In this document: in pieces, positions 1 to 64,000 of the stretch
How the letters are laid out: every line of letters starts with the position of its first letter
Position numbering within the stretch: the first letter of the stretch is position 1
IMG/VR virus record: IMGVR_UViG_3300048033_000643
Origin: an uncultured virus (IMG/VR IMGVR_UViG_3300048033_000643)
Taxonomy: Duplodnaviria > Heunggongvirae > Uroviricota > Caudoviricetes > Crassvirales
Reading direction: 5' to 3' (one strand)
DNA length: 64,000 bases
The notes under the pieces: model-generated
What the model was told of the DNA's origin: nothing
The model's database searches: none
Seen by the model: only the letters and a program-made list of their open reading frames with translations
Translations under genes and position numbers: made by a program

Positions 1-95
1 TCTGATTTTTTACTGTCACCATACTGTTCTACAAATTCTTCATAGGATTTAGTATAGTCTCCAGCTTCGAATAAAAGGTTATATAGTTTTTCCAT
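1..95 (-). CDS. 5' part of a gene running off the left edge (MEKLYNLLFEAGDYTKSYEEFVEQYGDSKNQ...), probable large internal virion protein
   Basis: ATG at 95-93 overlaps the stop of the upstream gene (TAATG coupling); frame is open to position 1. Confidence 0.7.
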   Translation of the reverse strand, partial: MEKLYNLLFEAGDYTKSYEEFVEQYGDSKKS

Positions 96-2131
96 TAGTC
101 GTATTTACCACCGCCATCACCATATCCTCCGGCTTGTGCAGGTAATATTTGTTTTAAAATTTCGTCTACAGCTTTATTAACCCGTGACTTTAAGTCACCA
201 GTTTTAGTTCCTTTAACTACTATTGGATTCTTTCTTCCTTTTATTTTTATTGTAATAGTAGTTCCTGATATGTCATAACTTACATTTTGACTTGCAGAAC
301 TATCTCCTCTAGCTTCAGCAGCTTTATTTATTGCGGTTCTAATTCCGCCTTCTAAATTTTGCATTTCCTCTTTATCTCCATCTTGATAGATGTTAGTTTC
401 AATTCCGTCAACCGCATCATTATAAAAACTACTAACAGGAACAGCACCTTTACCTTCACCTATTGTAGAGTCGCTATTAATAGCTTCCCTCGCTTCTCTT
501 TTTTGTTGAGACGGAGTGCTTCTCTTTTTATTAATTTTATACTCACCGTCTTTAAAGTCTGGATAATCATCCCCCACATAAGTACCATCCCACTTACCAT
601 CTACCTTAGGTTTCCTGTTGGCTTCAACCATTTGTGATCGTCTTGTTGTAGGATTACCTTCCTTATCTACAAACTCACCTTTATTATTCATTTTGAATTT
701 CATTCTTGTACCCGCTTCATTCATAGCGTAATCAGATTGACTTCTGCCAGATATATTTGCCATACTTCTAGCATCTTTATATTCCGCACCATTTTTATCA
801 GTTTGGAAGAAAGCATAACCTGTGTTTAAGAAATCTTCTTTGTTCTTACCTTTAGATAATCTTTGTTGTTTTCTTTCGTCTCCATCAAAATACACTACAT
901 CAAAATAGTCTCCTTTGTCTTCAAAGCTATCATATCTAAATCCAGACGATGCATATAATGCATCTAAAGCTCCGTCTACCTGAGCTTGATCACCAGAGTA
1001 CACTGCATCTAAATTTTCAATTATAGTTCCTCCTTTTTTAATTAGATCATCCCTCTTGTTTTTGTCTTGTGGATTAAACCCTCTCTTAGCTGTTTGTTTA
1101 GAATCCATTTTGTTAGCTATCTTTCTTTTAACAATGTCAATAGCTTTTTGTTTATCTCCATCTTTAAATGTAAATTCAACAGTATTACCCGTACCTTTTA
1201 GATCAATATATTTTGGCGCTTTAGGATCATCAAATTGATACCCTGCTTGTGTTGCTAATATTTGAGCTATAGCAGCATCATCTCCAGTCAAAGCTTCAGC
1301 TTGTGAATCTAGCCACTGATCAAATGTAGTAATATCGTCTGGTAGACCTAGTTTTTTTAATCTGTCTTTGTTGTTAAACATTTGTCTAAAATCTGTAAGA
1401 GTATACTCTTCACCAGTATCAGGATCTACATAAGCCGTCATCATTACCCCTAAATCATCTACAATTTTATTAGTTTCTACATCTAAATCAACTTTAATTC
1501 CACCATCATACTTCATTAAATCTAAAATAACTCCTGGGTTTTGAAAAGCATTAGGGTTTTTTTCAGGATCAGGCATAATAGTATATTGTCCTTGATCGTC
1601 TTTACCCATGGTAACAACTTGTAGTTGTCCATTAGCCGGGTTAGTCATAAATTTTTTATCATTAAGGTTTCCAAAAGACTCAATACGTTTCATAAACGCC
1701 ATGTCTGCTTCAGTAGCTGTTTTATTTTTTACCCTTTCTTGAGCGGCTGTATACCATCCATCATAAACTTTAGTTATGTTTTTAAAATTAGTATAACCAT
1801 TTTTCATTTCATTTAATCTCGTTTTGTAATCATGCATTTTAAATACACCTTTACGAACAAGCCTCATATTCATCATAAGTTGCTCTTGTTGGGATTGTGC
1901 AGAATCTAATAAAGCTTTATCTAAAGATTGATTGTTTACATCAGGAAGTTCATTTAATTTTTCTATAGCAGATTGTGTAGCGTCTTCAACTGCCTGTTGA
2001 TCAGCTTTTCTTTTTTCGTTAAATAAACCTATTTGTCGTGATATAGTGTTAGCTACACTACCCCAATTCACTGGAGCTGCTGGATCTAGTCCTGCGTATG
2101 TAGAATATTTACTTTTATTAGATGTAGCCAT
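95..2131 (-). CDS. putative internal virion/ejected (cargo) protein, 678 aa
   Basis: Long charged helical ORF downstream of the tail genes, where podoviruses usually carry ejection proteins; no recognised motif. Confidence 0.5.
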   Translation of the reverse strand: MATSNKSKYSTYAGLDPAAPVNWGSVANTISRQIGLFNEKRKADQQAVEDATQSAIEKLNELPDVNNQSLDKALLDSAQSQQEQLMMNMRLVRKGVFKMHDYKTRLNEMKNGYTNFKNITKVYDGWYTAAQERVKNKTATEADMAFMKRIESFGNLNDKKFMTNPANGQLQVVTMGKDDQGQYTIMPDPEKNPNAFQNPGVILDLMKYDGGIKVDLDVETNKIVDDLGVMMTAYVDPDTGEEYTLTDFRQMFNNKDRLKKLGLPDDITTFDQWLDSQAEALTGDDAAIAQILATQAGYQFDDPKAPKYIDLKGTGNTVEFTFKDGDKQKAIDIVKRKIANKMDSKQTAKRGFNPQDKNKRDDLIKKGGTIIENLDAVYSGDQAQVDGALDALYASSGFRYDSFEDKGDYFDVVYFDGDERKQQRLSKGKNKEDFLNTGYAFFQTDKNGAEYKDARSMANISGRSQSDYAMNEAGTRMKFKMNNKGEFVDKEGNPTTRRSQMVEANRKPKVDGKWDGTYVGDDYPDFKDGEYKINKKRSTPSQQKREAREAINSDSTIGEGKGAVPVSSFYNDAVDGIETNIYQDGDKEEMQNLEGGIRTAINKAAEARGDSSASQNVSYDISGTTITIKIKGRKNPIVVKGTKTGDLKSRVNKAVDEILKQILPAQAGGYGDGGGKYD

Positions 2132-2134
2132 AAA

Positions 2135-2998
2135 TTATTTATTATCAAAAATCATTGAGGCCAAATCTTGTATGACGCTTGATTTCCCGCCTTTAAGATT
2201 TAACAGCATTTGTTTCTTTTCAGAGTTGCTTAATTTATTAAATAAAGGATTATCAGTAAACATTTTTCTTGTTTTTTCATTAGTCGCATCAAAGCCTTGA
2301 GGAAGGCCAGTCTCCTTAAACACATCCATACTTCCAACTTGATTGATTATGTCACTTGTTAATTTATCATCTCTACCTTGTAAGTAACCTGGAATCATTC
2401 CGGCAGCACCTTGTAATCCTGAGGCTAATCCTTCTTGAGCTCCCGCCATAGCTTGGCTCGCCTGTCTATCGGCATCTTTAGCTCTAAGAGATTCGTCTTG
2501 AGCCATACCTACATTTATATCTATACCTTGTTGGTTTATACTTTGTTTAGAGTCAGCTTTCATTTTATTATTAGCATACAATGCCTCACCTAATGCTATT
2601 CTAGTTTTTTCACCTTGTTCGCCAGCTAAAGCTCCAACTCTACCAACTCCAGAAGCGACTGATCTTGCGTCACCTTCTTGAAGCGCTTGTAATGATTGTT
2701 GTTGTTGTTGTAAAGTCTCTTCAAATTGTTTGTTAAACGCATCTAACGGTACGTTAACTCCAGCATAAAAATCTTTTTCAGCCATTCTTTTGGCTTCGTC
2801 CATTAATTGTTTGTTTTTTCTTTCTGCTTCAGCTTGTTTACGTCTCGCTGTAATCATACTGTCAATACCCATTCCAAAACTAGCTAACCCAGATAATGCG
2901 CCAATACCTCCAGAAACTGCACCAAAAATTTCTTCTGTGCTCATTCCTTCACCGTCTTTATATCGGTCTTGATTTTGTTTTTGTTTCCACCTAGGCAT
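2135..2998 (-). CDS. putative internal virion/pilot protein, 287 aa
   Basis: Gly/Ala-rich hydrophobic N-terminal segment (GAVSGGIGALSGLASFGMG) followed by a Q/A-rich coiled coil, as in ejection/pilot proteins. Confidence 0.55.
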   Translation of the reverse strand: MPRWKQKQNQDRYKDGEGMSTEEIFGAVSGGIGALSGLASFGMGIDSMITARRKQAEAERKNKQLMDEAKRMAEKDFYAGVNVPLDAFNKQFEETLQQQQQSLQALQEGDARSVASGVGRVGALAGEQGEKTRIALGEALYANNKMKADSKQSINQQGIDINVGMAQDESLRAKDADRQASQAMAGAQEGLASGLQGAAGMIPGYLQGRDDKLTSDIINQVGSMDVFKETGLPQGFDATNEKTRKMFTDNPLFNKLSNSEKKQMLLNLKGGKSSVIQDLASMIFDNK

Positions 2999-3026
2999 AT
3001 TAATAATTTTTAATGGTTAGAATACA

Positions 3027-3034
3027 CAAAGATA
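3027..3034 (-). promoter_or_regulatory. Bacteroidota-type -7 promoter box TATCTTTG
   Basis: Matches TAnnTTTG, in the gap upstream of the 2998 start. Confidence 0.6.
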
Positions 3035-3041
3035 CTAAATT

Positions 3042-3797
3042 CTAAGGATAACTTTTCATGACATCACTACCTACTGAGAATAGTTCAACCGGACTGGTAT
3101 TACTGTTTGTTAAAGTAAATTCCATGTAATATCCTAGAACACCATGCGATTCTGCAATACTGTTTTTGTAGGACATTATAAAGTCTCCTTGTACAGGGAT
3201 ATATGCGTTAGGATCGGATGCGTCTACGGTAAGTGTATTGGCCGTCATTGAAGTAATTGATCCTACTAACTCAGGGGTTGTCTTTGCGTAGATAGCATCG
3301 CCTACACTTAGAATACTTCCTAAGGGTTCTGTGAATGTTATAACTGTAGCATTTGCAGCACCAGCAACAGCTGTAGCAGAACCTAAACCATTTGCAGATC
3401 TAAAGTTCCAATTTACAGTGTCAGCCTTACTTCTAATATATGTAAACCATTCTCCCTCTTTCTTTTCAAAATAAGCGCTTGCCATAGATCCACTGTTTAA
3501 ATCTGTATGTAAATCTGACACTGTCCAACTGTCGTCACTTTCTAAAGACAATGTTTTAAATAATTTTATATCTAATGTTGGTTTAGGATTAAACACACTA
3601 GTAATAGATGATGTTCCCTGAATACCATAATAGTTATTACGCAAAGAGTTTGTATTGTGTTGATATAAATTACCTCCTTTAAAAGAATAAAAGTAACTAT
3701 TCATACCAATCATAAAGTCTGGATAGAAAGTATAGAACGATGGCCAGCCTTTGCTGCCGTCACTATATGATAATGTTTGTAATGTTTCTATTGCCAT
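3042..3797 (-). CDS. tail protein resembling the C-terminal part of a tail stabilization (muzzle-like) protein
   Basis: TLSYSDGSKGWPSFYTFYPDFMIGMN...KLFKTLSLES...FEKKEGEWF motifs, which I recall from C-termini of crAss-like stabilization proteins. Confidence 0.6.
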   Translation of the reverse strand: MAIETLQTLSYSDGSKGWPSFYTFYPDFMIGMNSYFYSFKGGNLYQHNTNSLRNNYYGIQGTSSITSVFNPKPTLDIKLFKTLSLESDDSWTVSDLHTDLNSGSMASAYFEKKEGEWFTYIRSKADTVNWNFRSANGLGSATAVAGAANATVITFTEPLGSILSVGDAIYAKTTPELVGSITSMTANTLTVDASDPNAYIPVQGDFIMSYKNSIAESHGVLGYYMEFTLTNSNTSPVELFSVGSDVMKSYP

Positions 3798-3807
3798 ATC
3801 TTTTTAT

Positions 3808-4749
3808 TTAACATAATTGAGGATAACCGAAATTCACAACACCACTACTATTTACTTGAATATAATTTCTGTTATTACTTCCAGTGCCACTTAAATAATA
3901 ATACCCACCAATTAAAGTGGTTGTTCCAGCAGAATCACTGTAACAAGTATCCCCTGTAGCTGGCAGCGTGCCACTTCCATCGTGATAATAAGTTTGATTA
4001 GCTGGAGGGTTTGATCCGTCAAATGGACACACTCCGTTAAAGTTACCCATAGTGGATGAGCTGTATGATGTTAATGCTGAAGGACATGATGTGACAGAAG
4101 CTACTACACCCGCTCCTCCTGTTATTTCTATATAAATCCCACTTCCAGTTGTAGCAATTTTATAAAAACCATTACCTAACACAGTAGTTTTACATAAATC
4201 ACTGTAGCATACATCTGTTGCAACCGGAGGCTGACCAGAAGATCCGTTATGGTAATAAGTTTGATTTATAGTAGCAGCACATGCGTTAGTTGATGTGGTT
4301 TTAACCAAACTAGACGTAAACGCTACCCCTACTGAAATTGTGCCAACACTAGCAACAACACCTGAACCACCTGTTATTTGCATAAACGTAGTTGAAGTTA
4401 ACTTATAATATCCATTACCTAAAACATTTTGTCCAGGATCTGAATAACATACGTTAGTTGCAACAGGCGTACTTCCTGAGCCTGTATGGTAATATGTTTG
4501 ATTTATTGTTGCTCCACATGCAGCTGACTCGCTTGCTTCTACCGTAGAAGAACTGAATGTTGTACACTCACAAGTATATGTTGTACTTAAAACAGGTGTG
4601 CTAGGCGCACCCGTTTGTTGTCTAAATGTATTGCTAGACGTTTTGTACCAACCGTTTGGAGCCGCTGTTGTCAATGCCGCATTTGTATATATGGCTGTAG
4701 CGGTTGCAAAGGAAGTTGTGTTTAAAAAGTAGGTTCCTTGCGTGGGCAT
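3808..4749 (-). CDS. Cys/Thr/Ser/Gly-rich repeat virion protein with three C..NQTYYHxG..P...CYSD...GYY modules
   Basis: Internal repeats visible in the translation; lies in the structural operon. Confidence 0.75.
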   Translation of the reverse strand: MPTQGTYFLNTTSFATATAIYTNAALTTAAPNGWYKTSSNTFRQQTGAPSTPVLSTTYTCECTTFSSSTVEASESAACGATINQTYYHTGSGSTPVATNVCYSDPGQNVLGNGYYKLTSTTFMQITGGSGVVASVGTISVGVAFTSSLVKTTSTNACAATINQTYYHNGSSGQPPVATDVCYSDLCKTTVLGNGFYKIATTGSGIYIEITGGAGVVASVTSCPSALTSYSSSTMGNFNGVCPFDGSNPPANQTYYHDGSGTLPATGDTCYSDSAGTTTLIGGYYYLSGTGSNNRNYIQVNSSGVVNFGYPQLC

Positions 4750-4763
4750 TTATTTTATTTTAT

Positions 4764-5762
4764 TTATGGGGCACAATTGCTTATTCCCGCTACATACCCG
4801 TCAGTTCCAGTAATATGAATCTTTTTATTTGCTGAGCCGTCTACATAGTGATAATGTTTTGGATCAGCTACTGCTGTACCTGCTGAGTTTGTAAACATCG
4901 TATCACCTGCTACTGGATAAGTTCCGCTTCCGTTATGATAGTAAGTTGTTCCTGGCGTTAATGAACATACTCCAAGGAAGTTACCACCTATTGTAGCTGT
5001 AAACGATGTTAAACTTGAACATCCAGTACAACACACATCATCTGCACTTGTTCCTACACATAAGCTAATTGAAGTTGCACAATCTGAACATGTAGTTTGT
5101 GTTCCTAAAGTTCCTGTTCCTCCCGTTACTTCTCTATAAACAATAGCTCCTCCGTTACCAGGGTTAAATGAATAGAATCCATTACTTGCCACTGTAGTTC
5201 CGTCAGCTGTACTATACAATATAGTTGAACTTGCAAAAGTTGTTTGGTTCATGTAATATGTACCTGACACGCCTGTACAACATCCTATTGCTGCTGTACT
5301 ACCAAATGTTAATCCTACTGCCGGGAAACATGTAGCACACGATACTGCTGTGCTTAAACCTGTTCCATCTTCTGCATCACTTGTTTTTTCTCTACTTTGA
5401 GAACTATATGAATAAAATTGATTAGCTGCAAAACTACTCAATAATGGATTTGTATAAATACTGTTTGTTGCTGTAAAAGAAGTTTCTACATAAAATGATG
5501 AAGTAGTCCCAGAACAACATGCTGCGAATGCTGACGCTCCGTAACCTAAAGTCAAAAGAACTCCACATGTAGTACATGCAGCTGAAGGGCCTAGCGCACC
5601 AGTACCTCCAGTTACCTCTCTATAAACATTGTTATTGTCTTTATACCATCCGTTAGGAGCAGCTGTTGTTAACGTTGCTTCTGTATATATATTTGTAGCA
5701 GTGTTGGCGTTTCCTGAAGCCCAGACTGTATCATTTAAAAAGTAGGTTCCTTGCGTTGGCAT
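4764..5762 (-). CDS. Cys-rich repeat virion protein, paralog of 3808-4749
   Basis: Identical N-terminus MPTQGTYFLN and shared LTTAAPNGWYK; CxxC and CC linkers; one TYYHNGSG module. Confidence 0.75.
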   Translation of the reverse strand: MPTQGTYFLNDTVWASGNANTATNIYTEATLTTAAPNGWYKDNNNVYREVTGGTGALGPSAACTTCGVLLTLGYGASAFAACCSGTTSSFYVETSFTATNSIYTNPLLSSFAANQFYSYSSQSREKTSDAEDGTGLSTAVSCATCFPAVGLTFGSTAAIGCCTGVSGTYYMNQTTFASSTILYSTADGTTVASNGFYSFNPGNGGAIVYREVTGGTGTLGTQTTCSDCATSISLCVGTSADDVCCTGCSSLTSFTATIGGNFLGVCSLTPGTTYYHNGSGTYPVAGDTMFTNSAGTAVADPKHYHYVDGSANKKIHITGTDGYVAGISNCAP

Positions 5763-5822
5763 AAACTAATAATTTTATTCTTGTAAATTTACAAAAAAAA
5801 AATATAATATCCTTAAGGTTGA

Positions 5823-6323
5823 CTAAGGAGTTCCACAAGCTTCAAGTAGCGCTACAAACCCTGTATTATTTGTAATTCTAAAAAACGTACTTGTTCCAGA
5901 TGCATTAGTGTGATAATAATCATTAGCTAAAGGATTTACTCCGTTAGCGTCGGAGTAGACTAGCTCTCCAGCCGCAGGTATAGTTCCGGATCCGTTATGA
6001 TAATATGTTTGCGTATAGTTAGTGTCTCCACATACCCCGTTAAAAGTCCCTCCTATTGTTGCAGAAAAAGCTGTAAGTGTTGTTCCACAACCAACACAAC
6101 AGACTTCAGATGCTGAAGTAGAGTCATAGCATAACGACAATGCATCTCCACAGGTCGGACAATTTGCAGCTGCTTGCAGAATACCATTCACCTGTCTACG
6201 AGCAATAGTACCTAAAGAATAATAACCGTCAGCAGCTAAAGTGTTTAGCGCTTGATCAGTGTATAAAGAAATTGCATTTGCAAAACTTAATCCATCAAAG
6301 TAATATGTTGCTCTTGTTGCCAT
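5823..6323 (-). CDS. Cys-rich repeat virion protein, 166 aa
   Basis: Same two module types as its neighbours (TYYFDG..FANA..YTD; QTYYHNGSG). Confidence 0.75.
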   Translation of the reverse strand: MATRATYYFDGLSFANAISLYTDQALNTLAADGYYSLGTIARRQVNGILQAAANCPTCGDALSLCYDSTSASEVCCVGCGTTLTAFSATIGGTFNGVCGDTNYTQTYYHNGSGTIPAAGELVYSDANGVNPLANDYYHTNASGTSTFFRITNNTGFVALLEACGTP

Positions 6324-6330
6324 AATTTAT

Positions 6331-9300
6331 TTAACAATTTTGTAATCCATTTCCGTCTATATCTCCCGAGCCGTCAGTTCCAAACCATACGTTAGCAGCT
6401 CCATTAGTTCCAACACTATACAATAACACTATACCTGTAGCAACCGTTCCTGTGTTATCACTATATATAGTAGTTCCAGCACCGTCACTTGGCCCTGTTC
6501 CTGTTGTAGTATAATATACTTCGTCTAAAACTCCAGAATACATACACGCTGTTTGAGGGTTTGCTTGTTGTTTAGTGTTGAACGGATAGTAAGTTACCGT
6601 AGGGCAAGTTACTACCGCATATACTTGTCCAGTACCTAAGTTTAAATTAATAAATTCTGTTGAAGATATTCTGTAGTATCCGTCAGTCAACTTAGTCTGC
6701 CCTTGATCTGAATAACAGAAGTCTCCAGCTTGAGGCGCTGCATTAGCCCCAGTATGATAATATGTCTGATCTATTGATTGTGTACAAATAGTTGATATTT
6801 GAGGATCATTTACACTAGAATTAAATGCCTTTATTGCACAACTTCCATTACTAACAACCACTCCACTACTATTAACTTGTATCCACTCATTATTACTTCC
6901 CACTTCATAATATCCAGATTGTAATCTTGTACTTGATGCGCTGTCATCACATGTTGAAGAAGAATAAACAGTATCACCAATTGAAGGTAATACGTTTACA
7001 CCATCATGATAATATGTTTGACTTGCAGGCTGTACACACGCTATAGCTATAGAAGACTGTACTGTACTTGATAAATATGGTGTACAGAAATCTCCACAAC
7101 CACAACACGCATCACCGACTACACTAGCATCATAACAGAACGAAGCTGAGTTAGTTGTTCTGTAATCGTATATTAAATATAAGTATTGATTTTGAACAGG
7201 TAAATTTATTGAAGATATTGTTGCTTGATATAATCCACTTGAAGGACTGTTTACATCTGAGTTTGGCACTGTAGTTGCAGCAGCCAATAACGCATTTATA
7301 TCGGTACTATTATTATCATATAAAGTGTTTGATGATAGCCATGCAAAATTATCATTGTTTACTACCCATGTATAGTCATCAAAATTAATTTTATTTGACC
7401 TTACCGTTACGTTAGATCCTGAGTAAGGATATACACCTATTGATCTTGTTCCTGATTGTATAAAATATTGTGAAGCTATTTGAACGTCTGATCCAAAAGT
7501 CATCATGTTTGACGCTACTGGACTTGAAACGTTTGCGTCGTCCCATTTAAATTCGTTATGAATAAACTTACCAACATCTTCACTTGAACTTATACCTACT
7601 TGAACTACTACTAAAGAAGTTTCTGTAGGACAGTTACATGTTATATCGTAGTCGGCTGATGGGTTTGGCGTAACCGTAACTAAAACAGTTGTTGGACTAT
7701 TTTTAGTTTTATTAAAATTTAAACTTCCACTAGTTGTAGCATTACTTACTGAAGCTACTTGAGTGCCGTCCCAAACCATACTTACACTCATAGTTCCTGA
7801 CGAAATAGTATAATCAAACACTACATTACCAATTACATTTCCTATTTCTATTGTATATTCTTGAGCACTTGTAGAATTTACTAATGATTTTTGTGTTCCA
7901 CAAGGTAATATTACCGGTGGTAATGGTACTGTATCTCCATTAGTGCTTAATACATATTCGTCCATATACGGATCATAAGCTCCTAGTTTCTGTGTATTTA
8001 ACTGAACATTAAACTGATCTCTAAACCATGATCTCATTCCGGTGTCAGATATAACTTCTAACGCATCATTATTAGCTGATGTACCTTTTAGTTTTATTAC
8101 AGCAGTTCTTTTAGTGTCGGTAAAATACATGTCATAACCCCAAGAACTGAAGCTTTCTGGGTTGTAACTAATACCATACTCTTCTATTCTAGCTATTTGT
8201 GTTCCTAAAACTTGAGGCACTGATGCAATAACACCACCACCTGTTGAATCACTAATAAGATTTTTTCCAGTTAACACATAACTTATCTTATCTTCTTGCA
8301 ACACAAGAATATCTGTTTCTCTTGAATGCAGTTTCATTATAGGGCCAAAGCTTGTTTCTAAATCTTTGAAATTTACTAACCCTAAATTAAATTCATTTAA
8401 GTTATTTAAATTAGAATTACTACTATATATACCACTGTATGTTAATTCAGCAAATCTATCTGCTTCTTTAAAATCTTCTTTTGACACCGCCAAAACTCTT
8501 TCACCTAAGTTTACAGCTTGACCATCTAACGCATCTAATACTTTGTAACTTTCTACTCCATTTCCAAAAGTGTAACAATTAAAAAACGGTAATGTTACAA
8601 TAGCATCTTGCGTTGCAGTTTGAGCTTGGTCTCCATCGCCATTACCACCCATGTGATAACCACCTATAACGTCATAAGCTTCAGATGAATCATAAAACAA
8701 ATTAGGATCTGCATCCGCAGGTTGTGTTTCCCATACAATTAAATTATTAGCTCTAGTAACCACTATCTCAGCTTCCATGAACCAAGTTTTCCCGCCGTTA
8801 GCGCACGCAATTACCCCACTTCTACAAGCTAAATATAATGGAGAAGCCGCATCACCTGGCGTTGCTTGCCAAAATTGGAAGCTAGGTGTCCATGGTGCTG
8901 GACATTGTACAGCTCCAGGGCTAGTAGCAATTGTATTAATAAAAACAGGATTTTGTAACCTTCCATCACCGTCATCAATAACATCTCCTGCTGCTGGATT
9001 TATAAAATCTCCTTGAAACCAAGCATGTAAGTCATCATAATCTTGTGAAGAAACATAAGTGTTTTCCCATATATAGTCTATACCAGGACATCCACTTGCA
9101 TCATGTCTGCCTATTCTCCATTTTATTTTTACACTAGACTGTGCTGGTATTGTATAGTTGTCAGTAACATTATTAGAGTCAGTAGTAAAAGCCGGATACT
9201 GTAAATAAGGAGTGCAATAAGATCTGCTAGTATCGGATGCAGTTTTTTCACCCGCATCAATAACAGCATTTGAGTCTAAATTAATACTAAAGTTTTGAGC

Positions 9301-11499
9301 TCTAATTTGCATATAAAGCCCCGCTAACTGATTAGAATCAGTAGGAGCCTCGCCCTCAAGTTCTAAAAAATTTGATGATTCAGCGCTAACATCTAACACT
9401 TGACATGTGACCTCTCTATTCAGCGGCCCACTTGCGTCAGTTTTAACAATTAATAAATCACCTTTCTGTACTTTGTTTTGATTATCGCCTTCTAACTTAA
9501 AGTATATAACTCTTGTTGTTTGACTTTGATAATAAAAACTAGAATATATTGTCTCATACCCTCCTTCACTTGGTTTTAAAACAAACTTATATTTTGTAGC
9601 CCATGTAGGGGGATAATTCTCTATATTAACTTTTATTTTATTTTGATCAACAGAAGCTGAAGCTGGAACAAAAGTTGTATTGAACTCTGAGACTAATACT
9701 GTAGAAGCCCTACCATAATCGTCCATATATACAATTCCTGTTTCATAATCTCTATTACTATGCAGAGAAGATGTGTCTTGACTAGAAGTAAAAGTTCCTT
9801 GACCTCTTGTAAAATAAAAATATTCATACACATCAGTCGTTCCTGAATTATACTTCATAGCTAACACTTGCAAGGAAAACACATTTGATCCTACTGTAGA
9901 TCCTATTCTAAAACCTTGTTGTGTTTGAGAATCAATACTACTGTTTGATTTAGTAAACACACAATTAGTAGGAACTATTGTAACAGTGTTAAATAAGTCT
10001 GTTAACGAATTACCTTGAGTCGATGTTGCTAAAGGTTGAAAATTAGTATTCAAAACTGTACCAATACGTTCAGCAAATTCTATTGAATTTACCATTTCAT
10101 ACACTGAAGTATAATTTCTATTTACTGGAAATATTACAGATAATTCAAATGGAGTGTTTTCAAACGCTGAGTCATAACACGCATCACCGGTATCTCCATT
10201 TAATTGAGAATGTTGTATAAATACTGTAAAAGCTAATGAAGATCCTTTGACTAATCTATTAGCAAAATCACTTAAATCAAAACTAATTTTAGAATTTTGT
10301 ACAGTTGTGTTTGTGTTAGGATTTATAGTATATACAGCTCCTGTTGACATTGTTGCCTCTGGCAAATCGTCAAATAATATATCGTTAGTAAATAACGATG
10401 TTGTAAAGTTAATAGGTATATCCTGTCCAGCTGCATTTATTATATCATACCCATCAGTATAGTTACCATAAATTAACCTATTACCCTGTATTGTTTGAGC
10501 TTGTGCAACTTTAGGAACATTGTCATATAATCTCAATAACTCATCGCTTCCTAGTACAGTATATATTTTACTGTTTGTAAAAGTATATGTTTGTTTTGAA
10601 TTATTAGCCCATCCATAGTCAGATTTTTTAAATCTTTCTATAACATAAATAGAATTACTATTACTTGGTTTAAATAATAAATCAACCTCGATAACTTTAT
10701 CTGATCCAGTTTCAAACTGTACCTCAATAGAGTTATATATATTTTTCATTGAAGCATTATTGAAATTATTCACATCAAAATCAAAAGGCCCTGGTTGAAA
10801 AGCTGCGGTAGAAAACAACGACGTTGCACTATACTCATTGTTTACATACCTATATCTATAAGCAAAAGTTATAAATCTAGTTTCTAAATAATTCTCTTCT
10901 CCAGGAATATTTAAAAACTCTATACTTGGTGCAGGTAATGTGTCTAAAGTATCAAACCCTGGCGGTTTTAAAATAACACTAATATCAGTTTCTTTAATAC
11001 CATCGTTTATCCCTGCTGGATCCGGATAGTTTTGAGTTACATTTATTTTTCTAGGAGGATTTTTGTCGTCTGTCCAAAAAAGTAAATCTTCTATCTTGTT
11101 TACTCCAGTAATTAAAAACTTAGGATCAAAGTTTAATACTTGTTTGCTAATAACATGATATGTTATAGCTTGTGATTGTACATTGAAAGAAACAATTAAA
11201 TCTAACTTGCCACCTACAACAGGATTGTTTGCATCATGAATAAACCAATAGATAGTTTCTTTTGATCCATCTTGGTAGGCTCCTATACATACAGCTGAAT
11301 TAGATAAATTTTGACCACCATAAGCTAGGGTGGTTAACTGTGTGTTACCTTTTGAATTTTCTACAGCACCTATTTCAGTGGTTTCTGTAGATCCTAATCT
11401 TACGTTAATTGCATTAACATATTGGCCTGGAGGAACAAGACGTTCATCAACGCTCTTGTTCATTTTACCCGCAACAAAATTTGTATTTACTATCGGCAT
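6331..11499 (-). CDS. tail stabilization/muzzle-like protein with a Cys-rich C-terminal extension, 1722 aa
   Basis: N-terminal NFVAGKMNKSVDERLVPPGQYVNAINVR, then FWTDDKNPPRKIN, GNRLIYGNY, FGNGVES, YGISYNPESF and GAYDPYMDEYVL motifs typical of crAss-like stabilization proteins. Confidence 0.75.
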   Translation of the reverse strand: MPIVNTNFVAGKMNKSVDERLVPPGQYVNAINVRLGSTETTEIGAVENSKGNTQLTTLAYGGQNLSNSAVCIGAYQDGSKETIYWFIHDANNPVVGGKLDLIVSFNVQSQAITYHVISKQVLNFDPKFLITGVNKIEDLLFWTDDKNPPRKINVTQNYPDPAGINDGIKETDISVILKPPGFDTLDTLPAPSIEFLNIPGEENYLETRFITFAYRYRYVNNEYSATSLFSTAAFQPGPFDFDVNNFNNASMKNIYNSIEVQFETGSDKVIEVDLLFKPSNSNSIYVIERFKKSDYGWANNSKQTYTFTNSKIYTVLGSDELLRLYDNVPKVAQAQTIQGNRLIYGNYTDGYDIINAAGQDIPINFTTSLFTNDILFDDLPEATMSTGAVYTINPNTNTTVQNSKISFDLSDFANRLVKGSSLAFTVFIQHSQLNGDTGDACYDSAFENTPFELSVIFPVNRNYTSVYEMVNSIEFAERIGTVLNTNFQPLATSTQGNSLTDLFNTVTIVPTNCVFTKSNSSIDSQTQQGFRIGSTVGSNVFSLQVLAMKYNSGTTDVYEYFYFTRGQGTFTSSQDTSSLHSNRDYETGIVYMDDYGRASTVLVSEFNTTFVPASASVDQNKIKVNIENYPPTWATKYKFVLKPSEGGYETIYSSFYYQSQTTRVIYFKLEGDNQNKVQKGDLLIVKTDASGPLNREVTCQVLDVSAESSNFLELEGEAPTDSNQLAGLYMQIRAQNFSINLDSNAVIDAGEKTASDTSRSYCTPYLQYPAFTTDSNNVTDNYTIPAQSSVKIKWRIGRHDASGCPGIDYIWENTYVSSQDYDDLHAWFQGDFINPAAGDVIDDGDGRLQNPVFINTIATSPGAVQCPAPWTPSFQFWQATPGDAASPLYLACRSGVIACANGGKTWFMEAEIVVTRANNLIVWETQPADADPNLFYDSSEAYDVIGGYHMGGNGDGDQAQTATQDAIVTLPFFNCYTFGNGVESYKVLDALDGQAVNLGERVLAVSKEDFKEADRFAELTYSGIYSSNSNLNNLNEFNLGLVNFKDLETSFGPIMKLHSRETDILVLQEDKISYVLTGKNLISDSTGGGVIASVPQVLGTQIARIEEYGISYNPESFSSWGYDMYFTDTKRTAVIKLKGTSANNDALEVISDTGMRSWFRDQFNVQLNTQKLGAYDPYMDEYVLSTNGDTVPLPPVILPCGTQKSLVNSTSAQEYTIEIGNVIGNVVFDYTISSGTMSVSMVWDGTQVASVSNATTSGSLNFNKTKNSPTTVLVTVTPNPSADYDITCNCPTETSLVVVQVGISSSEDVGKFIHNEFKWDDANVSSPVASNMMTFGSDVQIASQYFIQSGTRSIGVYPYSGSNVTVRSNKINFDDYTWVVNNDNFAWLSSNTLYDNNSTDINALLAAATTVPNSDVNSPSSGLYQATISSINLPVQNQYLYLIYDYRTTNSASFCYDASVVGDACCGCGDFCTPYLSSTVQSSIAIACVQPASQTYYHDGVNVLPSIGDTVYSSSTCDDSASSTRLQSGYYEVGSNNEWIQVNSSGVVVSNGSCAIKAFNSSVNDPQISTICTQSIDQTYYHTGANAAPQAGDFCYSDQGQTKLTDGYYRISSTEFINLNLGTGQVYAVVTCPTVTYYPFNTKQQANPQTACMYSGVLDEVYYTTTGTGPSDGAGTTIYSDNTGTVATGIVLLYSVGTNGAANVWFGTDGSGDIDGNGLQNC

Positions 11500-11500
11500 C

Positions 11501-12421
11501 TTACTTTAACCATTTATCCTGGCCTCTCAAACTCATTAAAAGGCGACCAGGGTGAATATTACTTAATCTAATTTTTGCATTTCTTAACAACGACGACTTA
11601 TCTTTCCTTGCTCTATTTACAATATATTCTTGTACCCCTAATCTACCATTTAAAAGAGAATATTTTACATAAGCATATAAATATTCTTCAAACAATTTAT
11701 TAACGCTGATGCTTCCGTCTTCACCATTCTCCATGCCATCTGAAACATACTCTACAACTACTGAAGCTCCGTTACCTATAGAGCTAAAATTAATAACTCC
11801 TCTTTGCTTGTCTATACTAAACGTTGGATTTGCGTTAGCAGTTTCAGTGTTTAAACCAAATCTTGCTCCTATTCCAAAGTCAAAATACCAACATCCATCT
11901 ACATTCCATCCTGATTGATTGTTGTATGCGCTACTTTCATTTAAATAAATAGTTTTAGCACCACTTGTAAAAGACATGTCTAGTTGTGAAAACTGTGGTT
12001 TTAATACATTGCCGTCTTGATCATATATAATCTTGGCATTATTATCTTGTAAGTATGTTGATGCCCATCCTGCTTGTATATTTTCTGTCAAAGGATATAA
12101 TACGCCATTTAAATATTGTGATATTCTTACCCAATTCACATAGTCAGAGGGTAATATAAATCTTAAATTATCATCCAAATCCATCTGCAATACTTTCACT
12201 TCTTTCATCGCATCATAATTCAATTCCTGAATTCCTCTTTTAGCATGAAATAAAACTTGGTATCTATTAAGATTATTAATTAACTCGTGATTACCTTGAT
12301 ACATTAACATGAAATTATTTACAATATCATTTAATGAAACGTACTGGTATGATCCCCAATTTTTATCCTGAGGTATTGCTCCTGAGTTTGCGTAATATGC
12401 GTAGTCATTTATATAAGCCAT
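11501..12421 (-). CDS. tail ring/tubular structural protein
   Basis: LPSDYVNWVRIS and EYVSDG motifs typical of crAss-like ring proteins; position between capsid and muzzle genes. Confidence 0.65.
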   Translation of the reverse strand: MAYINDYAYYANSGAIPQDKNWGSYQYVSLNDIVNNFMLMYQGNHELINNLNRYQVLFHAKRGIQELNYDAMKEVKVLQMDLDDNLRFILPSDYVNWVRISQYLNGVLYPLTENIQAGWASTYLQDNNAKIIYDQDGNVLKPQFSQLDMSFTSGAKTIYLNESSAYNNQSGWNVDGCWYFDFGIGARFGLNTETANANPTFSIDKQRGVINFSSIGNGASVVVEYVSDGMENGEDGSISVNKLFEEYLYAYVKYSLLNGRLGVQEYIVNRARKDKSSLLRNAKIRLSNIHPGRLLMSLRGQDKWLK

Positions 12422-12424
12422 ATC

Positions 12425-13420
12425 TTACGTTTGTATTTGGTTGTTATTAACTTCTTCTTGTTTACCAAACTGATAAACATCTCCTTCTCTAATCTCTATA
12501 CCTATATATTGACATATTTTAGCTACAATCCCAGGTTCGTCTGATGAAGGCAATTCAAAGTCTTGATAATCCGCTTGATTAATGTCAAATAATGGCTCAC
12601 CAGAACTAAGTGTTTGGTATGTCCATTTAGGCGATAAAGGGTATCTAATATATTCAGCTGTTACACTTCCGTTATTTGTTATTGTTGTAGGGTAAACTGT
12701 AATCGTGTTACCTAGCTGACCAGTGTTTGCATCACCAATAACAGACGTAGTTGCTCCTCCTAACACATAAGCCGGGAAACCTGTAGATGGTGCAGTAAGC
12801 GGTGAATTGTTTAAATAAAATATCTTATTCTGATTAACTCTTTCAACTTCAACAATACCTGTTGTATTAAATATACCATAACCATTTCCTATAGTTGCTG
12901 CCACTCCAAAAGGCGAGTATGATAATGTAAGTTGAGTTTCACTATCTACACTTATAACAAACGCACTAAATCCTGAGTAACTTGATGAAGCCGTAGTATT
13001 TACTACTTGTTGCCCTACCTTCACTCCGCTAGACACAAACGTAGCAGTCGTATCTGTTAATGTATTTAAACCTGCCGCAGTGCTTGTTCCTGATGTTATT
13101 TGTGTTGGGAAGTAGTTTACTTTATTAATTAAATAATAATCACTAGGTAAATTAAATAAATTAGCTCCTTGTTGAGCTAAACTTCTAGTAACTGAAAAAC
13201 TATCAATTACTTCAACCAATCCTTTTACAATATCAGCATATCCTGTTCCTGAAAGTCTTTGGTTTTCTTTATTAGTCCACGCATTGTATTGATAAAAATA
13301 ATCTTCAAACAAGTCCATTTGCGCTTGTTGCGCATATAAATTAAAGTCTTGAGGAGAGATATATCCGTAATTATTTTTATTAGCAATAGCTAAAACAGTA
13401 TTTCTAACCGAGTTAATCAT
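12425..13420 (-). CDS. head-tail adaptor/ring structural protein
   Basis: NKNNYGYISPQDFNLYAQQAQ...YIRYP..PKW...DFELP motifs; gene position. Confidence 0.65.
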   Translation of the reverse strand: MINSVRNTVLAIANKNNYGYISPQDFNLYAQQAQMDLFEDYFYQYNAWTNKENQRLSGTGYADIVKGLVEVIDSFSVTRSLAQQGANLFNLPSDYYLINKVNYFPTQITSGTSTAAGLNTLTDTTATFVSSGVKVGQQVVNTTASSSYSGFSAFVISVDSETQLTLSYSPFGVAATIGNGYGIFNTTGIVEVERVNQNKIFYLNNSPLTAPSTGFPAYVLGGATTSVIGDANTGQLGNTITVYPTTITNNGSVTAEYIRYPLSPKWTYQTLSSGEPLFDINQADYQDFELPSSDEPGIVAKICQYIGIEIREGDVYQFGKQEEVNNNQIQT

Positions 13421-13435
13421 GTTAAATTCTTTTTA

Positions 13436-13443
13436 CAAATATA
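13436..13443 (-). promoter_or_regulatory. -7 promoter box TATATTTG
   Basis: TAnnTTTG match upstream of the 13420 start. Confidence 0.55.
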
Positions 13444-13446
13444 GTC

Positions 13447-13479
13447 AAAAAAAAAGAGGTCACTTTTTTTGTAACCTCT
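13447..13479 (-). terminator. intrinsic terminator
   Basis: Minus strand stem AGAGGTTAC/GTGACCTCT followed by a T-tract. Confidence 0.7.
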
Positions 13480-13501
13480 GATTTTTAATAAGTAAAAAAA
13501 C

Positions 13502-13918
13502 TTATGATTGTAATGAAGCAGCTTTTACGCCTGTCACAATCGCAGTGATCTTAGACGGTGGAGTACCAGATGCAGCACTTTTAGGATAACCTCCTGGTGT
13601 GTAAACTGGTTGTTGCCATGAAAGCTTAAGCGATGTTTCTACCGCATCATTTAAGAAATCTTTCCATAAATGAGAATTAGCCACAATTGCATCATGAGTA
13701 ATTTCTAAAGACTGCACTACGTTAGTTTCAGCTGGTACTGTAGCTGAACCATCATTTTGAATAGCATATCCTGCTTGTGCAGAAGAAATACTATTGTAAA
13801 AAATGTTAACTTTTGTTGTGCTTTCTTGTTTAATCTCCACGATTCCGTTCACGGGGATTAGTTTATATCCAGCATCTTGTCCAACGCCTGATATAAGTAG
13901 TTTAATAAATTTTTCCAT
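13502..13918 (-). CDS. hypothetical protein, possibly capsid-associated; likely start MEKFIK at 13918
   Basis: ORF in the structural operon; a promoter box at 13949-13956 argues against the longer 13951 start. Confidence 0.6.
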   Translation of the reverse strand: MEKFIKLLISGVGQDAGYKLIPVNGIVEIKQESTTKVNIFYNSISSAQAGYAIQNDGSATVPAETNVVQSLEITHDAIVANSHLWKDFLNDAVETSLKLSWQQPVYTPGGYPKSAASGTPPSKITAIVTGVKAASLQS

Positions 13919-13962
13919 AGGTAATAATGTTAATGGGTTAATAAAGCACAAAGATACGCTTT

Positions 13963-14718
13963 CTATTTATCTTTTTTTAAGCGTTTCTTCAAGAACTTGT
14001 AAGCTTCTAAACCATTGTCACTTTGCATATATGACGTAACGACTCCTATAGGTTCCTCATTAAAAGGTATCGTTAACATTTTCTTTTTATTACTTGGTAA
14101 GTTAAAGTAAACATCTCTTTGATTATTTCTAAATGATAACCAGTTGTTGTCAAAAAACAAATGCACTTCGTTTTGCATTTCCAATAAAGGATCATTGACA
14201 ACCTCTATTAAGTCTTCAGGATTGTTTTTAGCATACACTAAAATATCTCTTTTTAATTCAGGAATAGTTAAAGTATCAACAGACGCTCCCATTAAAATTC
14301 TAGATACAGAAAGTAATTTATCTGTACTTAAATTTTTAGCTAAGATTTGAGCATCTAATTCTAACTCTACCGAAACAAGCTCTTGTGATGCATCTTTAGC
14401 TCTATCAATTTCTTCAAATATCATTCCGTTTCCAGGATGATAATGTAAAAATTGTTGTAATACTTGGTTTTCTCTTTGCACAACCAACATACCATCTTCA
14501 AACACAATAGGTTCTAGAATAGCATTACCATCTTGTTCGTCTTCAAAAGGGCTTTTTTGGTTTCTTGCATATCTTAAAGGCCTGTTTACACCTTGATCTT
14601 CGTCAAAGTATAATAAAGGTGATCTTACAGAATGTCTTGAGGATAGCATATAAGATAAAGGTCTTTCACTTCTTTTTAATTTATACGCTTTATTTTTAAG
14701 GGTAGTATTTTTTTTCAT
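13963..14718 (-). CDS. hypothetical phage protein downstream of the major capsid gene
   Basis: 251-aa ORF with LRYARNQKSPFEDEQ; follows the MCP. Confidence 0.65.
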   Translation of the reverse strand: MKKNTTLKNKAYKLKRSERPLSYMLSSRHSVRSPLLYFDEDQGVNRPLRYARNQKSPFEDEQDGNAILEPIVFEDGMLVVQRENQVLQQFLHYHPGNGMIFEEIDRAKDASQELVSVELELDAQILAKNLSTDKLLSVSRILMGASVDTLTIPELKRDILVYAKNNPEDLIEVVNDPLLEMQNEVHLFFDNNWLSFRNNQRDVYFNLPSNKKKMLTIPFNEEPIGVVTSYMQSDNGLEAYKFLKKRLKKDK

Positions 14719-14750
14719 TATAATATAATTTAATTTGATTTAATAATAAT

Positions 14751-14787
14751 AAATATTACCCCCGTCTTTAAAACGAGGGTAAAATTT
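14751..14787 (-). terminator. hairpin/terminator after the major capsid gene
   Basis: Imperfect inverted repeat TTACCCCCGT/ACGAGGGTAA with AT-rich flanks, just past the MCP stop. Confidence 0.55.
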
Positions 14788-14797
14788 ATGTAACAAT

Positions 14798-16246
14798 TTA
14801 GTCTTGGAATAAGAAGAAGTTGTTTGCACCTAAAGTACATACAGCTCTTTCAGATAGGAAGTTTACTTCCATTGCATCCAAGTCAGAAGTTCTTGCTCCA
14901 CCGGCTGAACCAGTAATCCAAGTTTTGTATCTTCTGTCTTCAGTTTCTGAAGCTCTATATCTAACATGTAAGAAAGGTCTCTTAGCATTCTTACCTAAGA
15001 TTTGATCGTATACAGTAGTTGAACCAGCTGGTACTAATAGACCATTGATTGCTCCACCAACAACGTCACCTCTCATTGTAGGATCGTTAAGGTATTTCCA
15101 GTCAGACTTATAGAAGTCATAACCTCTTCTAAATCCTGTAAATCCAAGATTTAAAGCCATGTCTTTGTCATTGTCAAAAAGACCATAAGATGTACCTCCC
15201 GCTCCGTAAGAGTTTTGAGAAGCAAGCATATCGTCAATATCAAAAGAAAATTCTCTGTTTACGAAAATTACGTTTTCTTCAATTGAACCTTGCTTATCTA
15301 GTCTTTGGATAATGCTATCAAACTGAGAAAGTGTTTGTGGATTTCCTCCGCCCCAAACGTTTCCTCTGTTTCCTACTACATAGAATACACCGTCAGAACC
15401 GTTAAGGTTTGCTAAAGATGCTCCAGCACCAGAATTTTGTAAGAAGTCTCCAGCACCAGATCCAGCGTCAGCAGGAACTGCTTCTAACATTGCTGTTTCT
15501 AAATAGTCTTCGAATCTTAATCTAGTGTCATGCTCAGACTTTAAATACCATAAGTATCCGTTTACTCCGTCTTCACCTGAAACCTCAATCCATCCGATTT
15601 GAGCCATATCAGAACCAGAAACAGAATATTTGTCTTTGATAATAATTGGCTTGTTGTCGAAAATTAAGTCATCAGATTCGTTAGAACCAACCATTCCGTT
15701 TGTTCCTTTATTAAATTCTGATCCATATATAAATATATCACACTCTGCTGTGTTGCCCATTGCTTGACCGCCAGCTTCATAGTAAGCTATCACGACTGTT
15801 TGAGCTCCACCTGCTGCCGATGCTGTTTTTACAATACCTTTGTTAGATAAATTAGAACCAGGAGTTTTGTCGCTGATCATAACTGTTTGTCCAACTCTTA
15901 AAGCTGATGTGTTTTGTGATCCTAGCGCTGGATTAAAATTAGCGTTAGGAATAGTCCAAGTACCTTCTACAGCAGCTGCTGCTTGACCTGAAGTACATCC
16001 TGTGTACTTAATGTGTAGTCTTCCTTGTTCTGCCCATTTAATAAGGTCAGAGTTAGAAGGCATTTCTGCACCAACCATTCTAAGGAAAGATGCAATTGTT
16101 CTGTTACCATATCTTTCGAATTCTTTTTCATAAGTATCAGGTAGATACTGATTTAAGAAATCAAAATTATTGATGTAGTTTGTACTTACAGGCACTTGTT
16201 GTGCACTTGGTTGTAAGTCAAAACCTGGGGTTAAATTTACTGCCAT
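14798..16246 (-). CDS. major capsid protein
   Basis: 482 aa; QYLPDTYEKEFERYGNR, WAEQGRLH, LGFTGFRRGYDFYKSDWKYLND, FLSERAVCTLGANNF; follows portal and scaffold. Confidence 0.85.
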   Translation of the reverse strand: MAVNLTPGFDLQPSAQQVPVSTNYINNFDFLNQYLPDTYEKEFERYGNRTIASFLRMVGAEMPSNSDLIKWAEQGRLHIKYTGCTSGQAAAAVEGTWTIPNANFNPALGSQNTSALRVGQTVMISDKTPGSNLSNKGIVKTASAAGGAQTVVIAYYEAGGQAMGNTAECDIFIYGSEFNKGTNGMVGSNESDDLIFDNKPIIIKDKYSVSGSDMAQIGWIEVSGEDGVNGYLWYLKSEHDTRLRFEDYLETAMLEAVPADAGSGAGDFLQNSGAGASLANLNGSDGVFYVVGNRGNVWGGGNPQTLSQFDSIIQRLDKQGSIEENVIFVNREFSFDIDDMLASQNSYGAGGTSYGLFDNDKDMALNLGFTGFRRGYDFYKSDWKYLNDPTMRGDVVGGAINGLLVPAGSTTVYDQILGKNAKRPFLHVRYRASETEDRRYKTWITGSAGGARTSDLDAMEVNFLSERAVCTLGANNFFLFQD

Positions 16247-16266
16247 TGTTTTTTAATTTTTTTAGT

Positions 16267-17397
16267 TTAACTTTTTTTAATACTTCTAATTCTGAGTCCT
16301 CTTCCACTATCTGTATTTCCAACTGGCCTTATTTTCATACCGTCTTTTGAAACGGCTTGTGGAGCCTGTCTCATATCCATATTAATGTTTTTAGATTTTC
16401 TAGTAACATTGTCTACGGCATTTGAAACACCTTGTTCGTAAAAATACTGAGCAAACTTATCAGGGTTCATGGCAACAGATAAAGCTTTGTGATAACCTTT
16501 AGCGTCTGACATTAAACCTTTTTCATCCGTATACTTATTAATAAAATTACCAATGTCTTTTTGAACATTTTTAACCTCATCAGCTGTGCCCGGCTTGTAA
16601 GTAAAATTATTTTCACCAACTTTGAAATCAAAACCTTTGAAATCATTGTTAAAAACCTCGTTGGTTTTATTTAAGAAATAATCATACCTCTTTTTGTTTT
16701 GCTCTTTAACAGTTTTAGATTCATCAAGATAACTCTTATAAGCATTTAAATTTTCTTTTTGATCAGCAGATAATCCATCCCCACTTGACTCAAGAGGAAC
16801 TTTATATTTATCTTTTTGTTCATTCAAAAACTTTTTCGCTTTCGCAAGTTCTCGTTTTTTCGCTAACTTAATCTTCTTAATATCTTTTGGATCGTCAATT
16901 TCTTCATCGAAATCAAACTTATCTTCAATAATATCTTGAATATCTATTGCGTCTAACCCTTCTTCAGTGTTAGAGTAATAGTTAGCAAGTACAGAATTGT
17001 CATCCATAGAATCATAGTCTTTTTGCAAATTGTAAAAATCCTGTATGTTTCTACCGGTTTCTTTTTTGTACTTTAAATACGCAGATACATCTTCAGGTAA
17101 TGGTTCGTTTGCCTCTTTTTCCGCAAACAGTTCGTCAACTGAATTTATATCTTTGTTATATCTATCTTTAATATAAGAAAGAACGTTGTCATCATTTAAC
17201 TCTAATGACGGAGTTTTATCTTCTACAGGTTCAGTTTTTTCTAACTGAACAGGTTTGTTAGTGTTAACTTTTTCCGCAACTTGTTCTTGTTGTGGAGTAT
17301 CTTCAAACTTTTCTTCATGCTTTTTTAAAAGTTGCTCTTCAACTTCAGCACGGGATTTTTCTTCAACCAATCCAAGGTCTTTGACTTTTATTTCCAT
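16267..17397 (-). CDS. capsid scaffolding protein
   Basis: Acidic helical protein between portal and MCP. Confidence 0.65.
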   Translation of the reverse strand: MEIKVKDLGLVEEKSRAEVEEQLLKKHEEKFEDTPQQEQVAEKVNTNKPVQLEKTEPVEDKTPSLELNDDNVLSYIKDRYNKDINSVDELFAEKEANEPLPEDVSAYLKYKKETGRNIQDFYNLQKDYDSMDDNSVLANYYSNTEEGLDAIDIQDIIEDKFDFDEEIDDPKDIKKIKLAKKRELAKAKKFLNEQKDKYKVPLESSGDGLSADQKENLNAYKSYLDESKTVKEQNKKRYDYFLNKTNEVFNNDFKGFDFKVGENNFTYKPGTADEVKNVQKDIGNFINKYTDEKGLMSDAKGYHKALSVAMNPDKFAQYFYEQGVSNAVDNVTRKSKNINMDMRQAPQAVSKDGMKIRPVGNTDSGRGLRIRSIKKS

Positions 17398-17413
17398 TTA
17401 ATTAAATTTTATA

Positions 17414-17421
17414 CAAAGTTA
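17414..17421 (-). promoter_or_regulatory. -7 promoter box TAACTTTG for scaffold/MCP
   Basis: TAnnTTTG match in the intergenic gap. Confidence 0.55.
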
Positions 17422-17447
17422 AACAATATTTATATTATTTTTTTAGC

Positions 17448-19883
17448 CTATCTTGGCTCAAACTCTGCCAGATCAAAACCATCTAAACTGTCCTCGTTTG
17501 ATTCAAAATTTACAGGAGGTAAATTATTTTTACGCTGCTCTATTAATTTAGATTGCTCTGTCGACTGTTGACTTACTCTTCTGTCTTTTGCCTTTTCTCT
17601 ATCCTGTTCTCTTTGACTTAAATTAGATTGCTCCATACCTTTTAACTGCATTTGAAACTCAAACTCTGTTTGCATCAACTCTCTTTTTAATTGTGCTTCG
17701 TTTTTAAGTTTCTCAATTTCAAAAGCAACATCAGCTTGTCTGTATTGTATTTTAGCTTGTGATTCCATTTGTATCTTTTGCATTTCACCTTGAGACTTAG
17801 CTTGCTGTGCTTGCATTTGCATTTGTGCTTGCATTTGCTGTTCTTGTTGTCTTTGCTGCTGCTCAACTTCCTGTCTTTTCTTACGTTTTAATTTTAAAAG
17901 TTGATTAGCCATTTTAAGATTATTTAACTCTCTAATATCTATAGCGTCTTCTAAGCTAATATCTTTTTGTGACAATGCCATTTGAATGTTTTGCTCAAGC
18001 ATTGCTTTTTGCTCTTCATCAGGAGCCATTTCTATAAATATACCAAAGTCATACAAGTATAAATCTTTTATATCTTCTAATATTTTTAAATTATACTTTC
18101 CTATTTGCATAGCAAACTCATCTTTAAAATCTGAATACTCTAATATGTCTGCTGTTCTTATTGACAAACACTCCGCAATTGTTCTTGTTATATATAGACT
18201 GCCTTGAAGTACATGCCTAGTTGCTGTATTAGAATTTAAAGCTGCTAATTTTTGAACACCGACTAAAGAGTTAGGATCTGGCGTTGAGCCATCTCTTGCT
18301 TCGTTTAGTCCAGTTACCGCTCTAATCATATCTAAATAATGATTATAATTAGCAATAAGCATTTGCATTTTACTTGCACCGCTATTAGATGTTAATTGAG
18401 TAATTGGAACTCTAGCATTATTAAACTCGCCATCTTGAGTATAACTTCTACCAACAACACTACCTGTTTGGAAATACAAGCGCAATGCATCTTCTGGATT
18501 ATATGCGTTTCCTGTTCCTAAATCAACTTCGTTTAAACCATCTGCGTCAATAAAGACACCGTCTGGCACAACTCTTGATACCACTTGTTGAATTTTAAGG
18601 TGAGTCATTTGAATTAAATCTGCAAAAGGAATCATTCTTCTAACTAAAGACTCTAATGATCCTTTATACATTCTGGGTGCTGATGCAACATAATTAGGCA
18701 TAGCAAATTGGTTAGAGGATTTAGGTCTTACCATGTTTTCTGATAGTTTCCATTGCAGAATAATATTAGTTCCCATAACCATAATACCATCATACCATAC
18801 GTCAATTCTTTTAGTTACCTTTTCAAACTTTCCTTCTTCCATCATTTCTTGAGGAGGATTAAACTGATCATCTTTTTCAACCGTCTTGTATGATCCGTCT
18901 GCTAATTTTTTTCTTTTGTACACAAACGAATGTGTTGTTTTATAATTAAAATACATTAATGTTGCAGTATCTCTATAAAACATGCTGTTCTCGTAAAACT
19001 GTGCAGTATTAAAATAATTATACCATGACTGACTGTACTTAGCAATCTGGTTTAAATCGTCATTTGTTAAATCTGGATCAATTTTAATTAGCTCTGTCAT
19101 TGGAACTGTTTTTATTTCTCCCCAATAAAAGCAATCTTTAAAATACGGATCTTCCGTATAACTATAAACAACGTTAGCTGGATCTACATAATCTAGTTTT
19201 ACACCAGAGCCAGGTAAAAATTGATGTTTAGTAATTCCAATACCTATTGTTGTTAAATCATAATCAACTCTACTTCTAATATCATTGTAATGGTTTTCAG
19301 CCATTAAGGTATCAATAGCCGTTTCTTGCGCTATTTCAATAGCAGGCTTATATTTCATATTCATAAACAACTCCATTTCATCATCACTTTCTGGTAGTTC
19401 GTCTGGATTCAATGTAAATGCATTAACATTAAAATCTGCTTGTAGTTGCTCAAATAAAGGTTTTGCTAATACCTCACCTTCTACCATTTCTTGAAACTCA
19501 TTTCTTTTCTCAGCAGACAACGCATCCTCAGCGTAGGCTTTAACTTTAAAAAGTCTGTCTGACATTCCGTTTACTACGATGTCGACAAACTTTGGTATTA
19601 TAGGTACGGGTGACCAATCTAAATTCAGATAACTTAAGTCGCCATCTATTGCTAATTCATTTTTGTATTTTGCTACGGATTGCTCTCCTCTAGCATACAA
19701 ACGTAGTCGCATAAACTCACTCCATTGACTATAAAATCTACATGAGCCGCTGTCTCTTCTAAACCATTCGTATTGTATTGCTTGACCTATTTGTAATCCG
19801 TACTCTACAGTGTCTTTTGTAGCGTCAGAAACAAATTGATCTGGAAATGCAGCAGCCTGTATATCTATTGTTACTTCTTTCAT
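17448..19883 (-). CDS. portal protein
   Basis: 811 aa; PVPIIPKFVDIVVNG, TGLNEARDGS and a Q-rich C-terminal coiled coil; immediately follows the terminase. Confidence 0.85.
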   Translation of the reverse strand: MKEVTIDIQAAAFPDQFVSDATKDTVEYGLQIGQAIQYEWFRRDSGSCRFYSQWSEFMRLRLYARGEQSVAKYKNELAIDGDLSYLNLDWSPVPIIPKFVDIVVNGMSDRLFKVKAYAEDALSAEKRNEFQEMVEGEVLAKPLFEQLQADFNVNAFTLNPDELPESDDEMELFMNMKYKPAIEIAQETAIDTLMAENHYNDIRSRVDYDLTTIGIGITKHQFLPGSGVKLDYVDPANVVYSYTEDPYFKDCFYWGEIKTVPMTELIKIDPDLTNDDLNQIAKYSQSWYNYFNTAQFYENSMFYRDTATLMYFNYKTTHSFVYKRKKLADGSYKTVEKDDQFNPPQEMMEEGKFEKVTKRIDVWYDGIMVMGTNIILQWKLSENMVRPKSSNQFAMPNYVASAPRMYKGSLESLVRRMIPFADLIQMTHLKIQQVVSRVVPDGVFIDADGLNEVDLGTGNAYNPEDALRLYFQTGSVVGRSYTQDGEFNNARVPITQLTSNSGASKMQMLIANYNHYLDMIRAVTGLNEARDGSTPDPNSLVGVQKLAALNSNTATRHVLQGSLYITRTIAECLSIRTADILEYSDFKDEFAMQIGKYNLKILEDIKDLYLYDFGIFIEMAPDEEQKAMLEQNIQMALSQKDISLEDAIDIRELNNLKMANQLLKLKRKKRQEVEQQQRQQEQQMQAQMQMQAQQAKSQGEMQKIQMESQAKIQYRQADVAFEIEKLKNEAQLKRELMQTEFEFQMQLKGMEQSNLSQREQDREKAKDRRVSQQSTEQSKLIEQRKNNLPPVNFESNEDSLDGFDLAEFEPR

Positions 19884-22129
19884 TTATTAAGTAATTGACT
19901 TACTGAGTTCTTGTTATTATATCTCGCAAAGTTAATGCTTATTTTTGATTGTTTTTGAACGGGTGTATACAAGTGTTTTTGATTTGCCATAATTGCTAAA
20001 CCAGAACTAATCGCAGCATCAAACTTTGTTCTGTTTGTTATGTCAAATTTAGCCCAGTCTTCTAGTGTTCTTTGAAAATACATACTACCTATATCGTCTT
20101 TTTCTCTATAATCTCCTTCAAAATCTAATCCTACATATTTCTCAATATACGACTCAATAGCTGAGGCGTGAGATTGCTTAACATCTTCAGATGAGTTTGG
20201 AATACCCCCTAACTCTCTTTCAGTCTTAGATAACTTATTATAAGTTTTATCCGGTCTGTTTAAACAAAAGCCTCGGTATCCTCTATTTTTAAAATGATAC
20301 AATAAACGAGGTTTATTATTTTCACATAATATTGGCATGCCATAAAATATACACGCCATTAAAACTTCTTCAAAAAATATCTCAGCGGTTTGAGGTCTAG
20401 CAATATATTCTAAAAAGAATTCATTACTAGGTGCATCATCCATATTAAATTTTGTCTGCCCATGTAAAGCTCCGTTAGAACCTTTACCTACTACAACTCC
20501 TGAAATATCATAAGAGTCACAACCAAACGATCCAATATGTTCATTGCCTGGATACATCTTTCCACCCTTCTTAATCACATTGTTTTGAAGAGAAGCTTTA
20601 GGGATGTAAGTTACAAAAAATCTACCTCTTTTATTTGGGCTCCAGATTACCTTAGAATCTTTTATACCATCTTTCCAATGGAACCCACCTTGAGTCATAA
20701 AGTGTCCCATATTTATAGAATCATTATAATCTATTTGCTGGTATATTTTTGTTAAATTAAATAATGATTGTTTGCTTTCATCTCTAAACGCATGTGACTC
20801 TGTTCTAGGAAACTGTCTATAAAATTCATTTAAAGCGTCAGGATCTGAAGTTAATGATTCAACCTCGTTAGTCCAGTAATCTACAGCCCCTTGAGTAATA
20901 GGCTCTTTGTCTATTCCTTTAATAGGTTTGTCTGGATTCTTGAACACAGGCATACCATACATGTCAATAAAACCTTCCATATTCCACTCCATAGGAATAA
21001 ACAGATTATATAAACCGCTTTTTGTTTGTCCGTTAGAGTTTCTGTTTCTGCAATCAGATGACTCAAATAAATCTTTAAAATTTCTACCACCTTTATCTAA
21101 CGCATTTGATGTAGATCCCATCATACATTTACCTATGACTTTACTACCTAATCTTAAACATGTTTTGGTTACACGCCAGTTGTTTAATATATTCTCTGGC
21201 CTCTCCCATTTACCACTTTCATCGTGTAACAATAACTGTAACTTCTCACCATCATAACTATTATCAGATGTATTCTTCCAGTCAATTGTTGTGTCTAATC
21301 CTTCAAGCTCCTCTTCACTTACTGTATACATATTCTTTTTAGTAATCTTAGAAGCTGGAACACGATAAGCTAATTCTGTTTTAGGCTTATCCATACCATC
21401 TTGTATAGGTTTAAAAAAGAAAGGATAGTTGTTTGATATTGGCACTATCTTATCTGTAAACATCTTCTTTGCATCCGCACCAGTTTTTGATAGTATACCT
21501 ATTCTAGAATCTTTAGTTATTGTCGCTGTGTTAACACCTTCACACGAGCTCATAAATGAAAACCCTGAACGTCTTATTTTTAAATAACACATACCAAAAC
21601 TTCTTTTATCAGCTTTGCATGCCTCCCAGAATATATAGAACAAACGATTTGCTTCTCTAAAGTCTGGATGACCAACGTCAATCTTTGTCCATTGTAAATA
21701 CATATAATGTGTTCCTGTAATATAAGTAGGAACACCGTTATTCATAAACCAAAAACCTTCTTCTCTCCTATCAAACTCTTGTTCGATATAATCCACCCAT
21801 TTGTTCTTGAATTGTATCGGAGCTTCATGCCATTGAAATATTGACTGTATTCTTTTTAATTCTTTACTTATTTCATGCGCCTCCCAATACTGATCATCTT
21901 TTTTTTTGGATCTTGAATAAACTTTTGTAGGAGCTTTTGGTAATGCAATATGTAGGCCATTTATTTCTATGACATCACCTATTTGACCTGACTTAGATAT
22001 AACAACAAAATTATATTTTTCGTTATAACCATAAGTCCAAGTTCTTGCTTTATTCTTTGTAGATAAAACATTTTTTGGAACTACTCTAGTTAGTGTAGTG
22101 TATAAGTTATTTAGATCTTGATTCTGCAA
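19880..22129 (-). CDS. terL: terminase large subunit
   Basis: Walker A-like KIRRSGFS, Walker B LLLHDESGKW, RQFPRTESHAF, nuclease motifs FGCDSYD, ENNKP, KFDAAISSGLA. Confidence 0.88.
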   Translation of the reverse strand: MQNQDLNNLYTTLTRVVPKNVLSTKNKARTWTYGYNEKYNFVVISKSGQIGDVIEINGLHIALPKAPTKVYSRSKKKDDQYWEAHEISKELKRIQSIFQWHEAPIQFKNKWVDYIEQEFDRREEGFWFMNNGVPTYITGTHYMYLQWTKIDVGHPDFREANRLFYIFWEACKADKRSFGMCYLKIRRSGFSFMSSCEGVNTATITKDSRIGILSKTGADAKKMFTDKIVPISNNYPFFFKPIQDGMDKPKTELAYRVPASKITKKNMYTVSEEELEGLDTTIDWKNTSDNSYDGEKLQLLLHDESGKWERPENILNNWRVTKTCLRLGSKVIGKCMMGSTSNALDKGGRNFKDLFESSDCRNRNSNGQTKSGLYNLFIPMEWNMEGFIDMYGMPVFKNPDKPIKGIDKEPITQGAVDYWTNEVESLTSDPDALNEFYRQFPRTESHAFRDESKQSLFNLTKIYQQIDYNDSINMGHFMTQGGFHWKDGIKDSKVIWSPNKRGRFFVTYIPKASLQNNVIKKGGKMYPGNEHIGSFGCDSYDISGVVVGKGSNGALHGQTKFNMDDAPSNEFFLEYIARPQTAEIFFEEVLMACIFYGMPILCENNKPRLLYHFKNRGYRGFCLNRPDKTYNKLSKTERELGGIPNSSEDVKQSHASAIESYIEKYVGLDFEGDYREKDDIGSMYFQRTLEDWAKFDITNRTKFDAAISSGLAIMANQKHLYTPVQKQSKISINFARYNNKNSVSQLLNK

Positions 22130-22382
22130 ATCCTTTAGGGGTATTATTTTTCTTTATATCACCACCCTCTAATAATTGCTTTTCGTCTTCTATTCTTTTA
22201 AGGATCTCAAAAGCGTCAAAGATAGCAAGCTTTTTAGTAGCGGCAGCATTCTTTAATCTGTCAGCAGCTAACTCATCATCCTTATCGTATTTAATAATAT
22301 CTTCTTTAGCTACCTTTATTAATTGTATAACAGCTTTTTCTCCAGCTTTTATTATTTGTTCTTTAATATCTTTAATATCCAT
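22107..22382 (-). CDS. hypothetical protein, possible terminase small subunit
   Basis: Helical 91-aa ORF overlapping the terL start. Confidence 0.45.
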   Translation of the reverse strand: MDIKDIKEQIIKAGEKAVIQLIKVAKEDIIKYDKDDELAADRLKNAAATKKLAIFDAFEILKRIEDEKQLLEGGDIKKNNTPKGFAESRSK

Positions 22383-22946
22383 TTACATAATCATAGTTAT
22401 GTTATCTGTAAACATTCTATATAGCTTTTCATCTTCTACATAAAACTCATACTCAGACTCAGGAGTAAAAGAAACTTCGTCTCCTACCTTTACACCTAAG
22501 TTTTTTAACTCTTGATTGTTATATTTAACAACACCCATAAGAGGTTCTTCTTTGCCGGTCTTTCCTAAAAAAGATTTTTTTGGCGGAATAGGTTTTATAA
22601 AACAATACTTAGAATGGCTTTTCCACTCTTCTTTATTATAATACAAAAAAAATTGATCAAAGTCAATAAAGAATAAATCGTCTTTAAAAAAGCTTTTACC
22701 ACTTTTCTCACGCCCGTACATGTCATTGTAATATTTAAAAACATTATGATGTACTAAAAGTATGTCACCTATATTGACATCTCCTGAATAATTTATTGGA
22801 GTTGACACCACTTGCGCATACCTATTAGCCGTTTTATGATCTTCTTTTGATACGCTAATTAAAAAATCTAAGTCTGCTATTTTCTTTACGTTATCATACC
22901 TAGTGCCGTTTACAGGACGTACAATAAATGAAAATGGAGATTGCAT
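22383..22946 (-). CDS. GroES-like co-chaperonin with apparently two GroES-like domains
   Basis: Two GroES-type segments (VNIGDILLVHHN; GVKVGDEVSF...EFYVEDEKLYRM). Confidence 0.6.
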   Translation of the reverse strand: MQSPFSFIVRPVNGTRYDNVKKIADLDFLISVSKEDHKTANRYAQVVSTPINYSGDVNIGDILLVHHNVFKYYNDMYGREKSGKSFFKDDLFFIDFDQFFLYYNKEEWKSHSKYCFIKPIPPKKSFLGKTGKEEPLMGVVKYNNQELKNLGVKVGDEVSFTPESEYEFYVEDEKLYRMFTDNITMIM

Positions 22947-23170
22947 TAAAAGTTTATATTATATTCAATAGAAATAGGTAAGGTAGTTTTAAACTCTTTC
23001 CATATAACAATTTCTTTATTTTTTTCTATCCAAATCTTATATGAACTTGCGCCTGAGTCGTGCTGTATTAAATGAATAATATAAGATCCTCCAAGAACAT
23101 CCTGCCCTACTATGTAATGCATAGCTCCAGACTTATAGTCTGCTCCTATTGAAATCTTTCTAATGTCCAT
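22946..23170 (-). CDS. hypothetical protein, 74 aa
   Basis: Translationally coupled ORF (IRKISIGADYK..AMHY.VGQ). Confidence 0.7.
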   Translation of the reverse strand: MDIRKISIGADYKSGAMHYIVGQDVLGGSYIIHLIQHDSGASSYKIWIEKNKEIVIWKEFKTTLPISIEYNINF

Positions 23171-23174
23171 TTAA

Positions 23175-23693
23175 TTAAAATGTAGAATCTAATTTTAGCT
23201 TTCTGTATGTAATATTTATATATAAAGTTCCATTCCCTGCACTTGGACTAGCAAAACCACCTAATGTTATTCCTGCGTTTTCTGCAATAAATTCAGCAGG
23301 TGAAGGATCGTTTTTATATACTTTTTTATTTGCAGCGTTTAATAAAAGCAGTGGCAATGGTTCTTGAATAGTTCCTTGTGTTATATTTAAAGTGTTTACA
23401 AAATTATAAGGAGTTGATCCTGGAATCATTAAGCTTACAATTTGACTAACATCATACACATAACCGTCTCCAGGAGGAGCTAGCAATGTGTATGGTTGTG
23501 CTGCAATTACTTTTAAATAAGTTTCTGGAATAGCTATTGTAACGGACGTAGTGTTTAAACCAAATAAAGTTTGTAAGTTTTCTAACGTACAAGTTTTAGT
23601 GTTTAAATTATTCTCTGCATCAGTTAGCACAAAGTAATCCGGCAGTGTAGGAATTATACTTGAGTACGCTGTGGTATTACTTATTCTAGCCAT
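23175..23693 (-). CDS. putative virion protein
   Basis: MARIS N-terminus shared with 35730-36449; lies in the tail region. Confidence 0.55.
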   Translation of the reverse strand: MARISNTTAYSSIIPTLPDYFVLTDAENNLNTKTCTLENLQTLFGLNTTSVTIAIPETYLKVIAAQPYTLLAPPGDGYVYDVSQIVSLMIPGSTPYNFVNTLNITQGTIQEPLPLLLLNAANKKVYKNDPSPAEFIAENAGITLGGFASPSAGNGTLYINITYRKLKLDSTF

Positions 23694-23697
23694 TGTT

Positions 23698-23958
23698 TTA
23701 TTTTATAGGTTCTGCTTCTACTGCTTGCGGTTTTTTAGTGACAATACCTGTTGCTAAATCAATAACAGCATCTTGCCCATATTTCTCCGCTAATTTTTTC
23801 TCTTCAATACCAAACGCACCTCTTAAGTCTTCTAAAGCTTTTAGATTCATTTGCTGTCTTAATACATTATCAGCAATCTCTAATTTAGCTTTAGTAAAGT
23901 CTTGGTTTAGTTCTTGAATTTTTTTTAATTCGCCTTCAGTTAATTTAATTTCACTCAT
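23698..23958 (-). CDS. small coiled-coil protein
   Basis: Heptad pattern and EKYG...IDL.TG C-terminal motif. Confidence 0.65.
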   Translation of the reverse strand: MSEIKLTEGELKKIQELNQDFTKAKLEIADNVLRQQMNLKALEDLRGAFGIEEKKLAEKYGQDAVIDLATGIVTKKPQAVEAEPIK

Positions 23959-24008
23959 TTTAATTTATTTTTAATGTTAATTTTATTTATGTAAATATAG
24001 TAAATATA

Positions 24009-24386
24009 TTATTCTTCTTCTACGTTTTCATTAATTGGTGGAGGCGCAGGAGGGTTATCCCATGTGAAGTATAAGTCTTCATCCACAGGATGCTTCTCTA
24101 AATCTATTTGTTTAGACAAGTTTGCTTCCATGTCAGCTACAGGCAACCCTGCTTTTAGCCAACTAATAACTACATTCTCAAATCCTTCGTCATTAGCGTA
24201 AGGAACAAAAGTTGTTGACGGATCATACTCTAAAGAGTAAGTTCCTATTTGACTAGCGGTGTATTGCGAGTCTTTGTCGTCTTGAGCGGTATACGTCCAA
24301 TGTACTGTGTAGATTACGTTTTGATTCCCATCTTCTTCGATACGGGCGTTCATTTGATTTATTGTCCATTTATAAAAATTTGCCAT
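24009..24386 (-). CDS. tail-fibre-associated small protein, paralog of 30154-30513
   Basis: Y.W.I..M...NV...VHW.Y...FVPY...V..W pattern; follows a fibre gene. Confidence 0.6.
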   Translation of the reverse strand: MANFYKWTINQMNARIEEDGNQNVIYTVHWTYTAQDDKDSQYTASQIGTYSLEYDPSTTFVPYANDEGFENVVISWLKAGLPVADMEANLSKQIDLEKHPVDEDLYFTWDNPPAPPPINENVEEE

Positions 24387-24421
24387 TGTTTAATATTTTT
24401 ACAAAGATATAAAATTAAATT

Positions 24422-26410
24422 TTAAAAAGTTACTATTGCTGATGGAGCACCTTTCATCATAACTCTTGGTGTATAACCCTGTGTGCCAGATAAACTTTTA
24501 AATACAAATGATAAAGTTGTAGTTCCATCACCAGTTACAACTACATCAACTTTAACTGCCGTTTGTCTTGATCTTGCCGTTGCATACCAATTACCACTTT
24601 GATTTGTACAACTATAAACAACATCTACGACTCCGTTTGTGCCTCCAATTCCAGTAAATTCCACTAATGCAGATGCACCATTACCCGATCCTGTAACTGT
24701 TGCAATTGTATAACCTGTTGTATCTAAACTGGCAACAGCAAAATTAGAATGTTTTATATCTTTAGCTATTAACTCTCCGCCCACCTCAAGTTTAGCTCTA
24801 GGCGAGGTCGTCCCGATCCCAACGTTTCCCACATCACTTCCTGTCCCGCCTACAACGGTTAATGCTTCTTCATTTGCATTCCATCCATAAGTTAATGATA
24901 ATTTATCTTGATATCTTAATAATCGCATACCATCAGTATACGCACTTCCTGTTTCAAAAAATAACAGTTGAGGGCCAGTGCTGTTTCTTATAGCAACCAT
25001 ACCATCAACATCTAAGGCATAAGCAGGATTAGTCGTTCCGATCCCGACGTTGCCGCCGTTTGGATTAAGTAATAGTGGGTATGTTATTGATAAATCTGCT
25101 TTATTGGTAGCTTGTAGCCATTGTGTTCCAGTTGCAGGGCCTACTGAACCAAAATCTAATACTGTACCATATCCGCTAACATTTAATCGCATTGTGCCAG
25201 TAAAAGCTGTACCTGAAGTTGCAGGTAACCCTGTAGTTCCCACTACTTGTAATTTAGCACTAGGCAAAGTCGTACCGATCCCGACGTAGCCAGAAGCACC
25301 ATCAACAACTAATCTTGAATTTGTATTATGTGTTAAATGAAATACAGCACCTCTATTTTCTAATCCAATAGGAGTATCTCTTGAATCGTTTAATATTACT
25401 CCAACACTACCACCGTGTTCAATTTCTAAAACTTTATCTAATGAGTTTGGATTATCAACATTTGTGTTTCCAATAATTACGTTACCGTCTTTATCTATCC
25501 TCATTCTTTCTTGAATACCGGCACCTCCGGGAGCAGTCCAAAATCGCAAATTACCGGCATTGTTAGCGGCTTGTCTATTAGCACTTATCATTGCAGTTCG
25601 TGTACCACCTGCACCAAAAGAAAGTATACCATAGTTTTGCCCTTCGGCATCAACGCTTGGCGCTAGTAATTCTATAGTACCCGCATAACCCGCAGTAGTA
25701 CCACCCATTATAGTTAAAACTTTATAACCATATCCTGTTTGGTCAGGCGTTTCAGTTCCAATTGCAACGTTTCCTCTATCTAAAACTAAATTATTTGTAT
25801 AATAAGTTCCAGCATATCGTGTTACAAACTCTAAGACATTTTCGCTGCCTGAATTTCTCCATGTCATTATTCCTTTATAATTAGTGTCAGTATCACTTAC
25901 CGCAACACTAGGATCTGAAGCATTTAAAACAGTAACAGAAGGCCCTTTAAATGTAGATGCACCACCGTTTTCTATCTCCAAAATATCCAAACCATTTCTC
26001 CCAATTCTAAATTTACCTGATGCACCTATATTCTCTATAAACCAAGTGCTGTTAGTGTATGTTGTGTTTGAAGATCCTAAAAAGATAGCTGGTCTACCTG
26101 CTCCAAAAGTTCCTATTTTAACTTCATCTACCGAACTGCTGGCAGCAGAAGTATTAGATAAGTTTGTAAACGTAGTGCCTACAGCTGTTAGTCTTATTTT
26201 AGTATCTCCAACTCTTTTTATAAGAAAGTCTCCACCCACAACATTTAATGTATCATAGTATGCTTCGAGATAATTACTAGCATTATACTTAACTTGTAAT
26301 AATGCATTTGATGTTGTAGCTTCAGTTAATATTCTATCGCCAGCATTAACTTTACCTGAAGTAGTTATATCTCCTGTTATATTTTCGCCACTTAATATTC
26401 TTATTGCCAT
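24422..26410 (-). CDS. tail fibre protein with GNVGIGTTxP repeats
   Basis: Five G(N/Y)VxIGxx repeats, most followed by P..L.V. Confidence 0.8.
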   Translation of the reverse strand: MAIRILSGENITGDITTSGKVNAGDRILTEATTSNALLQVKYNASNYLEAYYDTLNVVGGDFLIKRVGDTKIRLTAVGTTFTNLSNTSAASSSVDEVKIGTFGAGRPAIFLGSSNTTYTNSTWFIENIGASGKFRIGRNGLDILEIENGGASTFKGPSVTVLNASDPSVAVSDTDTNYKGIMTWRNSGSENVLEFVTRYAGTYYTNNLVLDRGNVAIGTETPDQTGYGYKVLTIMGGTTAGYAGTIELLAPSVDAEGQNYGILSFGAGGTRTAMISANRQAANNAGNLRFWTAPGGAGIQERMRIDKDGNVIIGNTNVDNPNSLDKVLEIEHGGSVGVILNDSRDTPIGLENRGAVFHLTHNTNSRLVVDGASGYVGIGTTLPSAKLQVVGTTGLPATSGTAFTGTMRLNVSGYGTVLDFGSVGPATGTQWLQATNKADLSITYPLLLNPNGGNVGIGTTNPAYALDVDGMVAIRNSTGPQLLFFETGSAYTDGMRLLRYQDKLSLTYGWNANEEALTVVGGTGSDVGNVGIGTTSPRAKLEVGGELIAKDIKHSNFAVASLDTTGYTIATVTGSGNGASALVEFTGIGGTNGVVDVVYSCTNQSGNWYATARSRQTAVKVDVVVTGDGTTTLSFVFKSLSGTQGYTPRVMMKGAPSAIVTF

Positions 26411-26420
26411 AATTATTTAT

Positions 26421-26906
26421 TTAACATGTTGATGGATAACCTGAATCTACAACACCTTGATTTGTTGATATTTTTATATAGGTTCTGTTTCCATTCCCAC
26501 TAGATGATGGCGGTATAGTATAATATCCAGCTGCAAGTACACTTGTACCTGCACTGTCAGAATAACAGATGTCTCCTGCTGTTGGGTACTGACCACTACC
26601 GTTATGATAATATGTTTGATTCAACGGATTCAAGCTTCCATTAAAATTACAATTTGCTAAAAACACACCCATTGTTGATGAACTATAAGATGTTGTTGAA
26701 ACAAAGCTTCGTCCGTAAAATTCAGAATACGCATGTGGCGCACTTTGATTTACAGGCGGACTAGCTGTTGCATACAACTTAACTAACGAACCAGTTTGCG
26801 GCGTAGAGCTACCTCCAGATAAAGGAGCGTTAGCGGTTGCTGACCTCCCGGGTACTTCTGCGTTTATCATATTTGCCGATATAGTTCCTGAGCCTGGTAA
26901 TGCCAT
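26421..26906 (-). CDS. fibre-associated protein carrying one Cys-rich TYYHNGSG module
   Basis: N-terminal MALPGSGTIS...SEFYG segment typical of small genes after S74 fibres; C-terminus closely matches the last module of 3808-4749. Confidence 0.7.
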   Translation of the reverse strand: MALPGSGTISANMINAEVPGRSATANAPLSGGSSTPQTGSLVKLYATASPPVNQSAPHAYSEFYGRSFVSTTSYSSSTMGVFLANCNFNGSLNPLNQTYYHNGSGQYPTAGDICYSDSAGTSVLAAGYYTIPPSSSGNGNRTYIKISTNQGVVDSGYPSTC

Positions 26907-29900
26907 TATTTTATTTGTTTTTTAAGTTCTTCTACTTCTGCTTTTAAATCTTTTATAGCTTCAATTAGGTAACCTGTTATATTACCGTAAGCTACAGATT
27001 TATACTCAGTGTATTCATCTACTAATTCAGGTGCTATTTTTTCTAGTTCTTGCGCTATTACACCACTGCCTTTTTTATTATCTTTTATAAAGCTAACTCC
27101 TCTCATTTCATAAACCTTAGAACCATCTAAAGTTTTAATGTTTGTTTTTAATCTTTCATCTGAGTATGCTACAACGTCACCAGTAAAAGTTCCTGTACCA
27201 CTGCTGTTTAAAGTAAATAAAGTTCCACTACTTCCTGTACCATGGTGACCAATTCTAAAATCTCCTGAGTCATTATTATTACTATCAAAATTAATTCTAA
27301 CTTTACCGTAAGAGTTCCATGTCATGTTATCACCATAAACACCATTATCAGTAGATGTTATTGAGTGTTGAATGTTAGTTCCATAGCTATCACTATCCCA
27401 AGTAAAAAATATTCCACCAAATTTATATAATTGAGAAGAAGCGTTGTTTACAGATTTACCATATACATCACCACTAAACTCAGCGTCTTGATTCGACTTT
27501 AACTCTAATACTGTTGTGCTATTTGATTGTAAATATAAATTATTAGCTGTTGTTGTTCTAATAGTACCTGTACCAGCCGTAAAACTTAATCGTCTACTTG
27601 TACCATTAATATTCAAATCAGTAGAGCCTTGGACATGAACATCTCCAGTAACTAAAAATCTTTCCGAGGTTCCATTATATACATGCAAAGCACCTTGAGG
27701 GTTTGTTGTTGATACACCTAAACGTCCTGAGGTACCATTACCAGTTACAATAACATTTCCATTTTGTTGTAATTCAAGAGTGTGTGCTGCTACGGAGGTA
27801 TAACCTGGTGTTGAACCTTGTGGATAAAAGTGTAAATTATAATTTGAGCCAGAACCTCTTGCTGATATATCCCATCTAATACCACCATTAATATCAAAAA
27901 ATAATTCTGCCGCATCATCTGCTATACTTCTAATTCTTTGTGTTGCTCTACCGCTACTAGCTTGATTTATAAATCCACTGGTTGCGTCTGTTCCATAACT
28001 TCCATTAGAATAAGTTAAATGAAATTTAGGCACCGGACTGCTTGTTCCAATTCCTACATTTCCAGATCCTACTGACTGTACGGCGAAAAGGTTTTGTCCA
28101 TTTCTTGCCCAACTATTAACTTGAGTATTTGTTATAGTTTGTGAAATACCTGTAAATGCGCTTGTTTCAAAACTTACTTGATAGCCGTAATGCCAGTTAG
28201 CACCTTGATTACTATGCCCACCATTCCATTGTGTTACCCAAACTTGTGGATAAGTCCAAGTTGAATTAAGCTCTCCAATATAAGCTACAGCTCTTGTGGC
28301 GGTAGCATCATAACCAAGCCTTACTGTAAAGTTTCTATCAGAATTAGGGTTTGAATCCACCCACGCACTGACATTATACCATGTTGTGGTAGGATTATAA
28401 TTATAGCCACAAATGGTAACGTCAAAAGGCTCCCATGTATTGTATTCATAAACCCTAACAGTAAACATCATCATAGTGTTAGTCATTGCTTGTGGTAGTT
28501 GTATTTTTATAGCTCCTGCGGTACTACTGCCATTACCTACACTATAGGCTACAGGTATTTGATAACCCGAACTACCACCTACCACAATTCCTTCACCTGT
28601 GGTAAAAGCTCCAGTCACTTGTACATCATTAGATATTTGTGTGTTAGAATAACCTTCACCAACCTGTAATAATGTTCCGGCTGTATTACCTTCTAAAGCT
28701 CTTCTATCAGTCCCGCCTGCTGTACCAAAAACTAAACGATTATTTGTGTTAGCAATTTTTATACTACCATTTACTTGTAGTTTTTGATCAGGCGAAGTAG
28801 ATCCGATACCTACTCTTAAGTTGGGATCTAGAGTCATAAGCACTTGTTCGCTACCTCCGGTTGGATTCCCACCGCCTCTATAAAAATAAAATTTGTTATC
28901 AGCATCTGTTGCTCTAGAACTTAACGCCCAATAAACACCTGTCCAACCTGTTTCATTTGCAGCACCAGTATGACCAAATAATATATCAGCAGGATAACTG
29001 GTACTAGCAGAATCTAATCTAATATCAGCCCTTCCAGAAAGCGCCCAATTTCTACCTGCTCTAACACCGAACACATCTAGTGGCGCAGTCGGGCTAGTAG
29101 TTTGAATACCTACATATCCTCCTGTTGTTATTTGAAGTTTAGTTTGTGCAGCATAAGAAGATTGAGAACCGTCAGCCGCATATCCAATATTAAAACCAGT
29201 TTGGTTATAACCACTACCAACAAACCATTCTGCATCAGTACCGCCACCGCTTGTAGTAACGTTATCTTTCATTTTTATTCCAACACCACGACCATCGTAA
29301 CCATGCAGGTTTATTTTAGATGTCATAGCTGGGGAGCCACCATTGTCAGGTGCAGTTACATTAAGAATTGTGTCAAAAGTACCATTACCAGTAAAGGTTG
29401 CATCACCATTACTTCCATTTATTGTTAACCTTGCTGTTTCATCAGTTCCTAAAACTAAATTTCTACTAGAACTGTTGTGATAAATATGCATAGCATTGCC
29501 ATCTAAAGCAATTGCACCAGTGTATCCGTTACCTTGAATTCTTAATTGACCAGCGCTACTAGCGCTCATGCTAATATTGCTGCTATCACCTAAAGTTACA
29601 TTACCTGAAAAAGTTGCTCCTGGAATATTTGAAAAATCCGCTATACTACCGTCACCTCTTACATATTGAGAGGTGGTTCCGGATAAACTTAAAGTGCTTG
29701 TCCAAGCTCCTGAAGAGTTAATTATATCAGTTCCTCTCCAGCTTATTGTTGAGTTATTATATAATTTTAAACCGCCAGTATAATTTCCATTACCGTCTTT
29801 ATATCCAAAATCAACATATCTGTTAGCGGTAGCACCATCATATCTAAATTTCCAACTAGGGCCATTTAAACTTCCATTATCTAACACATGATATTCTACT

Positions 29901-30103
29901 TGGTTAGACATAGTTCTAAGCATCCATGAACCAGCCGTTAAAACACCCGCTATGTTGGTAGTAGATAATGATGTAGTGCCGTCAACATTTAAGTTTGCAT
30001 CTATTTGAGCATTAGTTGTAATGTCTAAATCATTACCTTGTACTTGTCCAGTAACAACTAAATTGCCATTTATATTTTCACTGCTTAATAATCTAATTGC
30101 CAT
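26906..30103 (-). CDS. tail fibre/spike with C-terminal peptidase S74 intramolecular chaperone
   Basis: GDVVAYSDERLKTNI...GVIAQELEKIAPELV...SVAYGN..LIEAIKDL; GxVGIxT repeats. Confidence 0.88.
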   Translation of the reverse strand: MAIRLLSSENINGNLVVTGQVQGNDLDITTNAQIDANLNVDGTTSLSTTNIAGVLTAGSWMLRTMSNQVEYHVLDNGSLNGPSWKFRYDGATANRYVDFGYKDGNGNYTGGLKLYNNSTISWRGTDIINSSGAWTSTLSLSGTTSQYVRGDGSIADFSNIPGATFSGNVTLGDSSNISMSASSAGQLRIQGNGYTGAIALDGNAMHIYHNSSSRNLVLGTDETARLTINGSNGDATFTGNGTFDTILNVTAPDNGGSPAMTSKINLHGYDGRGVGIKMKDNVTTSGGGTDAEWFVGSGYNQTGFNIGYAADGSQSSYAAQTKLQITTGGYVGIQTTSPTAPLDVFGVRAGRNWALSGRADIRLDSASTSYPADILFGHTGAANETGWTGVYWALSSRATDADNKFYFYRGGGNPTGGSEQVLMTLDPNLRVGIGSTSPDQKLQVNGSIKIANTNNRLVFGTAGGTDRRALEGNTAGTLLQVGEGYSNTQISNDVQVTGAFTTGEGIVVGGSSGYQIPVAYSVGNGSSTAGAIKIQLPQAMTNTMMMFTVRVYEYNTWEPFDVTICGYNYNPTTTWYNVSAWVDSNPNSDRNFTVRLGYDATATRAVAYIGELNSTWTYPQVWVTQWNGGHSNQGANWHYGYQVSFETSAFTGISQTITNTQVNSWARNGQNLFAVQSVGSGNVGIGTSSPVPKFHLTYSNGSYGTDATSGFINQASSGRATQRIRSIADDAAELFFDINGGIRWDISARGSGSNYNLHFYPQGSTPGYTSVAAHTLELQQNGNVIVTGNGTSGRLGVSTTNPQGALHVYNGTSERFLVTGDVHVQGSTDLNINGTSRRLSFTAGTGTIRTTTANNLYLQSNSTTVLELKSNQDAEFSGDVYGKSVNNASSQLYKFGGIFFTWDSDSYGTNIQHSITSTDNGVYGDNMTWNSYGKVRINFDSNNNDSGDFRIGHHGTGSSGTLFTLNSSGTGTFTGDVVAYSDERLKTNIKTLDGSKVYEMRGVSFIKDNKKGSGVIAQELEKIAPELVDEYTEYKSVAYGNITGYLIEAIKDLKAEVEELKKQIK

Positions 30104-30153
30104 AAAGAGTAGAATTTACACAAAGATAATCAATTATAGATTACCTTTTATAA

Positions 30154-30513
30154 TTACTCATCTCCTGGCGGAAGTGGTTCTGGTGGCTCTGGGGCCCAAG
30201 GCATTGGAGCATCCTCATTTGTAGGTGCTATTTGGTTTTCAATACCCGCTTGAACAACTTCATTTGGATGATCTATAGGATAAATTGGTTGTATCCATGC
30301 AATAACCTCATCTTCTGTTAAATCTGCTAAAGGAACAAAACTTGCAGAGCTTGGTGGTGGAACTGGATAAGCTCCATTAAAGGTAGAACTAAAGCCTGAA
30401 TCAGAGTCTGTTCCAGTATAGTTAAATTGTACGTTTGTAACCACATCGGTTAAACCGTCTAAAGAAGGAGCCATTTTCATTCCTGTAATTGCCCATACAT
30501 AAGTTATATTCAT
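30154..30513 (-). CDS. tail-fibre-associated small protein
   Basis: TYVWAIT...DVVTNV.F.Y...FVPLADLTEDEVIAW...PW pattern. Confidence 0.6.
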   Translation of the reverse strand: MNITYVWAITGMKMAPSLDGLTDVVTNVQFNYTGTDSDSGFSSTFNGAYPVPPPSSASFVPLADLTEDEVIAWIQPIYPIDHPNEVVQAGIENQIAPTNEDAPMPWAPEPPEPLPPGDE

Positions 30514-30526
30514 AGTTGCAAAGATA

Positions 30527-33500
30527 TTAATTATTTTCTAATGTTTCTATTCTAGTTTTTAAATCGTTTATTATAACTTGTTGTTCTTTTACAGACTCAA
30601 TAAGCAGTGCAGTTAGTTTTTGATAGTCAACAGCTTTGTAACCATTAGATCTAGTTTGTACAATCTCTGGCAATATTTCTTCTACCTCTTGAGCTACTAC
30701 ACCTATATCTTTTTTACCTGTTTCCTTGTGAGATATTTCATTCCACTCAAAAGTATAACCACCTATCTTACTTAATTTATCTAAAGCATTTGTTATTGGT
30801 GTAATATTGTTTTTAAATCTAATATCAGAACTAGCATACGCTACAACATCACCCGCTACATTTACTGATGTTCCTGTAGTGCTTGGATCTAAATAAAACG
30901 CAGTATTATTGTAATCATAAAATATAGGAGCACGCAAACTTGTTGTGCTTTGTAAGTAAACCCCTATGGTTTGATCGTTTTCATTAGTTAAAAAGTTGTA
31001 AGGCCCTCTAGATGTACCACCCTCTAATCTAGAGTATCTTGGAGGCCCCCAAAAAGGAAATGCAATTGTTGTATTGTAATAATTTGAGCCATTCCCGTGA
31101 TTACCTATGTAATAATTGTGCCAACCACTAAACCCTGCAAATGAACCTGATGTTTGATAAAAACTTTGGCCATTTGTTTGATAACCTGTAATAGCTAATT
31201 TATTGCTTTGAGAAATAGTTCCTGTAATAGTATTAGCAACTGTTAGTCCATTTAAATTACTTGTACCAGCAAAATCACCGTAATAAGCTGTGTTATTTGA
31301 ATCATAAAATACTGGTGCCCTATATGATGCTGTTTCTTCACTATATGCGCTATATAGCCATTGTCTTGTTGTGTTATGTGCCATTAAACGCATATCATGT
31401 CCAGTTACAGTTCCAAATGATGAATATAATTGACCAGTATGTGTCCACCACGAGGCTCTAACTGCATTTGCATCTTGTGCGCAATCAATTCTAGCATGAA
31501 CAGTGCTGGCGACTACAAACCTAGAACCCCAACTCCCGTCATCTGAATTATACGTTGAACTGTTACCAACTTTTACAAAATTGGCACCAAATCTCCATTG
31601 CCCTTGCGTATTAACATTACCAGATGTAGTCATCTGCAACTGATAGTTATTGTTGCTACCAAGATAAAGTTCATCACCAGCACCCATTTTCATTTGAAAA
31701 GCATTAGTTCCCGCATCTTGAAAAGTTAATGTTGAGTCGTTGGTTTGAAAAGTTATTGGAGTGTATAAATTGCTGCCACTTGCAGGATCTACATAATAAG
31801 CTGTGTTATCTTTGTCAATAAAATTAGATCCATAAACATTAGCATTAGGACTAGCATTACCACCATTAAAACCATATACAACTGGTGTCAGCCAACCAGA
31901 ATAGTTGTCATTATTCCATTGTGTTTTATATGCCAAATCACCAGTATGTGCTGAATATAATTGAAACGAATGATTTGCTGTTCTAGTGCTTAATACTGAT
32001 CCATAAGTATAAACACCCGTTGGTGAATTTGTATAGCTCCCAATTGCATTATATTGTGTTACTGTAAATTGACCAGAACTTGCAACTAAATTTTGCCAAT
32101 CAGATTGATTATTTGTTGAATTAATACAACCAACATTAGTATTATCGTTTCTTGGTTGAATTATAATCCTACTGTTAGCTGTAAGTGTGTCAGCGACAAT
32201 TAATCCACAATTTAAAGAAACACTACCTACACTATCCCCTGAAGTTATGTTAAGATTACCACTAGCCGGAGAAATATTCCAAGACCTTGTACCTGTTTGG
32301 TCAAATTGCAATGAGTTACTAAGCATTTGTATATTGCCTGACATAGTACCCCCTGATAATGGTAAAAAAGGGCCACCAGTTTGATTTTGAAGTGTTGTCC
32401 ATGTTGGCGATCCAGTTCCGCCAGATGTTAATACTTGACCTGAATTACCACTTGTCCCGCCGCTTAAATGTATTGCACCAACTCTATCAACCGCAAATCT
32501 ATTTGATCCATTTCCAGCTTCAGCTATTAACATTCCGTTAATATCTAATCTAGTGCTATCACTATAACCAGTAGGTACTGATCCAACAGTTGCCGAAGTA
32601 CTAAGAACCCAATTATTAGTTGCATAATGAGTGTCTTGTACCGTTATATTATAACTACCAGTTCTTTGACAATATATTTCTACAAACTGATCTTGATAAG
32701 TAGTCCCTATTAATAATCTAATCTCTGTAAAACCTATAACACTATAAAAAGAGCTACTTTTAAGTTTTAACATAGTTCCTGCATACTGTGAGTATGAAGA
32801 ACCTGCATAAAAAGTTATATTACCATGTGGGCCACCACTAATTCCATCTTGTATATAAATATCACCACAAGATCTACCCGCACCACTAGCTATACGATAC
32901 CAATTACCTGCTGTCATAGAATAGCTAACACTTCTGCTAGTTCCTAAATTACCTATTCCAGTATTTATTTTATTAAACACACTAGTACTAGCAAAATCAC
33001 CATAATAAGCACCATTAGCTGAATCATAATAAATAGGAGATAACATTGAAGATGTAGCTGTTATAGTTGATGCTTTAAATTGTTCATAATCATTACCAGG
33101 ATTATTTCTAACAGCTATTGTGCCGTTTGATTCAATTGTCATTGATGATGCAACTACACCTCCCCAATGCCAAGCTATCCTTGGTGGAGTTCCACTTGCA
33201 CCACTCGAAGAAGCCATTAGTTCTATAGCCGCAGTACTATAACTTGTTGAAGTACTTGAAGGGTAAAACGTTGTGTTACCTGTTATTGATTGATTACCTG
33301 TTGTTCTTATAACAGTACTATCTACTGATAAAGTACCAGTTGTAGTAATTGTTCCTCCTGTAAGCCCTGAACCTGTGGCAACTGAAGTTACTGTTCCTCC
33401 AGATCCTGGATGAGCGTCAACATAAGCTTTGTTTGCAGCGTCAGTACTTGCACTAACAGTATCTACACCTTGTATTCTACCAGTGCCAGCTAAAGTTAAA

Positions 33501-34207
33501 TTTCCGTTTGATATTTGTAAAAAACCTCTAGTTATATTTACATTACCAGAATGATCTATATTTAATGCTGTTTTAGATCCTGTTGCATAACTATCTGTTG
33601 TAGCTAAATACATTCTAGTTCCGTAACTTCCGTCTGACCTTATGTATATCCCAGCCTGAGCATTACTACCTGAACTCGCATCAGATGCGCCAAATGTAAT
33701 CGCTCCGCCAGCATGATCTGTTCCTTCATCTGGATCAATATGAATCGAACCTTTTGAAACACCTTGAGTAGTTGGATCCCAAACCCGACCTTCATGAACA
33801 GTAAATATACCTGTATAATCACCAGACATGGTAAGAGTTCCAGTTGTAGTAATTGTTCCTCCCGTCAATCCGTTGCCTGTAGCCACAGATGTTACGCCAC
33901 TTACAGTTGATGAGGGAGCGTAAAATCCATCAGTAACTCCTGTTCTAAATTGAGCTGGGGTTACATATCTTAGATATGCATCGTTACTTGCTGTAATTCT
34001 TGTGATTGATCCTGTGTGGTTGCCAGAGACTGAGTTTATCCAGCCAAAGTTTACATAACCATTAGCTTCGGTTCTTACTATTTGATTGGCTAGATTATTT
34101 ACACCTGTAGTGTTTATGGCTAGACCATTAAACGTAGCGCCTTGTACATTTCCAGATACCGTTAAAGTTCCGGATATAGTTTGTCCACTAAGAAATTTTA
34201 TCGCCAT
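30527..34207 (-). CDS. long tail fibre with C-terminal peptidase S74 chaperone
   Basis: AYASSDIRFKNNITPI...IGVVAQEVEEILPEIV...AVDYQKL; internal TSVATG.GLTGGTITTTGTL and P.FYD.NNTAYY.D repeats. Confidence 0.88.
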   Translation of the reverse strand: MAIKFLSGQTISGTLTVSGNVQGATFNGLAINTTGVNNLANQIVRTEANGYVNFGWINSVSGNHTGSITRITASNDAYLRYVTPAQFRTGVTDGFYAPSSTVSGVTSVATGNGLTGGTITTTGTLTMSGDYTGIFTVHEGRVWDPTTQGVSKGSIHIDPDEGTDHAGGAITFGASDASSGSNAQAGIYIRSDGSYGTRMYLATTDSYATGSKTALNIDHSGNVNITRGFLQISNGNLTLAGTGRIQGVDTVSASTDAANKAYVDAHPGSGGTVTSVATGSGLTGGTITTTGTLSVDSTVIRTTGNQSITGNTTFYPSSTSTSYSTAAIELMASSSGASGTPPRIAWHWGGVVASSMTIESNGTIAVRNNPGNDYEQFKASTITATSSMLSPIYYDSANGAYYGDFASTSVFNKINTGIGNLGTSRSVSYSMTAGNWYRIASGAGRSCGDIYIQDGISGGPHGNITFYAGSSYSQYAGTMLKLKSSSFYSVIGFTEIRLLIGTTYQDQFVEIYCQRTGSYNITVQDTHYATNNWVLSTSATVGSVPTGYSDSTRLDINGMLIAEAGNGSNRFAVDRVGAIHLSGGTSGNSGQVLTSGGTGSPTWTTLQNQTGGPFLPLSGGTMSGNIQMLSNSLQFDQTGTRSWNISPASGNLNITSGDSVGSVSLNCGLIVADTLTANSRIIIQPRNDNTNVGCINSTNNQSDWQNLVASSGQFTVTQYNAIGSYTNSPTGVYTYGSVLSTRTANHSFQLYSAHTGDLAYKTQWNNDNYSGWLTPVVYGFNGGNASPNANVYGSNFIDKDNTAYYVDPASGSNLYTPITFQTNDSTLTFQDAGTNAFQMKMGAGDELYLGSNNNYQLQMTTSGNVNTQGQWRFGANFVKVGNSSTYNSDDGSWGSRFVVASTVHARIDCAQDANAVRASWWTHTGQLYSSFGTVTGHDMRLMAHNTTRQWLYSAYSEETASYRAPVFYDSNNTAYYGDFAGTSNLNGLTVANTITGTISQSNKLAITGYQTNGQSFYQTSGSFAGFSGWHNYYIGNHGNGSNYYNTTIAFPFWGPPRYSRLEGGTSRGPYNFLTNENDQTIGVYLQSTTSLRAPIFYDYNNTAFYLDPSTTGTSVNVAGDVVAYASSDIRFKNNITPITNALDKLSKIGGYTFEWNEISHKETGKKDIGVVAQEVEEILPEIVQTRSNGYKAVDYQKLTALLIESVKEQQVIINDLKTRIETLENN

Positions 34208-34222
34208 GTAAGTAAATTAAAA

Positions 34223-35716
34223 CTAACTTACAGATATAAGAACTCTAGCGGCGTCTTGAGCAAGGGCTGTTGTTGTAGATAATGTTACTACTGTTGTGCT
34301 TGTTCGTACTACGTCACAAATAACTGTATCAAATGTTGTGTTATCATAAACTTGTACAATTACATCTCTAGTTCCTAGTCCGTGAGTTACAGCGTATGTA
34401 GTGGCAGAATTATTTCCAATATTTGCCGCATGATTCAATCCAGTCCCTACACATGTCTCAACTGCTGTACAGAAATCTGTAATTTGTGTAGATGGGATAG
34501 CTATATTTGCTTCTGCAATACCTGTTATTATTCCTTTTCCGTCTGCTGTTATTTGTAATGATTTTGTTACTGCTCCATAAGAACCAGCAACTCCTGTTTG
34601 ACTATCTAAGGCTACAGCACCACTTGCGTTAACTGTTAAACCTCCTGAAGTTGGAAAACTTGCAAGACCTACTGTAGTTGCAGTTGCTAAATCTGTATCT
34701 GATTGTACTATTACAAAATCTCCTTCAACAGAAGCTCCTGCTGCTGCTGCGGTGTTACATATAACTTGATCCCCAACTGTAAGCGGTGTTGCTGTGTTTC
34801 CAAAGAAATCACCTGCTGTTGTACATACATAAAAATCTCCAACTGCAATAGCTACTCTGTTAGCTCCTGTTGTTAAATTATCTGTTCCACCATCAATAAC
34901 ACCTGTTGTTGCATTAAACCCTCCTTTTATTTGTAGAGATCCTACAACTGCATTGTCAACGTATTGTTTTGTTGCTGCATCAGCGTTTGCTGTTGGTGCA
35001 GATAATCCTGTAATCTTATTATTACCCATTGCTAAATCAGCACTAGGAGTTCCTAATAAGTTAATAGGAATTTCATTACCTGCTTTTCTTTTTTGAGTCG
35101 TTCCGTCTAATACAATAAATTCATCAGCTGCAACCCATGTTTGAGTCATGTCTGGTAAATCTTGTAATTGTAGATTGTAAGTTACGGTATCTGTTGCGCT
35201 AATTACCGCATCTAATCCCGTATTGTGTGCAAACGTAATTGTGTTTCCGTTTGCAACTGTTTGAGTATTTGTTCCGTCAGTTATATCAAAACCTGTTATT
35301 GGCTCTGTACTTGCGGTAACAGCTGTTATTTGTCCTTTTTTATTGTATGAAATACTTGCTGGATACGCAACACTTCCGGCTGCTGCACTAGGAGCATTAT
35401 CGTCCATAGTAATAGCAACTTGTCTAGTTGCTCCAGCTGTTGTAGTTATAAATCCAGTTTCGCCTAATATTGACGCACTTTGACCGTTGCTAATTGTTTG
35501 ATCCGCTCCTGAATCTCCTTTCAAAATCCAAGTAACCATTCCTGAGCTTACTGTTTGCCATCCAGTTGAGGTGTTATATTTTAATACGTCATTCGTAGTA
35601 TCAAATATCATTTGACCTACTCCTGACACTGTAGGATCACTAGCTTGATTATCAACCTTAAAGGTTTTAAGCTGGTTGTTGTTAAGTGCTATACTTGATA
35701 AATACGATATTGCCAT
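34223..35716 (-). CDS. proximal tail fibre/fibre-anchoring protein
   Basis: NKITGLSAPTANADAATKQYVD and VTHGLGTRDVIVQVYD motifs. Confidence 0.7.
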   Translation of the reverse strand: MAISYLSSIALNNNQLKTFKVDNQASDPTVSGVGQMIFDTTNDVLKYNTSTGWQTVSSGMVTWILKGDSGADQTISNGQSASILGETGFITTTAGATRQVAITMDDNAPSAAAGSVAYPASISYNKKGQITAVTASTEPITGFDITDGTNTQTVANGNTITFAHNTGLDAVISATDTVTYNLQLQDLPDMTQTWVAADEFIVLDGTTQKRKAGNEIPINLLGTPSADLAMGNNKITGLSAPTANADAATKQYVDNAVVGSLQIKGGFNATTGVIDGGTDNLTTGANRVAIAVGDFYVCTTAGDFFGNTATPLTVGDQVICNTAAAAGASVEGDFVIVQSDTDLATATTVGLASFPTSGGLTVNASGAVALDSQTGVAGSYGAVTKSLQITADGKGIITGIAEANIAIPSTQITDFCTAVETCVGTGLNHAANIGNNSATTYAVTHGLGTRDVIVQVYDNTTFDTVICDVVRTSTTVVTLSTTTALAQDAARVLISVS

Positions 35717-35729
35717 AATTTTTTATTTA

Positions 35730-36449
35730 TTAATTAAATGACGCTTCCCCTGTAAACGGTAAGGAAAACGTTAATGTAGCTTGGTTTAAACTATTAAATG
35801 TTATTTGCGTTTCTACTTGTGCATTAGCATTGTTTGTGTCAAATATTGTAACTGACGGATATTTATTTAAATTATGATTTATAACATAAACACTTGCGCT
35901 TCCATCTAAAGTGTACAAAAAATTTGCATCATTTGCTCCAGCGTACGTTAGCAAAGATATGAAATAATCTTTGTTTGCAATTAAGCCATCGTTGCCTCCT
36001 TTATACGCTACAACTATGTCATAGTAATTAGGATTAGTTGCGTTTTGCACAGATGATACCCATGAGAAAACTGCCCATTTAGAGACATCATCACACTGTG
36101 TCATTAATACCTCAGAACCTCCTAAAGGATTAGCATAGAAAGAAGATATATCAATCCCTAAATTAGTTAATTCAAATTTACTTAAAGTAAATCCTGTTAT
36201 TGTGTTGTATGCTACTGTTGGTGCTGATGTTGCTCCGTCTGCTCCAAAAAAACATCCGTCTGTTCTTGGAATCGTATTTGTATATTTAAATCTTAATGCT
36301 TGTTGTTGAGTAGCAACTCTATTCATGTATTCCGCTACAGAATCAATTGTAAAGTTTTTAGTTGCGTAATTACTATCAGCGTCTGATCCAATCCAATAAT
36401 CTGATCCAACTAAATGTGTGTCTAATGGATATGTACTTATTCTTGCCAT
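35730..36449 (-). CDS. tail/collar-associated virion protein
   Basis: MARISTYP...WIGSD...TKNF N-terminus and INHNLNKYPSVT C-terminal domain. Confidence 0.6.
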   Translation of the reverse strand: MARISTYPLDTHLVGSDYWIGSDADSNYATKNFTIDSVAEYMNRVATQQQALRFKYTNTIPRTDGCFFGADGATSAPTVAYNTITGFTLSKFELTNLGIDISSFYANPLGGSEVLMTQCDDVSKWAVFSWVSSVQNATNPNYYDIVVAYKGGNDGLIANKDYFISLLTYAGANDANFLYTLDGSASVYVINHNLNKYPSVTIFDTNNANAQVETQITFNSLNQATLTFSLPFTGEASFN

Positions 36450-36487
36450 AGTAGTAATTTATTATTTACAAAGATAATCAAAAGAAA

Positions 36488-36886
36488 TTATCCTTTTTTT
36501 ACTTTTTCAATTGACCTTCCTCCGAAATAAGCTCCAATTACGGTAATCAAAGTGAGCTGCAAAAGATCTGTCCATTTTTCTTCGACATCAAAAGCAATAA
36601 ACCCACTGTCAATAAAAACCATTACAACAGTAGATACTACTAAGAAAATCAAAGTAAGTGGACGTACTGATTTAGTCAACCAGTTTCCGTGTTGCAAATC
36701 TGTCTTCCATCTTTCTGTTACGTTTTTTTGCATGTCAGCCTCAGCATCAATAAACACCTTGTCCATCTCTTGTTTTAACTGAGCTCTTTCTTCTTTTGAA
36801 AAAGTATGCTTATCTATAATGCCTGATATTTTACCGGCAATGTCTGCGCCAGCACCTCCAAATAATTTTGCTAATATTTTTCCCAT
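36488..36886 (-). CDS. holin (3TM/GTA-holin-like)
   Basis: TERWKTD...WLTKSVRPL, two TM segments and AYFGGRSIEK. Confidence 0.75.
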   Translation of the reverse strand: MGKILAKLFGGAGADIAGKISGIIDKHTFSKEERAQLKQEMDKVFIDAEADMQKNVTERWKTDLQHGNWLTKSVRPLTLIFLVVSTVVMVFIDSGFIAFDVEEKWTDLLQLTLITVIGAYFGGRSIEKVKKG

Positions 36887-36889
36887 AAC

Positions 36890-37540
36890 CTATTGTTTTA
36901 TTTTAACCTTTGTTCTGTTTACATCTACTCTAGATATAGATTTAGATTCGTAACGAGAAGGTGAACTAACATTAATTGGATTAGGATTTTCTCTTGGAAT
37001 AAATTTATTATTATTATTCCAGTCTCTATTTGTTCTATTGTTGTTTATTTTAATTTTACTTCTTAGTCTATTAGCTGCAAGTGTTAGTTTTTTTTCTTTA
37101 TAAGCTTGTATCATAGCAGCCTGACCTTCTTTATTTCTTTGACTAATTCTTCTTCCTTTCATTACAGCTACATAACGAGCCTGTTCGTACATATAATATC
37201 TAGGTGTTTGATAGTGATAATTGAAATAAGGATAACTAAAAGCCCAGTCATGCCAGAACCTGCTTCGGTTCCAATACATATCAAAAGAATTAAATGGATT
37301 CCAAAATCTAGCAAAAGATGCTGATGAATAAAACGAGAACGGTTGATTCATAGCAAACTGAGCATAGTTCCATCTAAAAGTAAAGTCAGTTCTTAGTTTC
37401 CAATTTAATCTTGTGTAAGACAATGTGTCTATTTTTACTGTTGGAGGAACATCTAACCATACGCCCGTAGAGGGTGCTGGGGGGTTTTTATGTACTCCAC
37501 AACTTACAATAAGCGCAAAAATAAATATTAATTTTTTCAT
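36890..37540 (-). CDS. lipoprotein in the lysis cassette
   Basis: Signal peptide II MKKLIFIFALIVS-C; aromatic-rich core and N/R-rich tail. Confidence 0.6.
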   Translation of the reverse strand: MKKLIFIFALIVSCGVHKNPPAPSTGVWLDVPPTVKIDTLSYTRLNWKLRTDFTFRWNYAQFAMNQPFSFYSSASFARFWNPFNSFDMYWNRSRFWHDWAFSYPYFNYHYQTPRYYMYEQARYVAVMKGRRISQRNKEGQAAMIQAYKEKKLTLAANRLRSKIKINNNRTNRDWNNNNKFIPRENPNPINVSSPSRYESKSISRVDVNRTKVKIKQ

Positions 37541-38001
37541 TTATTTGTAATGTCTATATAAACTGTTTTACCTTTATCTCTAACAGCTTTCAAAACTCTG
37601 TTTCTGTTTTTTTCTTTATCTACATAACTTACATGTACCCAGTCAGGGTTTTCTTCGTTTCCAAATTCGTAAATAAGTTGATCGAAGTCTAATTTTTCTC
37701 TTATAAAATCAAACATCTCTTTGTTTGTTTTATGTCCGTAAATGTCATCCAGATCCATTGCGTTTCCCTGGCAATGCTGTGATCGGCTACTTCCGCCAAT
37801 CGCTTTATTGAGAGCTTCTGATCTGTACATGCTGTTGATTTTTATTGGGCCGCCTACATGTTCTCTAAGAGGTTCAAATATTTTTTCAGCAAGTTGTTTC
37901 ATGTTAGCTAAAGCATTTCCGTTAGGAGTATTAGCTAATCCAAGTCTTAAAGCAGTTATAGATTTAGTTGCTTCTTTTTCTGATATATGTTTACTAATCA
38001 T
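37537..38001 (-). CDS. endolysin, peptidase M15A family
   Basis: INSMYRSEALNKAIGGSSRSQHCQGNAMD...WVHVSY, the Zn-peptidase H-x6-D...H motif. Confidence 0.88.
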   Translation of the reverse strand: MISKHISEKEATKSITALRLGLANTPNGNALANMKQLAEKIFEPLREHVGGPIKINSMYRSEALNKAIGGSSRSQHCQGNAMDLDDIYGHKTNKEMFDFIREKLDFDQLIYEFGNEENPDWVHVSYVDKEKNRNRVLKAVRDKGKTVYIDITNK

Positions 38002-38008
38002 AAGTAGA

Positions 38009-38146
38009 TTATTTTAATTTCTTCCACTTATGTATCGTATATCCAATAGATAATACTAGCAATATAATTTTTAATGTTATTTCAAGTTCAGTTAAAGATA
38101 AAGCAAATGCCGTAGTATTAATTGAGTATAGTTTCCAGTCATCCAT
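38009..38146 (-). CDS. 45-aa membrane protein, holin/antiholin-like (MDDWKLYSINTTAFALSLTELEITLKIILLVLSIGYTIHKWKKLK)
   Basis: Translated by hand; TM helix plus basic C-terminus, directly upstream of the endolysin. Confidence 0.65.
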   Translation of the reverse strand: MDDWKLYSINTTAFALSLTELEITLKIILLVLSIGYTIHKWKKLK

Positions 38147-38227
38147 TATTAACGATTTCATAAGTTATTTCTAAGTTTAATAGCGTTGAATTTGTTTGCA
38201 CATATTCAAAGCACGGTACTGTTGTTT

Positions 38228-38761
38228 TTACCATATTGCAAGACAGTTGTTTCTAACAGCTGCATCAGTGCCTGTAGAAAAAATCTGTAAACATTGTACA
38301 GGTAAATATTCTCCTACTTTAAAATTTGAAAACGTTACATCGTTTCCAGATATTGTTTTGACCTTAATATCCACATAAGACTTTGCTAAGTCCATTGTTC
38401 CTTCACTGCTTCCTACATATATCAAGCATCCTTCAGACGAATTGATTCTTTGAGATCCGTGTGGGCCACCTAAGAATACAATGTAGTCTTCAGCTGATGT
38501 AAATATATTAGCGCTAATTGATAATATAGTGCTAGTGTCTATTGCGGTAACAACCGCCGATGTATTGTCGGTTGTATTGTAAACAATATCATTTACTTCA
38601 ACATTACTAAAGTCTGCGCCAACGTCAACTAACTTACTAGAAGTTGCAGCTGTAGTTGATCCAGATAGTTGTGGTAAGTCTGGTGAAGGAATAGGAAGCG
38701 TGTCGCTTGCTATAGGGTTTAATACTAGTCCGGTATTAACGGTTATTTTAGGGTACGCCAT
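38228..38761 (-). CDS. putative virion/decoration protein
   Basis: 177-aa beta-rich ORF ending G.YLPVQ..QI.STGT. Confidence 0.55.
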   Translation of the reverse strand: MAYPKITVNTGLVLNPIASDTLPIPSPDLPQLSGSTTAATSSKLVDVGADFSNVEVNDIVYNTTDNTSAVVTAIDTSTILSISANIFTSAEDYIVFLGGPHGSQRINSSEGCLIYVGSSEGTMDLAKSYVDIKVKTISGNDVTFSNFKVGEYLPVQCLQIFSTGTDAAVRNNCLAIW

Positions 38762-38800
38762 GTTTTTAATTTAGAGGGTTAAAAATTCTCTTTTTTATTC

Positions 38801-38962
38801 TTACTTATTGTCGTATGGAAAAACTCTATTTAGAGTATCCTTACGTTGTTGACAACCGCAGGGTTTTCCAGTAACTGCCGCTACTTTCTCCACAACTGCT
38901 TTAATTCCGGTTGCCGTTGTGATTTTTTCGATCGTGTCTCCTAGACCTTTTGATTTGCTCAT
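38801..38962 (-). CDS. 53-aa CGC-motif protein (MSKSKGLGDTIEKITTATGIK...PCGCQQRKDTLNRVFPY)
   Basis: Translated by hand; a motif I recall from Bacteroidota phages. Confidence 0.75.
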   Translation of the reverse strand: MSKSKGLGDTIEKITTATGIKAVVEKVAAVTGKPCGCQQRKDTLNRVFPYDNK

Positions 38963-38979
38963 GATTTTAATGTATTGAT

Positions 38980-39060
38980 TTAATTTATATGCGATCCGTC
39001 ACAGTTTCCATTAGGATCCTGAGTGTTTCCACATTGACAAGGTTTTGCTTTATTTTTCAT
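38980..39060 (-). CDS. 26-aa CDGSH-motif microprotein (MKNKAKPCQCGNTQDPNGNCDGSHIN)
   Basis: Translated by hand; CxC..T..P...CDGSH; start overlaps the end of the upstream ORF. Confidence 0.7.
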   Translation of the reverse strand: MKNKAKPCQCGNTQDPNGNCDGSHIN

Positions 39061-39205
39061 TGTCTTCTGTTTTGTCTTCTAAAAGGCTTTCAATATATTT
39101 AGCTCTGTCGTCAATTCTTTTTTGTATTTCAGAATTTCTAGAAACATAGTCTACTTGTTGAACGCTTTTCGGTTTTTTAATTACTGTAACTTTTTTCTTT
39201 GCCAT
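39050..39205 (-). CDS. 51-aa hypothetical protein (MAKKKVTVIKKPK...)
   Basis: TAATG-coupled to the upstream ORF. Confidence 0.65.
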   Translation of the reverse strand: MAKKKVTVIKKPKSVQQVDYVSRNSEIQKRIDDRAKYIESLLEDKTEDNEK

Positions 39206-39402
39206 TAACTTAAATGTTTATGAGTTTTCCAACTTGAAGAGTGTCTGTATGACATTCCTGAGTCTCCCCCATAGGCGTGACCAAACTTTTTTTTTGACAT
39301 AGCTTTTGATTCATCTCTACGATCTTTGAAAGATTGAGACTTTTTTCCGTGCTTTGCACCTAAAGACTCATCTAGTCTAGAATTATATCCTTGTTTTTTC
39401 AT
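39205..39402 (-). CDS. small basic protein (QGYNSRLDESLG)
   Basis: ORF track; promoter box TATATTTG at 39421-39428. Confidence 0.7.
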   Translation of the reverse strand: MKKQGYNSRLDESLGAKHGKKSQSFKDRRDESKAMSKKKFGHAYGGDSGMSYRHSSSWKTHKHLS

Positions 39403-39443
39403 AATTGTAATTATTTATAACAAATATAATAAATATTTATTAT

Positions 39444-39698
39444 TTATCTTCTAGACTTAGCGCCAACACATTTCCATCGTTTTCTTGATAGATTGTTTGG
39501 ACTATTTGGATCGTTTCTTTTTTTCTTGGAAAGTCTTCTTTTTATACCTAAACTTCTAGCGCAGTAGCTGTCGCCTTTAGAAGTTCCAGGTCTTACTCTT
39601 GGGCCTCCTCCTTTAGCTTTGCCCGCTTGACCGTAACTTACTCTTTTACCTGTAGAGGTAATTTTAACCTTTGCTTTACCTTTTCTTGGACTTGGCAT
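39444..39698 (-). CDS. small basic protein (GDSYCARS...DPNSPNNLSRKRWKC)
   Basis: SYCARS/RKRWKC motif that I recall from marine phages. Confidence 0.75.
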   Translation of the reverse strand: MPSPRKGKAKVKITSTGKRVSYGQAGKAKGGGPRVRPGTSKGDSYCARSLGIKRRLSKKKRNDPNSPNNLSRKRWKCVGAKSRR

Positions 39699-39901
39699 TA
39701 TTTTAATTTTTTATAAACTGTGTGAACAGTATTTGGATTGTTGCTAAGTGTAGAAGATTTTTTCATTTTATATCCTTTTCTAGACATTACTCTTCTTTTA
39801 AAGTTGCTTTGATTGAGAGGTGTAGACACTATAGTATCTTTTTTAGTGTCAACTTTTAATTTTTTAGCTAAAGCTTTGTATTTTTTTTTTGGATCTGCCA
39901 T
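39698..39901 (-). CDS. small Lys-rich protein
   Basis: ORF track; TAATG coupling at both ends. Confidence 0.65.
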   Translation of the reverse strand: MADPKKKYKALAKKLKVDTKKDTIVSTPLNQSNFKRRVMSRKGYKMKKSSTLSNNPNTVHTVYKKLK

Positions 39902-40278
39902 TATTTTTTCTTAATAACTTTTTTAATTGCAGTTTTAACTTTTGAACCTATTCCTCTAGGACGACCTGCATTGTTTATTAAAGTATTAGGGGATCTACCT
40001 AACCCTTCTCTTTTTCTCATTGTAGAAATTTTCTTATCATATTTTTTTGAAACACTCCTTAATGCAGATCGAGTACCATTCGTGTTTTTTTTCTCTTGAC
40101 GTTTTTCTACTTTCAACGCTCTTTTGCTTAGTTTTTCTGATTTTGCTGTACTTTTATAGCTTTGTCTTGTTTTAGCATTTTTCTTTCTTTTCGCTACATT
40201 AGCATCTTTTCTAGATTTTTTTGCTGCATCTAACCTTTTTCTTCCGGGTGAATTTTTTTTCTTTTTTGGCTCTGGCAT
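39901..40278 (-). CDS. Lys/Arg-rich protein, 125 aa
   Basis: ORF track; coupled to the downstream gene. Confidence 0.65.
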   Translation of the reverse strand: MPEPKKKKNSPGRKRLDAAKKSRKDANVAKRKKNAKTRQSYKSTAKSEKLSKRALKVEKRQEKKNTNGTRSALRSVSKKYDKKISTMRKREGLGRSPNTLINNAGRPRGIGSKVKTAIKKVIKKK

Positions 40279-40283
40279 AATAT

Positions 40284-40344
40284 TTATTTTTTTATTGCTT
40301 TTACTTTACCGTTGTGAGTTTGTATTTTTTTTTGGATCCGGCAT
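40284..40344 (-). pseudogene. frameshifted or remnant mini-gene (MPDPKK / IQTHNGKVKAIKK)
   Basis: Coupled ATG at 40344; in-frame stop after 12 aa; removing one A from the A9 run gives THNGKVKAIKK ending just before the next gene. Confidence 0.4.
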
Positions 40345-40454
40345 TACTTTTTCTTTTTTCTTACGCAGTTAGGAACTTTCTTGCCGTTTTTAGTTTTCAT
40401 TCCGTATGCAATAAATCCTTTCCAGCATGGGTTTTTCATTTTTTTCTTTGCCAT
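40344..40454 (-). CDS. 36-aa basic protein (MAKKKMKNPCWKGFIAYGMKTKNGKKVPNCVRKKKK)
   Basis: Translated by hand; CWKG...K.GK.VPNCV motif that I recall from marine phages. Confidence 0.75.
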   Translation of the reverse strand: MAKKKMKNPCWKGFIAYGMKTKNGKKVPNCVRKKKK

Positions 40455-40459
40455 ATTAA

Positions 40460-40807
40460 TTAATTTGAAGTAGCTCTTCGGCGACTTGTTTCTAACATTA
40501 TTACATTAACTCTTTTTTGTATTTCTTCAACCGGAACGTCAATCTTAAAACTGAGTCCAGCTTTCCATTGACCTCTTGGCTTTCCGTTTTTGTCAAGTAA
40601 AATAATTATAGGAACAGAAGTTATTTGAGCTCGTAAAGACGGAGCCTGATCTTCTAAGAGTGCATATTGAATTTTACAATTCTTAACACCTCTCAAATTA
40701 TAATTATTACTTTGATTCCATTTAGCATTAACATGCATCAATGTTAAGTCTTGTGCATTTAAAAAACACATAAAAAAAACAAAAAAAACACATATTAAAT
40801 TTTTCAT
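40460..40807 (-). CDS. secreted thioredoxin-fold-like protein lacking CxxC
   Basis: Signal peptide; LMHVNAKWN and ITSVPIIILLDKNG match the Trx fold pattern including the cis-Pro. Confidence 0.5.
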   Translation of the reverse strand: MKNLICVFFVFFMCFLNAQDLTLMHVNAKWNQSNNYNLRGVKNCKIQYALLEDQAPSLRAQITSVPIIILLDKNGKPRGQWKAGLSFKIDVPVEEIQKRVNVIMLETSRRRATSN

Positions 40808-41112
40808 CTTTTAAATACTTTGTTTTCTAAATCTCTAATAGACTCTTTATTTTCATCAATATCTTCTTTTAACTCTTTAGTAGCGTTGTCAATTTGTATG
40901 ACATTCGAACGAATTAATTCATCTTTTAAATTAAACTCCATCTTCTGAACAAATTCATCGCCACTAAAATTTTCAATTTTATTATGCAGATCTTGCATAT
41001 CTTCTTGTAGTGAAAACCAAGTTCCTGCTAAAGATACTGTTCCAGCCACTATCATTCCGATAGTTTTTAAATCCAGTTGTACGTTAGTGTCTTCACCAAT
41101 TTTTGTTGCCAT
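40804..41112 (-). CDS. membrane-anchored coiled-coil protein (i-spanin-like topology)
   Basis: One N-proximal TM segment followed by a coiled coil. Confidence 0.5.
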   Translation of the reverse strand: MATKIGEDTNVQLDLKTIGMIVAGTVSLAGTWFSLQEDMQDLHNKIENFSGDEFVQKMEFNLKDELIRSNVIQIDNATKELKEDIDENKESIRDLENKVFKR

Positions 41113-41119
41113 CTTGTAT

Positions 41120-41410
41120 CTATTTTTTATTTCCTGTTTTCTTTTTTTTTATTCTTAGTTTTATTCTTGCTATTCTAGCTTCTTGCCTGAAATTTTCTTC
41201 TCTTTTTTCTCTACGAGCAGTTTTTCTTTTATTTGGTTTTCTACTGATTCCTATTCCTGTTAATGTTTGTGTAGATGTGTTAGCTGGAATTGAACCACCT
41301 CTTCTTTTAATTTTTCTTGCAGCTGCTTTAGGAGTTATTTTTCTTTTAACAACTTTCCCACTACTTTTTGTTTTAGTAAGTGTTACTGTACGTTTCTTTT
41401 TTTCTGGCAT
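41120..41410 (-). CDS. Lys/Arg-rich protein (start MPEKKKR)
   Basis: ATG at 41410 after an A-rich leader; the longer start would overlap the upstream ORF. Confidence 0.65.
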   Translation of the reverse strand: MPEKKKRTVTLTKTKSSGKVVKRKITPKAAARKIKRRGGSIPANTSTQTLTGIGISRKPNKRKTARREKREENFRQEARIARIKLRIKKKKTGNKK

Positions 41411-41420
41411 AATATTATTT

Positions 41421-41549
41421 TTATCTGTTTCGGCCTTGGCCTCTATATTTATTTTTATATCCGCTTTGCCCTTTAGAAGCATTTTTAGAATGAACCCCAG
41501 GACGCTTACTTGATTTTGAAATATAATTAGAACTGTTTAAAGTTGCCAT
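41421..41549 (-). CDS. 42-aa basic protein (KRPGVHSK...KYRGQGR)
   Basis: Translated by hand; TAATG coupling. Confidence 0.72.
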   Translation of the reverse strand: MATLNSSNYISKSSKRPGVHSKNASKGQSGYKNKYRGQGRNR

Positions 41550-41653
41550 TAATATTTAGACTTAACTTTCTTTCCAGTTTTTTTTGCATGTTTTTTAGCT
41601 GCTGCTTTTCCTTTTGCTGTATAACTAAAATTTTTCTTTCCTACTTTAGGCAT
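41549..41653 (-). CDS. 34-aa basic protein (MPKVGKKNFSYTAKGKAAAKKHAKKTGKKVKSKY)
   Basis: Translated by hand; coupled to the downstream ORF. Confidence 0.75.
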   Translation of the reverse strand: MPKVGKKNFSYTAKGKAAAKKHAKKTGKKVKSKY

Positions 41654-41656
41654 GAT

Positions 41657-41896
41657 TTATTTATTTTTTATTGTTATTTTTTTCTTTCCAGTTAATAAAT
41701 CTTTTCCATCTTTCAATCCTTTTGAAAAAGTATTACGAGTTTGCTGATAACCCTTAGTAGCTGCTTTAGATACTTTTTCTTTAAACTCTTCTCGTTTTTT
41801 CATTTTACAAGCTTTTATTAGCGATTTTTGCTTAGAGGTTGCTTTACTTAAAGAACCGTCTTTTCCCATTATAGATACTCTACACCTTTCACTCAT
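41657..41896 (-). CDS. small Lys-rich protein
   Basis: ORF track; promoter box TATATTTG at 41919-41926. Confidence 0.65.
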   Translation of the reverse strand: MSERCRVSIMGKDGSLSKATSKQKSLIKACKMKKREEFKEKVSKAATKGYQQTRNTFSKGLKDGKDLLTGKKKITIKNK

Positions 41897-41939
41897 AATT
41901 TTTTATTTACTATTTTTACAAATATACAAATTTATTAAA

Positions 41940-42422
41940 ATGAAATCTAAGGGAGTCTACAAGCGTAAGCCTACAACAAGGCGTACACCAACGCATGATT
42001 ATTTGAAGTATTGGAGAGTTATAAGATACTGGGTAAAAGCTAAATATGGGTTGTCTACTCCAGATTTAGAGATGTTATTGTTTTTATATAGCGAACAGAT
42101 GTTTAATAAAACGCAATTCAAGAGGTTTGAAGAGGTAATGAGCTGGGATATAAAAAGATTTAGCCGTTTATTAAGAGATGATTGGATACATGTATGGAGA
42201 AAACGCCAAGGGAAACAAGCAACACTGTATGAATTAACATATAAAGCTAAAAGAATCGTAACATTAGTCTATAAAAAACTAAATGGTGAAGAAATTGCAG
42301 AAACTGCGCACGCTAATCCGTTATTTCGCAATGACGCTTCGTATATGGACAAGGTGTATCGTAACAGTATTGTCGATATGAATGATTTTATAAAACAACA
42401 ACGACATCTCTCTCAAGAATAA
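41940..42422 (+). CDS. putative winged-helix (MarR-like) DNA-binding protein
   Basis: YGLSTPDLEMLLFLY...SRLLRDDWIHVWR...LYELTYKA pattern. Confidence 0.55.
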   Translation: MKSKGVYKRKPTTRRTPTHDYLKYWRVIRYWVKAKYGLSTPDLEMLLFLYSEQMFNKTQFKRFEEVMSWDIKRFSRLLRDDWIHVWRKRQGKQATLYELTYKAKRIVTLVYKKLNGEEIAETAHANPLFRNDASYMDKVYRNSIVDMNDFIKQQRHLSQE

Positions 42423-42645
42423 TCGTATATGGCACATCGTTGATAAGCATACTGTGTCCAGCGTTTTTATCGTAGTATATTAAGTCGTTTTCATTGATAA
42501 CACTAACGTCACTACCAGTTTTTACAACTTCACCTTTACGATACCTAAATCCTTCTACGTCTGTAGCAGATAATAATAACCCTGATTTAGTTTTATGCTC
42601 TTCTTCTATTGTATTTATAATAATATATTTTCCTATTGGCTTCAT
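42388..42645 (-). CDS. groES: co-chaperonin GroES
   Basis: MKPIGKYII...KTKSGLLL...GEVVKTG...IILERDVVVVL. Confidence 0.88.
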   Translation of the reverse strand: MKPIGKYIIINTIEEEHKTKSGLLLSATDVEGFRYRKGEVVKTGSDVSVINENDLIYYDKNAGHSMLINDVPYTIILERDVVVVL

Positions 42646-42836
42646 TAGTATTGTTGGAGTTTAGGTGTGTGTTTATAGTTTATATTAGGCTTTTGACGAT
42701 CATCAAGATTCCATTTATTTATAAAATGTCCTTCTAAATCAATAATTGTATAGCCTTGTGACGCTAAAATTTTAATAGCGTTTATTTGCTCCTGTGCTTT
42801 GCCAGGTAAAGTGTCAGATTTAAATAGCCCTTGCAT
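42645..42836 (-). CDS. hypothetical protein between groEL and groES
   Basis: 63-aa ORF overlapping the groEL end and coupled to groES. Confidence 0.6.
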   Translation of the reverse strand: MQGLFKSDTLPGKAQEQINAIKILASQGYTIIDLEGHFINKWNLDDRQKPNINYKHTPKLQQY

Positions 42837-44415
42837 GTGTTACTATTGCATTAGTAGATAATATAGTTGTTGCTACACTTACAGCATTTATCAATGCATT
42901 CTTTGTAACTTTTAATGGATCTATTACGCCCATCTTGTACATGTCACCCACAACCTCAGCCTTTACATCGTATCCTACGGTGTTATCGTTAAAATTAATT
43001 AGTTTAATAATTTGTTGTGGATCTTTTCCAGAGTTTATTATAATTTGTTTCAGCGGAACTTGTATTGCATCTACTAATATCTCTAATGCTACCTTCTGAT
43101 TCTCTGTAACAGTATCTTTTTTAAACTTGTCAGTCGCCATATATAAAGCAAGTCCACCTCCACTGACTATGCCTTCTTGTAAGGCGCTGCGCACAGCGCA
43201 TACCGAGTCATCGACTCGGTCAAATTTTTCTTTTTGCTCCACATCACTGTTAGCCCCAACATAAATACAGCCTATTGCCCCGGCTAAACTAGCTATACGC
43301 TCATTGATAAAGTCTTTGTCAGCTTTAAATGCTGTAGCCTCCTGCTGAATCTTAAGCTCATCTATACGCTTAGTAGTCTCTTCACTAACTGTTGCTTGGT
43401 TTTTTATTAAAACACTAGAGTTCTTCCCCACTATTATCTTATCTACATGCCCTAGGTCATCTAAATTTAATAAACCAAGGTCATCACCAGTCTTCTCAGA
43501 ATAATATTTCGCTCCAACCGCAAAGGCTATATCTTGCATTAGCTCATGACTCTTGTATCCAAACTGTGGAGGAATAATATTACACAGCTTTAAGTTATTT
43601 CTAACAACATTAGCAGCTAGTGTGTTTATTACATTGGTTGCACACGGTGCAATTATTAATAATTTCTTGTTTTGTTGTATGATTGGTTTTAATATGTTTT
43701 CTATTTGAAGTATATTACTTATCTCCTGGTCACATACCAGCACCATCACATCCTCAAGTATACACTCATCCTTACGTTGGTTGTTTAAAAATAAGTTAGA
43801 AGTGTATCCACGGTCAATCTTAATCCCGTTAGTCACCTCGGCATACGTCTCATGGTTCATACTCTTCTCAACTGTAACGATCCCGTTAACACCAACCTTG
43901 TTATAAGCCTCAGCTATGATTGATCCAATCTCTTTGTCGTTGTTAGCTGATATAGTCGCTACATCTAGTAGCCTGGACTTAGTGATCTTCTTAGAGTCTT
44001 TTACTAATATCTTAATTAACTCTTTACTGAATTTATTTATATGCTTAATAACCTCAGTGACGTTATGATCTTTAGTTAAATATTTTTGACCAGCGTTTAC
44101 AATAGCCTCGGTCAGAACGATTGCAGTAGTTGTACCATCACCAGCAGACTGAGCCGTACGACTTGCCGCATCCTTCATCATTTGTATTGCCAAGTTCTCA
44201 ATAGGATCATCTAAGAAGATTGAGTTAGCTACAGTTACCCCATCCTTAGTGACAGTTATACCGGCTATGTGATCAGGTGACTCTATTAGAACGGTACGGC
44301 CTCTAGGGCCTAAGGTACTCTTGACTGCTTTGGAAATTTTAGTTATTCCTGAAATAAGTTTTGAGCGACCTTCGTTATCAAACGTTAAGTCTTTTGGGAT
44401 ATATGATTGTTTCAT
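42820..44415 (-). CDS. groEL: chaperonin GroEL
   Basis: TLGPRGRTV, VTKDGVTVA, AGDGTTTA, EGIVSGGG, GVIDPLKVT. Confidence 0.95.
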   Translation of the reverse strand: MKQSYIPKDLTFDNEGRSKLISGITKISKAVKSTLGPRGRTVLIESPDHIAGITVTKDGVTVANSIFLDDPIENLAIQMMKDAASRTAQSAGDGTTTAIVLTEAIVNAGQKYLTKDHNVTEVIKHINKFSKELIKILVKDSKKITKSRLLDVATISANNDKEIGSIIAEAYNKVGVNGIVTVEKSMNHETYAEVTNGIKIDRGYTSNLFLNNQRKDECILEDVMVLVCDQEISNILQIENILKPIIQQNKKLLIIAPCATNVINTLAANVVRNNLKLCNIIPPQFGYKSHELMQDIAFAVGAKYYSEKTGDDLGLLNLDDLGHVDKIIVGKNSSVLIKNQATVSEETTKRIDELKIQQEATAFKADKDFINERIASLAGAIGCIYVGANSDVEQKEKFDRVDDSVCAVRSALQEGIVSGGGLALYMATDKFKKDTVTENQKVALEILVDAIQVPLKQIIINSGKDPQQIIKLINFNDNTVGYDVKAEVVGDMYKMGVIDPLKVTKNALINAVSVATTILSTNAIVTHARAI

Positions 44416-44436
44416 TAAATTGAATTTGATTTAAAA

Positions 44437-44444
44437 CAAATATA
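44437..44444 (-). promoter_or_regulatory. -7 promoter box TATATTTG upstream of groEL
   Basis: TAnnTTTG match. Confidence 0.55.
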
Positions 44445-44465
44445 GTAAATAAATTGATTTTATAA

Positions 44466-44765
44466 TAGTGACGCTTGTGACAGTTTTTATTGTGCATATT
44501 GACTATATAGTTTTTTTTACTTTATACTTTTTTTTACTATAGTATAATAGGTTTTTTTCTGTCACTTCTGTCACTTTTAGTAAATATAGTAGTTAAAGTA
44601 TTGATAATCAAATAATTAATTAGTGACAGTTTTTAAAAATAGTTGTCACAATAGTGACAGTTTTTGTCACAAAGTAAAGTAAACGTTACATGTTTAAAAA
44701 ATAATTTACTATGCACGCATAACATATTTTTATTTTTGGATTTTTAATTATAAAAAGTTGTCACA
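44466..44765. repeat. cluster of about 9 GTGAC(A)/(T)GTCAC iteron-like repeats in both orientations; candidate replication origin
   Basis: Copies near 44468, 44477, 44560, 44569, 44623, 44644, 44654, 44665 and 44759 in AT-rich non-coding DNA. Confidence 0.65.
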
Positions 44766-44792
44766 AAAAAAGAGCTCAATTAAGAGCCCTTT
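44765..44792 (-). terminator. intrinsic terminator
   Basis: Minus strand AAAGGGCTC-TTAATT-GAGCTCTTTTTTT. Confidence 0.65.
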
Positions 44793-44828
44793 CCAAATCA
44801 ACAATCAAAATAGAACGAATCTATACGG

Positions 44829-45029
44829 TTAGTATTTCAACTGATTAAATATTCCTTTGCGATTCTCAGCAACCTGTATACCTTCAGCGATACTATTTAT
44901 TTTTCTATCATTATCAACAGCTCTTTTCATATTAGCTACTCTTTGAATTCCAGTCATTCCATCAGGACGATCATTGATTAGTCTACCATCCTTGATGAAT
45001 AAACCGTCGACGTAATTATCTTTTGACAT
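44829..45029 (-). CDS. hypothetical protein, 66 aa (first gene of the minus-strand arm)
   Basis: ORF with an A-rich leader and a downstream terminator. Confidence 0.65.
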   Translation of the reverse strand: MSKDNYVDGLFIKDGRLINDRPDGMTGIQRVANMKRAVDNDRKINSIAEGIQVAENRKGIFNQLKY

Positions 45030-45196
45030 AAGTTTTTTATTTAGTGTAAATATAGTGAAAATATTTTTGTGTGTTCAGATATATAGAGGTTTTGGGTAAT
45101 ACTACATTATACGCGACATCTCCCCAAAAAGAAAACCAATTTTTTTTTGATCAAGATTAATATTTTTAACTTTTTCTTTCAGATTTTTTAGCTTTT

Positions 45197-45305
45197 CCCC
45201 TGTGCCACCTGTAGCCACACCCCCGCACCCCTACCCGATGCCGTTTAAACGCTCCCCTTCCCCCGTTTCCCGCCCCCGTATACCTTCCCCCGTTGACATT
45301 CCCCC
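45197..45305. other. C-tract-rich block at the strand switch
   Basis: About ten C3-C5 runs within 110 bp of an otherwise AT-rich genome. Confidence 0.7.
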
Positions 45306-45551
45306 AATTAACACACACCACGAAAGGGAAGGTAATAACCCGCCGAGATCACAAAAACCAAAACAAAACGCCCCGAATAACGCCCCATTTAAACACCTGA
45401 TCAACAATGATTTAAACATATTGTTATATATGTAACAAGTAGTTAAATAAAAAATTTCCCTCTGTTGGGTAATGTTTAAACACTATTTGTTTTTTTATTT
45501 GCTTTTATTTGTTTAGTTTTGATAAATAATTAATAATTAAATAATAATAAT

Positions 45552-45755
45552 ATGAAAACTTTTAAATTTATTCAGTCCTCAATTTTAATACTTGCGTTTA
45601 GTGTTATTACCTCGGGCATTATTCAAATCATGTATCATTTAGCTAACGACGTTCAAACGCTTTTACAGGGCGTAATTATGGGTATTTTTTACGCCTTTGT
45701 TTTAGTTCTTTTTGTTGTCGTTTGGTATGGTTTAATTTTAATCATTAAAAAATAA
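45552..45755 (+). CDS. small two-TM membrane protein (first early gene)
   Basis: Two hydrophobic helices. Confidence 0.6.
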   Translation: MKTFKFIQSSILILAFSVITSGIIQIMYHLANDVQTLLQGVIMGIFYAFVLVLFVVVWYGLILIIKK

Positions 45756-45757
45756 TC

Positions 45758-46369
45758 ATGATCGAAACACACACAAACCGCGAAACGTGGCTTTTAAAAG
45801 CTACTAATCAACTTCAAACGAAAGTATTTACACCCGAAAATCTAATCATTCCGCATGACGTAAAAATTTCGTGCGGGTTTGCGATCGGCTCAAGGGCGGG
45901 CGCTAAAAAAATGACTCTTGGCGTATGTCATCCCCGAAGTCATTCAGAAGATTCAGTTAATGAAATTTTCATGTCGCCACAAATTGACGATTCTATTCAA
46001 ACGCTCGGCACATTAGCGCATGAATTAATACACGCAATTGACGACTGCAAGAGCGGACACGGGAAAGCTTTCCGAGACATGGCGCACGCTATAGGGTTAA
46101 CGGGCAAAATGACCTCAACAACTGAAACGCCTGAGTTGGTAGAGATATTAAAAACCATTGTTGCTGATCTTGGCGAATATCCACACGCTAAACTAAACCT
46201 AAACAAGCGCCCAAAACAGGGAACGCGTAACATTAAAATGGAATGCACCGACGACCACGGGAACGGGTGCGGGTTTAGTTTCAGAACGTCGCAAAAAAAT
46301 GTAGACATGATTCAAGTTGTAACCTGCCCCGCCTGTTGTAGCGAAACGAGTTACTTAAGCATAGCTTAA
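45758..46369 (+). CDS. SprT-like zincin metalloprotease with C-terminal Zn ribbon
   Basis: LAHELIHA...GHGKAF...A.AIGL; C..(x)..CG and CPAC. Confidence 0.75.
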   Translation: MIETHTNRETWLLKATNQLQTKVFTPENLIIPHDVKISCGFAIGSRAGAKKMTLGVCHPRSHSEDSVNEIFMSPQIDDSIQTLGTLAHELIHAIDDCKSGHGKAFRDMAHAIGLTGKMTSTTETPELVEILKTIVADLGEYPHAKLNLNKRPKQGTRNIKMECTDDHGNGCGFSFRTSQKNVDMIQVVTCPACCSETSYLSIA

Positions 46370-46391
46370 GAGCGTTTAAACGCCCCCGACA

Positions 46392-46427
46392 CCCCGCCTA
46401 GATAATAGCGCGGGGATTTGGTGGTAG
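46392..46427 (+). promoter_or_regulatory. hairpin plus GGATTTGGTGGTAG leader element, copy 1
   Basis: 14-mer identical to 51694-51707, each following a hairpin. Confidence 0.6.
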
Positions 46428-46448
46428 TAACTTTAATTAAATAAAATT

Positions 46449-47093
46449 ATGATTAGATTTAGTAAAGCGGGAAAAATGCCGTGCCGATCTTGGAGTCTTC
46501 AAGCGTTGGACACTTGCCCCGCGTCCCGTGATAAAAGCGGGGAACTTGTTCCCGCTTGTAAGGGTTGTTATGCCGTCGGCGGTAACTATAGATTTAAAAA
46601 CGTTAAGAGCGTACGCGAAGAAAACCGCAAAGACTGGAAGCGGGACGACTGGGCGCAAGACATGATTGAGGAAATGAATTTAAACGATCGTTTTTTTCGG
46701 TGGTTTGATTCGGGGGACATTTATAGCATTCGATTAGCTGAAAAAATACTAGAAATTTGCACGGCTACGCCGTGGGTTTTTCATTGGATCCCAACAAGAA
46801 TGTACAAACTTTCAAAGTTTCGCCCCATCTTAGAGCGTTTAAACGCATTGCCTAACGTTGTTGTGCGCTATAGTTCCGACGGCGTAAACGGGGAAACCAT
46901 AGACGGCGCGGAATATCAAAGCACAATAATAAGCGACAAAACAAAATTAAATCCGAGTTTCAAAATCTGCAAGGCATACGAGAACGGCGGGAAATGTTTA
47001 AAATGTCGCGCGTGTTGGAGTAAAGAAAATAAAATAATTGCGTACATGGGACACGGCGCAAGCATGAGAAAAGAACAATTAAAAATAAATTAA
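46449..47093 (+). CDS. phage GP88-family Cys-rich protein
   Basis: KMPCRSWSLQA..TCP...CKGCYA..G.Y, FRWFDSGD, HWIPTR, CLKCRACW. Confidence 0.75.
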   Translation: MIRFSKAGKMPCRSWSLQALDTCPASRDKSGELVPACKGCYAVGGNYRFKNVKSVREENRKDWKRDDWAQDMIEEMNLNDRFFRWFDSGDIYSIRLAEKILEICTATPWVFHWIPTRMYKLSKFRPILERLNALPNVVVRYSSDGVNGETIDGAEYQSTIISDKTKLNPSFKICKAYENGGKCLKCRACWSKENKIIAYMGHGASMRKEQLKIN

Positions 47094-47229
47094 ATTAAAA
47101 TTAAAATACTATGAAAAAATTAAATTTTTATGTGTACGTTTTTAAAAGCGGAAATATTGCCCCGTTTGAAATATCAGGGGAAAAAATCATTGGTATATGG
47201 AAAGTATACAAAACTTTTAAAACAAAACT

Positions 47230-47457
47230 ATGAGCAACAAAGCGCAATTTTTCCACAACGTAAAGAAAGCAAAGAGACAACGTTTAAACGCTATCTATAC
47301 TAAAAGCGAATTATTAAAATTCTTCAATGATAAATTTATTGAAGTTTACCCGCATTACAATTACACGACAAAAGAAACGACATTTGAAGTGCGAAGTATT
47401 AAGAATGTAATTTGGGAAAACCACGAGACACCGCAAGAAATAATAAATGAATATTAA
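47230..47457 (+). CDS. hypothetical early protein
   Basis: ORF track; A-rich leader. Confidence 0.55.
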   Translation: MSNKAQFFHNVKKAKRQRLNAIYTKSELLKFFNDKFIEVYPHYNYTTKETTFEVRSIKNVIWENHETPQEIINEY

Positions 47458-47474
47458 TTAAAATAAATAAAATT

Positions 47475-47786
47475 ATGAGTAGTAAACACATTGAATTATC
47501 AAAATTAAATCACATTAAAATAGAGTCTGCAATAGTAAGGGACAGAGTCGGCGAAATCTTAGAGACTTTTTTTCTTCATAAAGACATAGGGACAGACATT
47601 CAAGAAATTACATCTTTATTAATTAACCATAATGTAATGGAAGAAACACAGGTTGAAAGATTAGAAACATTTTTAGAAAGAATCGGTAAAAGTTTATGGA
47701 AGTCAGCAAACGAGTACGACAAAGCAAAAATTGAAGAGCGTTTAAACGTACCGAAGAAAAAAAATAACAGAGGTAAAAGAAAATAA
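47475..47786 (+). CDS. hypothetical early protein
   Basis: ORF track; A-rich leader. Confidence 0.6.
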   Translation: MSSKHIELSKLNHIKIESAIVRDRVGEILETFFLHKDIGTDIQEITSLLINHNVMEETQVERLETFLERIGKSLWKSANEYDKAKIEERLNVPKKKNNRGKRK

Positions 47787-47998
47787 ATAAAAATAATTAG
47801 GAATTAATAATAAATTTGTTATATATTCGTAAAGTAATTAACAACAAAAGATTAATAATCTTAAAGGACAACGAGTAAAGGTCAGAGTTTCCGAGTTTAA
47901 AAATTACGATTGATCTATCAAATAAATAGTAACAAGGTGTAAAATGGTGGCACCTACTCTAAGATAAATTAAAACACCTGTAATTTTAAATAAATAGA

Positions 47999-48352
47999 AT
48001 GAAACTTTTAACTAATGGAATTTTAAAAATTGACGGAAGTTTAGACATAGAAATGTTAACGACTCCCGAAGAATGCGAAGAAATATTAAGTATTTTATCC
48101 ATTCGTCAGCTAGTGGCAAAAATTGCCGACGGGGATATTGAATCTTCAGAACTTGAGCAAGCAAGCGCAGTAATTAAATGCTCAAATATTGATTATATGT
48201 TTGGCTTGTTAAAATCAGGGCAAAAAAATAAAGAGTTAATTTCTTTAGAAGAAAAAATCTATCTAAAACAAATTAGATTAGCTAAAGAAAAAAGGGAAAG
48301 AGTAGAACCTTTCAATAAATTAATCAAGTCTCTGAAAGATTGGGATAAATAA
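47999..48352 (+). CDS. hypothetical early protein
   Basis: ORF track. Confidence 0.6.
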   Translation: MKLLTNGILKIDGSLDIEMLTTPEECEEILSILSIRQLVAKIADGDIESSELEQASAVIKCSNIDYMFGLLKSGQKNKELISLEEKIYLKQIRLAKEKRERVEPFNKLIKSLKDWDK

Positions 48353-48362
48353 AATAAATAAA

Positions 48363-48710
48363 ATGACTAAAATTAATTTAAATAATTATCCGAGAGTGTT
48401 TAAACGCCACACTAAATTTTGGGCTGATTTTCATGACTACATAGAAAATTGTATCAATGGCGAAAAGAAAATGAATTTAGCGAAGTACAATTTAATAGTT
48501 TCTAAAAGAGATGTTTCCCTTTGGACTAAGTTAAATGTAAAACCTCATAGAGGTTGGAAAGTATCGCAAGTAAAAGAATACTTTGGAATCAAAGGAAGTA
48601 AAAAAACTTTGCTAGACAATTTCACAAAAGTGTTTGAGGAGTATATGTTATTAGAGAAAGAATTGACAAAGAAAGCGATGTTAGGAAACGTTCACATGGA
48701 CGCATGGTAA
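48363..48710 (+). CDS. hypothetical early protein
   Basis: ORF track. Confidence 0.6.
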   Translation: MTKINLNNYPRVFKRHTKFWADFHDYIENCINGEKKMNLAKYNLIVSKRDVSLWTKLNVKPHRGWKVSQVKEYFGIKGSKKTLLDNFTKVFEEYMLLEKELTKKAMLGNVHMDAW

Positions 48711-48718
48711 AAAATAAT

Positions 48719-48791
48719 TGCGGGTTAGAGCAGTGGTCAGCTCGTGAGTCTCATAAACTCAAGGTCATAGGTTCGAATCCTTTACCCGCAA
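48719..48791 (+). tRNA. tRNA-Met(CAT), initiator-like, no encoded CCA
   Basis: Acceptor TGCGGGT/ACCCGCA, D stem GAGC/GCTC, anticodon arm TGAGT-CTCATAA-ACTCA, T loop GGTTCGAATCC. Confidence 0.9.
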
Positions 48792-48793
48792 CA

Positions 48794-48930
48794 AAATCAG
48801 TATCTGAGATTAAATCAGGAACTCAGACTAAGCTTATTCCTGAACCAATGCCGTTGCAACGGCTACTTAACCGAACGAGACTTAAAGTCTTTCAGTACAT
48901 TAAGGAACGGGATAAAAGTAAGGCTGATTT
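48794..48930 (+). ncRNA. candidate structured RNA with a pseudoknot, just 3' of the tRNA
   Basis: Closing stem AAATCAG/CTGATTT; TCTGAG/CTCAGA; TCAGGAA/TTCCTGA; GCCGT/ACGGC; AGACT/AGTCT. Confidence 0.5.
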
Positions 48931-48978
48931 CAAAATGTAGAAATAGGCGAGTATTGAAACAAGGGTACTAATTTCTAA

Positions 48979-49017
48979 CGAGGGGTGGCAATACTCCAAA
49001 CCCCTCGGCATTTTTTT
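48979..49017 (+). terminator. intrinsic terminator-like hairpin
   Basis: CGAGGGGT/ACCCCTCG stem followed by T7. Confidence 0.6.
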
Positions 49018-49036
49018 AAAAAGTAAATTATTAATT

Positions 49037-49297
49037 ATGGCAAATATAAATTTCAGTAACGAGACAACAAAGCAATTGTTGGATTGTAAAAACGCACAGG
49101 TCGAGGCGTTACAAAAAGATCGACAAAAGAATATTGATTTTCTAAAACGACTAATAGAATACGTTGAAAATCCAAAACATTCTGAAAACGAGTGGTCAGA
49201 GGATTTTCTAAGTGACGGCGAAATGTTGGATATAGTTGTTGATCAGTTAAAAAAATTCACAGCGATAAGACATCGTTTAAACAACCCCAAATCATGA
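49037..49297 (+). CDS. hypothetical protein
   Basis: ORF track. Confidence 0.6.
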   Translation: MANINFSNETTKQLLDCKNAQVEALQKDRQKNIDFLKRLIEYVENPKHSENEWSEDFLSDGEMLDIVVDQLKKFTAIRHRLNNPKS

Positions 49298-49425
49298 GTA
49301 AAGAGTATATAATTAGTAAACTCAGGGATTTAAGAGACGAAACACCTTGTATAGAGGATTCACAAACTGCCTGTGGGTGCGAAAAGTTTGATGAAATAAT
49401 AGATTTAATACAAAAAAATTTATGA
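49294..49425 (+). CDS. 43-aa hypothetical protein (MSKEYIISKL...CGCEKF)
   Basis: ATGA-coupled at both ends; translated by hand. Confidence 0.55.
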   Translation: MSKEYIISKLRDLRDETPCIEDSQTACGCEKFDEIIDLIQKNL

Positions 49426-49619
49426 GTAAAGAAAAATTTCATTGGGAAGAAGACACTTGGGGTGTAGTTGTTACAGAAGCGGGCGACACATTAGAGATAA
49501 ACTTGCACACTTGCGATGTTTCAGGAAGACAATACATAACTTTTTATCCTGAACTTACGACAGATGTTCATGCTTCAAATAAAGTATTGGCACATTATGA
49601 AGTATTTAAAAAAGATTAA
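49422..49619 (+). CDS. hypothetical protein
   Basis: ORF track. Confidence 0.55.
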   Translation: MSKEKFHWEEDTWGVVVTEAGDTLEINLHTCDVSGRQYITFYPELTTDVHASNKVLAHYEVFKKD

Positions 49620-49620
49620 T

Positions 49621-49959
49621 ATGAATACTTGGATAGATAAAAATAGATTAATAGCAGAATTTATGGGAGTAGACCAAGTTGATATTGATACTTGGTGTGA
49701 TGAATATACCGAATTAAAATACCAAACTTCTTGGGATTGGTTGATGCCCGTAATAGAGAAAATAGAAACTCTTGGTTACACCTTTGAGAAAAACTATCAG
49801 CCAATAGACAAAGATTGGCAGTCATTAATAGTAAAAGGCAATGATATTCTTTATCAAGAATTTGATAACGAAAGCATAAAAGCATCTTACTATGTGGTGT
49901 GTGAATTAATTGCCCAATTATGGGAAAAGAAAATAAGATTTAAAAAAAGTAAATTATGA
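49621..49959 (+). CDS. hypothetical phage protein (NRLIAEFMG...YQTSWDWLMPVIEKIE)
   Basis: Motif I recall from Bacteroidota phages; the 49621 start follows the upstream stop. Confidence 0.7.
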   Translation: MNTWIDKNRLIAEFMGVDQVDIDTWCDEYTELKYQTSWDWLMPVIEKIETLGYTFEKNYQPIDKDWQSLIVKGNDILYQEFDNESIKASYYVVCELIAQLWEKKIRFKKSKL

Positions 49960-50240
49960 AATTAAAAGTAACGAGTTACAGAGAATTTGATACTCGACGA
50001 GGAGTAGGGTATGAATGTAAAACCAACGTAAAAGGTCTTTCCATTTGGAATGATGGCGATGGTGGATGCACTTATTTTAGTGGGAATGAACACACTACAA
50101 GTGGAAAGATAATTTGGGAATATTCCGAAAAATATAATGAGAATCAAATAGAAGTTTTGATTGATGAATTTCTGGGAATAACACCATATCAAAGATTAGA
50201 GGAAGAAAAAAAGTTTAAAGCTAAATTCAATTTATCATGA
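49956..50240 (+). CDS. hypothetical protein (WNDGDGG motif)
   Basis: Coupled ORF. Confidence 0.6.
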   Translation: MKLKVTSYREFDTRRGVGYECKTNVKGLSIWNDGDGGCTYFSGNEHTTSGKIIWEYSEKYNENQIEVLIDEFLGITPYQRLEEEKKFKAKFNLS

Positions 50241-50479
50241 ACGTAAAAGGAACTTATTGTATAACAGAAAGTATGGAACAATATAATCTCGAAATAGATT
50301 ATCAGTATTACCATAAAAAACCTACACATTACGATCCACTTGAAGATCAGTTAGATATAAAAGAAGTGCGTTTAAACGGGATGGACATAACTAAATTCTA
50401 TTGGGATTATCTCGATGAGGATATGTTTATTGATGTTTATGAGTACGCAGTAGAAAATAAATATGAAAATCATGAGTAA
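50237..50479 (+). CDS. hypothetical acidic protein
   Basis: Coupled ORF. Confidence 0.6.
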   Translation: MNVKGTYCITESMEQYNLEIDYQYYHKKPTHYDPLEDQLDIKEVRLNGMDITKFYWDYLDEDMFIDVYEYAVENKYENHE

Positions 50480-50804
50480 AGAAATTAAAACCACTTACCA
50501 ATATTCAGACTATAGGGGTAGTGAAATGATATGGTCAACAGAAGATATAGAGTCAATAGCTAAAAATTTAGATATTAATTATTTAGATTTTGATGACTAT
50601 GATAAAATTCTGCACGATACATTTAAAAATTATGGTGCTGAGATCATGGACGAAGTCAGAGGGTTCTTTGAGGCTCAGGTTTATAATCATGCAAAAGCAT
50701 TACAACACGAACACATTGACTTTGATGATTTCATGCCTATGAAAAAACACATGGAAAAATGTGAAGACATTATAATTGAATCAATTAAAAAGAAAAAATC
50801 ATGA
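50463..50804 (+). CDS. hypothetical acidic protein
   Basis: ORF track. Confidence 0.6.
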   Translation: MKIMSKEIKTTYQYSDYRGSEMIWSTEDIESIAKNLDINYLDFDDYDKILHDTFKNYGAEIMDEVRGFFEAQVYNHAKALQHEHIDFDDFMPMKKHMEKCEDIIIESIKKKKS

Positions 50805-51082
50805 GTATAAAATTAGATAGAATTGTAGCAATTGCTACCGATTTAAAAAACGATACTGAGTGGGTTAACGATAGTCATTCTGAATATGAACACAAAGGTG
50901 TTGTTCATGGCTTAGATAGATTAATATCTCATCTAAAAGAAACTAAACCAACTGATGTAGAGAAGTTTTCTCAAACTCCTTTATATGAATGGTTTAATAA
51001 TTTTGTTGATTATGTACAAGATAATCATAGAAACATTTATAACGAAGCGTGTGACTACGCTGATAAAAAAGAAGAGTTATGA
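50801..51082 (+). CDS. hypothetical protein
   Basis: Coupled ORF. Confidence 0.6.
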   Translation: MSIKLDRIVAIATDLKNDTEWVNDSHSEYEHKGVVHGLDRLISHLKETKPTDVEKFSQTPLYEWFNNFVDYVQDNHRNIYNEACDYADKKEEL

Positions 51083-51216
51083 GACATATTATAGCAATGT
51101 TAGATAATATCTATTTTGAAGTGAAAGAGTACGCACTAGAATCTGAGGATAAAGAAAAGGTTTTAGAAAAAATAAATGAAGTTCAAAATCAAGTAGAAAA
51201 TTTATATGAAAAATAA
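51079..51216 (+). CDS. 45-aa hypothetical protein
   Basis: ATGA-coupled; translated by hand. Confidence 0.5.
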   Translation: MRHIIAMLDNIYFEVKEYALESEDKEKVLEKINEVQNQVENLYEK

Positions 51217-51349
51217 AAAAAGACAATATCGCAGTAATCAAGGGCGAAGTCCAAAAAAAGAAAATGAAATATTTCATCTTCTCAAATTAACTTTAATAGT
51301 ATGCTCTTGTTTCGTTTTACTTTTAACTTTAGCTAAAATATTATTATGA
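51206..51349 (+). CDS. 47-aa membrane protein (KRQYRSNQGRSPK plus TM)
   Basis: Translated by hand; coupled to the 51346 ORF. Confidence 0.6.
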   Translation: MKNKKRQYRSNQGRSPKKENEIFHLLKLTLIVCSCFVLLLTLAKILL

Positions 51350-51573
51350 ATTACAGAAAAGACAATATAGAATTAATAGGAAAAGTTTTAGAATTAGAAG
51401 GGCAAATTAAAGAATTAAAAAAAGTTCTGGTAATATCCGCTAATGAAAGAGATTTTTATAAGAAAAAGTTTTCTCAATGCAATGAGTGGGGCGGATCAGA
51501 GGAGTATGTTTCTAAAGAAGTTCCCTTAAATAAATTACTTTTAGTATTAGGAAATGATAAAAAAATAAATTAA
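51346..51573 (+). CDS. hypothetical coiled-coil protein
   Basis: ORF track. Confidence 0.55.
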   Translation: MNYRKDNIELIGKVLELEGQIKELKKVLVISANERDFYKKKFSQCNEWGGSEEYVSKEVPLNKLLLVLGNDKKIN

Positions 51574-51672
51574 ATTTACCTTGCTATGTATATTATTGAT
51601 CCTGAATTAGAAGAACTATATCAAACACAATTTTTGTTTGTTTAAACGCTTTGTTTGTTTAAATTGCGCCAA

Positions 51673-51707
51673 CCTCTTAGTCAAAAGCTAAGAGGATTTG
51701 GTGGTAG
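51673..51707 (+). promoter_or_regulatory. hairpin plus GGATTTGGTGGTAG leader element, copy 2
   Basis: CCTCTTAG/CTAAGAGG stem then the same 14-mer as 46414-46427. Confidence 0.6.
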
Positions 51708-51725
51708 AAACCATAATTTAATAAA

Positions 51726-52043
51726 ATGAAAAAAGATATTTTTGACTACTACGCAAATTCTGTAGCAAAACAATTTAACATAACCTTAGAGCAGTTATTT
51801 ACTCAAACAAAGGTAAGTCATATAGTAGACGCTCGACAAATTCTTTACTATCTATGTATTGAAAGACCTATTAAAAAAAGTTACATCAAAACTTTTTTAC
51901 AAGAACAAGGATATCAAGTCTCTCATTCAACTATGGAACACGGATATAAAAAAGCAGTTCAGCTTATTGAAAGCGATCCTGATTTTCAGAAAATGATTTT
52001 AGATATTAAACAACGTTTAAACGTAACGTTAAATGATAATTGA
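51726..52043 (+). CDS. DnaA C-terminal (domain IV)-like HTH DNA-binding protein
   Basis: VAKQFNIT.EQL...K...IVDARQILYYLC...HSTMEHG..K. Confidence 0.7.
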   Translation: MKKDIFDYYANSVAKQFNITLEQLFTQTKVSHIVDARQILYYLCIERPIKKSYIKTFLQEQGYQVSHSTMEHGYKKAVQLIESDPDFQKMILDIKQRLNVTLNDN

Positions 52044-52458
52044 AGAATTGTATTACATATTTGAGGAAGCTTTAAATGATAGAAAAGCTATAGAAACTCA
52101 GACTAAAAAAGTTCATTCCGTAATAGCTAATGGAGTTAAAATTCAAAAGTTTTCTGATCGAATAGAAATACTTAACATGGGGAAAGGTGGCGACTATTTC
52201 CAAGAATGCACACTTGAGGAGTATGATTTTTTCTATGATGAGGGATGGGAAGTTGGATGTTATAAGGTTAAGATTAACAACTGCATACATAAACTTAAGA
52301 TAATAGAAGAAAATATTAAAACTGAAGTAAATACAAGAAAGAACGATAAGCATATTCAAAATTTAAAAAATAGAAGAGAAAAAATTCTTCAGAAATATAC
52401 TATAAATAAAAATAAATTAAATCAAATCAAATCAAATCAAAATGGAAAATTACTTTAA
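52033..52458 (+). CDS. hypothetical protein
   Basis: ORF track. Confidence 0.6.
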   Translation: MIIEELYYIFEEALNDRKAIETQTKKVHSVIANGVKIQKFSDRIEILNMGKGGDYFQECTLEEYDFFYDEGWEVGCYKVKINNCIHKLKIIEENIKTEVNTRKNDKHIQNLKNRREKILQKYTINKNKLNQIKSNQNGKLL

Positions 52459-53032
52459 AAAGTTGTCAGCCATCAACGTAAAAGGAATGGCAGAAAAAAA
52501 AGGAAATTTTAATTACCTATCATGGGCAAACGCTTGGTCACTTATTAAAGAGGCTTATCCTGATGCTCAAAGAAAAGTTTATGAATCAGCACAAACAGAG
52601 CTACCTTATTTTACAGACGGCAAAACTGCTTCAGTAAAAGTTGGAATAATGGTTAATGGTATAGAACACATTGATTATTTACCTGTAATGGATTACAGAA
52701 ACAATTCAATTCCTATAGCTAAAATTACATCTATGGATGTTAACACTGCAATACAAAGGTCTACTGCAAAAGCTATTGCTATGCACGGATTAGGTATAGC
52801 TATATTTAAAGGCGAGGATTTGGTAAATATTGCAAGTCCGAAAGCTAACGTACCTAAGGAGCCTAAGAAGGAGATTACTTACACTCTAAAGGTAGGGGGC
52901 GATAATTGGGAAAAAGTTCTTAATTACATATCTAAAAAGCGAGGAGATGGATTAGAGAAAATAATCCAAACTTTATCTACCAAGTACAAGATTACTGCTG
53001 AGGTAAAAAAAGAAATAGCTAAAAACGTATAA
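52442..53032 (+). CDS. Sak/DUF1071-type single-strand annealing protein
   Basis: EKKGNFNYLSWANAW, LPVMDYRN, DVNTAIQRSTAKAIAMHGLGIAIFKGED. Confidence 0.85.
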   Translation: MENYFKKLSAINVKGMAEKKGNFNYLSWANAWSLIKEAYPDAQRKVYESAQTELPYFTDGKTASVKVGIMVNGIEHIDYLPVMDYRNNSIPIAKITSMDVNTAIQRSTAKAIAMHGLGIAIFKGEDLVNIASPKANVPKEPKKEITYTLKVGGDNWEKVLNYISKKRGDGLEKIIQTLSTKYKITAEVKKEIAKNV

Positions 53033-53033
53033 C

Positions 53034-53771
53034 ATGACAGAATCTGTAAAAGAAATTGTCGGCAATTTAGCTGATGACACAAAATATTATGGCGAGTATG
53101 GTCAACAATTTTTATCTAACTCAGACATACTTAACTTACTTAAGTTTCCAGAAAAATTTAAGGTGCCACAAGCTAAAACAAAAGCTATGGTGGAAGGAAA
53201 TTATTTTCATACTGCGATATTGGAGCCTGAAAAACTCATAGATTTTAAAGTGATAGATGTGGCTTCAAGATCAACAAAAGCTTACAAAGAAACTTGTGGG
53301 GAGAATGAAATATTATTGCTTCAAAAAGAAAAACTTCATCTTGATAGTTTAATTGACAAGATGCAATCGAATCTTGAGATGTTCGATGAAATTTATAAAG
53401 AAGGCAACAAGTTTGAAGTTCCACAAATTTCTGAGATAATGGGCAATACTTGGAAAGGTAAAGCTGATATTGTTACAGATGAATTTGTAATTGACATTAA
53501 AACAACAAACGACATTTCAAAATTTTATTGGAGTTGCATGAATTATAATTACGATTCACAAGCTTATCTTTATCAAAGATTTTTTAACAAACCATTAAGG
53601 TTTTATGTAATAGATAAACAATCATTTCAGTTAGGAATTTACGACTGCTCTGCAAACTTTATAGAGGGTGGTAAAAACAAAGTAGAAAAAGCAACTGAGG
53701 TGTATAATAAATTTTTTAGCAATGAAAAAACTCATAACATACATAACTACATCCATAAAGAAATTCTTTAA
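53034..53771 (+). CDS. PD-(D/E)XK RecE/DUF3799-like exonuclease
   Basis: LSNS, GNYFHTAILEP, KGKADIV...IDIKTT, YDSQAYLY; adjacent to the SSAP. Confidence 0.8.
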   Translation: MTESVKEIVGNLADDTKYYGEYGQQFLSNSDILNLLKFPEKFKVPQAKTKAMVEGNYFHTAILEPEKLIDFKVIDVASRSTKAYKETCGENEILLLQKEKLHLDSLIDKMQSNLEMFDEIYKEGNKFEVPQISEIMGNTWKGKADIVTDEFVIDIKTTNDISKFYWSCMNYNYDSQAYLYQRFFNKPLRFYVIDKQSFQLGIYDCSANFIEGGKNKVEKATEVYNKFFSNEKTHNIHNYIHKEIL

Positions 53772-53913
53772 GGTCTGTAGTCTTGAAAAAACAACAAGAA
53801 AAGGAGTAATGTGGGTGGATGTTCCAAACACCTGCACCTCAAGATTAGAGAAAGATTTTATTCTCTATGACACAATAGATAGATTGGAGCAAAAAATTAA
53901 AATTATAAAATAA
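53722..53913 (+). CDS. hypothetical protein
   Basis: Stop is TAATG-coupled to the next gene. Confidence 0.45.
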   Translation: MKKLITYITTSIKKFFKVCSLEKTTRKGVMWVDVPNTCTSRLEKDFILYDTIDRLEQKIKIIK

Positions 53914-54161
53914 TGGCAGAAAACTATGTACATCCTAATGGTAGTGGTTCTTTATTTAAGAATAGCTACAAGGAAAAAGAAAATCAGCCTGATTACAAAG
54001 GGACAATTACGTTACCAGATGGATCAGAAAAAGAATTGGCTGGCTGGAAAGGAACAACTCAATCAGGAGATGTTAAACTTTCAATTAAAATTAGTGACAA
54101 GTATGTGAAACCTCAATCAAATGACGAAAATCAAAGCAAATCATCTGAGGATTTATTTTAA
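53913..54161 (+). CDS. putative single-stranded DNA-binding protein (DUF736-like)
   Basis: GSLFKN..KEKENQPDYKG....LAGW; acidic tail ending EDLF. Confidence 0.65.
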   Translation: MAENYVHPNGSGSLFKNSYKEKENQPDYKGTITLPDGSEKELAGWKGTTQSGDVKLSIKISDKYVKPQSNDENQSKSSEDLF

Positions 54162-54169
54162 GTAACTAA

Positions 54170-54253
54170 GCATCAAATCAGGAGAAGCCACACTCAAGGA
54201 GGAGGCGAGATTTACTGACGAGTAATTAAGGTTCGATTCCTTTTTTGATGCCA
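54170..54253 (+). ncRNA. tRNA-like RNA with non-canonical D and anticodon arms
   Basis: 8-bp stem GCATCAAA/TTTGATGC and T arm AAGG-TTCGATT-CCTT; intergenic. Confidence 0.6.
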
Positions 54254-54271
54254 ATTTAATCAAACAAACAA

Positions 54272-56683
54272 ATGCAAATAACAATATTCAAGGACATAAA
54301 GGTTACCTCTCAGCCTTTTTATAGAGATGTCCATGTTATTCTAAAAAGAATACAAGAGGGAGCATCTAAAGACTTAGTAAAAAAAATAAGAGCAGAAAAA
54401 AACAAGGAGGCAAGGAATTTGTTAAAACAAAAGCTCCCCGCTGTTTGTTTCAGTGGAAAGTTTACTAAAAGAAATGATAAATCTTTACAAGAACATAGTG
54501 GGTTGCTGTGTTTAGATTTTGATGGTTATTCTACAACTAAAGAGATGTTGTCAGATAAAGAAAAACTTACTAAAAACAAACATATTTATAGTGTATTTGT
54601 TTCTCCAAGTGGAAAGGGATTAAAAGCGTTAGTAAGAATACCTGCTGATCCAGAGAATCATGTCAATTATTTTGTAAGCATTCAAAACAATTTAAACTCT
54701 ACTTATTTTGACAAAACCTGTAAGAATATTTCAAGGGTTTGTTATGAATCATACGATCCGTTAATCTATATTAACGAACAATCAAGTACATGGGACAAAA
54801 TTGAAGAGGAGCAGTACACAGAGGTTACTAAAAACATAGATATACCTACAATCCCAATTACAGATGAAAATAAAATTGTAGATATTTTAAAAAAATGGTG
54901 GGAAAAAAAATATCCTATGGTTGAAGGTCAACGAAATCATAATGTGTTTGTATTAGCTTCAGCATTTAATAGATTCGGTGTTTCTAAAACCTTAGCCGAG
55001 TATGTCATGAATACTTTTTCATCTCAAAATTTCAAACAAGGAGAAATAAAAAGAACTATCAATTCAGCTTATCAAAATGTACAAGACTTTGGCACCCAAT
55101 ACTATGAAGATGAAGACAAGGTTAATTTAATTAAAGCTAAGTTAAAAAGAGGAGTGCCAAAAAAAGAGATCCGATCTCAATTAGAGGAAGAAAGTATTGA
55201 GGTCGGCACAATAGATAATATAATCCATAGGCTTGAGGATGAACAATCAAGTCAAAAATTTTGGTCTATATCAGAAAAAGGTGTTGTAAAAATTATACAC
55301 ATATCGTTTAAACACTTCCTAGAAGAGCATGGATTTTATAAATTTAATCCAGAAGGAAGTAAGAACTATGTGTTTGTTAGAGTAACAAATAACTTAATTG
55401 ATCACACAAGTGAAAAAGAAATTAAAGATTTTATATTAAACCATTTAATAGAGCTTGATGAAATTCAAGCTTATAATCACTTTGCTGAATGTACAAGGTA
55501 TTTCAGGGAAGAGTTTTTGACTTTGCTTTCATCTATTGATGTGTATTTTATTGAAGACACAAAAGGTAGTGCTTATCTATATTACAATAACTCAGCAGTA
55601 AAAATAACATATAATGATATAACCTCTATTGATTATTTAGATTTAGGAGGTTACGTTTGGAAGGATCATGTAATTGATAGACCATACATTAAATGCGAAT
55701 CAACAGACTGCGATTATAAGTCGTTTATAGAGAATATTTGTAATGGCGAAAAAACTAGAATAAACTCAATGAAATCTACGATAGGTTATTTATTACATGC
55801 GTGGAAAAATTTATCCTATTGTCCCGCAACCATATTAAATGATGAGGTTATTTCTGATAATCCTGAAGGTGGTACAGGTAAAGGTTTGTTCATGAATGCT
55901 TTAGGACACATGAAAAAATTAGTAGTGATTGATGGTAAGTCTTTTAATTTTGAAAAAAGTTTTGCTTATCAACTTGTAAGTGCTGACACACAAATACTTT
56001 GTTTTGATGATGTAAGTAAGCATTTCAATTTTGAAAGATTATTTTCTGTAGTTACAGAAGGGTTAACCTTAGAAAAGAAAAATAAAGATGCAATTAAAAT
56101 ACCATTTAAAAAATCTCCAAAAGTATGTATCACTACAAACTATGCTATAAAAGGGAAAGGCAGTTCGTTTGAAAGAAGAAAATGGGAGCTAGAATTAGCA
56201 CAACATTATAATAGAGACAACACTCCGATAAGAGAGTTTGGAAGATTAATGTTTGGGGAATGGGATGAAGATGAGTGGTGTGCTTTTGATAATTACATGA
56301 TAGAATGTTTGCAAATGTATTTACAACATGGTCTTATTAAAAGTGAGTTTGTAAATCTTAAAATTAGAAGATTGTCAGCTGAGACATGCCATGAGTTTAT
56401 AGAGTGGTGTGGGTTGTTAAAAGGAATGAATGAACATGAGTCGTTGCAACTTAATAAAAGATCGAATAAACAAGATTTGTACATTGATTTTATTGAAGAC
56501 AATCCAGACTTTGCTCCAAAAGCAAAGTTAACTATATCAAGAACTAAATTTTATAAATGGCTAATAGCTTATAATCAATTTAAATATGACTGTGATCCTG
56601 AAGAAGGTCGAGACAACACTTCGAGGTGGATTAGATTTAGAAATAAGCATGAACTAGAAGAAAACTTAGAAATAGAATTTTAA
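54272..56683 (+). CDS. primase-helicase (BT4734/VirE-N-like primase, PriCT-like domain, P-loop helicase)
   Basis: KQKLPAVCFSGKF, LDFD, FVSPSGKGLK, DKTCKNISRVCYESYDP, EGQRN, Walker A GGTGKG, FDD, ITTNY. Confidence 0.85.
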   Translation: MQITIFKDIKVTSQPFYRDVHVILKRIQEGASKDLVKKIRAEKNKEARNLLKQKLPAVCFSGKFTKRNDKSLQEHSGLLCLDFDGYSTTKEMLSDKEKLTKNKHIYSVFVSPSGKGLKALVRIPADPENHVNYFVSIQNNLNSTYFDKTCKNISRVCYESYDPLIYINEQSSTWDKIEEEQYTEVTKNIDIPTIPITDENKIVDILKKWWEKKYPMVEGQRNHNVFVLASAFNRFGVSKTLAEYVMNTFSSQNFKQGEIKRTINSAYQNVQDFGTQYYEDEDKVNLIKAKLKRGVPKKEIRSQLEEESIEVGTIDNIIHRLEDEQSSQKFWSISEKGVVKIIHISFKHFLEEHGFYKFNPEGSKNYVFVRVTNNLIDHTSEKEIKDFILNHLIELDEIQAYNHFAECTRYFREEFLTLLSSIDVYFIEDTKGSAYLYYNNSAVKITYNDITSIDYLDLGGYVWKDHVIDRPYIKCESTDCDYKSFIENICNGEKTRINSMKSTIGYLLHAWKNLSYCPATILNDEVISDNPEGGTGKGLFMNALGHMKKLVVIDGKSFNFEKSFAYQLVSADTQILCFDDVSKHFNFERLFSVVTEGLTLEKKNKDAIKIPFKKSPKVCITTNYAIKGKGSSFERRKWELELAQHYNRDNTPIREFGRLMFGEWDEDEWCAFDNYMIECLQMYLQHGLIKSEFVNLKIRRLSAETCHEFIEWCGLLKGMNEHESLQLNKRSNKQDLYIDFIEDNPDFAPKAKLTISRTKFYKWLIAYNQFKYDCDPEEGRDNTSRWIRFRNKHELEENLEIEF

Positions 56684-56685
56684 TT

Positions 56686-57921
56686 ATGGAATTAAGAGAT
56701 TATCAAAAAGAGATTGTTAGATTAGGTGTAAATGTTTTAAAAGAACACAAATTTGTTTATCTTGCCATGGAAGTTAGGACTGGCAAGACACTTACGAGTT
56801 TGAGTATTTGTAAGACTCTTGCTGTTTCTAACGTTTTATTCATTACAAAAAAGAAAGCTATATCCAGTATTCAAGATGATTACGACTTACTCAATCCTGA
56901 TTTTTCTATTACTATTATTAATTACGAGTCGCTTCATAAAATAGATTCATCTCTGTATGATGTTGTAATATGTGATGAAGCTCATGGTATGGGTGCTTAT
57001 CCTAAGCCTAGTAAAAGAGCAAAAGATGTAAAATCTTTAATACAAGTAAACAAAAATCCTTCTGTAATATTATTATCTGGAACACCTACACCAGAGTCTT
57101 ATTCTCAAATGTATCATCAAGTTTATGCTTTACCAGGCAACCCGTTTAAACAGTATAAAAGTTTCTATAAATTTTCACATCAGTACGTTAATATTACACA
57201 GAAAAAAATAGGGCCAACAAGTATTAACGATTATAGTGATGGTAAAGAGTCAATTCTTTATGAAATGAAACCATACATGATTTCTTTTACACAGCAAGAA
57301 GCCGGTTTTAAAACACAAATTACTGAAGAGATATTAACTGTAGCAATGCATGAGTCAACTCATAACATGGTTAAAAAACTTAAAAAAGAAAGAGTTCTAC
57401 AAGGTCAAGTAGAAGTTGTGTTGGCTGACACAGCTGTAAAACTTATGTCTAAAATTCATCAGCTGTATTCAGGAACTGTTAAGTTTGAAAGCGGAAATTC
57501 AGGTGTAACAGATTGGGCAAAAGCTAAATTTATACATGGTTATTTCCAAAACAAAAAGATAGCTATATTCTATAAGTTTAAAAAAGAATTAGAGGCTATT
57601 ACTGACATATTTGGCGAGTCTGTAACTACAGATTTAAAAGAATTTAAAGAAACTAACAAGTGTATTGCTTTACAAATTGTTTCAGGAAGAGAAGGTATTA
57701 GTTTAAAAGAAGCTGAAGCTCTTGTGTATTATAACATTGATTTTAGTGCCACAAGTTACTGGCAGTCAAGAGACAGGATGACTACTAAAGACAGGCAGTA
57801 TAATAAAATTTACTGGGTGTTTGCTGAAAATGGTATAGAGCATCAGATTTATAAAACTGTTATAGGTAAAAAGGATTACACTTTAAATCATTTTAAAAGA
57901 GATTTACTTACACTTAGATAA
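56686..57921 (+). CDS. SF2 (SNF2-like) helicase
   Basis: LRDYQ, RTGKT, DEAH, LSGTP, EGISL, QSRDR. Confidence 0.85.
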   Translation: MELRDYQKEIVRLGVNVLKEHKFVYLAMEVRTGKTLTSLSICKTLAVSNVLFITKKKAISSIQDDYDLLNPDFSITIINYESLHKIDSSLYDVVICDEAHGMGAYPKPSKRAKDVKSLIQVNKNPSVILLSGTPTPESYSQMYHQVYALPGNPFKQYKSFYKFSHQYVNITQKKIGPTSINDYSDGKESILYEMKPYMISFTQQEAGFKTQITEEILTVAMHESTHNMVKKLKKERVLQGQVEVVLADTAVKLMSKIHQLYSGTVKFESGNSGVTDWAKAKFIHGYFQNKKIAIFYKFKKELEAITDIFGESVTTDLKEFKETNKCIALQIVSGREGISLKEAEALVYYNIDFSATSYWQSRDRMTTKDRQYNKIYWVFAENGIEHQIYKTVIGKKDYTLNHFKRDLLTLR

Positions 57922-58160
57922 TGACAGAACAACAAATACAAAGTAAAAGAATCAAAGAGCTAGAAGCTGAAGGCTACTACGTTTTAAAATTGATTAAAAC
58001 AAACAAGAATGGTATTCCTGATCTTGTGGCATTTCCAAAAAACTGTAATGTTTTGTTTTCTGAAATAAAAAAACCAACAGGTAAAGTATCCAAGCTTCAA
58101 GAATATAGATTAAAAGAGTTAGAAAGTTATGGGTTTAAAACAGAAATATATAAAGGATGA
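57921..58160 (+). CDS. VRR-NUC domain nuclease
   Basis: EQQIQ...NGIPDL...FSEIK...GKVSKLQ. Confidence 0.8.
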   Translation: MTEQQIQSKRIKELEAEGYYVLKLIKTNKNGIPDLVAFPKNCNVLFSEIKKPTGKVSKLQEYRLKELESYGFKTEIYKG

Positions 58161-58405
58161 ATAAATTAGAAGAAGAAATAGAATATTATAATTCATACAA
58201 AAAAAACCTTATACAGTTTATAATACACTCTTGCTCGTATGCAAAACAAACTAAAACAGTTAAAAGGATAAGATTAACTGCTAATGAAATTTTGGGTTTA
58301 CAAAAAGAGATTTGTAGGGTAGAATTGTTTATTTATGATCTAAAATTAATTAAAAATCCAGATGATTCTATATTAAATTATCTAAATAATAAACATTTAA
58401 ATTAA
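58157..58405 (+). CDS. hypothetical protein
   Basis: Coupled ORF. Confidence 0.5.
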   Translation: MNKLEEEIEYYNSYKKNLIQFIIHSCSYAKQTKTVKRIRLTANEILGLQKEICRVELFIYDLKLIKNPDDSILNYLNNKHLN

Positions 58406-58430
58406 TTTCACTATATTTAAAATTAAAACA

Positions 58431-58553
58431 ATGGCACAAAACGTAATTGAAAACGAAATTTTTGAACATTTTAGAGTTGAAGAAAAAAAAATTACTGATG
58501 CAACTATTTTATTAAAAGAAAAAGGTTATATTATAATAAAAAAGAAGGCATAG
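58431..58553 (+). CDS. 40-aa hypothetical protein (MAQNVIENEIFEHFR...)
   Basis: Translated by hand; A-rich leader. Confidence 0.55.
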   Translation: MAQNVIENEIFEHFRVEEKKITDATILLKEKGYIIIKKKA

Positions 58554-58556
58554 TAA

Positions 58557-58751
58557 ATGGCTCATAAAATTTCAGTTGATGATGTGAATGCAATCAAGCA
58601 CATTAATTATGTGACTAATAACTCTCACGACCTTGTAACTGAACTCTACGAAGATCTTATGGAGCGAGATCATAATGAAGCAAAACTCAAAGCTCAGAAC
58701 ATTTGTCAGATCATGACAGAATTAATTAACTCTTTATCGGATGAAGTCTAG
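58557..58751 (+). CDS. hypothetical protein
   Basis: ORF track. Confidence 0.6.
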   Translation: MAHKISVDDVNAIKHINYVTNNSHDLVTELYEDLMERDHNEAKLKAQNICQIMTELINSLSDEV

Positions 58752-59841
58752 AAAGGCTGAAGGCCCGAGACTTAGGTTGTCTATTGAGGAGGTAGATATG
58801 ATTCGTGAGCTTCGTGCTCAAAATTTAGAAAACGTTAATGACAACTCTGCTTTAACTGATCATTTGAATGAAAGAGGTATTGATAAAAATGATGTTATCA
58901 GTGTAAAGCATTGGCAAAGTGCAAGTGGTGAGTATAGGTTTTCAATAGTAACTAAAGAAAATTTAGCATTAAAAGAAAATCTAATATTTGAAAAAGTAAA
59001 TAAGTTTGTTGAAGAACATTCTCCAGACTACAAACCTATAAAAAGAAAAAAGCAAACGGATCCGCACCTGCTTGTTATTAATCCTGCTGATATTCATATT
59101 GGAAAGTATGCTAAAGCTCTTGAGACTGGAGAAGAATACAATTCTCAGATAGCAGTTGAAAGGGTTATGGATGGTATACATGGTCTTATTGACAAGGCTC
59201 AAGGTTTTCAAATAGAAAAAGTTTTGTTTTGTATAGGTAATGATGTGTTGCACATTGACAATGTTTACAGTACAACAACAAAAGGAACACCACAGGACAC
59301 GGATGGTAAGTGGTGGGAACACTACGAGCTTGCTTTAGCTTTATATGTAGAGTGTATAGAAACATTAAGAAAGATTGCTCCAGTAGATGTAGTTCACAGT
59401 ATGAGTAATCACGATTATCAATCAGGCTTTCATTTAGCTCACACCTTACAAGCCTGGTTCCGGAAAGCAAAAGATATAACTTTTGATGTCACAGTAGCAC
59501 ACAGAAAGTATTATAAGTATGGAACATCTTTAATAGGTCTTGAGCATGGTGATGGAGCTAAAATGGATAACCTTCCTCTTCTTATGGCACAGGAAAAACC
59601 CCAGATGTGGGCTAATACAAAAACTAGATATTGGTACTTACACCATATACACCATAAAGTCAAGCATAAGTGGAGAGACGCTAAGGACTTCGTAGGAGTC
59701 ACTGTAGAGTACATGAGGTCTCCTTCGGCAGCAGACAGCTGGCACGCCCGAAAAGGCTTTACAGGCGCTCCTAAAGCCTGTGAGGGGTTTGTACACCATA
59801 AAGAGCTTGGGCAAGTGGCTAGATTAACTCACTTCTTCTGA
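58741..59841 (+). CDS. calcineurin-like metallophosphoesterase
   Basis: DIHIGK, GND, SNHD, HGD and HHIHH metal-binding motifs. Confidence 0.82.
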   Translation: MKSRKAEGPRLRLSIEEVDMIRELRAQNLENVNDNSALTDHLNERGIDKNDVISVKHWQSASGEYRFSIVTKENLALKENLIFEKVNKFVEEHSPDYKPIKRKKQTDPHLLVINPADIHIGKYAKALETGEEYNSQIAVERVMDGIHGLIDKAQGFQIEKVLFCIGNDVLHIDNVYSTTTKGTPQDTDGKWWEHYELALALYVECIETLRKIAPVDVVHSMSNHDYQSGFHLAHTLQAWFRKAKDITFDVTVAHRKYYKYGTSLIGLEHGDGAKMDNLPLLMAQEKPQMWANTKTRYWYLHHIHHKVKHKWRDAKDFVGVTVEYMRSPSAADSWHARKGFTGAPKACEGFVHHKELGQVARLTHFF

Positions 59842-59920
59842 GGTAGGAATTACATTATTGCAATGTTTGCAATGAAAATAAAATCCATTCTGGTTTGAAC
59901 CATGTAAGTTCATAATCTTG

Positions 59921-60172
59921 TTACACCTCTTGCAATTCATTCATTAAATTTTTAGAATTTAAAAGAGTAGCACATTTTTCATATTCTTCTAAGTCTTCAA
60001 AGTATTCTATAAGCTGATCAAACACCTCTTCATAATCATCTATTACATCTTTAGTAGGATCAAATATTAAGGTTACTTTCATATCTCTGTTTAACAATTG
60101 CTCGTAGCCAACTTGATTAGTTATTACATAATAACTTTGTAACATGTAAATGTGTTCATCAAAATGTTTCAT
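59921..60172 (-). CDS. hypothetical protein with UVR-like C-terminal motif
   Basis: YFEDLEEYEKCATL. Confidence 0.6.
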   Translation of the reverse strand: MKHFDEHIYMLQSYYVITNQVGYEQLLNRDMKVTLIFDPTKDVIDDYEEVFDQLIEYFEDLEEYEKCATLLNSKNLMNELQEV

Positions 60173-60175
60173 TAA

Positions 60176-63100
60176 TTAAAAAGGAGATTTAGGCATGCCA
60201 CTGCTTCTCCTATTACTAAATGGAGATTTAGGGCCAGAGGGTTTATTACTTTTTTTAGTTTTATTTTTCTTTTTCTTTTTAGGAATGTAAGTGTTTTCTT
60301 TTGCTTTTCTTGTTTTTTTATAAGCTCTAAAATTATAATCCATTATTGCCCCTGCCTCAAGCGGCAAAAATCCTAATAAATATAATGTGTACATAGGAGC
60401 TTGAGCTAAAAGATCATTTTTATATTTTGGATCCATTTCTACTTCTCTACCATATCTATCTTTATATTTACCTGTTGTCGCTAAAGAAACCATATCCACA
60501 ATTTGCAAGGCTTTTTCCCCACCAATTCCTAACACACCTAACCTATCTAATAACCCTTCAGGCTGATTTACAAAAAATTGAAAAGGATCATCGCTATCAA
60601 ATGTTGCTATTAAAGCGTTAGTAGCTTGTAAAACCTCAGGATTCACTAAAGGAATTGGGCTAACTATATCTGCAAAAGCTTGCCCTTTTCTACCTTTTTT
60701 TCTATTTTCAAATTGCTTTAACAAAGTTTCTTCATCTTCATCTGTTCCTCTTAGCGCCCTGGCCGCTCCAGCTAAAGATTGTGTTATAAATAATCCAACC
60801 GCATTAAATGTTGCAGTTTCTGCAACTAATCCTCCAAGAGATTTTCCAGCTTTTAGTTTATCTTGTACTGTATTTGATTTAGAAAACACTGCACCTAAAT
60901 CATTATACATCCTTGTTTTTTGATTTAATAAAAAGTTTGCAAAAGGAAAAGCTACTTTTCGTAAAACCTGAAGAACTGGATCTTTACTTGCAAACAACTC
61001 CCCTTGTAAATCTACATCCGATGTATTTTGTTGTCTTGCAACCTGTTGAGTGGCATAATTTAACGCCTTATCATTACTCTTGTGCGTACTCCAATCTATA
61101 TTATTAGAATCAATATTTTGTTTTTTTAAACTTTCTAAATAATAAGCCATAAAAGAAGCTCTTGCCGCAAATCTGTCAGGATTTACAAGAAAACCTTGCA
61201 ACCAACCTTTTTGAGCTTTATTAATTACATCCCCAAATTTTCCTGCTTTACCTGTAGAATCTGTTTCTAATCTAGAATCTGTTCCTTCGAGGTTAGTCAC
61301 TGCCTGCACTCCTCTATTAGCGATCTCAACCCCTGAATTATCTAGCCATTTTATTGCATCTGTGTTTGTACCTATTAAATTAATTCCTTTAAAAACAGCA
61401 CTAGGATTATTAATTGTATTTATAAAAGTATTAATTAAAGGAACCATTTGTTTTACATATTGAGTTGGGCCACCAAGAACTCTTGATACACCTAAGCCTG
61501 CAAAACGATTTAAATTTCTTAACCATTTTTCTTGTCCTTTTTGTAAACCTCGTTTTTTTTCTACATATCCTTTAAATCTTTCTTTTATTAACTTCCTGTC
61601 TTCTGTGTTAGGTATAATTTTTTCAAATGAAGGTGAAGACATAAACCCTTTTAATTGTTGAATTCCTGGAGCAGTATTAACATCGGTTAGAGCAGCTCTT
61701 AAATTATTAACATTATTACTATCAAAACCTAAATTTACATATCTATTTGTATTTCCATCCTTATCCATAGGCAAAACAAAAGAAGGTTTTTTAACTTTTA
61801 AAACTCCAGTCTCTTTATCATATACCGTCTCATTAGTGTCAGGCTGAAAAATAGGTTTGTCTAAACTTGGTTCTGATTCTACACCGTCTAATTTAGAAAA
61901 AGAATCAGGTGTATAATTTAAATCTTTACCTAAGGTTCTATTATATATATTTAAAGATACATCTTCTAATTCAGGACGAGCTTTTGACCATTCATTAGTC
62001 ATCCAGTCTACTGCACTTTTATTTATTGGATCAGTTTTTTTATCTACTTCATTTATACTGTTAGAGTTTTTTAACAATTTATCAAAAACTTTTTGATAAT
62101 TTTCTGCTTTTTCGGTTTGACCATTATCTTTTAACTCTTTAATACTTAATTTTACAAGGCCCTTTCTTCTGTTAAATTCTTGGTCTTGTTCCGCTTCAGT
62201 TCCGTCAACTGTTCTTCTCATAAAAGCAAACACTCCTCTTTCAAGATCATTCTCTACATCATTAAATCTTTTTCCATTAGGCATTGTTTTAGTGTTACCT
62301 AATTTTACATTACTTCGTAGTCCGCCTGGATTTATAAATTTATCATAATACGCTTCAGTTATGTTTTGAGCAAGTTTATCAGCTTTAGCAACTCCGTTCC
62401 TTATAGTTGTAAAACCACTTATTTTTTCAAACAACAAAGCTTTGCTTTGAGATTTAAACATTTGTTCTATGCTTTGAGGTATAGATGCTATGAATTTATT
62501 CCAAGCGTTACCTAACATTTTACCTCCAAATAAGAACTTTAAAGGTTTTGCATTTAATTTATTTTCATTATCTACAGCATTTTGCCTTCCTTTAGCAAAA
62601 TTAACGATAGCTTTTAAACCCCCTACACTTTGATTTGTAGCAAAGTTATTCATAGCAAGTAAAGCTTTAGCTCCATCTTCAGACGGTAAATTACTTATGT
62701 CAGTTTTTAAAAATTCAGATACAATTTTCTTGTCTTTTTGAGATATTTTAATTTCTTTACCAGTGAACGGATCTTTTCCTGTTTTAATAATTTGATCAAC
62801 TACAGCTGAATATTTACCAAAAGCATTTTTTAAACCTTTAGCTATTACGCTTTTTTTTGTTTGTCTTAGTTTTGTTTTTTCTTCTGCGCTAAGATTATTA
62901 GTTTCAAAATTATAAAGAATTCTTTGCAGTTCGTTTAAACTAAAATCTTTAGGATCCAAGCCGGTTAAATCTGCAAAAGCTTTTTGTTCCGCTTTAGTTT
63001 TAATTTTATCTTGCAACACTTGTTCTGCTTTAGTATATTTATCTATACTTTCTATATTAAGTGCTTCAGAAATTTTTACATCTCCTTTTTTTGAAGTTTT

Positions 63101-64000
63101 AATTGGAGTTAATCCTTGCACTACAGAATTAGCGTTAGCTACAAAAGATTCTAAATCATTAATGTTTTCGGGTTTTAATTTTATAAATTCTTTTGCAGAA
63201 TTTACAACTTCAGCCGGCGCATTAGAATTTTTAATAAGTCTTTTAATTCTTTTAACAACCGATTTTGCTTTTTTAATTTGTTGTGAATTCTTTTTTACAT
63301 CTTCTACTTCCGTCTTTTGGTTTTGCGTTTGACTTTCTGTTTCTTTTTGGCTCTGGTTGGTAACGGCCCCGGTGGTGTCTCCTTTGACCACCTTTTGGCC
63401 ATCTCCGGTTTGTTTTTGTACATCCACGCCCTCTGTGCTTGACTCTTGAATGGCATCTTGTTTGTCTTTAATTAGTTCTTCTTGTTTCTTTAAAATATTA
63501 GCTTCAGATTCTAAAATAGCAGGGAGTTTAGATTTTAACCTCACTTCATTCTCAGCTTGTAAAGCTTTGACAGCTTCTTCTTTAGTAACCTCAACAGTTC
63601 GTTGACCGTCTTTTTCTCCATCTATAATAGACTGAGCTTCTGCAACATCTCTTTCTTGTAATTTTTTTATTTGCGCATCTACATCTTCAATTCTTTTGTC
63701 TATTTCTTCTTTCAAAGGCCCCTCAAGACCTTCTTTTTGGTCAATTAATCTTTGTCTTTGCTCCAGTAAATCAGCTGCCTCCTCAACATTTTGAGACATC
63801 TTTATTGTTCCTTTTGTTTTTAATTCAGCAGCTTGCATATTATAAATTTCACTATATGCGTTTGCTGCCTCTTCTTTACTTAAAGAACCTTCATCAATTA
63901 ATACATCTAAAGTTTTTTTAAGGTCTTTAACATCAGTAGCTAAAGTTCTGACTAAATCTTTTCTTTTGTTTCCAGTCAGTAATTTTCTACCTCCTAATGT
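60176..64000 (-). CDS. 3' part of a giant (>1270 aa) helical protein, probable internal virion/ejected protein
   Basis: Frame stays open from the 63838 ATG to the window edge; C-terminal FPFANF-type region as in large polyvalent/ejection proteins. Confidence 0.7.
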   Translation of the reverse strand, partial: TLGGRKLLTGNKRKDLVRTLATDVKDLKKTLDVLIDEGSLSKEEAANAYSEIYNMQAAELKTKGTIKMSQNVEEAADLLEQRQRLIDQKEGLEGPLKEEIDKRIEDVDAQIKKLQERDVAEAQSIIDGEKDGQRTVEVTKEEAVKALQAENEVRLKSKLPAILESEANILKKQEELIKDKQDAIQESSTEGVDVQKQTGDGQKVVKGDTTGAVTNQSQKETESQTQNQKTEVEDVKKNSQQIKKAKSVVKRIKRLIKNSNAPAEVVNSAKEFIKLKPENINDLESFVANANSVVQGLTPIKTSKKGDVKISEALNIESIDKYTKAEQVLQDKIKTKAEQKAFADLTGLDPKDFSLNELQRILYNFETNNLSAEEKTKLRQTKKSVIAKGLKNAFGKYSAVVDQIIKTGKDPFTGKEIKISQKDKKIVSEFLKTDISNLPSEDGAKALLAMNNFATNQSVGGLKAIVNFAKGRQNAVDNENKLNAKPLKFLFGGKMLGNAWNKFIASIPQSIEQMFKSQSKALLFEKISGFTTIRNGVAKADKLAQNITEAYYDKFINPGGLRSNVKLGNTKTMPNGKRFNDVENDLERGVFAFMRRTVDGTEAEQDQEFNRRKGLVKLSIKELKDNGQTEKAENYQKVFDKLLKNSNSINEVDKKTDPINKSAVDWMTNEWSKARPELEDVSLNIYNRTLGKDLNYTPDSFSKLDGVESEPSLDKPIFQPDTNETVYDKETGVLKVKKPSFVLPMDKDGNTNRYVNLGFDSNNVNNLRAALTDVNTAPGIQQLKGFMSSPSFEKIIPNTEDRKLIKERFKGYVEKKRGLQKGQEKWLRNLNRFAGLGVSRVLGGPTQYVKQMVPLINTFINTINNPSAVFKGINLIGTNTDAIKWLDNSGVEIANRGVQAVTNLEGTDSRLETDSTGKAGKFGDVINKAQKGWLQGFLVNPDRFAARASFMAYYLESLKKQNIDSNNIDWSTHKSNDKALNYATQQVARQQNTSDVDLQGELFASKDPVLQVLRKVAFPFANFLLNQKTRMYNDLGAVFSKSNTVQDKLKAGKSLGGLVAETATFNAVGLFITQSLAGAARALRGTDEDEETLLKQFENRKKGRKGQAFADIVSPIPLVNPEVLQATNALIATFDSDDPFQFFVNQPEGLLDRLGVLGIGGEKALQIVDMVSLATTGKYKDRYGREVEMDPKYKNDLLAQAPMYTLYLLGFLPLEAGAIMDYNFRAYKKTRKAKENTYIPKKKKKNKTKKSNKPSGPKSPFSNRRSSGMPKSPF

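Follow-up and report, generated by a model that had tools for sequence, protein, structure and literature searches.

Fibre mosaicism is a main route by which phages reach new hosts, and its crossover sites have been mapped in few systems. Receptor-binding fibres are diversified by shufflons, by invertible fibre segments (Gin/Cin/Min), and by diversity-generating retroelements. In the distal fibre and adhesin genes of T-even phages, exchange takes place within or near conserved motifs, i.e., the gp37 motifs and the glycine-rich motifs of gp38 (PMC3157838, which cites Tetart et al. 1996 and 1998 on T-even exchange). The available text of this source describes no dedicated recombinase. The mosaic adhesive trimer (MAT) fibres of Bdellovibrio, such as Bd3182, present a motif that forms a structural capping loop, and the swapping of their tips has been discussed (PMC10769870). 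The Rad52-like phage annealases (Red-beta, RecT, ERF, and Sak) accept homology that is divergent and short, with a minimum of 30 bp for Red-beta (PMC3945230). The DNA uptake sequence (DUS) dialects of the Neisseriaceae offer an analogy only, being also lineage-specific short words tied to DNA exchange (PMC3630211).

The window analyzed here (the whole stretch of 64,000 nucleotides) belongs to a 65,869-base virus record rated 100% complete by CheckV. It comes from a marine phage with an Elemovirus-like gene order. Of the 87 phage records matched by its portal protein, 86 belong to phages of Flavobacterium, Cellulophaga, Tenacibaculum, and Maribacter; identity to the best cultured phages is 46 to 48%, and the host is probably a member of the Flavobacteriaceae. 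A blastn search for cultured close relatives returned short matches only, and a tblastn search with the fibre returned four records (S-CRES1, S-CRES2, and two Thermus phages). Three fibre-like genes lie in tandem (24422-34207), two of them with S74 chaperones. The gene studied here (24422..26410, minus strand) encodes a 662-aa protein related to tail fibers (phrog_9942; E = 4.8e-13), which is probably a virion fibre. No match to PF13884 (S74 chaperone) was found in this ORF; both neighboring fibres have one, and many relatives carry an S74-type C-terminal end at the orthologous position.

A GC-rich 19-mer occurs three times in this gene, on the minus strand and in frame, at 24807-24825 (Val530), 25032-25050 (Val455), and 25269-25287 (Val376). 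The copies are identical at 17 of 19 positions, differ at the other 2, and are spaced by 225 and 237 bp. When at most three mismatches are allowed, the pattern matches three times in the window (0.02 expected by chance), and three or more matches were found in none of 100 shuffles. The copies spell VGIGTT as GTC GGG ATC GGT ACG ACT, GTC GGG ATC GGA ACG ACT, and GTT GGG ATC GGG ACG ACC. Across 20 long ORFs of the window, GTC, GGG, ATC, and ACG have usages of 4.4%, 7.9%, 5.2%, and 6.8%, respectively, and the GTT found in one copy lies outside this rare class of 4 to 8%. Under that codon usage, GGG, ATC, and ACG would occur together in all three copies with a chance of ~2e-11. The four units around the copies are unrelated to each other (all six pairwise scores fell within their own shuffles), and at 28057, in the adjacent fibre gene with an S74 chaperone, a copy is AT-spelled. 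The first-pass annotation of this DNA had described three GC-rich copies identical at 17 of 19 positions, the peptide VGIGTT in rare codons, the same peptide in AT-rich codons near 28050, and mutually unrelated units of ~225 to 237 bp; all of this was confirmed. Its claim that 19 bp are conserved at the DNA level holds for the strong codon bias that we found in relatives, but the sequence is not invariant there, with mostly two states per synonymous site. Moreover, the real unit is a seam of ~30 nt (codons -2 to +7 around the Val), with the peptide GNVGIGTTSP and the 19-mer as its core.

The seam is predicted to be the capping loop between modules of a trimeric fibre. The whole 662-aa sequence matched the Bdellovibrio Bd3182 structures (PDB 8OJN, 8ONB, and 8ONC; E = 1.8e-4), the match being limited to capping-loop stretches, and the seam peptide aligned to both Bd3182 loops (R656-H669 and F752-H765). 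A three-copy model of residues 345 to 560 reached 0.94, against 0.11 for the best control, a value that may reflect likeness to fibres already solved. The runs showed at least 95% contact agreement and a pLDDT of at least 89, and 21 of 30 solved pairs but none of 23 single chains reached the mark. Since similar fibres have been solved, the model shows likeness and not binding. The fibre resembles the MAT proteins in its beta-rich trimeric organization (here predicted), in the presence of S74 and non-S74 ends, and in its chimeric tips (PMC10769870). The MAT proteins differ in their bacterial origin and in having both a signal peptide and a ~130-aa conserved N-terminal domain, and 13 of 21 carry the C-terminal S74 chaperone that is absent from ORF 24422-26410 (PMC10769870). 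The available text on MATs holds no DNA-level analysis and does not name the loop as a crossover site (PMC10769870).

Comparison with relatives, which were collected by protein and not via the motif, supports the conclusion that related phages have swapped fibre modules at the seam. Among 123 homology endpoints (taken from alignments with at least 90% identity inside seam arrays, and not independent of each other), 90 fell within -20 to +44 nt of a Val codon, against 23.3 expected; the remaining 33 were away from any recognized seam. Mosaic boundaries in relatives mostly coincide with the repeat, as was to be checked according to the first-pass annotation, and its reading of the repeat as a crossover point for fibre cassettes is borne out by these endpoints, by reshuffled cassettes, and by contigs from sequencing runs. 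Across 1,142 seam contexts, the common sequence was limited to the upstream flank in 83 pairs and to the downstream flank in 79, and 10 pairs had both flanks in common. At the Val376 seam (25262..25291), homology with the window ends at 25260 in relatives L130, L131, and L134, at 25268 in L132, and at 25244 in L133 and L072, and a contig of run X11 diverges from the window at 25263. At the Val455 seam (25025..25054), homology starts at 25057 in L136 and L138 and at 25054 in L137, while contigs of runs X10, X12, and X15 diverge at 25034 to 25037. At the Val530 seam (24800..24829), homology ends at 24783 in L136 and L138 and at 24813 in L137. The stretch common to L136 and the window is thus only 25057-24783 (96.7% identity over 275 nt), and contigs of X13 and X14 cover only 24786/8 to 25055/7.

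Less canonical copies on the same strand are also breakpoints. At Val215 (25745..25774), an AT-spelled degenerate seam (GNVAIGTETP) has an endpoint at 25755, where loose ends or joints were found in X5, X10, X11, X13, and X14. At Val311 (25457..25486; GNVIIGNTN), homology with L072 starts at 25486, so that the common stretch is 25486-25244. Contigs of X11 and X13 contain a joint 25487-25755; such joints, short on both sides and undefined in the middle, were not taken as deletions. The breakpoints at Val215 and Val311 indicate that degenerate seams are used too. More seams are found in the neighboring S74 fibre gene (26906..30103, minus strand), at Val codons 28057 and 28813 (the latter partly GC-spelled), with breakpoints at 28813/28790 and 28036. 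Runs X10 to X15 come from other studies and X5 is a possible source of the window sequence; all 24 runs listed were Logan contigs, X15 shows only the presence of the DNA form, and RNA runs with a small share were left out. Selection for foldable trimers would likewise concentrate surviving breakpoints at seams.

After removal of 43 of the 108 relative loci as near-duplicates, the 65 loci kept contained 174 seam-to-seam units of 138 types (24 shared clusters and 114 singletons). Cassette types recur beside new neighbors. Cassette C0 of the window has four different downstream neighbors in five loci, and the mobile cassette C1 (24830..25024, minus strand; 75 codons from seam to seam) has three different upstream neighbors in four loci. 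The 79-codon cassette that adjoins C1 (25055..25261, minus strand) is present in contigs of X10, X11, X12, and X13 and had no clustered partner among the units of the relatives. A cassette of 177 nt is 98.9% identical between a genome with Sak (L523) and one with ERF (L072).

Codon choice was analyzed in the close clade (103 seams in 24 loci found by protein), with expectations conditioned on the next base. The codons of the seam are locked well above expectation: ATC was observed 55 times (4.2 expected), ACG 56 times (3.2), GTC 37 times (1.9), GGG 35 times (4.2), and TCG 53 times (10). An excess of GC3 is seen at codons -3 to +6 only. GGT is depleted relative to GGA (6 and 8 seen, ~45 expected), and ACT and CCT are favored. 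In 62 clade seams, GTG, ACC, CCG, and (at the two inner glycines) GGC were nearly absent. The spelling of the seam is a sequence preference rather than a plain gain of GC. Codon-pair context was rejected as its source, since the bias persists after next-base conditioning and, away from the seams, these residue pairs are written in ordinary codons.

The seams of a locus are also more alike at synonymous sites than expected. Among loci with at least five seams, this excess identity was found in 30 of 33 viral loci (26 of 29 contigs; mean, +0.17), in 20 of 24 prokaryotic loci (mean, +0.09), and in 11 of 15 clade loci. For flanking codons, the mean excess was +0.002 (viral) and +0.03 (prokaryotic), and an excess was present in 13 of 33 viral, 14 of 24 prokaryotic, and 6 of 15 clade loci. 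Nine of the 33 viral loci were homogenized without any GC excess and some spellings are AT-rich, showing that GC richness is not required. The GC3 of the motif nevertheless exceeded that of the ORF in 23 of 33 viral, 19 of 24 prokaryotic, and all 15 clade loci, and these GC-leaning codons are overrepresented in phage and bacterial lineages unrelated to one another, a lean that homogenization alone does not explain. Synonymous homogenization is thus confined to the seam and general across lineages, with lineage-specific spellings. The synonymous conservation that the earlier reading had proposed to measure exists in this seam-limited form; its sites are mostly two-state and not fixed, and the spellings differ by lineage. 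A codon-blind scan gave estimates, extrapolated from 1/64 parts of each collection, of ~10,000 viral and ~16,000 GTDB prokaryotic stretches with the peptide, the latter including records from CPR, Bacteroidota, Bdellovibrionota, Omnitrophota, and DPANN. The second repeat family of the region, in the fibre at 30527-34207, showed no comparable lock and mild bias at most (25 copies in 10 loci).

Crossovers were spread along the seam. Among recent pairs (common flank with at least 97% identity), 13 of the 25 sharing the upstream side already differed at or before -3, and 24 of the 33 sharing the downstream side still differed at or after +14, bearing in mind that repeated events can blur the mapping of cuts. 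No single cut position fits this spread, and the crossover bounds range from -13 to +31. In a small sample of six pairs with both flanks at least 96% identical, there were 10 mismatches in 180 seam bases. These comparisons suggest that the seam may be overwritten more often than its flanks.

A sequence-specific factor (a phage or host recombinase, a nickase, or a Chi-like reader) that reads the GC-rich word and initiates exchange would be in line with a spelling that is specific and not merely GC-rich (the near absence of GTG, inner-glycine GGC, ACC, and CCG), with the upward lean of the same codons across lineages, and with a consensus that can be drawn as an imperfect dyad. We consider it quite improbable, as the crossover bounds are spread, the AT-spelled or degenerate seams at 25755 and 25486 are also breakpoints, and loci have been homogenized without GC excess. 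Five dyad pairs lacked compensatory changes (clade z, -2.1 to +1.4), and no compensatory pairing was detected in imperfect dyads of the consensus among 62, 280, or 223 seams. The three copies had no common significant RNA fold (z, +0.94, -0.78, and -1.62), and a dyad or hairpin site was rejected on this result and on the absence of covariation. Enzymes of the relevant kinds were also missing: the 100%-complete genome had no match to PF00589, PF00239, or PF00078 (tyrosine recombinase/integrase, resolvase, and reverse transcriptase [RT], respectively), and PF00589 was found in only 4 of 47 motif-bearing records. In the absence of a fixed cut and of dyad covariation, a site-specific recombinase is not supported, including the unknown one that the first-pass annotation had considered, while its proposal that the exchange needs neither RT nor invertase agrees with the genome content. 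A restriction- or Dam-type cut site gave no lead, with 392 GATC sites in the genome against 382 expected (both strands) and an underrepresentation of CG (0.69). GC-biased gene conversion in frequent heteroduplexes would raise the GC of the seam and leave its spelling as a by-product without effect on exchange. The restriction of the GC3 excess to the crossover zone, the prevalence of transitions (A/G and T/C) at two-state sites, and the high motif GC3 of 15 of 15 clade loci are compatible with it. This process is unlikely to explain the spelling, given that the depletion of GGT relative to GGA is neutral for GC, that GGC, ACC, GTG, and CCG/CCC are not raised while ACT and CCT are favored, that AT-rich seams are homogenized in other lineages, and that GC3 in the window is low in the S74 region, where loose ends are frequent as well.

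Rare codons might instead slow translation between modules for trimer folding, with breakpoints found at seams because other chimeras misfold. The seam corresponds to a structural capping loop (PMC10769870), its codons are rare in the genome, and the only tRNA gene of the window encodes tRNA-Met. Translational pausing is very doubtful as an explanation, since the equally rare synonyms GTG, ACC, CCG, and CCC are unused, spellings with common codons are homogenized in other lineages, the RNA fold z scores given above are not significant, and pausing would not make the copies alike in sequence. The seams could also be relics of import from GC-richer donors, or the mosaics could be assembly chimeras formed at a short repeat: GC-richer phages and bacteria have similar seam codons, and every compared sequence is a metagenomic assembly. 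However, the cassette interiors of the clade are uniformly AT-rich (median GC3, 0.17; maximum, 0.30; n = 170), a composition that speaks against donors of high GC in recent times, and in the set of compared loci DNA relatives of these interiors occurred only in contigs of 35 to 40% GC. As for artifacts, swapped pairs mostly differ within the seam, which misassembly at exact overlaps would not produce; nine runs (six of them possible sources of the window) hold 86 to 100% of the sampled words of 23200-27200; and one contig of X5, a possible source, spans 23200-25349, across all three copies. Import and artifact are therefore very improbable.

The swaps at the ~30-base capping-loop seam are probably made by generic short-homology strand annealing and not by a site-specific recombinase. 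The seam is the only homology common to otherwise unrelated modules, and an annealase/exonuclease pair could act on its ~30 to 45 nt of imperfect homology during co-infection. Modules would be exchanged, added, or dropped in frame. A crossover in the seam preserves the reading frame and presumably the trimer register, and only chimeras joined at seams would be expected to fold. Through repeated crossover and patch conversion, the seams of a gene pool would become alike. Recombination, and with it mutual overwriting, would be more frequent for copies in the prevailing spelling of the pool, and each lineage would thereby hold its own inherited spelling against AT mutation pressure. This clade probably inherited its GC-rich spelling as the consensus of its pool, and stronger annealing may have contributed. 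The matching spelling may confer an advantage; swapped seams were no closer to the GC consensus than seams with no partner, which are mostly undersampled (3.15 versus 3.01 of 7; n = 73 versus 76; P = 0.6). The swaps may also affect host range.

The window encodes candidate enzymes for strand annealing, in two adjoining genes on the plus strand. The putative engine is a Sak single-strand annealing protein (52442..53032; PF06378, E = 2.6e-33; phrog_659), and its putative partner is an ExoVIII/RecE-like exonuclease (53034..53771; PF12684, E = 4.4e-19; phrog_412, exonuclease VIII). Among 10 records of the window's portal family that are at least 90% complete, 6 have ERF (in two pieces in one of them) and 4 have Sak, and all 10 have DUF3799 and none a tyrosine recombinase. 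The presence of Sak or ERF beside an ExoVIII-like nuclease in complete relatives suggests that generic strand annealing by these proteins likely drives the exchange. The first-pass annotation had named the Sak/RecE pair: these adjacent genes are plausible candidates, but relatives that share cassettes have ERF instead of Sak. In other lineages, four of five complete motif-bearing genomes (G001, G005, G010, and G018) had no match above the cutoff to Sak, ERF, RecT, Rad52_Rad22, or AAA_24, in searches that did not extend to RecA-type and Gp2.5-type proteins. The record set comprised 47 of 50 motif-bearing records, 23 of which were taken into part of the annealase-family searches. With its ~30 nt and several mismatches, a seam offers no more than the minimum length given for Red-beta.

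As in the T-even phages, this fibre gene has short conserved motifs between variable segments that are unrelated to each other, and mosaic breakpoints fall in or beside the motifs (90 of 123). Exchange of the T-even type would use general, homology-dependent recombination; the sequences here show spread crossovers and annealase genes, with which such recombination would be compatible. In contrast to the T-even case, whole modules of 60 to 250 residues change order, number, and gene, and the phage is of an Elemovirus-like flavobacterial type with Sak/ERF. Lineage-specific synonymous homogenization of the seam is not described in the available text on T-even adhesins, where none of 14 chimeras from crosses reassorted the segments between GRM1 and GRM5 (PMC3157838); in the fibre studied here, reassortment within the array is frequent. 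Given the published exchange at conserved motifs in T-even adhesins (PMC3157838), the suggestion in the earlier reading of a new kind of diversification system is not supported. The locus shares with Rad52-like relaxed recombination mosaic borders with traces of homology, tolerance of divergence, and a phage annealase with an exonuclease, but that work concerns longer homologies in temperate phages of E. coli, while here ~30 to 45 nt are reused often in one gene (PMC3945230). The DUS are read genome-wide by a receptor for uptake (PMC3630211), whereas the seam is restricted to fibre genes, with no reader protein detected.

Unlike shufflons, invertible segments, and the integron, the locus has no cognate tyrosine or serine recombinase and no fixed crossover in a dyad or hairpin site. 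Its copies are direct and in frame and new cassettes come from other genomes, which also sets it apart from diversity-generating retroelements. For the latter, the genome has no RT match, and none of the 20 largest repeat families of 22000-36500 contained a template/variable repeat pair differing at adenines. In searches whose coverage is thin for subscription journals, we found no paper that treats this seam as a site of crossover or deals with its spellings; the peptide GNVGIGT had no literature match, and the matches listed for VGIGT were all unrelated.

The exchange is likely ordinary homology-driven recombination, as in T4-type phages, with many lineages each sharing their own seam codons. 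It is a well-supported and very widespread case of motif-mediated fibre shuffling, and it goes beyond the textbook case in its seam-limited, lineage-specific synonymous homogenization, its reach into cellular genomes, and its interchangeable annealases. One short peptide motif provides an in-frame joint that is used again and again, and the genomes that exchange modules can be recognized from its synonymous spelling. Adhesin gene pools could therefore be defined by sequence for uncultured phages and host-attached bacteria, and the seams offer a direct test of the minimal homology for phage annealases in nature. More tentatively, and with odds somewhat against it, the codon spelling might act as a recombination password, with positive frequency-dependent selection on a 30-nt in-frame adaptor sorting phages and cells with the same fibres (CPR, Bdellovibrionota, Bacteroidota, and DPANN) into cassette-sharing pools. 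If so, there would be a vast recombinase-free library of adhesin modules, with compatibility groups readable from synonymous sites. The cultured Synechococcus phage S-CRES1 has 11 such seams in gp108, in its own spelling, and makes the idea of a reusable in-frame joint testable at the bench.

The exchange of modules at the seams, the in-frame repeats of about 30 nt encoding GNVGIGTTSP, is accompanied by swapping of the end of the fibre. Beyond the last seam of the fibre gene at 24422-26410 (minus strand), the C-terminal domain (24422-24800) is also swapped between the window and its relatives; in the latter, the position is taken by an S74-type end, by one of several non-S74 tips, or by an additional gene of 119-128 aa. 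Past this variable end, homology with relatives picks up again at a copy of the word TATCTTTG (24409). Six late-gene ORFs on the minus strand of the window are preceded by this word at a distance of 5-36 nt from their starts (copies at 36476, 30526, 30128, 24409, 13956, and 3034), and the genome carries eight copies on the minus strand and two on the plus strand. The word is similar to the Bacteroidota -7 promoter element TAnnTTTG.

Among the loci compared with the window, L020, L160, L181, L233, and L259 contain within-locus pairs of seams with one flank in common at high identity, representing cassettes duplicated inside one genome. The GC-leaning spelling of the seams, i.e., their synonymous codon choice, is also found in CPR, Bdellovibrionota, and MAG loci (L385, L419, L453, L389, and L484), in L385 despite an ORF GC3 of ~0.2. 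The cultured Synechococcus phage S-CRES1 carries 11 seams with a spelling of its own in gp108 (L589; OQ587939.1, 1639-5592), making this gene a possible test system. A separate repeat family, APIFYDSNNTAYYxDP, is present in the third fibre of the window (30527-34207); its repeats likewise flank segments in common with two other loci (L053 and L137), and their codons are near-ordinary.

Two DUF7936 genes (24009-24386 and 30154-30513), each immediately downstream of a fibre gene, are possible fibre chaperones. Three genes carry the phrog_21885 domain of unknown function (3808-4749, 5823-6323, and 26421-26906), the last located between two fibre genes. The phage also encodes GroEL with GroES (42388-44415) and a second GroES-like gene adjoining the terminase (22383-22946), a layout shared with Elemovirus records.

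In the whole genome record, CGCG is strongly avoided (18 occurrences versus 79 expected), as are CACG/CGTG, GACC/GGTC, and GGAC/GTCC. An excess is seen, in contrast, for GGCG/CGCC and GACG/CGTC; these tetranucleotide biases may reflect host restriction sites. Within the window, the GC content reaches 45% at 46000-47000, around a GP88-family gene (46449-47093) and close to a switch in strand skew.

Follow-up and report, generated by a model that had tools for sequence, protein, structure and literature searches.

The window analysed in this work, a stretch of 64,000 nucleotides from an uncultured crassvirus (IMGVR_UViG_3300048033_000643), carries a gene for an SprT-like zinc metalloprotease at the head of its early arm, flanked by copies of a 10-bp palindrome (Table 1). 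The seven perfect copies of CGTTTAAACG and the four near copies listed in a preliminary description of this DNA have all been found again, with two mismatches at site 2 and one each at sites 7, 8 and 10; four of the 11 sites fall outside credible genes. In 100 dinucleotide shuffles, the perfect word appeared 0.03 times on average and at most once. Between 45.0 and 52.1 kb there are 11 GTTTAAAC cores, against 0.42–0.73 expected from local Markov models, and from 52.1 kb to the genome end 3 cores against 0.7–0.8. The 44.5-kb structural arm, described earlier as free of the 10-mer, indeed contains none, and 5 cores against 2.4–2.6 expected. With 11 sites in 6.8 kb and 19 genome-wide, their distribution is graded and not even.

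Table 1 The SprT-like gene, the palindrome sites and related features in the window
Feature	Positions	Strand	Sequence	Context
Site 1	45242..45251		CGTTTAAACG	Array start, upstream of early genes; counterparts in relatives
Site 2	45473..45482		TGTTTAAACA	Intergenic; Bacteroidota -7-like box 40 nt downstream
-7-like box	45514..45521	+	TAGTTTTG	Presumably of the putative first early promoter (Bacteroidota consensus)
SprT-like zinc metalloprotease gene	45758..46369	+		203 aa; second early-arm ORF; predicted array binder
C-terminal basic segment and 4-Cys zinc ribbon	46211..46336	+	PKQGTRNIK...C..C..R.S...CPAC	Residues 152-193; predicted DNA-recognition module
Site 3	46373..46382		Perfect	4 nt past SprT stop codon
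Site 4	46836..46845		Perfect	GP88-family gene 46449-47093 (ERLNA); core kept in 13/13 orthologs
Site 5	47281..47290		Perfect	ORF 47230-47457 (QRLNA); core kept in 10/10 orthologs
Site 6	47739..47748		Perfect	ORF 47475-47786 (ERLNV); core kept in 8/8 orthologs
Site 7	48397..48406		TGTTTAAACG	ORF 48363-48710, frame VFKRH; core kept in 5/5 orthologs
Site 8	49274..49283		CGTTTAAACA	ORF 49037-49297 (HRLNN); core kept in 6/6 orthologs
Site 9	50369..50378		Perfect	ORF 50237-50479 (VRLNG); core kept in 7/8 orthologs
Site 10	51639..51648		TGTTTAAACG	Intergenic; overlaps TTTG -33-like box of a putative promoter (TAAATTGC at 51660)
Site 11	52014..52023		Perfect	End of DnaA-C-like gene 51726-52043 (QRLNV)
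Gradient tail	55305..55314		CGTTTAAACA	Primase-helicase gene (IHISFKHFL)
Gradient tail	57143..57152		CGTTTAAACA	Helicase gene (PGNPFKQYK)
Gradient tail	62932..62941		CGTTTAAACT	May be chance

The reading of six in-gene sites as Arg-Leu-Asn, from which selection on the DNA had been suspected, is correct, and site 7 is read in a different frame. Across 156 ortholog comparisons, synonymous codons inside the sites had not changed in 152; for the same residues outside the sites, the figure was 3498 of 4339, the relatives compared being not independent of one another. Because synonymous codons within the sites stay unchanged across orthologs, selection on the array, as judged from these alignments, acts on the DNA and not on the protein, and the window sites behave like a predicted protein-binding array. 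Site 11 is kept in one of four aligned orthologs, where the other three alignments stop short or lack the site. Our literature search found no paper describing this palindrome site.

The SprT-like protein matches Pfam SprT-like (PF10263; E 2.8e-6, 27.6 bits against a curated cut-off of 25.6) and phrog_6361. Among 87 SprT-family sequences, H88, E89, H92 and H101 are invariant, that is, the HEXXH motif is intact and the third ligand is present. A simple repressor would not need the invariant catalytic Glu, and this counts against the repressor reading given below. In the structural model (pLDDT 90.9), the top Foldseek match is the SPRTN protease domain (E 3.9e-3, probability 0.97), with 13–15% identity and a TM-score of only ~0.33; IrrE and CapP are weak matches. 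A perfect site lies at or just past the SprT stop codon in the window and in 7/7 SprT-bearing groEL relatives, and 90 of 160 loci from viruses and metagenomes have a core no more than 50 nt from this stop.

The gene and the array occur together. Among 78 groEL-anchored loci, many of the others having short flanks, the 7 with the perfect 10-mer are exactly the 7 with an SprT homolog. Of 25 near-complete records, 24 have 0–5 cores and no full-length SprT homolog (their lone partial match is weak, with E 1e-4, and lies within a 2285-aa frame), and the 25th is a chimeric contig that ends before the SprT position. The array-bearing phages form two groEL clades with array-free kin between them. When the query ORFs of at least 45 aa from G000 and G008 were compared, SprT was, among the matches listed, the only ORF common to both array clades and missing from array-free records, and no separate DNA-binding repressor gene travelling with SprT was found among these listed ORFs. 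In the surroundings of 80 viral SprT loci we counted 358 cores against 11.2 expected, and near 80 metagenomic loci 382 against 15.4. The pairing recurs in phages of 30–74% GC, and the same or a nearly identical word stands beside SprT in phages of Actinomycetota and of Alpha-, Beta- and Gammaproteobacteria.

In addition, the KKQxTR zinc-ribbon module is retained in array-bearing homologs, and it is swapped out in cellular homologs, cluster EB phages and Mesyanzhinovviridae, all without sites except L472. Among dereplicated proteins, an array lies beside 65 of 74 with the module and 10 of 40 without it, kinship being uncorrected; the latter ten are mostly near-variants of the module pattern, and the nine module-bearing proteins without a significant array include L062 and L283, with only 2 sites. 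The array is absent from 27 of 28 cellular homologs that lack the module. L472, a cellular-clade homolog, has 5 sites grouped nearby, which counts against the repressor reading. Since the palindrome pairs with a single gene across unrelated phages, it is likely, on this co-occurrence, the binding site of the SprT-like protein. Since selection on the DNA maintains the array, and the array accompanies the SprT gene, the sites are likely bound by the C-terminal zinc ribbon of the encoded protein, and we consider direct binding by this protein highly probable.

The binders named in the preliminary description do not follow the array. Of 17 array-free records, 14 have the wHTH protein (41940); the DnaA-C protein (51726) is found in 13 of 18, and array-free relatives have the putative ejected proteins too. 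The window contains two helix-turn-helix-type proteins, and neither tracks the array. These distributions speak against the idea that the sites serve internalisation, being bound on the first-entering DNA by the wHTH, the DnaA-C protein or a virion protein ejected with it, although site density does drop with distance from the early-arm start in all six array-bearing genomes mapped. The genome termini were searched for and could not be located. Because cultured long-tailed phages have sites spread evenly over the entire genome, a role on first-injected DNA is not general, and we give internalisation hardly any credence.

Could the partner of the sites instead be a host protein of nucleoid, partition, methyltransferase or Chi-like type, with SprT merely co-occurring because both suit the same hosts? 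A shared host could explain the array in two separate groEL clades, and a paired-motif scan gave many matches in Bacteroidota, but these are largely short tandem repeats. The search of Flavobacteriales chromosomes proposed earlier gave no enrichment in 251 genomes (119 with zero copies, a maximum of 16 in 4.7 Mb), a sample outside which the true host may lie. Nor did the MAG binned alongside a close relative show any enrichment (counts of 216 and 192, with 202 and 206 for the control). In lysogens, the sites concentrate in prophage-sized stretches (16 of 20 in G313, 10 of 23 in G314). With no host-chromosome enrichment and with sites concentrated in prophages, the suggested hijack of a nucleoid or partition protein is not borne out, and as the word accompanies SprT in phages of several phyla, we find a host partner of any such kind very improbable. 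The PmeI/MssI site, HIP1, DNA uptake sequences, Chi, matS and parS are host-chromosome words or avoided restriction sites. Our site resembles them as a short over-represented word that can be written into coding sequence; unlike them, it is not enriched in the tested host chromosomes and goes with a gene of the phage.

In cultured temperate phages of Arthrobacter (AZ) and Microbacterium (EH) there is a variant site, GTKTAAAC, in 16–22 evenly spread copies, with overlap of promoter-like sequences. Turbid, integrase-bearing Floof and Percival (EH) have 17 and 16 sites, while the lytic EB phages Dismas, Armstrong, Eden and Kieran, of the same host strain, have 0 and carry a KSRSGKSIK module in place of KKQxTR; this contrast represents a single evolutionary event. 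For the AZ and EH phages no repressor has been identified, and Powerpuff lysogens are immune (PMC8758107, PMC7302621). Liebe, with a natural SprT frameshift, is reported to form clear plaques and Maureen turbid ones (10.1101/2025.05.26.655371), though three more positions differ between them. Dispersed sites, 16–37 per genome, occur in AZ, EH, UNTPL and R26L. The 21 sites of R26L, a phage described without lysogeny genes (PMC11806900), count against the repressor reading. Among the 71 window proteins, a Pfam scan detected no integrase or ParA/ParB, which counts against that reading too.

Intergenic positions hold 22 of the 56 sites of Yang, Caron and Emotion (6.5–7.9% expected), and 13 of the 56 lie just past a TAnnnT hexamer or inside the -35/-10 spacer (random 0.2–0.5%), a pattern defined after data inspection. 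By sequence, the promoter-overlapping sites include the SprT promoter in Yang and Emotion. The window offers two suggestive cases with putative promoters, at 45473 and 51639. G006 and G007 have TAnnTTTG with a site 51 nt upstream, comparable to site 2; the putative promoter at site 10 precedes the DnaA-C, recombination and replication genes, and its counterpart in G007 has no site. Over 35 low-GC SprT loci, no positional link between sites and TAnnTTTG boxes was found. The near-palindromic variant is present in both orientations within unidirectional genomes (14/6 in Yang, 15/22 in UNTPL).

The sites of Yang, UNTPL, R26L, G000, G008 and G009 are spaced more evenly than chance would give (P ≤0.007); those of G006, G007, G010, Mica, Emotion and ep3 are not significantly so. 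Regular spacing, together with the 2–4 sites bunched at the array start in marine phages, would suit an SprT-like protein that binds the sites and organises the phage DNA for circularisation, integration, replication or packaging, by looping or by clearing proteins off ends and att sites, with only an indirect effect on lysogeny. Floof, Percival, Zeta1847, Liebe, Maureen and Caron have a site within ~100 bp of the left end, and Yang and Caron one beside the integrase gene. However, the end-proximal sites also sit just upstream of the terminase operon, the left ends of Yang and Emotion have no nearby site, and most relatives of the window phage manage packaging and replication while lacking both the gene and the sites, so such a role appears quite improbable.

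Even spacing may also suggest cover over the length of the DNA by the SprT-like protein as a site-bound, tethered protective protease, which would cut host machines that coat phage DNA or track along it (type I restriction motors, RecBCD/AddAB/AdnAB, silencers), the leading DNA needing the densest cover. The invariant HEXXH and H101, the nearest fold being that of SPRTN, a cleaver of DNA-bound proteins, the presence of SprT in phages without lysogeny genes, and a distant homolog annotated 'antirestriction protein' (annotation only) favour this role. So does the gene's place at the early-arm head, where anti-restriction genes often lie. On the other hand, lytic EB phages on the EH host have no sites, temperate-phage sites lie at promoter-like sequences, lost protection would poorly explain clearer plaques, and a PADLOC search gave no match. 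We regard protection as unlikely.

Overall, early-gene repression is the best supported of the four functions offered in the preliminary description, which was right in its DNA-level selection as well and missed the real correlate, the SprT gene. Our preferred explanation, which we hold with moderate confidence, is that the SprT-like protein is an array-bound repressor and roadblock, and that the array is operator/stoperator-like and belongs to a protease-type repressor. The C-terminal zinc ribbon would bind the sites, probably as a dimer, and the bound protein would repress and block transcription, damping phage gene expression. In temperate relatives it may be the immunity repressor, with operator-type binding at promoters and stoperator-type binding inside genes. 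The window phage would have acquired the SprT gene at the early-arm head, and sites would then have accrued most densely where host RNA polymerase starts; this might bring an early shut-off, silence kin that superinfect, or allow a dormant carrier state. The HEXXH site could provide an off-switch, through DNA-triggered self-cleavage freeing the zinc ribbon, as SPRTN autocleaves, or could cut stalled polymerase; this step is the weakest of those proposed.

A bolder reading, tentative and on balance doubtful, is that SprT-like proteins across phyla are sequence-programmed, DNA-tethered metalloproteases that dock on regularly spaced GTKTAAAC sites along the phage genome, silence it through blockage or cleavage of RNA polymerase, and switch off by DNA-triggered self-cleavage. 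If this were true, they would be a one-protein, RecA-independent lysis-dormancy switch and would supply the immunity repressor that AZ and EH phages seem to lack, and integrase-less marine phages would gain a dormant or superinfection-immune state.

Among metallopeptidases tied to repression, IrrE/DdrO, CapP/CapH and ImmA/ImmR consist of separate protease and DNA-binding repressor, with the protease as anti-repressor. There too a zinc metallopeptidase of related fold controls a repressor, but in the SprT protein the protease and the predicted DNA-reading module form one polypeptide, and clear plaques accompany gene loss. SPRTN and Wss1 are DNA-dependent metalloproteases with DNA-triggered activity and autocleavage (PMC5128726; PDB 6mdx/6mdw), and the phage protein shares with SPRTN the SprT-type HEXXH fold and the order of protease domain, then zinc-binding module; SPRTN autocleavage is, by analogy, the model for the proposed switch. 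SPRTN is described as responding to DNA and to its structure, and the text consulted reports no sequence motif (PMC5128726), whereas the phage family co-varies with an exact 8-bp sequence.

Repressor-stoperator systems are known in Cluster A mycobacteriophages (L5, Bxb1) and in phage R4 of Streptomyces (PMC6550527, PMC10276819, PMC9283540). In the Cluster A type, 20–30 repressor sites are dispersed over the genome, most away from promoters and some serving as operators at lytic promoters and at the promoter of the repressor gene itself. The stoperators there are 13–14 bp long, lack dyad symmetry and follow the direction of transcription; the repressor binds them as a monomer, blocks transcription and confers superinfection immunity (PMC6550527, PMC10276819). 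Cultured SprT relatives similarly have ~16–37 genome-wide sites with a minority at promoters, a site upstream and a site downstream of the regulator gene, and a link to temperate lifestyle. Unlike in Cluster A, the site is palindromic or nearly so, 8–10 bp long and present in both orientations; most copies lie within coding sequence, and the word hardly differs across host phyla. It is paired with a zinc-ribbon HEXXH metalloprotease rather than an L5 gp71-type repressor, and in the window phage site density is graded along the early arm. The cluster AZ SprT-like protease (Lizalica gp46, Maureen gp49) belongs to the same family, with ~39–40% identity. Section 14 of the AZ account proposes it as a DNA-binding candidate required for efficient lysogeny, with a predicted SPRTN-like function; the section names no binding site and refers to repeats only as 'data not shown' (10.1101/2025.05.26.655371). 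The GTKTAAAC sites, the promoter overlap and the EB/EH contrast are new beside it.

For the AZ and EH phages, in which no repressor has been identified and which form turbid plaques or immune lysogens, these results name a candidate protein and an exact site, testable in harmless cultured hosts, and a natural frameshift pair exists (Liebe/Maureen). If true, there would be a new repressor family combining an SPRTN-like protease with a zinc ribbon, and a widespread gene annotated only as 'SprT-like protease' would gain sequence specificity. The array is also an example of a 10-bp site entering dozens of unrelated coding sequences following a single gene acquisition. In uncultured marine phages that look strictly lytic, the gene together with its site array could mark a dormant lifestyle.

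The seven perfect copies of the palindrome CGTTTAAACG and the four near copies that the preliminary description had reported among the early genes are all found in the window, and the array is a real feature. In 100 shuffles of the sequence the 10-mer appears 0.03 times on average and at most once. For the core GTTTAAAC, the early stretch of 7.1 kb holds 11 copies against 0.42–0.73 expected, the structural arm (44.5 kb) 5 against 2.4–2.6, and the rest of the phage genome 3 against 0.7–0.8. The 116 early sites give the consensus Y-GTTTAAAC-R; five bases out, purines and pyrimidines are also biased symmetrically, though less strongly. Site density drops from 8–18 over the 5 kb that follow the groEL start to 0–3 per 5 kb beyond 15 kb. 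A tolerant or degenerate core has been rejected: in six genomes the early arm shows no excess of cores with one mismatch.

Positions of the array and of neighbouring or related features (window coordinates unless another record is named)
Feature	Position	Remark
Perfect CGTTTAAACG sites	45242, 46373, 46836, 47281, 47739, 50369, 52014	
Near copies	45473, 48397, 49274, 51639	
SprT-like zinc metalloprotease gene	45758–46369 (+)	203 aa
TGTCAC/GTGACA-type hexamers	44468–44765	nine in ~300 bp upstream of groEL
Start of a full-length related contig	~45152	19-nt overlap
CpG-rich stretch	45100–47900	
GC hairpins	46389–46430; 51668–51710	each followed by GATTTGGTGGTAG and lying just 3' of an array site
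GP88-family gene	46449–47093	follows SprT in some relatives only
tRNA-Met(CAT) gene	48719–48792	inside the array
GTTTCACGTGAAAC palindromes, Arthrobacter phage Emotion (L528)	4450, 6607, 18003, 19682, 20044, 25116, 44987	seven, perfect
10-mer cluster, Flavobacteriaceae MAG (L200)	G003:C3:24302-24645	three perfect 10-mers in 340 bp; five in the whole MAG

With the sites masked, the CpG observed/expected ratio is 0.9–1.6 where the early arm begins (the CpG-rich stretch and its equivalents in relatives), compared with 0.5–0.65 in late genes and only 0.11–0.23 at the early-arm start of the sister phages G261 and G268. CpG richness has been rejected as the cause of the array, since some array-free relatives are raised too and 11 cores are beyond its reach; host-specific word selection seems to act on the early arm. 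The hexamers upstream of groEL, of which TGTCAC/GTGACA counts 20 in the whole window, possibly mark an origin, packaging or operator region.

Seven of the 11 sites lie within genes, where six code for Arg-Leu-Asn and one is in another frame. The preliminary description took this usage as a sign of selection on the DNA, and synonymous conservation agrees: when orthologs taken from 19 related sequences are compared, the synonymous codon stays the same in 152/156 cases inside sites, compared with 3498/4339 for the same residues elsewhere. In addition, in five array-bearing genomes, peptides that can be written with the core do use it in 54/58 early-arm instances and in 35/104 instances in the late parts; in ten array-free genomes the figure is 16/245. 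Selection acts on the DNA of the sites.

The phage genome record has 65,869 bp. Its minus strand carries the structural genes and groEL/groES; its plus strand carries, from ~45.5 kb, the arm with the early, recombination and replication genes. Among the terminase matches listed from the phage collection, all are Flavobacterium, Cellulophaga, Tenacibaculum and Maribacter phages (47% identity) except one uncultured record (74%), and we infer a host in the Bacteroidota and a virion with a short tail. One Flavobacteriaceae MAG (G311, contigs C10, C9 and C21; L441) contains a full-length close relative and pieces of related phages on separate contigs, which hints weakly at the host and is possibly a binning artefact. 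A Pfam scan of 71 window proteins detected neither an integrase nor ParA/ParB. Assembled contigs have no end pile-up at genome termini, the overlap in the related contig resembles an assembly join, and RNA contigs lie on the groEL side and barely reach the early arm. Since genome ends were not found, the probable first-injected status that the preliminary description gave to the array DNA is an assumption; that the sites work as a ratchet for genome entry is the least probable of the readings considered, behind host-protein binding.

Through GroEL we have fetched 78 related loci, and the perfect 10-mer is present in seven. The whole records of the array-bearing relatives G006–G010 contain 15–46 cores against 0–2 for the reversed control, and 24 of 25 other near-complete records contain 0–5. 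The 25th, G300 (L063, 105,284 bp), has structural and replication genes twice and the array only in its first 44 kb, which groups with G008; by this gene content it looks like two related phages joined in one chimeric record. In a quick GroEL tree, array-bearing phages form two groups with array-free kin between them on well-supported branches. Some array-free relatives (L055, L066, L068/L069/L071, L015) have other repeated words in the early region upstream of groEL, namely GTGTCTTnnAAGACAC-type palindromes (~5), TTTGTAACTGAC (~10), AGCCGAGC (5–6) and GGTA[AG]GTA repeats.

The three binders suggested beforehand do not follow this distribution and have been rejected on that ground: the wHTH protein is present in 14/17 array-free records, the DnaA-C protein in 13/18, and the putative ejected proteins do not go with the array either. 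The suggestion of a host word fares no better, for 251 sampled Flavobacteriales genomes lack enrichment of the 10-mer (119 have zero, the maximum is 16 in 4.7 Mb), and it has been rejected after a paired-motif scan of bacterial genomes yielded scattered matches and tandem repeats. Binding of the sites by a host protein is very unlikely, ranking behind a DNA-organising role. Separately, Bacteroidota intergenic tracts of degenerate 7–8 bp tandem units (CGTTTAAA, CGTTAATC, CGGATTAA) yield the 10-mer as a by-product (L084, L088, L097, L103, L108, L121, L123, L183, L191, L196, L198, L199).

On the other hand, the SprT-like gene does track the array, matching exactly the seven 10-mer-bearing loci among the 78. 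Among 50 records searched with a profile, true SprT homologs turned up only in G283, with 22 cores, and G299, with two cores, one within the SprT gene and one at its stop; the chimeric record ends before the expected SprT position. In the window and 7/7 relatives, the SprT stop codon coincides with a perfect site or is closely followed by one. The G299 gene with two sites, the 11 early sites of the window and the 46 genome-wide in G009 make it look as if SprT entered this lineage laterally, at the front of the early arm.

An 87-sequence SprT alignment was then used to fetch the best 80 loci each from viral, metagenomic and genomic sets (some redundant, four repeating earlier records), and cores were counted from −3 to +4 kb of the gene. 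Viral loci contain 358 cores against 11.2 expected (47/80 loci at p<0.001), metagenomic loci 382 against 15.4 (54/80), and genomic loci 29 against 6.3 (5/80). Core density climbs ~1 kb ahead of the gene and falls off beyond it, and in 90/160 viral and metagenomic loci a site lies ≤50 nt from the SprT stop. The site varies as GTGTAAAC in high-GC phages, CTTTAAAG instead of GTTTAAAC is enriched at two loci (L340, L355), and RTTTAAAY at one small clade (L302, L316, L319, L330, L356) with the module KKQPTRLVK. Two actinobacterial genomes have 16/20 and 10/23 sites within one 37–44 kb stretch, which in G313 holds terminase, polymerase, SprT and integrase homologs.

In the protein, H88, E89, H92 and H101 are invariant across the alignment. 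In the AlphaFold2 model (pLDDT 90.9, pTM 0.75), a less confident linker around residues 141–160 joins a protease domain to a small module at the C-terminus. The top Foldseek match is the SPRTN protease domain (E 3.9e-3, probability 0.97, TM 0.33), followed by IrrE, abylysin and CapP, none of the matches reaching E 0.001; viral structure matches are mostly SprT-like proteins. A sequence search of solved structures gave nothing significant, PADLOC and NCBIfam no usable match, and an Atlas search with the C-terminal 64 residues only leads below 0.9, one being a cluster with 15% Zn_ribbon_SprT. SPRTN itself has a DNA switch and regulatory autocleavage (PMC5128726).

The predicted DNA-recognition module comprises a basic KKQxTR segment and a four-Cys zinc ribbon. 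Leaving out 8 rows with <2.5 kb of DNA and ignoring kinship, arrays accompany 65/74 proteins with the module versus 10/40 without, and most of these ten are near-variants of the module pattern. The cellular clade (28 rows of 122 dereplicated proteins, mostly Burkholderiales) keeps the protease core, but its KKQxTRxxK segment is gone, as is the R[ST] further along; 27/28 are without arrays.

The homolog occurs in 164 cultured records, of which 19 were examined. Yang, Caron and UNTPL have CGTGTAAACG, or its reverse, as the top over-represented word of the sequence examined, and R26L and Mica have CGTTTAAAC. The site counts of phages read as having an intact module range from 7 to 37 (Yang 20, Caron 19, UNTPL 37 in 50 of 54.5 kb, Emotion 17, Zeta1847 22, Liebe 17, Maureen 17, Floof 17, Percival 16, R26L 21, Mica 7, Arya 7); ep3, placed in the same group, has 4. 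A KSRSGKSIK module goes with 0 in Dismas, Armstrong, Eden and Kieran and 1 in Franklin22, and a decayed zinc ribbon with 0 in Epa5 and 1 in CN2. Floof, Percival, Dismas, Armstrong, Eden and Kieran share one host strain. Eden (L527) also has an unrelated promoter-like leader, TAnAAT/TAgGAT-AGA.TATGAACA, seven times on both strands. Emotion forms turbid plaques and has no integrase; its GTTTCACGTGAAAC palindromes match the bacterial parS consensus, and it may be kept as a plasmid by borrowing host ParB.

Sites are spaced more evenly than random in Yang, UNTPL, R26L and the array-bearing G000, G008 and G009 (P ≤0.007), marginally so in Caron, and not significantly in Mica, Emotion, ep3, G006, G007 and G010. 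That they serve to organise the DNA is improbable, and stands behind a protective protease. In Yang, Caron and Emotion, 22/56 sites are intergenic, and 13/56 lie behind a TAnnnT hexamer or inside a −35/−10 spacer, a pattern picked after inspection.

We favour an operator- or stoperator-like array for a protease-type repressor. The EH phages Floof and Percival are turbid and integrase-bearing, and the EB Microbacterium phages Dismas, Armstrong, Eden and Kieran are listed as lytic (PMC7302621), an EB/EH contrast amounting to a single event. Arthrobacter AZ and Microbacterium EH phages have no identified repressor, and Powerpuff lysogens are nonetheless immune (PMC8758107). An AZ preprint puts forward the SprT protein as candidate, gives no site where it discusses the protein, and reports clear plaques for Liebe versus turbid ones for Maureen, where Liebe, with three other changes besides its SprT frameshift, is not a clean mutant (10.1101/2025.05.26.655371). 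Against the repressor, no lysogeny genes are recognisable in the window's phage or R26L. Two window sites sit at promoter-like boxes; in 35 low-GC loci of mixed hosts, the sites have no link to TAnnTTTG, the Bacteroidota promoter-box consensus. These missing genes, the lack of a box link, the single-event contrast and the unclean mutant leave a protective protease tethered to the DNA as the main rival, though an unlikely one.

In the simplest account, the C-terminal module of SprT would bind the palindrome, and the bound protein would repress initiation at some sites and block elongation at the rest. These proposed roles are like those of Cluster A stoperator repressors (PMC6550527) and of the R4 repressor system (PMC10276819). 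The likeness lies in the proposed working; the array differs in site symmetry, orientation and protein family. For the site word, its variants and the SprT pairing, nothing relevant was among the matches listed in the open-access literature, subscription journals being outside the scope. The roadblocks with the greatest effect would be those closest to early promoters, in keeping with the density gradient. Genome entry of T7 is driven by transcription; if entry here is driven likewise, roadblocks at the sites would also hold up related phages that superinfect. As for the catalytic site, it may act as an off-switch or may cut the stalled polymerase. The RTTTAAAY group with its KKQPTRLVK module is a natural pair for mapping specificity residues, and the array would be categorically new if protease activity is part of the silencing.
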